The notes below the pieces were generated by a model. That model saw nothing but the letters and a program-made list of their open reading frames with translations, ran no database searches and had not been told where the DNA came from. Positions 1 through 64,000 of a stretch of DNA of 64,000 bases are shown here, one piece after another. Source of the stretch: Ptychomitrium polyphyllum (taxonomy: Eukaryota); contig OZ316776.1 of the NCBI GenBank assembly GCA_973851085.1, positions 14,198,001 through 14,262,000 on the forward strand, read 5' to 3'. Made by a program: the position numbers and the translations under genes. The stretch's first letter is position 1, and each line of letters begins with the position of its first letter.

Positions 1-3000
1 AAAAAGGTGAGTACCAAAGCTTGTCACGCTTGTGTTGTGGATCACATTTTAGAAGGTGGATTTATGGCCAACGCTAGTAGCCTTAAGCCAAGGTCGAGTC
101 TCTTATACCTTGAGGCCCAAATAAATGGCAAAAATGTCTCATGTTTGATTGACACAGGGGCAACGCACTCCTTCATGAGTCCCAAGCTAGCAAAGGTATT
201 GGGCTTGTTCGCTCAAAAAGCTAATAAGCCCATCAACGTGCGATTTGCAAAAGGCAAACCGTACGAGACGAAGGAGGTGGTGTTGGATGTGCCCTTCAGT
301 AGTGGAACATTGGAATTGAAGGAAAATTTACACTATGTGAAATGGATGAGATAGACTTCATTTTAGGTGATACCTTTTTCGAAACTCATGTGGTGGATGT
401 GAAACAAAAGCCAGCACGGTTAGTAGTGCGCCATGGTGGGAAGGAGGCAATATTGAAGTTGACTCAAAATCCTATGGTTGCTCGAGGCAAGTTAAACTTA
501 GTCTCCTTGGAACAATTGATGAATAACCAATTTGTGGTTGTGATGCAAATGGAGCAAGAAGAGGGGAATAGGCCAAGTTCCAAGGAGGTTAGGACTACTC
601 CCAAGTGCATTCAAATTGTACTAAGTGGTTATAAGGATGTGCTCACCAATGAGCTGTACGCAGAGTTACCGCCAAGAAGAGAAGTGGATCACAAAATTGA
701 AGTGATACTGGGAACGGAGCCCCCTTCAAAGGCTCCATACCGGTTGATTCAAAACAAGCTAGATGAGTTGAAGAAGCAATTGAATGACTTGTTAGAAAGA
801 GGCTATGTTAGGCCAAGTAAGTCGCCATATGGAGCACCAGTCCTCTTTGTAGACAAAAAGGATGGCAAGCTCCGCATGTGCGTCGACTATAGAGCCTTGA
901 ATAAAGCCACCATCAAGAACAACTATCCTTTGCCTCGCATTGATGACCTCTTTGATAGATTGGCGGAAGCTAAATACTTTAGTCGGATAGACTTGAAGTC
1001 GGGCTACTATCAAATCCGCATTGCGGATGAAGACGTGCCAAAGACCGCATGCCGCACTAGGTATGGGTCCTATGAATTTTTGGTGATGCCATTCGGGTTG
1101 TGTAATGCTCCTTCATTGTTCACGACCCTCATGAATACCATCTTTTAAGAAGAGATGGATGACTTTGTCATTGTCTACATTAATGACATCTTGGTGTACT
1201 CCAAGTTGGCAGAAGAACATGCAAGGCACCTCGAAGTGGTGCTTCAAAAACTTAGGGACCACAAGCTTTATGCCAATGGAGAAAAGAGTGAATTTGCTCA
1301 ACTTGCGATTGAGTTCTTGGGCCACATAGTGACGGATGATGGAATCAAGCCGGACATAAGGAAGATAAAGGCAATTAGAGAGTGGAAACAACCTTCTACA
1401 CAAAAGGGGCTGAGATCATTTCTCGGCCTAGCAAATTATTAGAGGAGATTCATACACAATTTCTCCAAAATTACTAGACCTTTGTCCGACTTGTTGAAGA
1501 AAGGAGCTAGCCAAATATGAGATGAATTTTGTCACCAAGCTTTTAAGGAACTCAAGGACAAATTATTTCAACCGCCGGTATTGAAGTTTCTTGAGTTTGA
1601 AAAGCCTTTTGAGGTCCACAGGGATGTAAGTGACTTTGCCATTGGCGGAGTGCTCATGCAAGAAGGCATGCCAATTGCCTGTGAGAGCATGAAGTTGAAT
1701 GGGTGCCAAAAGAGGTGGCCCATGCACGAGAAAGAACTCTTTGTTGTAGTGCATTGTTTGAAAACATGGCGGCACTACTTGGGCCTACATAATACCAAAG
1801 TCTACACGGACAACGTGTCCTTGAAGTACTTTGAGTCGCAAGCACAAATGAGTGCAAAACAATTGAGGTGGCACGACACCTTGGCACTCATGAATGTGGA
1901 TTTGATCCACAAGCCGGGGCAAGACAATGTAGTGCCGGATGCTCTAAGTAGGCGGGAGGAGTTGCTAGCAAAGGGCACAACCCAAGTCCTGCGAGTAATG
2001 TACAAAGAAGAAGGCAATTTGGAAAGGAAGATAAGAGAGGGGTACATGAAGGATTCCGAAGCACAAAGGCTTCTCGGTGAGCTTAAGAAGGGTAAGAAAC
2101 TTAAGGAAATTAAGTTGGAGAAGGGATTGCTAAAGTACAAACAAGGTCGGGTGTATGTGCTTCAAGAAAAACTACGGTTGTTGGTTTTGAAAGAAGAACA
2201 TGATAGTCCCATAGCCGGCCATAGAGGGGAAAAATCCACCATAGCGGCGGTGTCAAGAAGGTACTATTGGTCGGGCATGAAAGCGGACATCACCGACTTT
2301 GTGAAAACTTGTGTGAAGTGCCAACTCAATAGAGCCTTTTATCAAAAGCAAGCCGGTCTACTACAACCTTTGCCAATTCCACCGAGTCCATGGCATAGCA
2401 TGTCCATGGACTTCATCACAAGTCTTCCAGAATTGCAAGGGTATGATGCCATCTTCGTGATGGTCGATCGCTTTAGCAAGTTGGCGCACATGGTGCCAAG
2501 TAGAGGAATCGAAACTGCACATGAGACCGCAAAGCTATTCCTCGATGCATGGTGGAAACATCACGGGTTGCCAAGAGTGATTGTGTCGGACCGAGATCCA
2601 AAATTCACTAGTGCTTTTTGGAAACATTTCTTTAGCAAAGTTGGAACCAAATTGACGTTTAACACTACCTTCCATCCTCAAACGGATGGGCAAATGGAAC
2701 AAGTGAACGGAGTCTTGAACCAATACTTGAGGAACTTTGTGAGTGCAGACTAGTGCGATTGGGTGGATTATGTGAGCCTAGCGGAGTTCAATTACAATGC
2801 GGCCAATCATTTGGCGACAAAATAGTCGCCATTTAAGGTGGTCTATGGAGTGGAGCCACTCTAGCCTGCCGACTTAGCTCTTGAAGGATTTTCATTCAAC
2901 ACTAGAATTTAACCAAGATGGTGAGAATTTGGCCAAAACGCGGGAATAAATGTTAGAGAAGACCAAGCTTTTGTTGGAAAAGGCACAAAAGCGGTACAAG

Positions 3001-3492
3001 AAACAAGTCAATGCCGGAAGACGTGAAGTGGAGTATGAAGTAGGCCAAAAGGTGTTGTTGAATGTCAAGAACTTTAACTTGCCCGAAGGCCTCACTCCAA
3101 AGTTCATGTCTAAGTTTACGGGGCCGTTTTCTATTGTGGAGCGGGTATTTAAAGATGTGTACAAGTTGGAGCTACCATTTGAAATCGAAGTGCACCCAAC
3201 ATTTCATGTCTCACTCCTTAAGCCATTCAAAAAAGATACCTTGTGGCCCAATCGCAAACAAGTGATTTGGCCACTGCCGGAATTGGTGGACAACCACTTG
3301 GAATACGAAGTAGAAGGAATTCTCAAGTGTAGGCACCACAAGAAAATAGGAAAAGAATATTTGGTGAAGTGGAGAAGGTACTATGAAAAGGAAGCAACTT
3401 GGGTAGCGGCCAAGGACTTGGGAAATGCCAATGAAGTGGTGGAACCTTTTGAAAGGGATAGGAACTCCAACAAAAGACAACGTCGGCATTGA
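1..3492 (+). mobile_element. Ty3/gypsy chromovirus (family A) pol: protease-RT-RNase H-integrase-chromodomain, defective; 5' part lies outside the window
   Basis: LIDTGATHSF protease, [30 protein letters not shown], RNase H, integrase H-H-C-C plus SMDFIT/SDRD core, GPF and YEVEGIL..YLVKW chromodomain; several stops and frameshifts (e.g. 1146, 1440, 2751). Confidence 0.95.
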
Positions 3493-4281
3493 TGAGGACA
3501 TCAATCTCTTTTAGTAGGGGAAGAGAGACTTGTAGCAGTAACTTCTTTACATCATGTATTGGTTCTTTGACTTATGGCAATACAGTTCAACTTTTGTGTG
3601 TGCAAAGAGAAGAGGACAAGATGACGTCCTAGTCTTATGCTTGTGCTAAGTTGGTAGAAGAGGGGGAATAGACATGTGAAACCAAGTTGGGAAGGCCGAG
3701 TAATGGGGACCAACGCTGGGAGGAAGAATGGTTAAAACCATGAAACCTCCTCGCCTCGGGCTTGTTTGGGCAAGGACAAAGTAATGGCGCGTGCTCATAT
3801 AAGCGCCACTCCAACAAAACAACAAAAATTAGTGCATGGGAGTCATGAATCCATGTCTCAATAGAGATAGTGGGATCCAAATTGGGCAGAACTTGGCATT
3901 ACCGCCGTGCAATGGAATCGTGGAATAAAAACCACCTTGGGTTTGCAACCAAGACAATTTAGTGGAGCATTGAGGTCCACCTTACTTGGTAAGGTAGAGT
4001 TAGGGGAGTGTAGCCTAACTGGGGAGTCCATCCCAAGAAGGTCTCAAAGTAGATAGGTCTAAAGTAGTTTAGGGCCCCAAGAACTTTCTCTTGGCTGCCT
4101 AAACAGAATACTTTCTAAACGACACCTTTACGAATTTGCAAAAGCTTTATGAATGCATTGTAAGTGTTGCACCCGAGATGAAACACAATGCTGCACCACT
4201 AGAAGATGGCAACCTTGAAATTGATGAATCAACTACAAGTATTGTCGATAATGACATTGACTCCATTAAGGTGCAGGTGAG

Positions 4282-5457
4282 TATTGCGCACCTCTCTTTG
4301 AAGAGTGCTTGCAACACTAGGGGCACAAGGAGGACCCTAGAGTGACGTTTGGGACTTGTGGCGCTGATAGTGAGAGGAACCGAGTAGGCCTAGCGTGGGA
4401 ATGACCTCTAGAGAAGAAACATCCTTGCCCATGTAGACCGAGGGCCACAAGGGATAAATCGTGAGTATTAAAAGAATCACAAAGAGTTGATTCTAGAATG
4501 CTAAAGATTGCTCAAATTAGACAGGAGAGCTAAAAGATATGGCATCCCAAAGTCGGGGTTGCCAAAGGGCTGTTCTAGACTGTGGCAGCCCTACACAGTG
4601 ACTGTATTGGATTGGGACAGTCCAGGGAGGGACTCCCCGAGAGTCCCGAACCTTGGGAGAGGCATATCTCCCAAACTACTAACTCAAATTGGACGTTTGA
4701 GGAGTCTATTGGCATTTGCGCGAAGAGTAGATGACGATAAAGTGGTTGCTGAATAGATTCGGGCACTGAACAAGCAAGATATGGCTCCTTGAAGGTCCAT
4801 AGGGAGTTCCCGAGGCTTTCGACGGCTAAGTCTAAGGAAGATCGGGTGGTCTTCCAAAACTCTAGATGTGTCGGGTTTAGGGTCTTCCAAAACTCTAGAT
4901 GTGTCGGGTTTCAGCCAGCTACAAAAGGTCAAGGGGCCTGCCAAATCCCATAGAGAATACTATAAGGGAGGGCTGGTCTCCCTCCTCACTCCCCTAGTGT
5001 CCCAGTAGGAACCAAAGGTGAGTCCCGGTTGGTGGGGCTAGTGTTGGGGCTTCACCACGGGGACTTCCACACCATTGTAAGCCGGCGGACGGCCGGTTAC
5101 ACAAAGGAAACTAGTGAGATCAAGAGGGCACGCTTGTTCCTACTAAGTTGGGGTGGTGTCTTCACGCCGGCACCATGATGGCTTGGGGTGCTTTTAGAAT
5201 CCCATGGAAATCATGAGTGGTGGTGAGGAGATACCACTAAGTGCGATTGGGCCGTGTAGAATGGGAGTAACACCAAGTGAGGCCTTGAACATGAATGGAA
5301 GTCCGCACCTAACCATTGGGTACCAATCAATTGGGTGTCCTAAAAGAAATGGTGGAGGGACTTGGAGAGTGAGAATGGGGGTTAACCATGTGTATATGGA
5401 GGTATACAACGTAAACGCGCGTAACGCTTGCTAAGGTGCATTACAAGGGTTGCAACA
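4282..5457 (+). repeat. 3' LTR of family A element
   Basis: Reverse-complement homology over its whole length to the solo LTR at 55574-56717; ends TATTGCGC...TGCAACA; purine-rich tract at 4268-4281; TATA-like site near 4961; internal ~32-bp tandem duplication at ~4848-4911. Confidence 0.88.
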
Positions 5458-8400
5458 AGGAGGTATTTCTTGTCTTGCTTGTCACTTTTATACAAATTCC
5501 TATATTTGTCAAAGGAATGAAGCAACATATTTTGCTTATTGTTCTTTGTCCACTGATTCAACTGGTCCTTGCAAGAAACGCTGATGACCATCAGCCAAGA
5601 CTTTTGTTGTTGAAATGTCCCATTCCAAGATCTGATCTTGATTAAGTCCTTCAAAACATCCTCCAAACAAGATGTTGGATCCTCCAGGAGTGACTCTTCC
5701 AATTTCTAACAAGATGACTAGAGCGCAAGCATCTAAATCAAGACTGGAATGTGAAGGGCAACTAGCCAATACTTTTGTATGAGGTCGTACTTGACATTGG
5801 AACATCCTTCGTGTATCTTGGCTTAGATCCTCCGTTATCGAAGGCTGAAAAAGTTGAGTTGGCTCAACAAATGCTGTTGTTGATGAAGGCATGGCCGACT
5901 GCACTTCACGCATATCAGTGATAACACGAAGATTTGACATCCTAGCTAGGATCTAGAAATGATTTATCTTGGAAATAATGTTGCATACAAATAGAGGTTT
6001 CGGATACCTCTCCCCTCTTCTTATACTTGGCTATGAAGGAAAAACTTCTTTGTGAAGCTAACGGCTGCTGATGACACATCATCACAGACCTGGTTTCTGA
6101 AGATATCTTTGATGAAATTCGCGTACATTCTTGGATGCATTTGTTACATTTGTTGAAGGTTCCCATGTTTGGTCATTGATGCCATATTCTTGCCAATGTA
6201 TAAAATACTCCACACGTCCATTCTTCATGCGTGGATCTAAGATCTCTTCCATTCATATTCAATCTCATTATTGATTTTCAGCGGAGGAGGCGGAGGAACA
6301 ACTCTCTCTGGTATACATGATTTGTTACAGGCTTCCAACAACAATATGTGGAATACTGGATGAATTTGCATGCTTGGTGGTAGCTTTAGGCAATAACTAA
6401 CCGGATTTATCTGTTTGCTGATTTCAAACGGTCGCAACCGTTGATAGTCCAACTTCTTTGATGGTCTTTTTGTCTGTATATTTTGTCGTAGGAGCCATAC
6501 GCTATCTCCAACCTTGAAATTTGGATGGTCCTTTTGATGGCAATCTGCATAAGTTTTGTAACGATCTTAAGCTTGTTGTAACTGGAAGGTAATTTCTTGA
6601 TGGATTTTAGCAAGTTGAATTGCAAAATCCTTTGCAGTAGCACTTCCAACATGCTTCACTTGAAATGGATTTGTTCGATGATGATGGCCATATTGTGCAA
6701 AGAACGGACTTTGAATTGTTGAAAAATGCACCATATTGTTGTAAGCAAATTCTGCCAAGGGCAAGAGATCCATCCAGCTGTCTTGCTGGTAGTTTATGCT
6801 ACAACAAAGGTACCGCTCCAAAATTTGATTTACACGTTCGGTTTGGCCATCAGTTTGTGGATGGTGTGTTGAAGAAAGGTTGATCTTTACACGCAACAGC
6901 TGGAATAGAGCCCTCCAAAAGTTGGAAATGAACTGCGGGCCTCGATCGGATACAATATCATTTGGTAGTCCATGTATGCGGTAGACGTGATTTAAGAACA
7001 ACTTGGCAGTTTCTTCTCCCGTTACCGTCTTGTTGCATGGAATGAAATGTGCCATTTTGGTAAATCGATCCACCACTACCAAAATAGAATCCTTAGAATC
7101 AGAGTTTGAAAGGTCCGTGATAAAATCCATTGACAAAGACAACCATGGGCCCTTTGGCACTGGAAGCGGATGGAAGAGACCATGAGGTTGGTATCTTGGT
7201 ACCTTGGCTCTTGCACAAGTGTCGCATGATCGAACAAAGTCCTTTACGTACTTCCACATTTGTGGCCACCAATAGTCTCTTGCAATCAACTCCATTGTTT
7301 TATTGAATCCAAAATGTCCTATTGCTGGAAAATCATGACGTGCTTGAAGGATCTTCAACCGCAAAGGGCCTGGAGGTAGGTACAAAAGTCCTTTATACTA
7401 AAATAGGCCCTCTTGGAATTCAAAGTCTTCATCGCTATTTGAAGGATCTCCATTGTCTTTGAAGCGCTTTCTTATATTTGAAACAAAGATATCATTCTTC
7501 AAAGCCTTCCAAATTTCATCAAGATGGAATGTTGTCGTAATAGTTGTTTCTTTTAATTGGAGATTCTTTGGCTTCAATAAAATAGTCCTTTGTTGATCCA
7601 AAACATCATCTCCAGATTGAAGAGCTAAATAAGATCTTCGAGATAAGGCATCTGGCTCACCTTATAGGCTATCAGGTCAATAGGTAATGACAAAGTCAAA
7701 TCTGGAAAGCGGCATACTCCACATTGCTTGACGGCGATTCAAAACATGCACATTCATGAAAAATTCAAAGTTCTTGTGGTTTATATATATTATGGTGGTA
7801 TGTTGAGTTCTTTCCAATAAGTGTCGCCATTCTTCAAACGCATCTACAATTGCAAGTAGTTGTTTATCATAGATATCATAGTTGATTTCTATTGCTGAGA
7901 ACTTTTTTGAACAAAAGGCAAGAGGGTGAAGTCTACCGTCGTCATCATATTATGAGAATATTGAGCCAAGCGCAAAATCTGAAGCATTCGCTTCCAAATA
8001 CAAAGGCTTTGATGGATTTGGATGAATAAGGATTGGAGCCAACATGAATGACTTTTTAAGACTTTGAAATGTTTTTTCCGCCTTTTCATTTCAAATGAAT
8101 TTTTGCTTCCTTGTAAGACGTGTTAATAGTGCCGCAATCTTGGAGTAATCCTTGATGAATATCCTGTAGAAGTTTGCAAATTCCAAGAAGCATTGAACAT
8201 CTTGAATTGATCTTGGCATACTCCACTCCATGACAATACTTATTTTTATTTTATCCATATGGATTCCTCCTTTGAAAATGATGTAGCATAAAAAATTCAA
8301 CCAAGGATTCATGGAATAGGCACTTTTCCAATTTGGCATATAATCCTCGCTGGCATAGTTTTCCTAAGACCAGTCGCACATGACGTTCGTGGTCTTGTTC

Positions 8401-11400
8401 ATCCTTTGAATGTATCAAAATGTCATCCAAGTAGATGACTATAAAATTGTCCAAATGTTCATGGAAGATATCATTCATCATATGTTGGAAGACCGCGGGG
8501 GCATTTGTAAGGCCAAAAGGCATGACATTGTATTCAAAATGACCATACCAAGATCGAAAAGCTGGCTTCCATTCGTCTCCTTCTTTGATGTGTACAAGAT
8601 CGTAGGCTCCTCTAAGATCAATTTTGGTGAATATCTTTGCTTGGCCAAGTTGTTGTAGGAGTCCAAAGATTAATGGTAATGGATAGCGATTCTTTTTTGT
8701 TACTTTGTTGAGGCCTCGATAGTCCACGCACATACGTAATGATCCATCTTTCTTCTTTACAAATAGAATGGGTGCTCCAACAGGTGATTTAGAGTGTTGA
8801 ATGAAACCCTTTCCAAGGTTTTCATCAATATATTCTCTCAAGGCAGTCAACTCGGTATGTGATATGCTATAAATAGGTCCAAAAGGTGGTTGCAACTCAA
8901 TGGTATAATTGTAAGGCCGGTGCTTTGGTAACATGTCTGCATTCTTCTTCTAAAAAACGTCTTTATAATCTTGATATTGATGAGGTTTATTTTTATTAGA
9001 CTCCATTGTTGAGCTGTACATTGGCGTGGCATAAATGGCATAGATTGGTTCATCCTTTGCCGCTCTCATGAATGCCTTAGCTCCAATAAATGATGGTCCA
9101 AGATTTCTCGTATCTTGACGTCTTTTCCTTGAGACCACACTTCGTGAGCGCCAGTTAATGTCTAGATTATGTAATTCAAACCAAGGAAGGCCCAAAACAA
9201 TAGGATTCATTCGGCATTGAATGATGTTGAAGACAATCTTAGATGCCTGGTCTCCTAAAACAACCTCCAAGAGTTGAGTTTCTTTAATAACGTTGCCAGA
9301 CGCAAGAGATCGTCCATCAATAACTTCAACAGGTGCGGGGTATTTTTTCTTCACAAGCACCATGTGATGTTTGGTTGGAAAATCCTTGTCCATAAAACAT
9401 GCCATTGCACCAGTGTCTAAGTGAGCGTCACTAATTATTTCATCATCTAACAATTCTATTTTGATAGGAAATGTAAAACAAGAAGTAGGATTTGCCTCGT
9501 TTTTCAACTCCACCATTGTGCTTTGAGCCTTAAACGCAGATCCTTTAATTTGACAATTGTGCACTTTATGTCCAGACTTGCCACAATACAAGTATAGGTT
9601 TTCTCTTCAACGCCTTTCTTTTTCTTCTGGAGTCAAACGTCTTAACAAGGCAACATCAATTTGCATAGGTTCTGGTCCTTGTGGTCAGCTTTCCAATATT
9701 CTTGACGAAGTGGTAGACATGCTTTGATGTACTGGTCGCCATCCCAAGCGTTGTTCTTGGCGCCTCTCAAATAATCTATTGTTGCATACTATTGCTTGAG
9801 TGATGAATTCGTCCAATGTTTCAACTGTTTACATTGTGAGTAGCAAGTCCTACACATTCTCTCTTAAGCCCCATCGGAATTGTGTGACCAAGGCCTTATC
9901 ATTCCAATCAAGGTCGCAAGCTAATTGTCGAAACTCTGCAGCATATGTAGCAGCTGAGCGCTGTCCTTGTTGGAGACTCTGGATCCTTGTTTCAGCCACC
10001 CTCTCTCGATCAGTGTCTCCAAAAGCAGATGTCAATGCTTCTATAAAAGCACCTAAGTTGTTCAATAATGGTGACTACTTCTCCATTAGGGGTGCAAACC
10101 ACGTTAGTACATTGTTTGATAAAAGAGTGGCCACAAATCCCACTTGAGTTGTGCCATCAGGATAGTGAGATTGATGCAAACTAAGGAAGAGCCTTACTTG
10201 TTGAACAAAGCCTTTTAATTTTGATCTTGATCCATCGAACTTGTCCGGCATGCAAATCTTTGGCTCTGCATGGGTTTGACGTAAGCCTTCTCTTCCAATA
10301 TTGGCTTCTCGCAATCAAACAACCTCTTGATATAAGCTTTGAATATCACCATTGGATACTTCAACTTACTGAGTGTGTTGCTCCAAATTGTTGATGGTGT
10401 TGAAGCGGGCGAGTTCTATTTGAACTGTATTTAATAACTCTTGAAGGTCTGCAATAGTTGCAAACCTATTCTCTGATGTTCCAGGCACGTTATCCATTTT
10501 TTAAGACTCTCAAAGACAGAAAGATAATGAGTACCTTCAAAGGAGGGCAGTGCACATCCTTTGAAAGAACTAGTACCTAATTCTAGAAGAAGAAACCAAT
10601 TCTATGGTGCCAGCTTAGAAGAGGGTAATCCGCAACCTCCAAGACGGTATGGAATCCTAAAGAAGATGGATAATCCACAATCTTCTTCAAAGAACCTTAG
10701 CTCTGACAAAGATGAAGAGTAGTCTTGCCAAACTATTAAAGACACAAGAAACAAGAAGCAGAAACGATGTGTTTCCCAAGAATTAGCTTCCAAAGAGCTA
10801 ATGATTAACAAGAACTTGATACAAAGACTAGAACAAGGCAGGATTCAAAATGATCCACAACTTGTGTTGGCAAGACTAAAGAATACCTTGTCTTGCTTCC
10901 TATTTATACTATGACGGTTGTATCTCCTAGGATATTTCTAAAGAAGCTTCCTACAAGGCTTAAGAATGTTCTGGAAGTCTAGAGAACCTTCCGAAGAAGT
11001 TTCCTAAGATGTTGGAACCTTCCTAAAAAGCTTCCAAGGAGTTGGAACCTTTGTTGGAAGTTTCCTAAGGTAGTGGAACTTTTTTAGAAAGTTTCTTAAA
11101 AAGATGGAACCTTCCTAGGATGTTTTCAAAAACGATGGAAGCTTTCTAGGAAGTTTCCAAAGATGATAGTACTTTGCTATGAAGTTTTCTAAAGTGATGG
11201 AATCTTCGTAGGAAGTTTCCCACAAAGTTACTGAAGGTGATATAACTTTCCTAGAGAGTTTCCTAAGGTGGAGGAACTTTCCTAGGAAGCTTTCTAAGGT
11301 GGAAGAACTTCCGTAGGAAGCTTCTTAAGAACATAGAAAAGACTATGGAGACATCTAAAAGTATTCTAAGAATTTGTTATGGTATACTAGAAGGTTTTAG

Positions 11401-11441
11401 AATGTTCTATGGACTATGTTGCATAATCTATGTCCGTGACA
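5458..11441 (-). mobile_element. Ty3/gypsy chromovirus family B, copy 1 (5' LTR 10734-11441, gag-PR-RT-RH-INT-chromo), defective; interrupted near its 3' end by the family A element
   Basis: gag PDKFDG and CCHC knuckle (YCGKSGHKVHNC), LDTGA protease, YLDD RT, integrase ORF 6567-7385, HPVFH/EYE chromodomain remnants; LTR ends GTGACA at 11441. Confidence 0.93.
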
Positions 11442-12793
11442 GCCAAATGGTGTTTTCATTGTAGACTTTAGATACTTGTTTTAACCAACGTCTCTTGCTT
11501 GGTGTCTCCAAATATAAATGTCAATGTGAATGCTTTTATAAAAGCATTTAACTTGTTCAACAATAGTAACTTCTTTTTCATTAATGGTATAAATCACAAT
11601 AGTATATCATTTGATAGAAGAATGCTTATAAACCTTACTTGAGTAATATCATCAAGATAGCGAGAATTATCCAAATATAGCAAGATTGATGCAAAGTACT
11701 TTACTTATTAAAGTAAGCCTCTCAATTTGGATCTTCATCTACCAAACTTGCTTAGCATATTAATCTTTGATTCTGCGTAGTTTTGACATGAAAATTTTCT
11801 TCTAGTATTGGCCTCTTGCAATCAAACAATTTCTTCATATAGACTCTGAGTATCACCCTTGAATTCTTTAGCTTGACAGGTGTGGTATTTAAAATTGTTG
11901 GAGATATTGATGCAAGATAACACTATTTAAGTTGTATTTAATAGCTCTTCAAGGCCTGCAATTGTTGCAAATTTTTTTTTTAATGTTCTTAGCACGTTAT
12001 TCACATTCAAATCAATAAACTTGTGGAAAAAGAAAAAGAAAACAAAGAATTAATTTTAAAATAAATAATCCACAGCCTCACAAAATTGTCTGTATTTTCA
12101 AAAAAAAAAATTACATACTTAAGATTATTAGAAACCCAAAGATTATCAAGATCTTTAAAGAAAGATATTCCATGTATCTAAAAAAATTAATCCTTCTTCT
12201 AAATAAACAGCACTGAATTTTAGAAGAAGGAATCAATATATAATATCAGCTTAAAAGAAGGTAATCCGCAACTTCTAAGATGCTATAGAGTTCTAAAGAA
12301 GATGGATAATCCACTATTTTCTTCAAAGAAACCTTAGCTTTGACAAATATGAAGAAAAGCCTTGCCAAATTGTTAAAAACATAAGAAATAAGAAGCAAAT
12401 ACTAAGTGGTTCTCAAGAATTAGCTTCTAAGTAATTAATGATTAACAAGAGTTGATACAAAGACTAGAATAAAAACACAATTCAATATGATCCACAACGT
12501 GTATTGGCAAAACTAAGGTATACCTTAGTTTGCCTCCTATTTATACTATGATGCTTGTATCTCTTAGAATATTTCTAAAAAAGCTTCCTATAAAGCTTAA
12601 GAATGTTTTAGAATTCAATGGAACTTTTCCAAGAAGTTTCTTGAAATGGTAGAACCTCCCTAGGAAGTTTTTCAAAGAAGTGGAACAACTATGGAAGCAT
12701 TGAAAGTATTCTATGAAGCTACTACAAAATACTAGAAAGTTCTAAAAGATTCTAAAGATTCAAGATTATGTTGCATGATCTATGTCTATTACA
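11442..12793 (-). mobile_element. Older, decayed family B 5' part (gag fragment plus 5' LTR 12371-12793) into which copy 1 is nested
   Basis: Diverged match to family B gag (GTGTCTCCAAA...GTCAATG) and leader; LTR TGTTAAAAAC...CTATTACA. Confidence 0.75.
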
Positions 12794-15700
12794 ATTACAT
12801 CCTATAGCTCCTTCTTTATTTGTACAAAAGTCTTTTAATATAAATTCAAAATTTGTATTTCAAATCTAAGCACATATCTAATTCCATCATTATCATCTTG
12901 TTCAACGGCTCATTTCATTTTTATAATGGAACTAGCATTAAAGATTAGAACTAATAGTCTTTTCAAGTTATAACTAGATTTTATTAAATATAATAGTGAA
13001 GAAAAAATATTCTTCATCTTCTTCATTGATTTTTTTTGTTTCTTTTTTTATTGTCTTTTTTTCAACAAAGCACATTTTAGATCTATAGCATCTGCAAAAT
13101 ATAGAATCCAATATTGACAAAGATACAATCTTCCAAAAGCCTTTGAGCTTCATTATATTAGCACATTCTTTTTAAAAAACAATTGCATCCATATGTCCGC
13201 ACATATATTCCACAACTAAAATTTTGCTTATTCTAGATATTTACTTTGCTCTTGGTAATGTCAAAGGCATCTTTTTCAATTTTGTCATAATTTTCTTACA
13301 ATCAACAATATAATCTATGACAAATTTGTGACACCTTTTCCAACCAATGTCACATCTTTCTCATCTTTTGTGCATCTTTTGGCTGATACATCATCTAAAA
13401 ATGACATAATGTACTCTAAATGAAATCTCACAACGACTTATTCATTCAATTCATTATATATGCCACTAATTTTATTGTCCTTTGTAACTATGTGCGCATT
13501 TTCATCAAGCCCAATGGTGTTCATATATTGGTCAAATGCCTATTTTATATTGCCAATTCAAGTTGATCGTATCTCAAATAAAAATAGATTATAGAATAAA
13601 TTGCTCATATTGCCAAAACCTTAATAAATCCATCCACAATTGCATTTATATGCACGCTTTAAATAATCACTTGGTTGTGTATCTTGAATATACCTCAATG
13701 TTATACTCTTCTTAGATACCAATAATTAAAATAAGATGCTATGGATAACTTCAAAATTCTTTTTTTTTCTTATTAAATAATTCTACTAAAATTGGCAAAT
13801 GAGCCTTCAATTTAGATCTGATTGTGATTTCTATAAAATATGCCAAGTAGTAAAGATTACCATTGGCACCACAATACTTATATCAACAAATCTTATTTTT
13901 TAAGGCCCAAATGAAAATACTTGCTTATATTGTAAAAACATTTGTTTAACAAATTTGTTTTATTTTTTGTTAAGAAATCATTACATCCAACTCCTCATTT
14001 CTCCAACATTATTTTATCTACAAATTTGTACCTTATATTTTTTAAATCTCTCAAATTTACGTGCATACAATCTAATGTTTTCTAATAGTAGTGGTCCTAC
14101 CATTGATTTGACATTCTTTGAGATCATCTTGTGCTTTTTTTTATTAGCACTATATGATTTTCCATATGTTCCTTTATTTTGTTATATAACTCTTTAATAT
14201 GTAATTTTACTAGCTAATCATTATTTTTAAAATTCAATTCTAATAACAAATGCAAATTTCTCATATTATTATTAAAGCACAATTTTACAAATACCTCTTA
14301 TATGTGCTTATACTTGTTGAGTAGAAAGACAAGATAAAGAATAGTAGAAATTTCATCTAAAGTATTTGATTAAAAATTCTTACTTTGTATTGCTGCAATA
14401 TAAATAATTCTATAGTTTAAAAAAATTCCATGTTTTTCATTTTGTAGATTTTGATTTGTATTGTTTAGAAAGTAGGATTAGAAAAAGAAGTTTGGAAAAA
14501 AATAGTAATAATAAAAGCTTGCTTTAGAATGTGTGGTAGTTAAATAAAAAGAAAAAAGAGTAAAAAATAAATAAAACTATTTTACATTGTTATTTTTTGA
14601 AGACAAGAAGAAATAAGGGGCTATTAAAGGAATGATAAGGGACTAATGTAGAATGATAAGGAGCTAATGTGGAAGGATATGGGGCGGATCCACTTTTTCC
14701 TTGTTTTTCTTGCCCTCTTGCATTTCATATAGAGGACAGCTCTTTTCTTAAGAAAAATCTTCTTGAGAATTTCTTAATTTGAGTTAAATTTTTGCAGATT
14801 TTTTCCTCTTTTTATAAAATTTCTAGAAAGCTATTAAACACTCCATTTGGAGTTAACATGTGATTGTAGCTTTCAATTGAATAAAGTAGAATTGATTGTC
14901 TTTGGTTTTTAGAAGCAGCTACTATAAATGCTTGTGATTTTTTGTAAAAAAGGTATTTAGCCATATAAAAAACTTGGCAATAATTTTAAACCTAGTATAT
15001 TGCAAATGTGTTCAGTATAAGGTACATAAGTTGTGTGTGAATTTTGAAGTCTTTTTTTGCTTTTGAAACGAAATTATAACGTGCTAAAGTAATAGGGATA
15101 TAAAAGCTATAGCAATAAAGAGTTTAGAATTTGAAGACATGGATCTAGGAGTATACTATAGTTATAGAATATATTATAATTGTGCATAAAAAACCAAAAA
15201 GAATAAAAAAATTGTATCAAAATTTCAAGGACATTAAACTACTTTATTATGAGTTATAGTTAAATTAACACCTGGTAGCTTCAGTCATCAAGGTCCTTAC
15301 CGCACCCCTACACGGTCAGGCGCTTAGAAATTATGGATCATCTCTGCTCTTTAAGAAATCGGGCCTCCTCAAGTTCACGATGCAGCAATCACTTGTGATA
15401 CACAACTAAAGTATAACTTGGATATCACACCACATCTACCCAATACCATACCAGCATCACCTTAGTATGACATAGGTGTCTCACAGGTATCTCACAGGTA
15501 TCAATTTAAAAGTGGACATAGCACACTCCTCGCGTACGCAAATTGCAAGCACTCTGCTCAGATTCCCCTGGAGCACACAATCGACACTCTCAAATTTCTC
15601 ACTCATTCCATCGTGCTACTGTTTCGCACGATTTCTTGTCTGGAGTGTGGCTGTCGCGGATTACGCCTCATTTAGCGCTAGGAAGAAGGAGTATTAGCTA

Positions 15701-16032
15701 AGGGAGATTCCGAATCAAACAGTAGTGGCAAAACAATCTCAACCCTACGCTCTCTCGCTTTCCTCGTCATTGCAGCTGTTGCTGCCAATTGCATCGTGGA
15801 GAACTAGGATTTTGTAACGCTCTGTCAAGTTTGTCTATGGCTTTGAAATCTCGCAAGTTTTTTGTTGGCTTCATGCTTCTGGTGATAATATCTTGTGCGT
15901 GGATTGATATCCTTGGTGGTGAGGAGCTAGGGTTTGAGGTTGTAGATGCGCTACATTGGATGCTGCTGCTGATTTTCGGAATTTTGTGCAGGGATAGGAA
16001 AGGACAACAGTAGATTGATTTCCGAGACGCCA

Positions 16033-19000
16033 ATGACGATGTCGCCTGCGGCGCAGTGGCTGCAACAGGCTTTACTGGATCAATGCTCTGATTATAATGC
16101 AGCGCTTCAACTTAAGCCAGAGGTCGTGAGTAGTCTAGTATCCTATTGTGAAATTGCATCTACATCAGAAGCGCAACAATATCTTTACGTGAGCTACTTC
16201 TCAGTTCTTTTTGAAGCCCTGTATTTTGTTGTTGACAAGGTTATTCGGGGTGATTGATTTGCAGAATCTTTTTGATGAATATGAATGGCTTAAACATATA
16301 TTTGGACACTTCCGACGTCTGGTTGCTCGGGACTTTTGATGCTTACGAACCTGGCCAACGTTCTGGATTAATACTTATTGATTTTTGAGGCTTACTGATT
16401 GGCTTTGCTTGCAGAGCATAGTTGGTGAGGAACAATGTAAGGATATTGTAAGCGAGTATTTGCGAAGAAGAGGCGATGGTGGACCTAGTGATGTATTCAC
16501 TTTTCAGGACCGGGAAGTAAAGTCTCAAGGGGAAGCCGGTTTGCATGCTTATGTGAAGTCTAAGGAAGATGAGATCTGGTCAGCAGGATGCAAGAAGACA
16601 TCCAAAACTGTGAAGCAGAAAACGGAGGCTCAAGGAAGTGCGCCTGCTAGCACACAAGGTGGATTGCGTCACTCTAGCGTTTCTTAATGTGGTTATCTGT
16701 ACTTAATGGTTAAGGCACTCTGCAAGCTCTACGCACTTGCTTCATCCTCAATTGCTCGTGCGCTGCTGGTCTTTTTGTTTGTGATGAAGCGAAGAGGTTT
16801 GGCTTCCATGTGCTGTGTTTTATGTTTTCTGACTCTATGTTGGTATGAGTTTTATTCAGGTTCAAGTTCTTTTTATCTTAGAAGAATGTGTTTGATGTTG
16901 TGGCAGTGGCAGCTACAAAATCAGCAGTGTCACATATAATTAAACCAAGCAAATTCAAGGGACGCAAAGGAGGGAAGGGTATCTCATTAGCAGAGGCAGC
17001 TGAAGGCTTAGCTTTGTTTCCAAGGGGAGGTGCTTGCAACTGCCAAGCAAGCCGGCACAAACTTATCAACAACTGCCTTGGGTGTGGCAAGATTGTTTGT
17101 GAGCAAGAAGGAGAGGGACCCTGCAATTTCTGTGGCTCACTAGTTTTGAAGGAGGGTAGCGATTATGCAGGTCTAGAAGGTATAAGTATGCCCCCCGCAA
17201 ATGACGCCGAGGCAGCTGCTCAGGCGTTCAAGGATCGCTTAGTGGAGTTCGATCGTTCAGCTGCTCAGCGCACTACAGTCATTGATGATCAAAGTGATTA
17301 CTTTGAGATCGACGGAAATGCATGGCTCTCTGACAAGGTGTGTACATGAAGATTCTTGTCTATATACACTTGATAACATGAACTCTAGTATAAGCTGCTG
17401 ATGCTTATGGAGCTCCATATACAGTATTTTTCTAATAGATGGTATCTTTTTGAACGGTGCTATGCATTCATTTATTTAAACCAATTTGTGTGCTACAAAT
17501 CTCGTCCTGTTTTCGGACATGATTTGTTATTAAAATCAATATGTACTTTGGCAAACTAGTATTTGAGACTGATATTCTCTGTCAACCACCTCGACTTGGT
17601 AGCATTTCAAGGTATACTAATTCAAGAATTGTTCATGTTATCAGGAAAAGCAGTTGCTGCGACAGCGGCAGGAAGAGGAGGAGCGTATTGAAGCGGAGAG
17701 AAGAAAACGTGTCATTGTAACCATTGATCTTCTTGGTCGTAAGGTATTCCGAGGATGTTACTACAATTCGTTGCCTATTGTGGTCACATGATTTTGAGTT
17801 CTACACATTTCAAGCATTCTTTCTTCATTTCTTTAAAGTTTGTCTTTTTTCCCTCTGGAAAGTTCTCAAAATGTATCCATGAGTGCTATTTTCAGATTGT
17901 GACCCTACTTTCATCTTATCTAGATGTCGTACATGTAGGCTCAAATGCTTGTTCATCTCAAATGTACAGAACGTATATTAGTGAATTTCTTAGGACATTG
18001 TTTATTTGGCCTCGCTCCCATGCTCAAGTGGGCCATATAGCTCAGGTTTTGATACTGATTCTAGTGTTGGAGGATATGTTTGACGTAATGTGTTTTAATT
18101 ATATGTGTTGTTCTGTGGTAGGTTGTGATGGAAGATAAAGGAGATGGCAAAGACAATGCTCATCATGAGAACCTTATTCTGGCAGGGGATAGTGGAACTT
18201 CTGATCACCGTATAATACGTAACCCATTTATTGACAATATTCCCGTTTATGTGGGTCCAAATGGACCAACAGGTGCTAAAAATACCAACAAGCTTATCAA
18301 CCATCTTCAGGGGATGGTTCTCGACAGGACAGGACGCGTTCAGCACGATGACCCTGTCATTGAAGCTGTCATAGGTCAACAACTGGGTGACACTCATATT
18401 GAAGGTGAAACCACCAGTTCAAAAGGATGGGTTGGACCCAGAGTCAGAGGAACAGGAAGCTCAATGGATAATGATGAAGCAGAGTGCACGTTGGCTAATC
18501 CGTCTGCAAGTACTAGTGGATCACGAGACGATGATAGTAGGCTGGGGAGAAGTGCTGGAAAGAAACATCATGCTGAAGCTGTAAATGACTCAACAACTTC
18601 AAAGCCATTTGATATTTGTCTTCCAAATACTCCACGAAGTGATGGAAAGACAGCAATCGTGCTAGCACCCTCCCTTTTGGATCAAAAGAGAGCAGAGCAT
18701 GCACTCCCGTCTATATGGAGTGACACAGTTTTGATGCCGGGAATGGTTTTGTTGAAAGGGTGGCTGTCTATAGATGATCAGGTACTTCATTTGCAGTTTT
18801 ATTCTTTTATCTTTAGGCTGTACATCCCCTCCTTTTTATTTTTCTTATATGGAATTCGTACTTATTTTCGTTTTAATGTGCCTTGTGTTAGGTGGACATT
18901 GTGAGAGAATGCCGGTCACTTGGTACAGATGTTGGGGGCTTTTATCAACCCACATTTGGAGATGGAAGGCACATGCGCTTGCAAATGATGTGTCTTGGGA

Positions 19001-19670
19001 AACAACACTGGGACCCTACCACCAATTCCTATGTTCCTCGCTGCAAAAATTATGACAATGCCAGTCCACCTGCTATTCCTAGTAAGTTTTCTGACATGGT
19101 GAGGCGTTCGCTTCAGAGAGCCCAAGACCTGGCCTTGAAAGCAGGTGATCAGCTGGGTGGAAGGCAAGTTGAAGGAGAACTGCTAAACATGGACCCCACC
19201 GTGTGCATCGTCAACTTTTATGAGCAAGGCGGTGCACTCGGGATGCATCAGGTAAAAAATTTGACCACCGAGTATTTATCATCTAAAGCACATATTATGC
19301 AGATTCCTTTTGAAGCATGCATTGAGCTTTACATACTCATTGTCGAGAACTGGTTGGAAGCTTATCGTGCTTTGGCATTGGCTTATTTCACTAGGATAAG
19401 GATGAGAGCTCAGCAAGCCTGAAGCGAGGGTCTCCCGTGGTATCATTTTCAGTCGGTGACCTTGCAGTGTTTACTTATGGTAATGAAAGGGACCCAGAGA
19501 AGGCAGAAAAGATTGCACTCGAGTCTGGGGATGTGCTCGTCTTTGGCGGACCTGCACGAATGATCTTCCATGGGGTAGCATCTATTCTCCCAAAATCTGC
19601 GCCAAAGGAGCTCATTGAGAAATCCAATTTGAGACAAGGGCGGTTGAATCTGACATTTAGGGAGCTGTAG
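16033..19670 (+). CDS. ASC-1/TRIP4 (zf-C2HC5) - AlkB (ALKBH1-like 2OG-Fe(II) dioxygenase) fusion protein, ~741 aa; exons 16033-16188, 16415-16658, 16907-17337, 17645-17743, 18122-18781, 18892-19251, 19395-19670
   Basis: All six introns are GT-AG and phase-compatible. CNCQASRHKLINNCLGCGKIVCEQEGEGPCNFCG zinc finger, RLVEFDR..AQRTTVIDDQSDYF, VTIDLLGRK and GRVQHD are TRIP4-type motifs; PFDIC, PGMVLLK, QMMCLG, CIVNFY, HQD, FHG and RLNLTFR are AlkB motifs. Confidence 0.9.
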
Positions 19671-20065
19671 CTTATTAGCCACTCTCAGCAATGGCGGATG
19701 ATGGTGCCTGATTCACGGTATGTTGTCTGTAACAGCTGCTCTGGAATATGAGTCTGTTACTGGTTCACTGTAAAAGTATTAAGCAACAGTTTTAGCATTC
19801 TCCCATTTTTCAACTCAAAAATGCCGAAATGCTGTGGAAACAATAGAGACTCACTCAATACGTGGCATTTTGATGCACCATTTTTAATGGAATCTGTTAA
19901 TGCATGAATTTTGGAGTTTGTTTGCTCATTTGTCAATTTAAAAAGATCACGATCTTTGGACTTTACTGAGTATAAGCTAATTAATTGAAATGTGCCACTA
20001 ATTTTAACCATTTTAACACTTTACTCAAAATCTCAAAAACTTTACTCAAAATCCATGAATGATCA

Positions 20066-20560
20066 GGCAATCTACTTTTGTCTGCATCTTCCACGTTGCT
20101 CTCGGTTCCGTTCCGGAAAATGAGCCTACTTTCATCCGCGGAAGGACTGGGTCTAAAGAACTAAGTGAGACTGCGGCGGCATTCTCACCTTCGGCAAAGG
20201 AGAGCATTATCATTCCCAATGATTCGTGGGATGAGTTTGGTTAATAATCGCTTAGAGGAGCATGGCTGCTTAGAGCATGATGCTGCTAAGCGGCAGTTGT
20301 ATGAGGGAAAAAGTATGCAGGGATTGGAGGCTGAACACGACGGTTCAAGAGTTTATGCTTTTGCAAAAGGCGAGAGAAGAGGGCGTGGAGTATGTGCTAG
20401 GCAATATTGATGTGCATGTCAAGAAAGAGTCGTGGTTTGTCAACAAGGTCGTATTTGATAACTATACAGTTTTTTGCAAAGAAATTGCAGGACGAACACT
20501 TTGTATTGGGGTATTGCCAAAGCCAGGTTACTCGAGGTTGCCATGAAGTACTATGTCTGA
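20066..20560 (+). pseudogene. 3' fragment of a HAK/KUP/KT potassium transporter, frameshifted and internally deleted
   Basis: TFVCIFHVALGSVPENE...; QEFMLLQKAREEGVEYVLGNIDVHVKKESWFVNKVV, then after a frameshift YSFLQRNCRTNTLYWGIAKARLLEVAMKYYV-TGA(20560), matching the HAK/KUP C-terminal pattern (FLRRNCR...LLxVGMxYYV). Confidence 0.8.
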
Positions 20561-22873
20561 ATCACCAGCTGCCTTGAGTTGCTACGCTTGTGGGGACCAA
20601 TACTTGTATGTTGGGAAGGTACTCACTAAGCATGAACAAACTAAGATTCACCCAAAAAGGAAAACTACCTTACATTATATAAATTTTAAATTTTAATACT
20701 AAAAAAGTTGTGATGAAGTCCAACTGCACATGTACTGCAGTGGTATTGAGAGAAACTACAGTGGACAACCTTTGAGGTTCCCGCCTAATGCGAGTGAAAT
20801 CTCCCGCAAGTTATGATGACAAGGACTTGAAGCCTCAAGTTCTTGATGCAGAGGTCTTCAAATTTGAGCTGGCCGCTCGAAGCCTACGATCAAAGTTCGC
20901 CTCAAGGAACAGTTTACAGGATAATTTTGCCCAAGCCGTTGTTAAAGACGTGAACAAAGTGAAACGAGGATGGATTTCTACCAAATTTCACAATGAGGAA
21001 GCTCAGTACCTTGTGGCCCGTGGATCGATGTGCTTTTTTCAGTTGTTTAGTTCAAGCACGTTAATGGAGCGAGAGTCTGGAGGTATTTGTGCCTAAGTAG
21101 ATGATCTGGAGAGGGTTCTGGAAATTGTCCCCTTCCACCTGAATCTTTTCACGCACACAGAACTTTACCAGAAACCAGCTGCTCTGTTCATTCCCACGGC
21201 TTCCGGGTTTTGTTTTTTGTTTTTAAAAAAAAGACTTCTATAGGTGATTCTACATTTGTTTTAAGATAATAAAATAAGAAGATTTCCTAAAAAGAAGGCC
21301 CTGCAATCCATGGCAGGAAAAACACTTTGATATATTTGTATCCATCAATTACTTTGATAATTTGGTCAAAGTATTCATTGAATGTGTACATGAAATCCAA
21401 ATCATATAGAATTTTGCCCTTACATTCAATAATGACAAAATTAATTAATTATTTTCAATTAGGACTTATTATCTTTGTAGTGGAATTTGCTATGCATAGA
21501 AAATGCATCACTAATATTCTTCACATTTCTAAGCTTACTCTTGCATAGAAGTGTCTTGAAAATCATCATGGCTTTCAAAAATGAAAACTTTTCCTTTATG
21601 TATAATTTAACTCCATTCCAAAATATCTAAAACTTCAAGTAAACATGCTTCTATAACCTTGGCTAGTAAAACTGGACTTTGATAGTAGATGCTTAATAAC
21701 ATTATTTTGAATCTCAATCCAGTTTGCCTTAATGGTCTTCTTCCATTAATCCTTGTAACTACTTTAAATCAATGAAAATTCATTTTAATATGTTGTTTAT
21801 CACATTTTTGTTTATAACATGATGGTTCTACTTACATGAAGTATTTGGTTGAATAAAGGATGATCAATAGGACACCATTCTACAAATAAATCATGCTGGT
21901 TCATATGATTATAGATGTGGATCATCCTTTTAGACCTTTTGAACCTTGTGAGCCTTATTAGCCCTCTTTCCTCCCTAATTGGAAGTGTAACAAATCTCAC
22001 ACAAGTCTAATTGAGGATGTCTAATATGAAATTTGTGCTCTAGTCCAATTTAAGTATGTCATAATTCATTCCAAATTCAATTTGATGCAATAAGATCCTT
22101 TCAGGACTACACATGCGTTATGGAATGTATTACAGTTGGTTGGTGATCTTGAGGGGCTGGAATTGGGTGCCACCTTCTCCAAAGGCTCCACCACTTACAT
22201 TCTAATCCAAAATAGTTAGCCACTTGATTGAACCAATGGCGATGGTAATGGTGTGTCAGCGAAGCAACACAATGGCAAAGTAGTGCGACGCAGCGGAGTA
22301 GCACGATGCAGCAGAGTACCGCCTTTCCCATGTTAGAATTTGAGGGGCCCATTTCTAATGTTCCTCAAATTTCCCTCCATGGTCCCCGCTCTCAGCATTA
22401 TTGCCGCTGAGATGTAGAAATAGAGATTGAATCTTCGAGGATGGTATGTCCATGCACCCCTGCAGATGATAAGGTCCCCAAAGCGGTAACACCACGGTTC
22501 CCCTCCTATGACCGTGCTAAGGTTCACGTCGGCGGTGAAGCAACCAACTCCACTCGACGGTTCCGAACGGAACGCCCCACCTTCCACGCTTTCCTTCGCA
22601 GATTGCATCTAGTCCCAAAGCCATTACTTCACCCAAAACCTTCACAGGCTAACATTCTCCTCCAGCTTTGATTGAAAATCTAGACAATCCGGAGGAATTC
22701 GTGCCTATTTCGTCTTGAGGGATGCCGATGTCTTGAATGCATTCAAGCTCTCTGGTCTTGCAGTTCAAGCTTGGAAGCACACTCTAGGGTTTCAAGCCTT
22801 ACTTCTCCGAACTGAGTTTCTCTTGTGCATATTAAGTTTGCTGGGTTTTAATCTGGTGGTGGGGGTGGGGTTG

Positions 22874-22906
22874 GGTGTGTGTGTGTGTGTGTGTATGTGT
22901 GTGTGT
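22874..22906. repeat. (GT)n microsatellite just upstream of the PSST start codon, probably in a 5'-UTR intron
   Basis: gtgtgtgtgtgtgtgtgtgtatgtgtgtgtg followed by a T-rich tract and AG before the ATG at 22926. Confidence 0.85.
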
Positions 22907-22925
22907 TTTTGTTTTGCTGCAAGCT

Positions 22926-24203
22926 ATGGCGTTGCTACCGAGAGCTGCGCAAGCTGCGTCTCGGGACGCGATGAGGAGGGTGCACACCAGCGCGCCTGCG
23001 CTGATGACAGCGTCGACGACGCTGAATGCGCCGACGTCGAGCACGACATCTAAGGGAGGACCGGGGGCGGAATTCGTCTTGTCCAAGGTGGATGCGCTCA
23101 TGAATTGGGCGCGGACCGGGTCAATCTGGCCCATGACGTTCGGGCTGGCTTGTTGTGCTGTGGAGATGATGCATACTGGCGCTGCGCGCTACGACTTGGA
23201 TAGGTTTGGGATCATCTTCCGGCCTAGCCCCAGACAGTCCGATTGTATGATTGTGGCGGGGACGCTCACCAACAAAATGGCTCCTGCTTTGCGCAAGTAA
23301 GTTGTTTTGGCGATCTTTTGTTTTGTAGCATTTTAAAGTGTATGAGCTTCGGCTTTGGTGGATCTTTTGGTTTTGGGTTATTTTTCGGGTACTTTAGTTT
23401 TTCCTATGTGAGAGTGAGCACTGACCCTCTCCTCCAGCAAGTTTTTAGGGTTTGGAATCCGAAAGTCTTGTATATCCTCAATTTTTTATTATAGTGATGG
23501 CTCATTTTGGTCTCTACGCCAGCACTATATTAGCAAAACTTTCTTCTGAGCTCTACTTATCGAGGAATCTAGAAAACATAGCAGAACGTACTTAATTGTT
23601 GTTGTTTGCGAATTGCAATTACGAGGTACAGTGGAGTTTCAAAAGTTGTTCTTTCAAGTTTTCGGGAGAGTTTTCGAGTTTTAGTGTTCTCACGTCTCAA
23701 TTAATTAGAAATCAACGCTTCATGTGAGCTTCTCCGTTAGTATCTCAGATAACTTCTACCGACTTGATTTGAGGTAGATGATTTATGATACTGACCGGAA
23801 GCCAGCTTGAGGTTATATCTTTCGTCTTCTGAGATAGCAATTATCCTGGTGTGGGTAGTACTTGCTGTAGACCTGACCTAATTAACCTCCATGGTTCTCT
23901 GTAATCTTAGGGATTCGTAATGCTGAGTGAGGGTATATTTTACAAGAAATGCGGTGCTTGGGGTTCAGGGTTTATGATCAGATGCCAGAGCCAAGGTGGG
24001 TAGTTTCTATGGGCAGCTGTGCTAATGGAGGAGGCTATTACCACTACTCCTACTCAGTGGTGCGAGGTTGCGATCGTATTGTGCCTGTGGATATATACGT
24101 CCCTGGATGCCCTCCCACCGCTGAAGCTCTCCTATACGGTTTGCTTCAGTTGCAGAAGAAGATCAACCGGCGCAAGGACGTGACATTGTGGTGGAACAAG
24201 TAA
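22926..24203 (+). CDS. NDUFS7: Mitochondrial complex I Fe-S subunit PSST (20 kDa), ~201 aa; exons 22926-23296 and 23969-24203
   Basis: [35 protein letters not shown] and YVPGCPP motifs; N-terminal Ala/Arg/Ser/Thr-rich presequence; phase-2 intron AA|GTAAGT...TTCAG|G. Confidence 0.96.
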
Positions 24204-25389
24204 ATGATGTTGGTTAGGTTACGGTTCAGATTATTAGGAAATCGTGTATCAATTGTTGGCTGTGTCAGAGAATCAGCAAATGATGATAACAGATTATATT
24301 TGTAGGCACACAGATCAAATCGTGACACAGAAGAGCTGCTTTTAGCGGCTTTATGTAAGCCAGTTCCTTGACCTTAGAGTTTCCTGTTCAAGAGATAACT
24401 TCACGAGATGATGCATCTTCAAACAGGTGGTTCTATCTGCTTCTGAAATACGAGCGCTTACTTCCTCATTTGAAGCAATTACTTAGTGTCAGTGTCTCAT
24501 CTTTGAAATTCTGCAATCAGCAGTTGCTTATTTCAACCAAAGATATGCTCTATGATTTGAAGAGGATCAAGAATATGCTTCTTTTGATAGAGTAAAACTG
24601 TTTCTTTCGAGCAATTTATTCAAGTGATTACTTTATTGTGTAGCAATCCTCATGAAACTGATCGACTCTTTCGAGGACAGGCACGCACATCTGCATCATC
24701 CACACTGAACCTGTAGGAAGAAGCGTAGAAAGAAGAGTTAAAACCTCAGTTGAGAATTCCTGAATCAAAGCTGAGTCGCATCTTTGTTTTCTTGTGTATC
24801 GGAGCAGATGCAAAAGACACTGCCATGCAAATCGTGGCCTTGAGTATACACCATGCCATGCAAATCGTGGCCTTGAGTATGCACCAGGCCATACACTGGC
24901 CCCCAAAGAGACCTAATTGAAAGTTTCCACGAGTACATTCAAAGGTTTAGGGTGCAACGATAGACTCTATTATGGTTATGGTTATACAAAATATTGTCCT
25001 GTAAGACGTGTACTATGAAATAGAAAGTGTTTTATAACACGTGCACTATGAAATAGAAAGTGTTCTATAACCTTAAGCCTCCTTGTATTAAAATTTGTAC
25101 ACAACCATAATAGAATCTATCTTTTAGAAAAGGTATTAAGTATAATATGACTAAATTTGTCCAATCTTATAATAACAACCTTGAGGTGGTGAGTATAAGT
25201 TTTTGCATGCATTCATGCTATCCTACAAACAAGATTGGTATGTAATAATAATGCATGTGGCAAATCCAAAAAGAGGCTAAAAATTAATATTTACATGATG
25301 CATTAGAAAATCTATGGACCATTTTAAAATGATTAGCCAAACTATACTACTTGATAAGTCAATTGGTGCAATTTACATTAATACAATGT

Positions 25390-25870
25390 AGCAAAAGAAG
25401 TTTTAAAGCAATAGAGAGTTTTTGAAGAATTAATATAGCCACAATGGCTTTGAAGACAAGACCTCAACATAATTTATAAGTGATTTATTTGCAAAGAATA
25501 GGGTTGTTATTTAAAAATTTGAAAAAGGCTTTTGAACTTCTTTATATCATGATGAATTTTAGTGAAAATGGTGATTTATCAAATAAACAACCATCAAATT
25601 GATCAAGGATTTTTGATACTTGAAATGATTATATAATGCTTTTATTGTGTTACATCTATTAGTATTAACATAGCAATTGGAAAGAAGTTAATATTTGTCA
25701 AAATGAAATTGAATGATAATATAGCATGAAAAGTCTTTATAGATATGGATTGTATACACATGTCTATAATTTAGTAGCCTTTGATATCAAAGAAGCAATA
25801 TAAATGTCATTTTCTTTGGACAAAAGCCACAAGATGATTTAAATTTAAAGATTGGACTTAGGCCTTATAA
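25390..25870 (+). pseudogene. Heavily decayed Ser/Thr (receptor-like) kinase fragment
   Basis: Motifs occur in the correct order across shifting frames: REFL/IATM..QHNL, LLYIMMNFSENGDL, INIAIG, DIK/SNI, KI/DLGL; many stops. Confidence 0.35.
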
Positions 25871-26055
25871 TAAATAAGTTCAAACTCAACACCTCTACTT
25901 TTAATGGGCTAAAGGCTTTTTTTAAATCAGTGAAGAAAGAACAACAAGTAGAATATGTTGTTTTTCTTCTTTGATAAATTTGAAATTTGTAGAAATGTGT
26001 CAAACAAGCTACAAGAAGAGCTTCTCATGAAACTTGTTGCTAAAGGAGAAGGCGT

Positions 26056-26511
26056 TGTTACAGATATAGATCATGCAACATAGTCTTTTGGAACCTGCTA
26101 AAACCTTATGATGTGTTATTATAATTTCTTAGAATATTTTCAATGTCTCCATAGCTAATTCTACCTCTTTGAAAAAATTAGAAAATTTCCTAGGAAGGCT
26201 CCAATTCCTTGGAAGTTTCTTAGGAAGGTTTTATTGGCTTAGAAAACTTCTTGGAAAGCTTCCATAGACTTCTAGAATATTCTTAAGTCTGTAGAAAACC
26301 TCTTCAAAACTATCCTAAAAGACGTAAGCGTTATAGTAGAAACAGGAGGCAAGACAAGGTAATACCTTAGTCTTGCCAACACAAGTTGTGGATCATATTG
26401 TATCATGCCTTGTTCTAATCTTTGTATCAATTCTTATTAAGCATTAGCTCTTTAAAAGTTAATTCTTGGAAAATACTTCGTCTTTGTTTCTTGTCTCTTG
26501 TATCCCTAACA
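26056..26511 (+). repeat. Family B-type LTR with upstream PPT (duplicate of 50234-50690)
   Basis: AAAGGAGAAGG then TGTTACAG...CCCTAACA; near-identical to 50234-50690. Confidence 0.85.
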
Positions 26512-26969
26512 GGTTGAGAACAAAGCTCTCTTAGTTTGTATAGTATATATTCAACCTTGTACACACATTTTTTTGATAATTTTAAAGTGCACACGTGTTG
26601 TAGCAACTCTTCTTAACAAGTAATTTGTGTGTACTATTAGCTTATGGTCAATGCTTAGTTTAATTAAGCTATTGTATTGGTTGGACATATGTTTGCTTAA
26701 AATTTTGGATACTATAAGAGTAGAGTTGGTTCTTTGCTTATTTAAAGTGTAGAATTTTGAATTCCATTACCTGTTCTAATTGATCCTTCAAAGACCAGAA
26801 GGTTGCACCATTGTCTTACAACAACTAAACAGAGCGGATAAATGTAATGAAACAAATCACAGTAGATCCCTACGGGCTGTTGCTCATAATAGGTAAGCAT
26901 GTACATCTATTTGTCTAAGGATTATCTAAAAAAATAACTGAAAAACAAACACAAACAACGTGTGCAATG

Positions 26970-29900
26970 AGTTAAGAATAAAAGAAACAAGAAGTAGAAC
27001 CGAAGTGTTTCCCAAGAATTAGCTTCCAAGGAGCTAATGATTAACAAGAACTTGATATAAAAACTAGAACAAGGCAGGATTCAAGATGATCCACAACTTG
27101 TGTTGGCAAGACTAAGGAATACCTTGTCTTGCCTCCTATTTATACTATGACGTTTGTATCTCCTAGGATACTTCTAAAGAAGCTTCCTATAAGGCTTAAG
27201 AATTTCTGGAAGTCTAGAGAACCTTCCCAAGAAGTTTCCTAAGACGTTGGAACCTTCTTTAGAAGTTTCCTAAGGTAGCGAAACCTTCTCAAGAAGTTTC
27301 TTAAAGAGGTAGATCCTTCTTAAGAAATTTCCTAAGGTCATGGAATCTTCCCATGAAGTTTTCTAAGATGATTGAATCTTTGTAGGAAGGTTCCTAAGAA
27401 GTTACTTCAAATGATGGAGCCTTCCTATGAAGTTTCCTAAGGTGATGGAATCTTCGTAGGAAGGTTCCTAAGAAGTTACCTTAAATGATAGAATCTTCCT
27501 AGGAAGTTCTCTAAGGTGGAAGAACTTTCCTAGGAAGCTTCTTAAAAACATGGAAAAGATGTGGAGACATTTAAAAGTATTCTAAGAAGCTATTATAATA
27601 TACTAGAAGGTTCTAGAATATTCTAAGGACTATGTTGCATAACCTATGTTCGTGACATCACCTCCCCATTTAACGACTTCCATAAAGAGCTCGTTTCTTG
27701 GCTTGCTTGTTACATTTCTACAAATTCCAAAATTCGTCAAAGGAGTGAAGCAACATATTTTGCTTATTGTTCTTTGTCCACTGATTCAACTGGTCCTTGC
27801 AAGAAACGCTGATGACCATCAGCCAAGACTTTTGTTGTTGAAATGTCCCATTCCAAGATCTGATCTTGATTAAGTCCTTCAAAACATCCTCCAAACAAGA
27901 TGTTGGGTCCTCCAGGAGTGACTCTTCCAATTTCTAACAAGATGACTAGAGCGCAAGCATCTAAATCAAGACTGGAATGTGAAGGGCAACTAGCCAATAC
28001 TTTTGTATGAGGTCGTACTTGACATTGGAACATCCTTCGTGTATCTTGGCTTAGATCCTCCGTTATCGAAGGCTGAAAAAGTTGAGTTGGCTCAACAAAT
28101 GCTGTTGTTGATGAAGGCATGGCCGACTGCACTTCACGCATATCAGTGATAACACGAAGATTTGACATCCTAGCTAGGATCTAGAAATGATTTATCTTGG
28201 AAATAATGTTGCATACAAATAGAGGTTTCGGATACCTCTCCCCTCTTCTTATACTTGGCTATGAAGGAAAAACTTCTTTGTGAAGCTAACGGCTGCTGAT
28301 GACACATCATCACAGACCTGGTTTCTGAAGATATCTTTGATGAAATTCGCGTACATTCTTGGATGCATTTGTTACATTTGTTGAAGGTTCCCATGTTTGG
28401 TCATTGATGCCATATTCTTGCCAATGTATAAAATACTCCACACGTCCATTCTTCATGCGTGGATCTAAGATCTCTTCCATTCATATTCAATCTCATTATT
28501 GATTTTCAGCGGAGGAGGCGGAGGAACAACTCTCTCTGGTATACATGATTTGTTACAGGCTTCCAACAACAATATGTGGAATACTGGATGAATTTGCATG
28601 CTTGGTGGTAGCTTTAGGCAATAACTAACCGGATTTATCTGTTTGCTGATTTCAAACGGTCGCAACCGTTGATAGTCCAACTTCTTTGATGGTCTTTTTG
28701 TCTGTATATTTTGTCGTAGGAGCCATACGCTATCTCCAACCTTGAAATTTGGATGGTCCTTTTGATGGCAATCTGCATAAGTTTTGTAACGATCTTAAGC
28801 TTGTTGTAACTGGAAGGTAATTTCTTGATGGATTTTAGCAAGTTGAATTGCAAAATCCTTTGCAGTAGCACTTCCAACATGCTTCACTTGAAATGGATTT
28901 GTTCGATGATGATGGCCATATTGTGCAAAGAACGGACTTTGAATTGTTGAAAAATGCACCATATTGTTGTAAGCAAATTCTGCCAAGGGCAAGAGATCCA
29001 TCCAGCTGTCTTGCTGGTAGTTTATGCTACAACAAAGGTACCGCTCCAAAATTTGATTTACACGTTCGGTTTGGCCATCAGTTTGTGGATGGTGTGTTGA
29101 AGAAAGGTTGATCTTTACACGCAACAGCTGGAATAGAGCCCTCCAAAAGTTGGAAATGAACTGCGGGCCTCGATCGGATACAATATCATTTGGTAGTCCA
29201 TGTATGCGGTAGACGTGATTTAAGAACAACTTGGCAGTTTCTTCTCCCGTTACCGTCTTGTTGCATGGAATGAAATGTGCCATTTTGGTAAATCGATCCA
29301 CCACTACCAAAATAGAATCCTTAGAATCAGAGTTTGAAAGGTCCGTGATAAAATCCATTGACAAAGACAACCATGGGCCCTTTGGCACTGGAAGCGGATG
29401 GAAGAGACCATGAGGTTGGTATCTTGGTACCTTGGCTCTTGCACAAGTGTCGCATGATCGAACAAAGTCCTTTACGTACTTCCACATTTGTGGCCACCAA
29501 TAGTCTCTTGCAATCAACTCCATTGTTTTATTGAATCCAAAATGTCCTATTGCTGGAAAATCATGACGTGCTTGAAGGATCTTCAACCGCAAAGGGCCTG
29601 GAGGTAGGTACAAAAGTCCTTTATACTAAAATAGGCCCTCTTGGAATTCAAAGTCTTCATCGCTATTTGAAGGATCTCCATTGTCTTTGAAGCGCTTTCT
29701 TATATTTGAAACAAAGATATCATTCTTCAAAGCCTTCCAAATTTCATCAAGATGGAATGTTGTCGTAATAGTTGTTTCTTTTAATTGGAGATTCTTTGGC
29801 TTCAATAAAATAGTCCTTTGTTGATCCAAAACATCATCTCCAGATTGAAGAGCTAAATAAGATCTTCGAGATAAGGCATCTGGCTCACCTTATAGGCTAT

Positions 29901-32900
29901 CAGGTCAATAGGTAATGACAAAGTCAAATCTGGAAAGCGGCATACTCCACATTGCTTGACGGCGATTCAAAACATGCACATTCATGAAAAATTCAAAGTT
30001 CTTGTGGTTTATATATATTATGGTGGTATGTTGAGTTCTTTCCAATAAGTGTCGCCATTCTTCAAACGCATCTACAATTGCAAGTAGTTGTTTATCATAG
30101 ATATCATAGTTGATTTCTATTGCTGAGAACTTTTTTGAACAAAAGGCAAGAGGGTGAAGTCTACCGTCGTCATCATATTATGAGAATATTGAGCCAAGCG
30201 CAAAATCTGAAGCATTCGCTTCCAAATACAAAGGCTTTGATGGATTTGGATGAATAAGGATTGGAGCCAACATGAATGACTTTTTAAGACTTTGAAATGT
30301 TTTTTCCGCCTTTTCATTTCAAATGAATTTTTGCTTCCTTGTAAGACGTGTTAATAGTGCCGCAATCTTGGAGTAATCCTTGATGAATATCCTGTAGAAG
30401 TTTGCAAATTCCAAGAAGCATTGAACATCTTGAATTGATCTTGGCATACTCCACTCCATGACAATACTTATTTTTATTTTATCCATATGGATTCCTCCTT
30501 TGAAAATGATGTAGCATAAAAAATTCAACCAAGGATTCATGGAATAGGCACTTTTCCAATTTGGCATATAATCCTCGCTGGCATAGTTTTCCTAAGACCA
30601 GTCGCACATGACGTTCGTGGTCTTGTTCATCCTTTGAATGTATCAAAATGTCATCCAAGTAGATGACTATAAAATTGTCCAAATGTTCATGGAAGATATC
30701 ATTCATCATATGTTGGAAGACCGCGGGGGCATTTGTAAGGCCAAAAGGCATGACATTGTATTCAAAATGACCATACCAAGATCGAAAAGCTGGCTTCCAT
30801 TCGTCTCCTTCTTTGATGTGTACAAGATCGTAGGCTCCTCTAAGATCAATTTTGGTGAATATCTTTGCTTGGCCAAGTTGTTGTAGGAGTCCAAAGATTA
30901 ATGGTAATGGATAGCGATTCTTTTTTGTTACTTTGTTGAGGCCTCGATAGTCCACGCACATACGTAATGATCCATCTTTCTTCTTTACAAATAGAATGGG
31001 TGCTCCAACAGGTGATTTAGAGTGTTGAATGAAACCCTTTCCAAGGTTTTCATCAATATATTCTCTCAAGGCAGTCAACTCGGTATGTGATATGCTATAA
31101 ATAGGTCCAAAAGGTGGTTGCAACTCAATGGTATAATTGTAAGGCCGGTGCTTTGGTAACATGTCTGCATTCTTCTTCTAAAAAACGTCTTTATAATCTT
31201 GATATTGATGAGGTTTATTTTTATTAGACTCCATTGTTGAGCTGTACATTGGCGTGGCATAAATGGCATAGATTGGTTCATCCTTTGCCGCTCTCATGAA
31301 TGCCTTAGCTCCAATAAATGATGGTCCAAGATTTCTCGTATCTTGACGTCTTTTCCTTGAGACCACACTTCGTGAGCGCCAGTTAATGTCTAGATTATGT
31401 AATTCAAACCAAGGAAGGCCCAAAACAATAGGATTCATTCGGCATTGAATGATGTTGAAGACAATCTTAGATGCCTGGTCTCCTAAAACAACCTCCAAGA
31501 GTTGAGTTTCTTTAATAACGTTGCCAGACGCAAGAGATCGTCCATCAATAACTTCAACAGGTGCGGGGTATTTTTTCTTCACAAGCACCATGTGATGTTT
31601 GGTTGGAAAATCCTTATCCATAAAACATGCCATTGCACCAGTGTCTAAGTGAGCGTCACTAATTATTTCATCATCTAACAATTCTATTTTGATAGGAAAT
31701 GTAAAACAAGAAGTAGGATTTGCCTCGTTTTTCAACTCCACCATTGTGCTTTGAGCCTTAAACGCAGATCCTTTAATTTGACAATTGTGCACTTTATGTC
31801 CAGACTTGCCACAATACAAGTATAGGTTTTCTCTTCAACGCCTTTCTTTTTCTTCTGGAGTCAAACGTCTTAACAAGGCAACATCAATTTGCATAGGTTC
31901 TGGTCCTTGTGGTCAGCTTTCCAATATTCTTGACGAAGTGGTAGACATGCTTTGATGTACTGGTCGCCATCCCAAGCGTTGTTCTTGGCGCCTCTCAAAT
32001 AATCTATTGTTGCATACTATTGCTTGAGTGATGAATTCGTCCAATGTTTCAACTGTTTACATTGTGAGTAGCAAGTCCTACACATTCTCTCTTAAGCCCC
32101 ATCGGAATTGTGTGACCAAGGCCTTATCATTCCAATCAAGGTCGCAAGCTAATTGTCGAAACTCTGCAGCATATGTAGCAGCTGAGCGCTGTCCTTGTTG
32201 GAGACTCTGGATCCTTGTTTCAGCCACCCTCTCTCGATCAGTGTCTCCAAAAGCAGATGTCAATGCTTCTATAAAAGCACCTAAGTTGTTCAATAATGGT
32301 GACTACTTCTCCATTAGGGGTGCAAACCACGTTAGTACATTGTTTGATAAAAGAGTGGCCACAAATCCCACTTGAGTTGTGCCATCAGGATAGTGAGATT
32401 GATGCAAACTAAGGAAGAGCCTTACTTGTTAAACAAAGCCTTTTAATTTTGATCTTGATCCATCGAACTTGTCCGGCATGCAAATCTTTGGCTCTGCATG
32501 GGTTTGACGTAAGCCTTCTCTTCCAATATTGGCTTCTCGCAATCAAACAACCTCTTGATATAAGCTTTGAATATCACCATTGGATACTTCAACTTACTGA
32601 GTGTGTTGCTCCAAATTGTTGATGGTGTTGAAGCGGGCGAGTTCTATTTGAACTGTATTTAATAACTCTTGAAGGTCTGCAATAGTTGCAAACCTATTCT
32701 CTGATGTTCCAGGCACGTTATCCATTTTTTAAGACTCTCAAAGACAGAAAGATAATGAGTACCTTCAAAGGAGGGCAGTGCACATCCTTTGAAAGAACTA
32801 GTACCTAATTCTAGAAGAAGAAACCAATTCTATGGTGCCAGCTTAGAAGAGGGTAATCCGCAACCTCCAAGACGGTATGGAATCCTAAAGAAGATGGATA

Positions 32901-33606
32901 ATCCACAATCTTCTTCAAAGAACCTTAGCTCTGACAAAGATGAAGAGTAGTCTTGCCAAACTATTAAAGACACAAGAAACAAGAAGCAGAAACGATGTGT
33001 TTCCCAAGAATTAGCTTCCAAAGAGCTAATGATTAACAAGAACTTGATACAAAGACTAGAACAAGGCAGGATTCAAAATGATCCACAACTTGTGTTGGCA
33101 AGACTAAAGAATACCTTGTCTTGCTTCCTATTTATACTATGACGGTTGTATCTCCTAGGATATTTCTAAAGAAGCTTCCTACAAGGCTTAAGAATGTTCT
33201 GGAAGTCTAGAGAACCTTCCGAAGAAGTTTCCTAAGATGTTGGAACCTTCCTAAAAAGCTTCCAAGGAGTTGGAACCTTTGTTGGAAGTTTCTTAAGGTA
33301 GTGGAACCTTTTTAGAAAGTTTCTTAAAAAGATGGAACCTTCCTTGGAAGTTTCTTAAGGTGGTTAATCATTCTTAGGAAATTTCGTGAGATGATTGAAT
33401 CTTCGTTGGAAGTTTTTTAAGATGTTACCCTAAATGATGGAAGCTTCTTAAGAAGTTTTCTAAGGTGGAGGAACTTTCCTAGCAAGCTTCGTGAGAATAT
33501 GGATAGGCTATGGAGACATTTAAAAGTATTCTAAGAAGCTATTACAATATACTAGAAGGTTTTAGAATGTTCTAAGGATTATTATGCATGATTTATGTCT
33601 GTGACA
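26970..33606 (-). mobile_element. Family B copy 2, structurally full length (3' LTR ~26970-27657, PPT ~27658-27668, 5' LTR 32962-33606), defective
   Basis: Same ORF set as copy 1 at offset +22228; PPT TGGGGAGGTGA on the minus strand; both LTRs present; no clean TSD. Confidence 0.93.
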
Positions 33607-34620
33607 CATGGTTGCGTTTTGTATATAGTTATATGACTAAGCAAATGAAATCTTAAAGTTTCATTTAAAAGACTCAAATATCATGTTATTGCTACCTATT
33701 TACATGTAACGATTTAAAAAAGATCAACCTTCTAAAAAGATTACAAGAGCTATGTAAAGCTATTTGAAGGCTTTTAAATATTTTTAGAAGGTACTAAAGT
33801 TTGTCGAAGCTACCTAAGCCTTCTAGCCATTATAGTTATAAAATGGCATGTTTACAACTTGTATATACAAAAGAAATAATATTAGATTTAGTTCTTAAAA
33901 TAATATCAAATTCCACTATTCATTCATTATTGATTCATTTAATAATGGAAAAGCTCAATAGAAGATATTTCCATATAATTTTAATGTAATGCCATGTATT
34001 AAATTTTTATGATTCATCTTTAGTGTTGCTAAGTATTCTTGGCATAATTTATACAATTGCAACGATGTTTATAAGAAAGATTTTAAATCTTCAAGATTGT
34101 TGAAATCTAAGTATTCATACCATTCCCGTTGAGAGTTCTCCAGTGTAAAGAAAATCTTCCAAAAGAATCATGAGTAGTAGAAAATTTTAAGAGCTTTGGC
34201 TATTGAAAACTTGTCACACACTGTTTCCTTGAAACAAAAATTCTCAACGTTGGTGAGGAATCATTCACAACCTTTCCTTTCTTATACTTCTCTTTTGAAC
34301 CAACATCATCATTGATCCTTGAAAGCAAAACAGCCACTAAGTTGGGTGCCTCAACAGATCATTTCAGCCTACTACTGTAGGTGGGTAATTATTAGTTTGT
34401 CCAAACAGCACTACTTCTTGAAACCTAAAACGTCTTGGTCCATCCGCAAGGTTTTGGATTCTTCTTTTCAGTGCATTATGGGTGAAGTTGATTATTCCTA
34501 AGCTGCAATTGTAAGTGACGACTGAAGTTGTTTGCTAAGAAGTTCAAGGAGTGAGTTCGTGGACCCGTATCGGTTTACTTCTCATTTGTGATTGTTTGGT
34601 TTAGTTGAAGGTGCAGCAAG

Positions 34621-35055
34621 ATGGCAGGGAGGGCAGGAGGTACGCCCGTGATGGAGGAAGAGGACGCGAGCGAGCTGAGACTGGGGCACGACTTCGTAAA
34701 CGCCAAGTGCCTGATGAACGCGGAAGTGGCGATCGTGCTGCAGCGCAAGTACGAGCAGCTGCAGCAGCTTGCGGACGACCCCGCGGCGCAAGTCTCGCAA
34801 GTGTTCGAGAAGTCGCTGCAGTACGTGAAGCGCGTCAGCCGTTACCAGAATCCGGACGCTGTGAAGCAGGTGCGGGAGGTTCTCACCCGCAACAAGCTGC
34901 ACGAGTTCGAGCTCTGCGCCATCGGCAACCTATGCCCCGACACCATGGAGGAGGCCAAGGCGCTCGTCCCGTCCATTACGAAACGCGGCCGCATGGACGA
35001 CGACTCCATTGAAACCATGCTCACCGATCTTGCCACCATCAAGAAGTTCGAATAA
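34621..35055 (+). CDS. RPB4: DNA-directed RNA polymerase subunit 4 (RPB4 family), 144 aa, intronless CDS
   Basis: EEEDASELRLG.DF..AKCLMNAEV, VFEKSLQYVKR, LHEFELCAIGNLCPDTMEEAKALVPSI; probable 5'-UTR intron with donor GTAAGT at 34511. Confidence 0.93.
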   Translation: MAGRAGGTPVMEEEDASELRLGHDFVNAKCLMNAEVAIVLQRKYEQLQQLADDPAAQVSQVFEKSLQYVKRVSRYQNPDAVKQVREVLTRNKLHEFELCAIGNLCPDTMEEAKALVPSITKRGRMDDDSIETMLTDLATIKKFE

Positions 35056-38000
35056 CTACACCACCGACTCACCCTTCCCGTGGTGGGGCACACAACTTCT
35101 ACAATTATAGCAAGACCGTCCTATTCTTGGGTTCCTCTTCTTTCTGGGAGCAAACAGCTCCGAATTGCCGTATTCCTTTTGAAACTTTTGGGTTTCTACA
35201 GATCGATGAGACTGTGGCTATGTCGACATGATGAGGATGTTTAGAGACATGTGGGGCTGATCACAAGCATTTGACAACCTCCAACTCCAGTTCTTCAAGT
35301 GGTGTAGTGTACCTTGCTAAGTTTGTACAGAGGAGTATACCTGTATGAACAAAAGTGCAAACTTTTGGCTTGGCCTGATATCAATCTTATGCGCATTTTT
35401 ACTATTCGGCAGGTTGAGTGGGGTTAGGCTGTTTCCATCGAGTCCAGTTGATGTCGATGATGTCTTTCTCTTTGTTTGTGTAATGAAGGGATGTAGTGAA
35501 GTGCTTTTTGGTTAGGGTTTGCAGAGGAAGGGGCTTGCTTAATGAGGGACATCTACTTTGTGGCAGAGATCATGTATTGAGTTCAGTTTTTGTTTGTATA
35601 GAAATAAGTATCGAGTAAGACTTAGGGTTTTGGAAGGACGACTCGTATGAGCAATTTTCTATAACACTGGCATGTTGTGCAGGATCTTTTACTATGGAGA
35701 ATCTTTCCCAGGCTTGGTCTTGTGCTATCTCGCAACTCATGTCTTCTAAGTCTGGAAATAGGTGGTTGTTTTCTATAGCATGTTCATGTTTGTTCATCCA
35801 CAATAGTTTAAAGTCCCACCACTCGGCTTAAAGAAGCAAAAGCTAAGAATAAAGGGCCAAAGGAGCTACCATTGTATTCGTGAACAAATGATTTCTTTGT
35901 GTCACAGTCAAGTTATTGTAATGAATTAAATCGCGTTTATTTTTTGCTTCAATTTTTAAATACTGAGTTTCATATACTGAATACTTTATTGCATTTGTAA
36001 AATCTATGTGTATAAGTAAAATTAGATTAGTGTGTGCACTAAGATTATTTAAAGCCTTTTGTAATGGATATATTTTTTATTACCAGGTATAGTACATGAA
36101 GAAGATTATGAAGAGGCACTCTACAATGGGGTATGTACAATGGGGTATGTGTTCTTTGTTGGAGTAGGAGCCATCTCTTGGAATTGTAAGGAATTGCAAG
36201 AGTGAACCAGGAATTGCAAGAGTGAACCAAAGTAAGCTACAATTCTGCAGTTCTTTTGCTATTCCAGATAAACAGTGTCATTTCTCTGTTTAAAAATTTA
36301 ATAGAACTAGAAAACAAACAACCTACATATGTATGGTGAAATGAACCATTTCTAAAATTAGTATGATTTTCATTAATAATTGATGAATTTCATCCAAATT
36401 CCTATTATGATGTTATAAATACTATTTCTTCAAATTTCACCTAAAAAATACATGTTTTATTTTGAGTTGTAAATAAAATACTACTTATAAATGAAGTAGC
36501 AAAAATAAATGACCATTTTTAACCAATTTAATTTTTATAATTTTTGTTGCAAAAACTTAGTTTAGGCCATGAAAATGATTGATTTGTATTTAATCTCAAC
36601 AAATAAAATAAATCCACTAAGTGTAATCTCTATTTCATTTTGAAAAATCTAAAGAATTCCTGAAATTTCTAAAATTATAGCAATTATAAGATTTACATCT
36701 CCAACCATAATATAATGACTTTCATTTACATTGATGTTATTTCAACATACAATGATGTTTTCAACTAGAGTTTGTACAATTAAAATTTTTGGAGAATTTA
36801 ATATAATTAATAATTAAAAATGTTAATTTTGCATTCTAATTTCAGAACCATATCAATTCCAATAATTTTCCAAAAAATTTGAATTTTTTAAGATCGAAAT
36901 TTGTATACATGCATTGATTTTTTTAGACAATTATCATATTTATTTTTATATTGAGCTTTTTTCTTCAAACTTTCATTAAAATCCAGGTCTTGTAAAACTA
37001 TTGAATTTTGTACTGTTCATATTTTTTATGGTCATAAGGAATTAATCTTAAAAAAATATGTTATCTTCAATTAATTCATTTAAAAATATTATTCATGACA
37101 TTATTGTAATTAAATTAAAAATTTTACTATCGAATTTAGACAAATTAAACTAATTATTTTCAAACATTGTAGTTGTTTTATAAAATTAAAAAAAATAAAA
37201 TTTGGACTTTTAAAATTCTTTAATTGATTTCTTCATCATTTGTTCATGTTGTTTTTTCTTTCAAATTTTCACTTTTTATGCACACTATATCTAAATGTAT
37301 TATGTCTACAATATTTTTAATCTTTTTTTAAATATTTCTTTTATCAAAACATTATTGAAATAATTTTTTTTTAAATTTTTAGTAATTTTCAAAAAAATTA
37401 TAATTCCAATTCTTTTTCTATACTTCAGCTTATTTACATGGTTCTTTAATCTTTTTTGTACATTGAAAAGAAGAATAGTTTTAATTATTTAACATTCACA
37501 AAATAAATCATCTTTTCAAATAATGTTTATAATATTAAAATTCTTCTTTTTTGGATTTCAAAATACATTTGAAGATTCACAACTTTGTTATTTTTTTTCA
37601 GCTAATAATATAATTTTATTTGATTTATTGAATTGTATCATTCATTTTGTAAAGTTGACAGCACAATTCTTTTTTAATTTGTTGAAAATTACATATCATA
37701 GTTTCATAAATTTGATACTTGAAATAATAATAATTTTTTAAATTACTTGCATTTTCAAATCAATATTATTCAATTATATCATGTTTTGTTCAAAATAATA
37801 CTGAAGCAAAATAAAATGATATTTTTCTAAAATATTAGAATCTTAATTAAAGTTGTTCATATACATATTTTAATTTCACCTTTGTAGTTAAATTGCAAGT
37901 TTAGATGCAAGTAAATTTGATTTTATTTAAAAGAATGTAACCAAACTTTGATTGTCTGTCTCTATCCAAGTCCAATTAAACAATATCAAGGTAGTTTAAA

Positions 38001-38614
38001 TCCAAATGGATTTAGACTAATCAATGGCCTAACTAAGGTGGTGTTGTGGTAAAAGAGCCTTATTTTGAAAAAAGACTAGGCCTTTGGCTACCACTAATCA
38101 CTCAATAATACAACAAGATGGTATAATTCAGAGTTTTGTATTTATAAACCTTAACAAATTAAGATATTACGATAGATGAACAATCCTTATATAAAACCAC
38201 ATCTTTTTTTAAATATTCACTTTCCTTTCTTCACTACACAATTTAAACTAATCATTTCATTAATTAAATTTTTTTTTAAGATTTTTCTTTTGTTCTTCTC
38301 CTTAACGTTTTTTCCTTAATACAAAAAAAAATATAAATTCTCAACAAAATTCTTGGAAAAAAAACTAGAAAAAAATGACTCTTCCTAAAATTCCACCATC
38401 TCTCAACTTAAATTCAAGATAGCCTCGTTTCTTTCCTAAAGAGTTTTGAAAATACTATTATAGCTGGCATTCCCTAGTTGTTCTTGTTGTGGTTTTTTAT
38501 TCACATCATGCTTGCAGTTAATTACTTCCTCTAAAAGCTTTAATTACACTGCTGGTTTGTTTTGTGCTCTAATATCCTTATTAAATCCTTTCTTAGCCTC
38601 TTCTCTGCAGCAAA

Positions 38615-39154
38615 TGTTAATAACACAAGAAATAAGAAGCAGAGACAAAGTATTTCCAAAGAATTAGCTTCCAAAGAGCTAATAATTAAAAAGATTTGAT
38701 ACAAAGTCTAGAACAAGAACATGCTACAATATAATCCACAATTTGTGCTAGCAAAACTAAGGTATACCTTGTCTTGGCCCTATTTATACTATGACGCTTG
38801 TATCTCCTAGGATACTTCTAAAAAAGCTTCCTACAAGGTTTAAGGATATTTTAGAAGTTTATAGAACCTTCCATTGGAAGTTTTCCAAAATGATGAAACC
38901 TTTATAAGAAGCTTCCAAGGAATTGGAACCTTCTCTGGAAGTTTTCTAAGGTGGTAGAATGTTCTTAGGAAGTTTTTCAAAGAGGTAGAACCTTCCTAGG
39001 AAGCCTCTTGAAGTGGTGGAACCTTTTTAAGAAGTTTTCTAAGGAAGTGGAAATGGCTATGGAGACAATGAAAGTATTCTAAGAAGCTATTATAATATAC
39101 CAAAAGGTTTTAGAAGGTTTTGAAGATTAGGTTGAATGATCTATGTCCACAACA
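38615..39154 (-). repeat. Family B solo LTR with 5-bp TSD GCAAA
   Basis: TGTT...AACA termini; GCAAA at 38610-38614 and 39155-39159; homologous to family B LTRs. Confidence 0.92.
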
Positions 39155-39852
39155 GCAAACATATATCCATTTCCTAATTAAATTTGTAAATTTGTAAATT
39201 TTATAATACAACAGTGGTCACTGGCTCAAGTTTACTTGTTTGGATTTATTTAGAGAAGAAAACCAAGTCATAATAACAAAATGGGCTTAGACATTCTTTA
39301 GATGTTGTATTTGAAAAGGGATTCAAACGCCCAAACATCTTTTTAGATATAAAAGCCTTGGGACATTCAAAAATAATTAACGTAGTATTTTAAATCCTTA
39401 CTAAAATGCTTATCTATTACAATTGTATTCTATACATTTGCTAAAAGACAATGGAATTAAATTCTTTTCTAAAAAGCTATAGATTATTGTAGCAAAAATA
39501 AGCAATTTATAAAAGCTATAACTTTGCATTTCTATAAAACAATTTTATTACAAGATCTATTTAATAATCCTACTTAATTGCTACAAAGAATATAATATAA
39601 GAGATTATTTTAGTAATGCACGTAACTACGGATGTTGACTACACAATGCAGTTACAGAAGGCATATTTAAAATAATGCAATATAATATTATTAATTTAGA
39701 CCATCGCTTAATTAATAGGGGAAAAAAAATTAAAATTAAAAATTTATGTATATATATATTTTTTTTATTTTTATTTTATTTTTATTTTAAATTTTTTTTG
39801 TTTTTTCTTTGTAAAAATGCAGCTTATATTACTCGTAGTGCTTAAAAAAATT

Positions 39853-39926
39853 ATGCTTGTAGCTCAATTGAATAGAATACCAAAGTACGGATTTAAAAGT
39901 TGAGAGTTTGAATCTTTTCAAGCATG
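39853..39926 (+). tRNA. trnR-ACG: Decayed tRNA-Arg(ACG) pseudogene, probably of mitochondrial origin (NUMT)
   Basis: 74 nt; acceptor stem ATGCTTG/CAAGCAT, D-arm TAGCTCAATTG, anticodon loop with ACG, T-loop GTTTGAATC; lesions in D, anticodon and T arms. Confidence 0.75.
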
Positions 39927-42378
39927 GGCCATGATCATACTATTTTATTGTTGAGTTTGTTAATGCTTATGATACAAAGTCCAATTCACAATCAAAATCC
40001 TTTGCTTGTGAGTATTTTTCAAAGCTATCTTCAACATTTGCATTTGTAAATGAATCTAAAAATTATGTGGAATTATTTTATTTATTAGTTTTTAGTCTTC
40101 TTGGTATCATTTATTAAAATTAATGTAGTAATTTGTATGCTCATTTTACACTCATATGGTTCTATTTAAAAATTTAGTAATAAATGCAAGTATTGTAATT
40201 TTCACACACAATCCACACCTTCTAAAACACAAGTTAATTCATATGATGTATACATGTTAAAAAGAAAATTATATGAATAAGAAATATAATTATATTAAAT
40301 AAATTAGATTTCAAATTAGATTTTGCTTGGAATTGCATCATGGTATAAGTTCTTTATTGCTAGCTCTAAATTACACGCACCTAAGGTAAAACAATTCAAA
40401 AAATTCAAGTCACTTAAAAACAATGATAAAGAAGAATTCTATAGGAATCTAAAAGTATGCAAAGAAAGATCTAAATTGGAATAAATTTATGATTCTTGCC
40501 ATGGTCCAAGCAAAGAGTGGCAACTTATTTAAAGTGTTAAATTATGTAAGCTTAAAAGACTTGACAACTTCCAAAAGCTTGAAGTGAATGAAGATAATAG
40601 AGAAAGTTAATGTTACAAAGCAATCTCCTTACTTTAAATTGGAAATGACTTCAAGCACCATTGAAACATGTTCTTCTTCCATTGCAAATAAGTTGCAAAG
40701 TTCTATGGTAGAAAAAGAAATTATTCTTGATTACTTGGTTACCTTCAATATTGAAAACCTTCAAAGGCAAGAATACTTATTGTTGCAATTATTTCACAAA
40801 TAAATTTATGAAGAAATAAAAAATAGCTTTGTTACAAATAAGTTTTGATGGTAATTGTGTTAAAAGAATTAATCCATCTTACACGATATTTATTAAATTG
40901 AAAGATTTTAGTGTCCCAATTTATAATATTTTAGACTTTTTAAGATTAAAAACAAAAGTTTCAAAATGTACATTTTGTTCCAATATAACAAATATGAGAA
41001 TATGTTATTAGTTTTTTAATAGCTTCTAGTTCTTTAATGATCACCTCATGAGTTGTTTTTGTTAAGGTCTGTAACTACTAAGTAATCAAAGACTAGTAGT
41101 TTCTAAATGATAATAACTACAAAAAAAATAGCAGTTTAGACAAGTTTATAATTGATACTATCAAATAGAAGAGAAACGGTAGTTTAAAAGCCAAATTATT
41201 AAAATATTTTAGAACTTTTTAAATGCAAGAACATACATAAAAATTACAATTCACTAAAATATAATTGATGTATGGTCTCCTAGTTTGGAATGTACAAATT
41301 AATTAATAAAAAAATAAGATACAATACATCCTCAATTTTCTTGGTTGAGAGTTTAAATATTATTATGCACGTCCTATAATACTGGATCTACATCTCGTTG
41401 TCCAAACTAACATTCTAATACTATCATTTGGTAGTTATTGTTGGAGGCTGTTTGCTAGTTTCTCTAATGGATGTCCGCTAGTACCAATAAATGGCAATTG
41501 GTGAAGAAAGACTAGTAATACTGGGTATGATCCTTGGTAGACTGGTAATATTATTCTGCTTTTAAACTAAGTTTATTCCTAGAAATTGAAACAATAAACT
41601 ACTCTAACATATCATAAAGTTGAAGTTGCCAAGATGTTTGGCATACAAAAGGAGGAGCTCAGTTGGATGGAAATGAGGGATGGTAGCATGGTTGGTAAAA
41701 AAAAGAGAAGTTGTTGCCATTTAAGAGGTGTTAATAGATTGCTACCAGCAAGAAGATAAACGTTTGGTATTCTAAATTTAACACCAATTGTTGGAAGACA
41801 AAAAATGGTAAGTAAAGGACGATTAAATGTGCTTGGAATATTGGTTAAAGGTTGATTAAGGCCTATGACCAAACTATTGAAGTCATCTAATTTGTGGAGG
41901 CATTTGAAAGACAAAATAATCCATTAATGGATGATTGTCTTTTCCATCCAAAAAGCTTTGATAATAATTGTAAATAAAAACGTCCCACTTGTTAATAGTA
42001 ATGTACGTGGCATAAAAGCAGTGGTAGTTCATATTGCGTTGATTGTGCTCCTTCTGATACTCTATCTATCAATGAAGTACATGACTAGTATAAGCTTGTT
42101 GGTGATAAGTATACAATAGGCAGTTCTAAGAATACCTTTACTAAAGTTGTTTGGTTTGCTCAACTTGCCAAAGAATAACTCCCAAAATCTTTCCTCTAGC
42201 TCCCTGGCCCTTCTAACATATCCTACCCTCTATCTCAACCTTGTATTAGTTGCAATCACTTAAACCACACTTGGAACATTTCTTACAAGAATCTTAAAAG
42301 TCATTTTGCAAAACAACGCTACCAACCTTCTGTTGTTCATGAAGTTGAGTAGCTACCAATTCCTCCTATTAACAATAC

Positions 42379-43553
42379 AGTTACGGACATAGATTATGCA
42401 ACATAGTCCTTAAAACATTCTAGAACCTTCTAGTATATTATAATAGCTTTATAGAATACTTCTAAATGTCTCCATAGCCTTTCCATGTTTTCAGGAAGCT
42501 TCCTATAAAAGTCCCTCTACCTTAAAAATCTTCCTAAGAAGGCACCATCATTTCAAGTAATTTCTAAAAAACTTCCTCCAAAGATTCTATCATCTTAGAA
42601 AACTTCCTAGGAAGGTTCCATGATCTTAGGAAACTTCCTAGGAAAGTTCTACCACCTCACAAAAAAATTCCTAGGAAGGATCGACTACCTTAAGAAACTT
42701 CCTAGGAAAGATCTACCTCTTTAGGAAACTTTCTAAGAAGGTTCTGCTACCTTAAGAAACTTCCAACAAAGGTTCCAACTCCTTGGAAGCTTCTTAGGAA
42801 GGTTCCAACATCTTAGGAAACTTCTTCGGAAGGTTCTCTAGACTTCCAGAACATTCTTAAGCCTTGTAGGAAGCTTCTTTAGAAATATCCTAGGAGATAC
42901 AACCGTCATAGTATAAATAGGAGGCAAGACAAGGTATTCTTTAGTCTTGCCAACACAAGATGTGGATCATCTTGAATCCTGCCTTGTTCTAGTCTTTGTA
43001 TCAAGTTCTTGTTAATCATTAGCTCTTTGGAAGCTAATTCTTGGGAAATACTTTGTTTCTGCTTCTTGTTTCTTATGTCCGTAATAGTTTGGCAAGACTA
43101 CTCTTCATCTTTGTCAAAGCTAAGGTTCTTTGAAGAAGATTGTGGATTACCCATCTTCTTTAGGATTCCATAGCATCTTGGAGGTTGTGGATTACCATCT
43201 TCTAAGTTGGCACCATAGAGTTGGTTTCTCATTCTAGAATTAGGTACTACTTCTTTCAAAGGATGTACACTACCCTCCTTTGAAGGTACTCATAGTCTTT
43301 CTATCTTTGACAATCTTAAGAAATGGATAACGTGCTTGGAACATCAGAGAATAGGTTTGCAACTCAAGTGGGATTTGTGGCCACTCTTTTATCAAACAAT
43401 GCACTATCGTGGTTTGCACCCCTAATGGAGAAGTAGTCACCATTACTAAACAACTTAGGTGCTTTTATAGAAGCATTGACATTTACTTTTGGAGACACCA
43501 ATCGAGAGAGGGTGGCTGAAACAAGGATCCAGAGTCTCCAATAAGGATTACGT
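42379..43553 (+). mobile_element. Family B 5' LTR (~42379-43086), PBS, leader and internally deleted gag start
   Basis: Reverse complement of the family B LTR and leader; TATAAAT at 42912; gag fragment QVGFVATLLSNNALSWFAPL; truncated by family D. Confidence 0.88.
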
Positions 43554-45087
43554 TGTCGTGGTGAAAGTGATAGCCATAGGAAACACAGGGTCCTTTTTAG
43601 CATTTAATTGATCAAAGTCAAGATGCATGAAGAGTTTCTTTTTCTAACACCCAATGAAGCAATTATCCTATCCCAAATTTTCCCTCTACACTGCCTTGAA
43701 AATCCCAAATGCTAAATATGTCATAACTTCTAGCAAACTATTCTAAAGCACCTAATATTTTTTCAAAACCTTTTTTAAACATTTAATAGTCTATATACAA
43801 ATTTTGGTTGTCAATTCCTTAGTATCCTCTATGATCCGTAACTTCAAGGTTTACATTCTTCATTACTATAGCTCCTATACCCCTATCATTTTACCACTTC
43901 ATAACTCTTCTTTTATGATAAATTGAAACTTTGAACTTTGTGTACATAATACATATCTTGTAATAAATTCCTTATTAAAAGATCAACCTTAGAAAACCCT
44001 TCTATCATCTATAATGACCCAAGTTGTATAGCTCCAAACTCTATTGTACATTGCCTCATATGTCCCGGTTGCATTTCTCTTTGTATTTTTTTCTCAAAAA
44101 GTGCAGTGCTCACGAAAGTTTGACATCATCTTTCCAAAGTCACCAGAACTTTTTTCTAAGAATATTACTTACAAAAGATGTTCTTACAAGAAGTTATGAA
44201 CATTCAAACTAGCTGCCCTCAGAAACTTAAGGCAACAAACTTAACTTTACTCAAACTAAAGCCACGACCACATACTAACTCCAAATAGAGTGTGTGATGG
44301 CTTTTTGGAAAGCTTATATAGGAAAAAAAAAATCCAACAAGAACCAACTCAAACTAAGAAGTATACTATGAGATCTCACTCAAAGAAGGGTTGCCTTTTT
44401 ATTCTAGTGGGAGAAGCCAAGATAGAAGAAGAGGGCGGTGGTCAAACCGCCACATCCGCCCTTTATCTTTCCACATCATCTATATCACTCCACATCAGCC
44501 CCTAATCTCCTTTGTCAAATCCTTATCTAACCATATCTTCAAAATAAAAAACAACCTAAATCTCTTTCTTTTGGTTTTCTTTCTTTTCTTTTTTTTAGTT
44601 GAAACTTCTACGTTTCAACTACAAAGAAGATAAAATCAACCCTCACAAGTCCAAAATAGAAACTAAAAAAACTAAAATAAATTAAAACAAAGTAGGAAAA
44701 AGATTGAAATTCAACAAGAAACAAGTTAAGAATAAAACCATTGTCGATGTAGGTTCAAATACCAAGTCATGAATTTGGTTGACTAGATAAGTTTTAGTTG
44801 CTGAACCGGTCGATGTTTGATTCTTGTTGAATTTGTTGAGTAAAATGGCAGCACTTAACTTGATATTGTTAGCGAAAACGACAGGCAGGAGAAATTACAG
44901 TCAACCGGTCTAATCACCCTGAGCTAAGACAAGATGCGGTTCTAGCTCCAAGATAAACAAAAATTGTGGTTTCACCATGACCTTTATTTTAATCTAATTA
45001 ATTTTTTTTCTTAATATTCTTTTTCAAATACACCAAACAACAAATATTACTCAAGTTTTAAATTATACAATTTGTTACGTCATGACA
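43554..45087 (+). repeat. LTR-like repeat family D (~1.5 kb)
   Basis: Termini TGTCGTG...CATGACA; a second, inverted, internally deleted copy lies at 54959-55369; no coding capacity seen. Confidence 0.6.
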
Positions 45088-45119
45088 ACGGAGAAAGTTG
45101 AAGCATTTTATATATTTAA

Positions 45120-48100
45120 AATTAGAAAGCCTCTCTTCATTGGAGCTAAAGCATTTATGAGAGTAGCAAAAATTGGTGCTTCTTTTGCTGTGTATGCATT
45201 TCCATCGTCCAAAGTTATGGCTTCATCCTCAATAATTTTAAAAAGATATGAGGAGTTTAATAATGTATACGAAAGGAAAATTGCAGATAATTTACCAAAA
45301 CATTATTCTTATGTTTGTGCCATAGACCTCAAAAACGACACTCAGCCACTTTTGGACCTATCTATAATCTATCCCAAAATGAGCTTTCATCACTAAAGGA
45401 GTATATTAATAAAAACTTAGCCAAGAACTTCATACAACATTCAAAGTCTACTGCTGGTGCTTCGATACTTTTTATAAAGAAGAAAGATGGATCCTTACAA
45501 ATGTGTGTTGATTATTGCGGCCTTAATAAAATGAAGATGAAGAATTAATATTCATTGCCGTTGATATCTAGGCTTTTTGATCAACTTGGCCAAGCAAAGA
45601 TCTATACCAAAATGAACTTACAAAAAGCCTATAATTTGGTGCGCATCAAAGAAGGAGACGAATGAAAGACGGTTTTTTGAACAAAATATGGACATTTTGA
45701 ATACTATGTCATGCCTTTTGGACTTACCAACGCACCCGCCATTTTTCAGAACTTGATGAATGTCATATTTTGGGAGTGCCTTGATGATTTTGTTGTATGC
45801 TATCTAGATTATATCTTGATCTATTCAAAGAATCTAAAGGGACATGAATAACACAGTTGCATAGTCCTATAAAAACTACGAGATGCCGGTTTATATGCCA
45901 AGCCAGAGAAATGTGTATTCTACAAACCTTAGGTAGAATTCCTTGGTTATATCATGCCCAACAAAGGGCTATTCATGGATCCAAAGAAGATCAAAGCAGT
46001 TAGCGATTGGACAAGGCCAAAATTGATACGTGACATCTAATACTTTCTTGGATTTATAAACTTCTATAGGATCTTTATCAAAGACTATTTTTGAATAGTT
46101 ACACCACTTATGCAACTAACATGCAAAGAAATACTTGAGTTGAGATCCAATGTTGAGGATGCATTTCAAAGTTTAAAGCTAGCTTTTACCACAACTCCTA
46201 TTTTGGTATATCCAAACTTTTTAAAGAAATTTTATCTTGAGACAAATGCCTCTGACTTTGTATTAGAAGCAATTTAATCACAAACAGGGGGAAAAAGGAG
46301 ATTCCATCTGATTGCATTCCATTTGAGAAAACTTTCAGCTGCAAAAATCAACTACAAGATCCACAACAAAGAATTCCTTGCAATTATGGATTCCTTCCAA
46401 GAATGGCGTCACTTTGTAAGTGTGCCGCACATCTAGTGATTAAATATATAGATCATAAGAACTTGGAATATTTCATATTAGCTTGTGTTTTGAATTGCTG
46501 CCAAGCTTGTTGGAGTATGTTTCTATCTCAATTTGATTTTTGTATCACATATCAACTTGAAAAATAGCAAAGATTATCAGATGCTTTGTTAAGGCGATTA
46601 TATCTTGCGCTAAAAAAAAAAAGCGTAGCACACAATCAACAACAAGCAACTTTATTCAAACGTAAACGGTTTTGTATACGCACAACCACCATTTCAACTC
46701 CTGTAGATTCATTGTTTCTTGAAATGATGCTTGTAGCATCTACCAAAGACCTTCTTATTCTTTATATCAACCATCATTCCAACAAATTTTTTAAAGATGT
46801 ATCTAAGTTCAAGTTAGAAGACAACCTTTTCTACTTTCAAGAATGTCTATATATTCCTGAAGGACCAGTTTGCCTTTGTGTACTTCAAACATGTCATGAT
46901 TTTCCTGTGCCTCAACATTTTGGATTCAACAAAACCTCAGAAGTCTTTTCTCAAGACTTTTGGTGGCCTCAAATGTGAAAGGCCGTTAAGGAGTTTGTAT
47001 TCTTGTGTGATATATAATATTGGTCAAAGAACCCTTGACACCGTCTATATGGACTTCTCCAACCACTACCTATTTCAAGACAACCGTGGTCGTCTGTTTC
47101 AATGAATTCGTTACAAATCTTCTACCGTTAAATTCTTTTGATACCATCTTTGTTGTGGTAGACCAATTGACCAAGATGGTACATTTTGTACCTTGCAAGG
47201 AGACAATTACGAGTGAAGAGACTGCCACACTCTTCATGGATAATGTCTACCACTACCATGAATTATCCGACAATGTTATATTGGATTATGGACCACCATT
47301 TGTATCAAGATTTTGGAAGTTTGTCTTTGAAATCCTTAAGGTGGACATGAAACTTTCTTCTATCTTCCATCCTAAAACCAATGGCTAAATAAAACAAGTC
47401 AACCAGATCTTAGAGCAATATTTAAGGTGTACCATCAACTGCCAATAAGATGATTGGACTTCCTACTTGACATTGGCTGAGTTTGCCTACAACAACACCA
47501 CTCACGCTTCCACCCAACAAATGCCATTCTACTCCAACTATGGACATCATCCAAAGATGGATATGTTATAGCCTCCATAGTCTAAAAATCTAGCAGTAGA
47601 AGAATTTGCTACAAGAATGACAGAGCTTCAAACAACCATGAAGACTCAACTAAAAGAAGCTCAAAAAAAATACAAAACGGCAGTAGGCAATAAAGAAGGA
47701 ATAACCACCATTTTAAGTTGGTAAGAAGGTGTGGCTCCTTCAACGCAATGTAAGGACCAGTAGGCCATCTAACAAGTTGGACTATTGCAGATTGGGACCA
47801 TTTGCAATCAAAAAACAAGCCACGTGGCATAACGTTTGAAACTACTAACATCAATGAAGGTACATCCTGTCTTCTACGTTTCACTTTTGGAGGCTTGTAA
47901 GGAATCAAGTATCCTTAGACAAAGGCAGCTGCTACCACCTGTAGATGAAATTGATGATCATCATGAATTTGAAGTGGAAAAAATACTTGACTCATGGATA
48001 AGACATGGAAAGCTGGAATACTTTGTACATTGGAGCGGATATGACATTAATGAACGTACATAAGAGCTAGCTAATAATCTTGCTAATTCACCAGTAAAAG

Positions 48101-49165
48101 TTTGTAAAATCCATTGACAACATCCATCCAAACCAAAAGTAGCAATAGATGGAACAGTGGCTCGGTAAGGCTATATAATCTTGAAGGCTCTTGATGTTTG
48201 GGCTTTTAAGTAGAAGAAAAAACAATTCCTAGATCATAAGTATCCAAAGCCCCAAAGATGATTTAGAAATTAGTTGTTTGTATTTTGAAATTTGTCATAG
48301 TTTTTTGAAACTAACTCGATATATTAGACATGGACAGTTAAGATGCATATACCATGCTAATGGTGTCAATCCAACCAAGTGGCTCTTGTTGAAGACCTCA
48401 TGATGAAAAAGAAATTGGACCAAGAAGACATCAGAGGATACCCAATAATAGATTGTTGGTGATTGTTTTTGAAGTGGAACTAACTTATGAAGATTATCCA
48501 AAAGTTGTTTTATAGGATGCTTTCACAACAAAGATATGGAAGTTCATACTTGATTCCAAGTAGAAGATGTTGGACATTATCAGTGGTTATAAGGATTCAT
48601 GAACCATTTGAATTGAAAAGGCAACTGGAGTATGTTGTAGATACCATGCAACAAAGTTTTGACTTATTACGGCTTTGAGCATTTGTTGCTCTTTGAAAAC
48701 CTCGGAGCTAGAAGGGGAGGTAATACCATGGACATACATATTAGAAGCATCTTGAAAGGTTCTTAGAAGATTTAGGAAGCTTTCAAAGAAGTTGCTTTGA
48801 CTTAGGAAGCTTCTAAGGAACTTGCATCAGCTAAAGAAGCTTCCAAGGAAGTTGCCTTGGCTTAGGAAGCTTCCAAAGAAGTTACCTCGGCCTAGCAAAC
48901 TTCCAAAGAAGCAACTCACATTTGCTTGAGTACAAAGCAATATAGGTGAAGCTTCTCAAAAAGCTTCCAAGGCTTGTAATTCTAGTATATATAAGAATCA
49001 AGGCTGAAGAGCTCTTCAATCTGTACAACGCATCTCTAGTGGTCTAGCTTAGATTTTCTAGCCTTGTCTTTTATACCTTATTGTAGCTCTTTACCTCTAA
49101 TATACTTTGGACATATCTTGTTCTACATCCTAGAGCCTTGTCTTATGGTTACCCAGTTTGTAACA
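45120..49165 (+). mobile_element. Ty3/gypsy chromovirus family C, decayed pol plus PPT (~48710-48720) and 3' LTR (~48724-49165)
   Basis: [30 protein letters not shown] remnants, integrase, HPVFYVSLLE/EFEVEKILDS/YFVHWSGY chromodomain; AGAAGGGGAGG PPT; LTR ends GTAACA. Confidence 0.9.
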
Positions 49166-50690
49166 CCTATAAGAAAACATACAAATAAAACGACCATTGA
49201 AGAAGCTGGATTATCAAAGGCTAAAATCATTTGAAATCGATAAATAGATAAATTTGGTCAATTATCGCTTCAAACTACTACCAATTATGCAAATACATTC
49301 AGTGTCCCACGTATCGTTGTTAGAAATCTACAACAAGTCATGTATACAAGCAAAGGTTCTTTCGCTTCCTTCACTGGAAATCAATAATAAACTGGAGTAT
49401 GAGGCCAAAGGAATCTTAGATTCATGCATAGAAATGAACATGTGGAATACTTTATACATTGGCAAGGATATGGCATCAACAATCAAATATGGAAACCTTT
49501 CGATGAATATAATAAATACATTCAATAAGGTAAGCAAATTTCATCAAAGATATCTTCAAAAATAAGGTCACTAATGTTGTGTTATCAATAGCTGTTAGCT
49601 TCACGAAATAGATTTTCCTATAGGCAAGTATAAAACAGGAGGTAAGATATCCAAATTTCCAATTATATGCAATATTATTTCCAAGATATACCATCTTCAC
49701 ATCCTAGTTAGTAGGTCAAATCTTTGTATTATTATGGATATGTGTGAAGAGCAGAGACCGTGTCTTCTTCAATAGCAACACTTGTTGAACCAACTCAATT
49801 TTTTTAAGCTTCAATATTCGAGGATCTAAGCCATGACATGAGAGAGACCTTCCAACATTGAATACAACAATGTGTCGAAGCATTAGCTAGTTGCTTTTTG
49901 CATTATAATTTTAATTCAAATGCTTGAGCCCTAGTCATCTTGTTAAAAGTTGGAAGAGTCACTCCTGGAAGACCTAAGATCAAGTTTGGAGGATGTTTCG
50001 AAAGACTTAAAGAAGATCATTTCTTAGACTGGAACATTTTAACAACAAAAATCTTGGCTGGGAGTCCTTGGTGCTTCTTACAAGGTCTAGTTGGATCAAT
50101 TGAATCAGTAAAAAAAGAACAACAAGTAGAATATGTTGTTTTTCTTCTTTGATAAATTTGAAATTTGTAGAAATGTGTCAAACAAGCTACAAGAAGAGCT
50201 TCTCATGAAACTTGTTGCTAAAGGAGAAGGCGTTGTTACAGATATAGATCATGCAACATAGTCTTTTGGAACCTGCTAAAACCTTATGATGTGTTATTAT
50301 AATTTCTTAGAATATTTTCAATGTCTCCATAGCTAATTCTACCTCTTTGAAAAAATTAGAAAATTTCCTAGGAAGGCTCCAATTCCTTGGAAGTTTCTTA
50401 GGAAGGTTTTATTGGCTTAGAAAACTTCTTGGAAAGCTTCCATAGACTTCTAGAATATTCTTAAGTCTTGTAGAAAACCTCTTCAAAACTATCCTAAAAG
50501 ACGTAAGCGTTATAGTAGAAACAGGAGGCAAGACAAGGTAATACCTTAGTCTTGCCAACACAAGTTGTGGATCATATTGTATCATGCCTTGTTCTAATCT
50601 TTGTATCAATTCTTATTAAGCATTAGCTCTTTAAAAGTTAATTCTTGGAAAATACTTCGTCTTTGTTTCTTGTCTCTTGTATCCCTAACA
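49166..50690 (+). mobile_element. 3' half of an older family B element (B'): integrase end, chromodomain, 3' region, PPT, 3' LTR 50234-50690
   Basis: Diverged match to family B from CCTAT onward; IHSVSHVSLLE/LEYE. Confidence 0.82.
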
Positions 50691-51148
50691 GGTTGAGAAC
50701 AAAGCTCTCTTAGTTTGTATAGTATATATTCAACCTTGTACACACATTTTTTTGATAATTTTAAAGTGCACACGTGTTGTAGCAACTCTTCTTAACAAGT
50801 AATTTGTGTGTACTATTAGCTTATGGTCAATGCTTAGTTTAATTAAGCTATTGTATTGGTTGGACATATGTTTGCTTAAAATTTTGGATACTATAAGAGT
50901 AGAGTTGGTTCTTTGCTTATTTAAAGTGTAGAATTTTGAATTCCATTACCTGTTCTAATTGATCCTTCAAAGACCAGAAGGTTGCACCATTGTCTTACAA
51001 CAACTAAACAGAGCGGATAAATGTAATGAAACAAATCACAGTAGATCCCTACGGGCTGTTGCTCATAATAGGTAAGCATGTACATCTATTTGTCTAAGGA
51101 TTATCTAAAAAAATAACTGAAAAACAAACACAAACAACGTGTGCAATG

Positions 51149-54100
51149 AGTTAAGAATAAAAGAAACAAGAAGTAGAACCGAAGTGTTTCCCAAGAATTA
51201 GCTTCCAAGGAGCTAATGATTAACAAGAACTTGATATAAAAACTAGAACAAGGCAGGATTCAAGATGATCCACAACTTGTGTTGGCAAGACTAAGGAATA
51301 CCTTGTCTTGCCTCCTATTTATACTATGACGTTTGTATCTCCTAGGATACTTCTAAAGAAGCTTCCTATAAGGCTTAAGAATTTCTGGAAGTCTAGAGAA
51401 CCTTCCCAAGAAGTTTCCTAAGACGTTGGAACCTTCTTTAGAAGTTTCCTAAGGTAGCGAAACCTTCTCAAGAAGTTTCTTAAAGAGGTAGATCCTTCTT
51501 AAGAAATTTCCTAAGGTCATGGAATCTTCCCATGAAGTTTTCTAAGATGATTGAATCTTTGTAGGAAGGTTCCTAAGAAGTTACTTCAAATGATGGAGCC
51601 TTCCTATGAAGTTTCCTAAGGTGATGGAATCTTCGTAGGAAGGTTCCTAAGAAGTTACCTTAAATGATAGAATCTTCCTAGGAAGTTCTCTAAGGTGGAA
51701 GAACTTTCCTAGGAAGCTTCTTAAAAACATGGAAAAGATGTGGAGACATTTAAAAGTATTCTAAGAAGCTATTATAATATACTAGAAGGTTCTAGAATAT
51801 TCTAAGGACTATGTTGCATAACCTATGTTCGTGACATCACCTCCCCATTTAACAACGACTTCCATAAAGAGCTCGTTTCTTGGCTTGCTTGTTACATTTC
51901 TACAAATTCCAAAATTCGTCAAAGGAGTGAAGCAACATATTTTGCTTATTGTTCTTTGTCCACTGATTCAACTGGTCCTTGCAAGAAACGCTGATGACCA
52001 TCAGCCAAGACTTTTGTTGTTGAAATGTCCCATTCCAAGATCTGATCTTGATTAAGTCCTTCAAAACATCCTCCAAACAAGATGTTGGGTCCTCCAGGAG
52101 TGACTCTTCCAATTTCTAACAAGATGACTAGAGCGCAAGCATCTAAATCAAGACTGGAATGTGAAGGGCAACTAGCCAATACTTTTGTATGAGGTCGTAC
52201 TTGACATTGGAACATCCTTCGTGTATCTTGGCTTAGATCCTCCGTTATCGAAGGCTGAAAAAGTTGAGTTGGCTCAACAAATGCTGTTGTTGATGAAGGC
52301 ATGGCCGACTGCACTTCACGCATATCAGTGATAACACGAAGATTTGACATCCTAGCTAGGATCTAGAAATGATTTATCTTGGAAATAATGTTGCATACAA
52401 ATAGAGGTTTCGGATACCTCTCCCCTCTTCTTATACTTGGCTATGAAGGAAAAACTTCTTTGTGAAGCTAACGGCTGCTGATGACACATCATCACAGACC
52501 TGGTTTCTGAAGATATCTTTGATGAAATTCGCGTACATTCTTGGATGCATTTGTTACATTTGTTGAAGGTTCCCATGTTTGGTCATTGATGCCATATTCT
52601 TGCCAATGTATAAAATACTCCACACGTCCATTCTTCATGCGTGGATCTAAGATCTCTTCCATTCATATTCAATCTCATTATTGATTTTCAGCGGAGGAGG
52701 CGGAGGAACAACTCTCTCTGGTATACATGATTTGTTACAGGCTTCCAACAACAATATGTGGAATACTGGATGAATTTGCATGCTTGGTGGTAGCTTTAGG
52801 CAATAACTAACCGGATTTATCTGTTTGCTGATTTCAAACGGTCGCAACCGTTGATAGTCCAACTTCTTTGATGGTCTTTTTGTCTGTATATTTTGTCGTA
52901 GGAGCCATACGCTATCTCCAACCTTGAAATTTGGATGGTCCTTTTGATGGCAATCTGCATAAGTTTTGTAACGATCTTAAGCTTGTTGTAACTGGAAGGT
53001 AATTTCTTGATGGATTTTAGCAAGTTGAATTGCAAAATCCTTTGCAGTAGCACTTCCAACATGCTTCACTTGAAATGGATTTGTTCGATGATGATGGCCA
53101 TATTGTGCAAAGAACGGACTTTGAATTGTTGAAAAATGCACCATATTGTTGTAAGCAAATTCTGCCAAGGGCAAGAGATCCATCCAGCTGTCTTGCTGGT
53201 AGTTTATGCTACAACAAAGGTACCGCTCCAAAATTTGATTTACACGTTCGGTTTGGCCATCAGTTTGTGGATGGTGTGTTGAAGAAAGGTTGATCTTTAC
53301 ACGCAACAGCTGGAATAGAGCCCTCCAAAAGTTGGAAATGAACTGCGGGCCTCGATCGGATACAATATCATTTGGTAGTCCATGTATGCGGTAGACGTGA
53401 TTTAAGAACAACTTGGCAGTTTCTTCTCCCGTTACCGTCTTGTTGCATGGAATGAAATGTGCCATTTTGGTAAATCGATCCACCACTACCAAAATAGAAT
53501 CCTTAGAATCAGAGTTTGAAAGGTCCGTGATAAAATCCATTGACAAAGACAACCATGGGCCCTTTGGCACTGGAAGCGGATGGAAGAGACCATGAGGTTG
53601 GTATCTTGGTACCTTGGCTCTTGCACAAGTGTCGCATGATCGAACAAAGTCCTTTACGTATTTCTACATTTGTGGCCACCAATAGTCTCTTGCAATCAAC
53701 TCCATTGTTTTATTGAATCCAAAATGTCCTATTGCTGGAAAATCATGACGTGCTTGAAGGATCTTCAACCGCAAAGGGCCTGGAGGTAGGTACAAAAGTC
53801 CTTTATACTAAAATAGGCCCTCTTGGAATTCAAAGTCTTCATCGCTATTTGAAGGATCTCCATTGTCTTTGAAGCGCTTTCTTATATTTGAAACAAAGAT
53901 ATCATTCTTCAAAGCCTTCCAAATTTCATCAAGATGGAATGTTGTCGTAATAGTTGTTTCTTTTAATTGGAGATTCTTTGGCTTCAATAAAATAGTCCTT
54001 TGTTGATCCAAAACATCATCTCCAGATTGAAGAGCTAAATAAGATCTTCGAGATAAGGCATCTGGCTCACCTTATAGGCTATCAGGTCAATAGGTAATGA

Positions 54101-54955
54101 CAAAGTCAAATCTGGAAAGCGGCATACTCCACATTGCTTGACGGCGATTCAAAACATGCACATTCATGAAAAATTCAAAGTTCTTGTGGTTTATATATAT
54201 TATGGTGGTATGTTGAGTTCTTTCCAATAAGTGTCGCCATTCTTCAAACGCATCTACAATTGCAAGTAGTTGTTTATCATAGATATCATAGTTGATTTCT
54301 ATTGCTGAGAACTTTTTTGAACAAAAGGCAAGAGGGTGAAGTCTACCGTCGTCATCATATTATGAGAATATTGAGCCAAGCGCAAAATCTGAAGCATTCG
54401 CTTCCAAATACAAAGGCTTTGATGGATTTGGATGAATAAGGATTGGAGCCAACATGAATGACTTTTTAAGACTTTGAAATGTTTTTTCCGCCTTTTCATT
54501 TCAAATGAATTTTTGCTTTCGTGTAGGACATGTTAAAAGTGCCACAATCTTGGAGTTATCCTTCATGGAAGACATCATTCATTATGTGTTGGAAGACTGA
54601 AGGGGCATTAGTAAGGCCAAAAGGCATGACATTCTTTTAAAAATGACCATATATAGATCGGAAAGTTGTCTTTCAGTTGGCTCTTTCTTTGATGCGTAGA
54701 AGATTGTAGGCTCCTTTAAGATCAATTTTGATAAATATCTTTGCTAGGCCAAGCTGTTGTGGGAGTTCTAAGATTAATGGTAATGGATAGCATTTCTTTT
54801 TTGTTACTTTGTTGAGGCCTTGGTAGTCCACGCACATATGTAATGATCCATATTTCTTCTTTACAAATAGAATGGGTGTTTTAGCCGATGATATAAAGTA
54901 TTGAATGACACCTTTTCCCAAGTTTTCATCAATATATTCTCTCGAGGCAGTCAAC
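51149..54955 (-). mobile_element. Family B copy 3 (3' LTR ~51149-51836, INT, RH, partly deleted RT), 5'-truncated
   Basis: Near-identical to copy 2 up to ~54517, then a diverged RT segment; abuts family D at 54959. Confidence 0.92.
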
Positions 54956-54958
54956 TTG

Positions 54959-55369
54959 GACCGGTTCAATAGCTAAAACTTATTTAGTCAACCAAGTTCA
55001 TGACTTGGTATTTGAACCTACATCGACAATGGTTTTATTCTTAACTTGTTTCTTGTTGAATTTCAATCTTTTTTCTACTTTGTTTTAATTTATTTTAGTT
55101 TTTTTAGTTTCTATTTTGGACTTGTGAGGGTTGATTTTATCTTCTTTGTAGTTGAAACGTAGAAGTTTCAACCAAAAAAAAGAAAAGAAAGAAAACCAAA
55201 AGAAAGGAATTTAGGTTGTTTTTTATTTGAAGATATGGTTAGATAAGGATTTGACAAAGGAGATTAGGGGCTGATGTAGAGTGATATAGATGATGTGGAA
55301 AGATAAAGGGCGGATGTGGCGGTTTGACCACCGCCCTCTTCTTCTATAGCTACCACTTTTACCACGACG
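54959..55369 (-). repeat. Inverted partial copy of family D
   Basis: 54959-55347 is the reverse complement of 44422-44811; 55348-55369 matches the D start at 43554. Confidence 0.85.
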
Positions 55370-55427
55370 TCGCTTTTCATCAAGGAAGAGCAAGCTTTGA
55401 TATTGTTATATGACAGTCTTGATAAAC

Positions 55428-56966
55428 TATATCAAATAGAGTAACCACAAGACAAGGCTCTAGGATTCTAAGATATAGAACAAGATATGTTCAAAGTATA
55501 TTAGAGATAAAGAGCGACAATAAGATATAAAAGACTAAGCTAGAAGGTCTGAGCTAGACCACAAGAGATGCGTTGTCGCAACCCTTGCAAAGCACCTTAG
55601 CAAGCGTCACGCGCGTCAACCCTGTACACCCCCACATGCACATGGTTAACCCCCATTCTCACTTTCCAAGTCTTTCTACCATTTCTCTTAAGACACCCAA
55701 TTTATTAGTAGCCAATGGTTAGGTGCGGACTTCCATTCATGTCCAAGGCCTCACTTGGTGTTACTCCCATTCCACACGGCCTAACCGCACTTAGTGGTGT
55801 CTCCTCACCACCACTCATGATGCCCAAGTGATCCTAAAATCACCCCGGGCCATCATGGTGCCGGCGTGAAGACACCACCCCAATTTAGTGGTCACAAGCG
55901 TACCCTTTTGAACGTGCTAGTTCCCTTTGTAAAACCGGCCGTCCACCGGCTCACAATGGTGTGGGAGTCCCCGTAGTGAAGCCCCAACACTAGCTCCACC
56001 AACCAAGACTCACCCTTGGTCTCTACCGGGACACTAGGGGAGTGGGGAGGAGGACCAGCCCTCCCTTATAGTACTCTCTGTGGGATTTGGCAGGCCCCCT
56101 GCCCCTCTGGAGCTAGCTGAACCCTGACACACCTAGAGTTTTGGAAGACCACCCGATCCCCCTTGGGACTTAGCCGCTGGAAGCCTCCGGGACTCCCAAC
56201 GGACCTTTAGGGCGCCATATCTTCCTCATTTGGTGCCCGAATGTATCAAACAACCACTCTATCGTCATCTACTCTTTGCGTAGATGCCGATAGACTCCTC
56301 AAACGTCCAATTTGAGTTAGTATTGTGGAAGATACGCCTCTCTCAAGGTTCGGGACTCCCGGGGAGTCCCTCCCTGGACTATCCCACTCCAGCACAGTCA
56401 CTGTGTAGGGCTGCCACACTCCAGAACAGCCCCTTGGCAACCCCAACTTTGGGGTGCCATAACTTTTAGCTCCCATGTCTGATTTGGGCAATCCTTAGCA
56501 TTCTAGAATCAACTCTTCATGATTCTTTTATTGCCCACGATTTATCTCTCGTGGCCCTTGATCTACATGGGCAAGGATGTTTCTCCCCCTAGGGGTCTTT
56601 CCCATGTTAGGCCCACTCGGTTCTCCTCACTATCCGCGCCACAAGTCCCGGACGTCACTTCGGGGTCCTCCTTGTGCCCTTAGTTTTCAGGCACTCCTCA
56701 GGGCGAGGTGCGCGACATGCGTTGTACAGACTAAAGAGCTTTTCAACCTTGATTCTTATATATATTACAATTACAAGACCTGGAAGCTTCTTGAGAAGCT
56801 TCACTTACATTGCTTTGTACTCAAGCAACTGTAAGTTGCTTCTTTGGAAGTTTCCTAGATCAAAGTAACTTCTTTGGAAGCTTCCTCAGCCGAGGCAACT
56901 TCCTTGGAAGCTTCTTAAATCTTTTAAGTACCTTTTCAGTTGCTTCTAATATGTATGTCTGTGACA
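55428..56966 (-). repeat. Family C 5' LTR, interrupted by a family A solo LTR
   Basis: 55428-55573 plus 56718-56966 are the reverse complement of the LTR at 48724-49165; ends GTGACA at 56966; inner boundary approximate. Confidence 0.82.
55574..56717 (-). repeat. Family A solo LTR (1144 bp) with 5-bp TSD TGCGT
   Basis: Termini TGTCGC...GCGACA; TGCGT at 55569-55573 and 56718-56722; homologous to 4282-5457. Confidence 0.95.
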
Positions 56967-58100
56967 GTAGGAGCCATATGCTTTTTCTAACCTTGAATTT
57001 GGAATGGTTCTTCCGATGATAATTTGCATAAGTTTTTCTAACCTTGAGTTTGTTGTAGTTGGAAGATTAATTTTTAGTGGATTTTAGCAAGTTGAGTTGC
57101 AAGATCCTCTACTGTAGGATTTCCATCATGCTTCACTTGAAATGGGTCTACTTGAGGATGATGGCCATAAGTTGCAAAGAATAGATTTTGAATTTTTGAA
57201 AAATGCATCGTATTGTTGTAAGCAAACTTTGCCAAATATATGAGATCCAACTAGTTGTCTTACTAATAGTTTATCTTGCAACAAAGGTATTGCTCTAAAA
57301 TTTTATTCACACGTTTGGTTTAATCATCGGTCTGCGGATGGTGTTACAACCATGGATCCTTTTGCACTAGAAGCAGTGGAAATAGACAATGAGATTTGTA
57401 TCTTAGTACCTTGGCCCTTGCGCAAATGTTGCATGATTAAATAAAGTCCTTTACATATTTTTACATTTGAAGCCACCAATAGTCTCTAGCAATCAACTCC
57501 ATTGTTTTATTGAATCCAAAATACCCCGTTGTTGGAAAATTATGAAGTATTTGAAGGATCTTCAAATGTATAGGACTTGCACGTAGATACAAAAGTCTTT
57601 ATAATAAATTAGGCCTTCTTGCAATTCAAAGTCTTCATTGCTATTTGAAGGATCTCTGTTATCTGTAGGGCACCTCCTTATATTTGAAACAATGACATCA
57701 TTCTTCAAAGTCCTCCAAATTTCATCAAGATGGAATGTTGTAGTAATGATCGATTTATTGAATTGAAGATTTTGTGGTTCAATAAAATAGTCTTTCATAA
57801 ATTCAAAACATCATTTTTAAATTGAAGAATTAAATAAGATCTACAAAATAAGGCAATTGGCTTACTTTGTAGGCTAATAAGACAATAAATAATGACAAAG
57901 TTAAATCTAGAAAGCAACATATTCCACCTTGCTTTACGCCAATTCAAAACACGCGCATTCATGATATACCTCAAGTTCTTGTGGTCTATGTATATCATGA
58001 TAATATGTTGAGATCTTTCAACAAGTGCTGCCATTATTCAAACGCATCTACAATTGCAAATAACTCATTATCATATATTTTATAATTGATCTCTGCCGCT
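56967..58100 (-). mobile_element. Upstream half of element B' (RNase H-integrase fragment)
   Basis: Diverged family B integrase/RH (IDHKNL, TTTFHLDEIW); begins exactly at GTAGG next to the family C LTR. Confidence 0.85.
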
Positions 58101-58889
58101 GTTGTGATGTAATTAGTAATATAATTTAAAATATAGAAGCTTTTGTTATTTTGTAAATTTTAATTTATTGTATTTAAAAGTTTACATATTTTGTTTTTTA
58201 TCCTTAACCACAGCCACTTAATTTAGTAAAAAAATAACTGAAATCTAATTCCACCAACAATGTGTAGCAACCCAATTTTAGGCCCTATTCAACAAGCTAC
58301 CTACCAATGGTCCACCATTTTCAGCTATTTTATAAAAAAAATCTCATCTTGTATGCATAATAAATTGCCTACATATTATTTTAAATATACCATAAATGCC
58401 CTCAAGAAGTGTCCATTACAAACAATTCCCATATTAAATGTATCAAAAAGAAAACGACCCTAATACATCCCTTTGGTATTTTGAAAGCCATATTTGATTC
58501 AATGAGGAAATTGAAGGAGGTTGCTTAACAATGCAAGAGCAATTGTTTAAACGACTTTAAATAAAATATATAATAGATAATGCTGCCAATTTGACATCAT
58601 TGCCAATAAAACCATATACACCCACACATACCAATTTAAGCCTAATCATCAATTATATGCACCTTTTTATAAGAAATTTGATCACAACAACAAGAATTGT
58701 TTTTTAAACACTAACAATTTTAACAATTAATTTTCATATTCTATAAAAAAAAAATAAGATTGTTGCAATAAATGAAGTTACATCACAAGTAACCACCACT
58801 TCAAAAATATTGAAGTCACTAGAAGTAGAGAAGAAGATTGCATAAGCATAGAACCATACAAAGTAGTACCAATAATGCTTGGAGTGAGA

Positions 58890-61254
58890 TGTTGCCTTCT
58901 CTCGAAGGCCTTTACTTATACTACCACGTAATGACGTCTCAAGCACCTTTTAAGATCCTTCTCAAGTATCTTGCAAGTAGCTTTCCAAAGCCACTTGCAA
59001 GTTCCTTTATGCCAACTCATACACCCACTTGTCCTTGCCTTCCCATGCAAGACATGTGGATTGGTCCTACCACGTTGACCGTATACCATATATGTACCTC
59101 TTAAGTGGCTTTTACCTCTTCCCCTTTTCTATTCATATTCTCTCTTTCTATATCTACCACAATACAATACTATTTACACCACCGTAAATACTACGAGCAA
59201 CTCTAATCTCCAACATTCCCTTTTTGCAAGTAGTTACCTTCTCGCAATCCCATTTCCTTTGCCAACCGTTGATGTCGATCCTTCGCGAGTGCCTTCGTCA
59301 ATACGTCAGCAATCATGTCTTCCGTCGGACAATACTTCAAGCTTATCTCGCTGCTCTCTAACTTCTCGCAAATGAAGTGGTGTTGCACATCGATGTGCTT
59401 CGTGCGTGAGTGGTGTGTGGGGTTCTTTGCAAGTGCGATGCATCCTTGGTTGTCGCACATAATGGTTGTGGCATCTTCTTGCACAAACCCCACATCCGCC
59501 AAAAGCTTTCGAAGCCAAATGACCTCCTTAGTGCTTTGGCTAGTGGCCATATACTCCGCCTCTATTGTAGACAACGCAATTGTAGGTTGCTTCCTACAAT
59601 TCCACGAGATCGCACCAACTCCAACAAAAAACACGTATCCGGTTGTTGAACGACGCTCGTTTGCATCTCCGGCCCAATCCGCATCGCAATACCCCTTCAA
59701 GACAAGCTCCTTACCACCAAGGCACAACTTGTAGTCCATGGTACTTTGCAAGTACCGCATGATGCGCTTCACCGCACTCCAATGTGCCGGACCGGCCCTA
59801 GATATGAATTGGCTCACCATGCTCACCGCAAACGCAAGATCAGCTCGTGTAACCACCATGGCGTATATCAATGAGCCAACACCAGACTTGTATGGCACGC
59901 CTTCCATCTCACCTTCGATGGCCTCAAACTCCTCTATCAAAAGCTTCAACAACTTGACATTCACATCAAGCGGCGTACCAATGGGCTTGCACTCCTCCAT
60001 ATTGAAGCGCTTGAGTACCTCCTTGATGTACTTCCTTTGGCTCATGGTGATGGTGCGTGCCTTGCGATCCCTCTCAAATTCCACTCCCAAGCAATACATC
60101 AACTTCCCAAGATCACTCATCATAAACTACGCATTGAGTTTGGCCTTAAGCTATGCCAACTTTGCCAAAAGGCTAGCCAAGATGATCAAGTCGTCCACAT
60201 AGATGAGCACTATTGACAAGTACTCACCCGTTTGCTTGATGTACAAGGAATGATCCACTTCGCACCTTATGAAGGCCTCCTTGGTGAAGAAGGAATCAAT
60301 CCGTTGGTACCATGCTCTTGGTGATTGCTTGAGTCCGTACAACAACTTCTTGAGCTTGCACACAAGATGCTCAAAGTCCTTCTCTTCAAATCCTTGCGGT
60401 TGACTCATGTAGATGTCTTCTTCCAACTTGCCATTCAAGAATGCGGTCTTCACATCCATTTGATGGATTTCCAAATCCAACGCCGCTCCAAGTGCAAGGA
60501 TGCACCAAATGGTGTTGAACTTGGCCACGGGAGCAAAGGTCTCAAGGAAGTCAACTCCCGCAACTTGAGAAAATTCCTTGGCCACCAATCGTGCCTTGTG
60601 GTGTACCACTTCACCCGAAGCGTCTTTCTTCGTGCAAAAGATCCATTTGCACCCAACGCTCTTACGGCCCTTTGGAAGCGGAGCCAACTCCCACGTCTCA
60701 TTTTCCATGAGTGAATCATACTCTTCTTGCATGACCACCTCCCACTTGCTCGCATCTTCCGATCTCATTGCTTTGCCTACATTCAATGGTTCGTCGAGAG
60801 TGGCTACATTGGCCCGCTCTTCTTCATGTTGTGGCAAGATGTGGTTCTTCTACCACTCTCTAGGTGGACGTCGTTCCCTTGTTGAGTATCAAGGTTCTTG
60901 TCTGGATTCGACCTCTAGGCCTTCATTTCGTGTGGATGTTGGTAAAGGTGCTACATCTTGTTCGTCGTCCACCGACTCTTCTTTCTTGGTATCATCATCA
61001 CTCTCGTGTGAGGGAGTTGGTTTGGAAGATTCGTCCACCAAACTCAACAAAGGCATATCACTACTTCCACTTGGACTCATTTCCAAACGATGACCAACGC
61101 TAGTGCTATTCTCATCAAACACTATTTTTCGACTTCTAATGATCTTCCGTGTTTCAACACACATGAGGCAATATGCCTTCGTTCCCTCGCAATATCCAAG
61201 AAATAAACACTTGGTTCCTTTAGCATCGAGCTTACCCTTCTTTGCATCTGGCAC
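58890..61254 (-). mobile_element. Ty1/copia 3' fragment: integrase C-terminus/SH3, RT, RNase H, PPT and 326-bp 3' LTR (58890-59215)
   Basis: KLDAKGTKCLFLGY, KARLVAK, HQMDVKTAFLNG, LYGLKQSPRAW, YVDD, YCDADWAG, HSRTKHIDV; LTR TGTTG...CAACA after AAAAGGGAA; 5'-truncated with internal stops. Confidence 0.94.
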
Positions 61255-64000
61255 TTACATTCTAGGATAGATTTAAAATGGGAGTAAGTAAAAAACCAAA
61301 GGCCCTTAAAATTTCAATACACATGCACATTGCCAAAATGAAATTGTTTCACTTTTTTAATTTTAAATTTGAAAGAAAGAAATATTTTTTTTCAATTTAA
61401 AAACAATATATTATACAATTAATTATTATATTTTTCTTAAATTATCAAGATTTTAAGGAAGTTGCATTATGTGCCTATGTCGGAATATATGCAATTATGT
61501 GTTTTCATCCATCTAATAAATTAGCTTAAACAAAAATTCACTTTCTATTCATTATTTTAATCATTTATTACATAATTGAAATAAAAGTAAGATCTCAAGA
61601 CATACTTTCAAGCCATAAAAGAAAACAAGGTTTGCAAGAGTCTAATATGCTCAAGTCTTCAATGTTGCAGAAGCTAGTTTTAATTCCATTGTAAAATACT
61701 AAGAAATTATAAATTTATAATAGTTGGAACTATCACTGATAATAAAAGATTCAAAGATTTCTTATTAAAGCGTTTATTTTTTAAACTAATAAGTATGAAT
61801 TTTTTTCCAATATAGAATTTCATTTTTTAGTGAATGCAAGCATGTAATTTCCAAGTTTTTTATAACTTATAGTTACTAGTTGTTAAAATTACAAGTAGTT
61901 ATTTATCTTTATTACATTTTAACCTTGAATTTTTAAAAATATAAGGGACTACAAGTAGTACAAAAATATTATTTTCATAAGGTTGCAATCTTGAAGTCTT
62001 ATGTACTATGAAACATTCAAATGTGAACAAGTTTTTAAAAATACAATGAAAGATGAATGTATCAAATATGTACCAATGTATGTATATATTAATTACAAAA
62101 ATTGTCATTGTTCATCAAGGGTCTATCTTTAGAAATTTAATATTGAATTCAACATCTTTAAATGAAAACAAGTCCTTAAATTAGTTTTCATATATACAAT
62201 ACAATTCCAAATTTCATATGGTAATTAAATTTTCAAGGAACACTACATTGTTTTTAAAGATTTTTTTGCAATAGATTACATGTGACATATTTAATATCTA
62301 AAAACTTTAAGTATGTCCATATCCATCACTTACTACATGCATAGTAGAATTTTACATTACACCACATTATTGTTTCAAAGTCTAAAACTTCCAAAGCTTG
62401 AATAATATGAAAAGCATGTACTTGTAATTGCATTCTTAAATCTATCTTGTAATTGCATTCTTAAATCTATCCAAGTATGGAAAGGTCCTTATTATGGAAA
62501 GATAAGAAAAATTTCAATAAATTTTTAATACAGATGATCACTGGTAGATGTATTGAATTTCAAAATCATACTCTATCTAGGAAGATAAATTAATAAATTG
62601 ATGTTTAAAAAGAATAGAAATCTTCTGAATATTTTTACAAACCAAGGTTGCATTTGAAAAATTAAATAACAAATTGGCTTCTTTTCTTTTTCAAATTTTA
62701 TTTTAGATATAATTGTCAAAATACTATTGCAAATGCAAAACAACCAATTGTAACAAATACACATATTTAACTGATAGATAACAACCAAAAAACATTTAAA
62801 TTAAAAATTTGATAAAATTCAAAGATGAAAAATGAATTGTTGCATTTAAAATTAAAATTAAAAAAATGAAAAACATAAATATTTATTGGTAATGCAGATG
62901 ATTTGTAAGAACACATATAAGTTGATTTTTTGGCATCATTTTTACAACCTCAAATACTTTCTTTTTAATAAGTGATTAAGCAAGATTAGAGTTACAAAGT
63001 CCTAGTTCCATTCTTTAAGAAAATAAATTAATCAACAATACATTTTTAATGTCTTGGGTAAAGATTATGATTTTAAATATGTAACATGTTAGATTTTATT
63101 GTATAAATTTAATTTTCTTTTTTTAAGATAATTATCTTATATTACAACATGATTAAAAAAAATGATTTATTACTTTATTAAGGTGGTTTATACACCAAAC
63201 AACACATCTTATGTTTTTCTTCTAAAGTAGATTTTTCTACATAATACTCATCATGCAATTATTAAATCTATATAATTTTTTTAAATTTCTAATTTAATTA
63301 TTAAAAAATTTAAATATTTTTTTTAAAAAAACTTGGATGCAATGCTTTAAGAAAAATTGAATCTAATAGAGTACACGCCTAAAAATTATTTTTTTTTTTT
63401 TAAAAATTGACTAATCTTTAAAATAATTCAAATATATCGTTTTTCAAATATAAAATTACTTACTTTTAAATATACAAATTTTATTACATATTAAATTATG
63501 TTAATTTTATTACTAATTATTCATCCATTATGAATCATAATAAGCAATTTCAAAAATTATGTATAATTTGCAATTAATATTTAGAAAAGAACCAAATAGC
63601 ACAAGAATAGTGGAAAGTCTTTTTGGAAGAGCAAAGAAGAAATTTAGGCTAGTAATGGTATAGGTTTTGATGGACACTAGAAATAAAAGGCCGATAAGAT
63701 CAATTGGATGCAACTTGAATAATTGAATAATTATTCAAGAAAATGTGGCTTCTTCAAGCAATTCATACAAAAACCACCCAAAGAAGGAAATTAAATAGAT
63801 CCAATTATAGATGAATTAAATGTAAGCATAGATTCCAACTATATTAATGGCATCCAACTTCCATGCCATAATATGTGAAAGCCATAAAACAAGTAAAAAC
63901 AAGACTATATATATTAGTATTATGTCATAATTATCAAATCTGTTAAAAATGATAAATGGCAAATCATCATGAAGTATACTTTAAAATGAAATAATAAGTT

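What the first reader, a model, noticed from the sequence alone, without database searches (positions are those of the whole stretch)
16033..19670. Rosetta-stone fusion: ASC-1/TRIP4 (Rqt4-like) zinc-finger protein joined in frame to a complete AlkB dioxygenase
Seen: the last TRIP4-type motifs (VVM..., RIIRNPF, TGRVQHD) and the first AlkB motifs (PFDIC, PGMVLLKGWLS) sit in one stop-free 660-nt exon (18122-18781), joined by a Ser/Gly/Asp-rich linker. The fusion therefore does not depend on a guessed splice junction. The AlkB part keeps the HxD (HQD, across the last intron), the distal H (FHG) and RxNxTxR. Known: TRIP4/ASC-1 is a subunit of the ASCC complex (ASCC1/2/3); human ASCC3 helicase works with the AlkB enzyme ALKBH3 in alkylation repair, and TRIP4/Rqt4 also acts in ribosome quality control. 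Animal TRIP4 ends in an ASCH domain and, as I recall, the angiosperm homologue ends soon after GRVQHD. Inference: this lineage has tethered an ALKBH1-clade demethylase to the ASCC/RQT helicase complex, possibly coupling unwinding or ribosome splitting to repair of alkylated DNA, mRNA or tRNA. I do not know of a description of this architecture, but cannot search.
Basis: partly seen in the sequence, partly recalled or inferred. Interest (0 to 1): 0.92.

Follow-up and report, generated by a model that had tools for sequence, protein, structure and literature searches.

The report
Ribosome-rescue factor fused to repair enzyme
This moss gene joins a homologue of TRIP4 (in animals and yeast part of the helicase complex that rescues stalled ribosomes) to an AlkB-family enzyme; the same fusion occurs in liverworts, ferns, Ginkgo, algae and some protists, was likely split in flowering plants, and likely carries a methyl-removing enzyme to freshly unwound RNA or DNA.

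Summary
The fusion is real: seven GT-AG exons give a 741-aa protein, and the junction lies inside the stop-free exon 5. An intron-less contig from another moss-like organism carries the whole reading frame.

It is not a quirk of this lineage. Named fused orthologues occur in mosses, liverworts, a lycophyte, ferns, Ginkgo and Prasinococcus. A haptophyte and an alveolate carry it with the ASCH domain still in place. None of 79 named flowering-plant TRIP4 hits has AlkB. Trees of both halves nest the free flowering-plant-type genes inside the fused ones (AU p=0.013), so the split is likely the derived state.

The AlkB half is the rice OsALKBH1 type, closer to bacterial AlkB than to human ALKBH1. 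All eight zinc ligands of the ASCC3-docking finger and the Fe/2OG residues are kept.

Likely mechanism (untested): TRIP4 docks on the ASCC3 helicase and tethers the demethylase near the single-strand exit. In humans TRIP4 and ALKBH3 exclude each other on ASCC3, so the fusion would reverse that logic.

In print I found only a one-line domain label (Ginkgo) and a passing mention of ASCH-AlkB fusions. Verdict: a new variant of known parts, with no functional data.

The parts
16033..19670 (+). TRIP4-AlkB fusion gene, 7 coding exons, 741 aa
   Evidence: Gene model translates without a stop; 88% identical to Ceratodon P0001, 77% to Physcomitrium P0005 over the full length; the junction contexts align with the intron-less ORF of L001
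16033..16474 (+). N-terminal PWI-like helical domain (res 1-72; exon 1 and start of exon 2)
   Evidence: Profile match of plant to animal TRIP4 N-termini, hhalign prob 81.7, E 1.1e-5; four helices, most blocks pLDDT 79-93, in the model of the Ceratodon orthologue
17035..17133 (+). Dual zinc finger C2HC5 (C177, C179, H184, C198; C190, C193, C206, C209), the ASCC3-docking domain in human TRIP4
   Evidence: Pfam PF06221; aligned to human TRIP4 8ALZ and yeast Rqt4 7ZPQ; human ligands and contact residues from PMC10076317
17287..17743 (+). TRIP4 third domain (res ~261-310, across intron 3)
   Evidence: PF23134 on both exon pieces; precomputed on the full-length orthologues
18122..18781 (+). Exon 5: the single stop-free exon that spans the TRIP4/AlkB junction
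   Evidence: stored proteins from other organisms cover the same span in one reading frame (P0008, P0201, P0259, P0277)
18209..18352 (+). Likely 'lasso' peptide (RIIRNPF...PVYV to GRVQHDD, res 340-387)
   Evidence: Matches the two ends of the human lasso 375-424 (LVNPN..PPQWV and LRIQD) in order and spacing; profile match weak, prob 5%, E 0.007; dN/dS about 0.11 against L001
18467..18493 (+). DD.EC.L motif (res ~426-434), where many free flowering-plant TRIP4 proteins end
   Evidence: Alignment; 25 of 79 named angiosperm rows end in it by a strict pattern
18497..18604 (+). Variable, predicted disordered linker (res ~436-471)
   Evidence: 23% identity to L001 but frame kept; pLDDT under 50 in the orthologue model; length varies among plants
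18605..18619 (+). PFDIC motif, N-terminal mark of this AlkB clade
   Evidence: Kept in free rice and grape members; similar F/LD(L/I)(W/Y)P motifs in protist fusions
18728..19667 (+). AlkB dioxygenase core (res 513-741; H649, D651, H709, R733, R739)
   Evidence: PF13532; orthologue model matches OsALKBH1 5XOI/5XEG at 51% identity, target TM 0.94

Best explanation
The gene encodes one protein in which a TRIP4/Rqt4 scaffold is joined to an AlkB dioxygenase with intact catalytic motifs; it likely docks on the ASCC3 helicase through its zinc finger and lasso, and so likely holds the enzyme near the helicase exit to demethylate single-stranded RNA or DNA as it is unwound. Shown: one reading frame, domain content, conserved ligands, and the spread of the fusion. 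Known from other species: human TRIP4 docks on ASCC3 by the zinc finger and its lasso positions the next domain (ASCH) at the strand exit; rice OsALKBH1 demethylates ssDNA 6mA in vitro. Inferred: a bacterial-type AlkB was added once to the C-terminus of TRIP4-ASCH in an ancestor of green plants, haptophytes and alveolates (or spread among them later); the green lineage lost ASCH; flowering plants split the gene. The likeliest substrates are alkylation lesions (m1A, m3C) on single strands, i.e. the job ALKBH3 does with ASCC3 in humans, on mRNA at collided ribosomes and on unwound DNA or R-loops. Which of these dominates is not settled.
For: Single frame. Spread: 14 of the 120 listed TRIP4 hits carry PF13532 (Ceratodon, Physcomitrium cluster, Sphagnum, two Riccia, Calypogeia, Diphasiastrum, Ceratopteris, Psilotum, five unnamed Logan contigs of 2.3-3.1 kb); 0 of 79 named angiosperm rows do. 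Prasinococcus, Digyalum and Chrysotila are fused, the last two with ASCH between the halves. 62 of 371 retrieved records hold both halves, in 36 clusters at 90% identity; 54 of 62 keep HQD. Docking surface: 8 of 8 zinc ligands and 2 of 3 tested human contact residues (L180, I190) are identical; the third (L174) is Q, as in yeast Rqt4. The zinc finger and third domain are the most constrained region (92% identity, dN/dS about 0.03 against L001). In the calls made, only fused TRIP4 clusters were named from mosses, so the moss complex would carry AlkB by default (inferred). Fission: the large AlkB-only clade (99/97) nests in land plants (100/98), next to a fused seed-plant-type row (98/96); holding all fused rows together is rejected, p-AU 0.013; the TRIP4 tree gives the same nesting. 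The Arabidopsis and Ginkgo AlkB lists contain no ALKBH3. ASCC3 is needed for m1A/m3C clearance from human mRNA (PMC8254245 abstract).
Against: No binding, activity or phenotype was tested. The linker is predicted disordered and the model has no fixed domain arrangement (pTM 0.44). The lasso match is weak. The link is dispensable: flowering plants lack it; TRIP4-ASCH without AlkB occurs in Bigelowiella, Tetrahymena and unnamed relatives of fused protists; stand-alone AlkB models from Phytophthora, Naegleria and others are listed beside the Arabidopsis genes. In a Ginkgo-like record and its relative the TRIP4 half sits on a long branch (0.96), which suggests relaxed constraint. Human TRIP4 has no role in MMS survival. 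Rice ALKBH1 acts on chromatin without any TRIP4 half. The AU hypothesis was framed after seeing the tree, on 30 rows with a simple model, and the AlkB-only clade consists of unnamed records assigned to flowering plants by position and likeness to rice.
Confidence: 0.6

Rival explanations
1. Passive fusion: the two halves are co-expressed and co-localised but work independently, possibly released by alternative starts, intron retention or cleavage of the linker.
For: Predicted disordered, poorly conserved linker. Repeated splits or losses. Annotated short isoforms: a 282-aa TRIP4-only form in Physcomitrium and a 398-aa AlkB-side form in Ceratopteris.
Against: The junction has stayed in frame from Prasinococcus and protists to Ginkgo. 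Full-length ORFs are on short intron-less contigs (L001, P0007). The two halves have functionally linked human counterparts on the same helicase.
Confidence: 0.24
2. The AlkB domain replaces ASCH mainly as a nucleic-acid-binding or chromatin-binding module that stimulates the helicase or opposes PRC2, with catalysis secondary.
For: In green plants AlkB is the first folded domain after the lasso, where ASCH stimulates human ASCC3. Rice alkbh1 has a limited effect on overall 6mA but affects H3K27me3 and PRC2 binding (PMC10469495).
Against: HQD is kept in 54 of 62 fused records, most exceptions being truncated ones. Protist fusions keep both ASCH and AlkB, so AlkB was not first a substitute.
Confidence: 0.14
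3. Two neighbouring genes merged by annotation or a chance read-through in this assembly.
For: No RNA run of this organism was available, and part of exon 5 lacks an independent read check.
Against: Single stop-free exon; full-length orthologues in 36 clusters; an intron-less 756-codon frame in L001; purifying selection across exon 5 (dN/dS about 0.11-0.43, rough because dS is near saturation).
Confidence: 0.02

Closest known systems
Human TRIP4/ASC-1 (PDB 8ALZ) and yeast Rqt4 (7ZPQ) of the ASCC/RQT complex
   Same: PWI-like N-terminus, dual zinc finger with all eight ligands, third domain, and likely the lasso.
   Different: The moss protein has no ASCH domain and ends in an AlkB dioxygenase. 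Some protist forms have both ASCH and AlkB.
Rice OsALKBH1 (LOC_Os03g60190; PDB 5XEG, 5XOI) and the plant ALKBH1B/C/D-type genes
   Same: Nearest solved structure: 51% identity, target TM 0.94; shared PFDIC motif.
   Different: Rice and grape members have an unrelated N-terminal extension and no TRIP4 half; they are likely products of the split.
Human ASCC3-ALKBH3 dealkylation module
   Same: An AlkB-family enzyme paired with the helicase that makes its single-stranded substrate (PMC10076317, PMC8254245).
   Different: ALKBH3 is a distant paralogue (about 17% identity), binds non-covalently and is excluded by TRIP4. Here the enzyme is part of TRIP4.
Ginkgo GbALKBH1B and Physcomitrium PpALKBH1B (Pp3c16_180) in PMC13296198
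   Same: The same fused gene; the paper names a zf-C2HC5 domain on the Ginkgo protein and lists both sequences.
   Different: Treated as putative m6A erasers; the word TRIP4 and any discussion of a fusion are absent from the main text.

Membership tests
TRIP4/ASC-1/Rqt4 | C2HC5 dual zinc finger with eight ligands | tested here: met
   PF06221 E 7e-13; 8 of 8 ligands align with human C171/C173/H178/C192 and C184/C187/C200/C203
TRIP4/ASC-1/Rqt4 | N-terminal PWI-like domain | tested here: met
   hhalign to animal TRIP4 N-termini prob 81.7, E 1.1e-5; Pfam TRI4_N did not hit the separate exon pieces
TRIP4/ASC-1/Rqt4 | Third domain (PF23134) | tested here: met
   Both exon pieces hit just under the cut-off; listed on the full-length orthologues
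TRIP4/ASC-1/Rqt4 | Lasso peptide | tested here: inconclusive
   Motif order and spacing fit human 375-424; profile match prob 5%, E 0.007, reversed control E 0.82
Animal-type TRIP4 | C-terminal ASCH domain | tested here: not met
   No Pfam hit in exon 5; a remnant is not significant, E 0.47. Flowering-plant TRIP4 rows lack it too
TRIP4/ASC-1/Rqt4 | Binds ASCC3/Slh1 | not testable with these tools
AlkB Fe(II)/2OG dioxygenases | HxD...H triad and RxNxTxR | tested here: met
   H649, D651, H709, R733, R739
AlkB Fe(II)/2OG dioxygenases | AlkB fold | tested here: met
   Model of the Ceratodon orthologue matches OsALKBH1 (target TM 0.94) and E. coli AlkB (0.84-0.89)
AlkB Fe(II)/2OG dioxygenases | Demethylase activity and substrate | not testable with these tools
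   Inferred from rice ALKBH1, reported active on ssDNA 6mA in vitro
Orthologues of human ALKBH1 | Closest to human ALKBH1 | tested here: not met
   E. coli AlkB scores higher than human ALKBH1 by sequence (E 2e-15 against 7e-9) and fold; Physcomitrium has a separate PpALKBH1A. Human ALKBH1 was not in my trees
ALKBH3 | Closest to human ALKBH3 | tested here: not met
   16-17% identity, rank 37 and lower in the fold search

The most novel reading that the evidence does not exclude
Across green plants, haptophytes and alveolates the ribosome-splitting RQT/ASCC complex ancestrally carries its own RNA repair enzyme: the TRIP4-tethered AlkB removes the methyl lesion from the mRNA that stalled the ribosome as ASCC3 pulls it apart, so damaged messages are repaired rather than only destroyed. 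Flowering plants cut the tether and redeployed the enzyme to chromatin and plastids.
Probability: 0.3. Interest if true: 0.88.

Novelty: new variant of a known kind. Interest (0 to 1): 0.74.

Why it matters
Whether ribosome rescue is coupled to repair of alkylated mRNA is an open model in human cells (PMC8254245), and it is awkward there because TRIP4 and ALKBH3 exclude each other on ASCC3 (PMC10076317). A natural covalent TRIP4-AlkB protein in Physcomitrium, where single domains can be edited by gene targeting (recalled), makes the coupling directly testable. It also gives an origin for the rice and Arabidopsis 'ALKBH1' demethylases studied as 6mA erasers: they are likely the freed C-terminal half of an ASCC subunit, which predicts that they may still meet ASCC3.

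Tried and rejected
No whole genome is held for this window, so gene copy number here was not checked beyond the window, where tblastn found no second copy. RNA run search: no RNA holder listed; the two runs laid were contigs with no joints. The last homologue search mostly returned relatives of the first alignment row and animal TRIP4s, so hornworts, conifers, Amborella and named charophytes were not surveyed. Idea that the DD.EC.L motif is the first strand of a lost ASCH: best alignment falls there but E 0.47, not supported. An ASCH flag on Diphasiastrum P0029 came from plant rows in my profile and was dropped by hand. Many 'AlkB-only' algal and protist rows keep lasso-like motifs and look like fragments; they were left out of the AU test. 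Rows dropped before trees: near-duplicates and records with under 170 matched AlkB columns (136 rows; 71; 30; 43). L002 (33% over 60 aa) was not followed. No complex prediction was run (no ASCC3 sequence). Earlier findings of the scan: nothing shown. Ten paper searches found no paper that describes a TRIP4-AlkB fusion; the library lacks most subscription journals, and Fig. S1a of the EOLA1 preprint, which may draw this architecture, could not be seen.
Full report
1. Observation. Seven exons with GT-AG introns give a 741-aa protein. Exon 5 (18122-18781) is open in one frame only and holds both the last TRIP4 motifs and the first AlkB motifs, so the fusion needs no guessed splice. Pfam on the exon pieces finds zf-C2HC5, TRIP4_3rd (two pieces, each just under the cut-off) and 2OG-FeII_Oxy_2. 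The protein is 88% identical to Ceratodon purpureus P0001, 77% to Physcomitrium P0005 and 59% to Sphagnum, so the window is from a moss (inferred). No RNA run of this organism was listed, and res ~387-455 lack an independent read check. L001, a 3366-nt contig 72% identical at protein level, carries the whole gene as one intron-less 756-codon frame, as a spliced transcript would. Against it every region that could be measured shows dN/dS under 0.5 (zinc finger and third domain about 0.03, lasso region 0.11, res 396-470 0.43, AlkB core 0.14); one region was saturated and all values are rough.

2. Spread. A search with the zinc-finger exon gave 430 hits, 120 listed. Fourteen of the 120 also carry the AlkB domain: the moss clusters, two Riccia, Calypogeia, Diphasiastrum, Ceratopteris, Psilotum and five unnamed contigs. 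None of the 79 rows that I listed by hand as named angiosperms does. The Ginkgo protein GbALKBH1B (665 aa) has the zinc finger (PMC13296198, passages and supplement rows). The search of 1.84 billion representatives (best 150 of 4025 listed) showed the fusion outside plants. Of 371 records held, 62 have both halves, in 36 clusters at 90% identity, and 54 of the 62 keep HQD. The fusion is patchy: animals, Bigelowiella, Tetrahymena and unnamed relatives of fused protists have TRIP4-ASCH alone, and a 2016 survey lists stand-alone AlkB models from Phytophthora and Naegleria next to the Arabidopsis genes.

3. History. In an AlkB tree with bacterial outgroups from a genome scan (80 loci kept of 583), the eukaryotic rows form one group (97/80) beside Acidobacteria-type AlkB. 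A large AlkB-only clade (99/97; 82 rows) nests inside land plants (100/98), next to a fused seed-plant-type row (98/96). Its members are unnamed; two that I checked match rice OsALKBH1 at E 1e-80 or better, and named rice and grape members are unfused. Forcing all fused rows into one clade is rejected (p-AU 0.013; hypothesis set after seeing the tree). The TRIP4 tree shows the same nesting of named angiosperm TRIP4. Many angiosperm TRIP4s end at a motif that lies inside the moss exon 5. So the flowering-plant state is likely a fission. A possible route is duplication and decay: the TRIP4 half of the Ginkgo-like record and its relative is on a long branch, and P0188 keeps only a PWI-like remnant before AlkB. 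One origin of the fusion is the simplest reading, but deep branches are poorly resolved and transfer among algae is not excluded.

4. Anatomy and mechanism. The model of the Ceratodon orthologue (the spliced window protein itself was not folded) has a helical N-terminal domain, the zinc finger, the third domain, a long low-confidence stretch and a confident AlkB domain, with no fixed arrangement (pTM 0.44). Its best fold match is OsALKBH1, then E. coli AlkB, then human ALKBH1. In the human ASCC3-TRIP4 structure the zinc finger is the docking domain, and the lasso (375-424) places ASCH by the strand exit (PMC10076317, abstract and passages). The moss keeps all eight ligands and two of three tested contact residues, and RIIRNPF and GRVQHD fit the two ends of the lasso by order and spacing, though the profile match is weak. 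The AlkB domain begins about 85 residues after the lasso. I infer that the protein docks on ASCC3 and holds the enzyme near emerging single strands (confidence 0.6). Rice ALKBH1 demethylates ssDNA 6mA in vitro and affects R-loops (PMC10469495, passages). Human ASCC3 helps clear m1A/m3C from mRNA (PMC8254245, abstract). The Arabidopsis and Ginkgo lists have no ALKBH3, so this enzyme may fill that role. Against a simple analogy, human TRIP4 excludes ALKBH3 and is not needed for MMS survival. Rivals: passive fusion (0.24), a mainly non-catalytic binding role (0.14), artefact (0.02).

5. What is known. Ten searches found no description of a TRIP4-AlkB fusion. Nearest mentions: the Ginkgo domain label; one sentence in a 2026 preprint that TRIP4-like ASCH domains are fused to, among others, an AlkB-related dioxygenase (10.64898/2026.08.01.741249, passages only; its Fig. 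S1a and supplements unseen); and Iyer et al. (PMC4738411, passages and supplement parts 55 and 57), which notes ASCH fused to FTO-clade AlkB in stramenopiles and lists a partial 253-aa Physcomitrella model as plain AlkB. Also read as passages: PMC9938168 and PMC3265494. Databases already hold the three Pfam domains on these proteins, and the ESM Atlas has a 54-member cluster with them, so the architecture is visible but unexplained. Subscription literature was not searchable.

6. Verdict. A real, ancient and apparently undiscussed domain fusion of two known families, with a specific and testable mechanism and no functional evidence yet. Novelty: new variant of a known kind. Interest 0.74; 0.88 if mRNA repair at split ribosomes is shown (probability about 0.3).

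Noticed in passing
window 17338-17349: Read-through into intron 3 gives three codons and a stop; Physcomitrium has an annotated 282-aa isoform (P0006) ending the same way, a zinc-finger-only TRIP4 without AlkB. May be simple intron retention.
   Followed up: no
P0148 (Ceratopteris), P0157: 398-aa forms that begin at the Met near the start of the exon-5 region and carry lasso plus AlkB; one is an annotated isoform. A possible route to a free AlkB.
   Followed up: partly
P0188: Unnamed 429-aa protein with a PWI-like remnant (E 2e-4) directly before AlkB and no zinc finger; falls in the seed-plant group. Looks like a decaying fusion.
   Followed up: partly
L003-L032 and others: The nearest bacterial relatives of this AlkB clade found are mostly from Acidobacteriota (Vicinamibacterales), then Actinomycetota.
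   Followed up: partly
P0224, P0304: Protist-type TRIP4-ASCH-AlkB fusions with HQG instead of HQD and a changed final motif; possibly inactive.
   Followed up: no
P0282: AlkB of a neighbouring branch with a weak RRM hit at its N-terminus.
   Followed up: no
window 1-3489 (+); 5539-10144, 27767-32372, 51949-53663 (-); 59206-61254 (-): LTR retrotransposon remains: gypsy-type RT/RNase H/integrase, with three copies whose listed ORFs begin identically, and a copia-type element.
   Followed up: no
window 22836-23297 (+) and 34609-35052 (+): Neighbouring genes: a weak NADH dehydrogenase 20 kDa subunit hit (below cut-off) and RNA polymerase Rpb4 (E 4e-26). No evident link to the finding.
   Followed up: no
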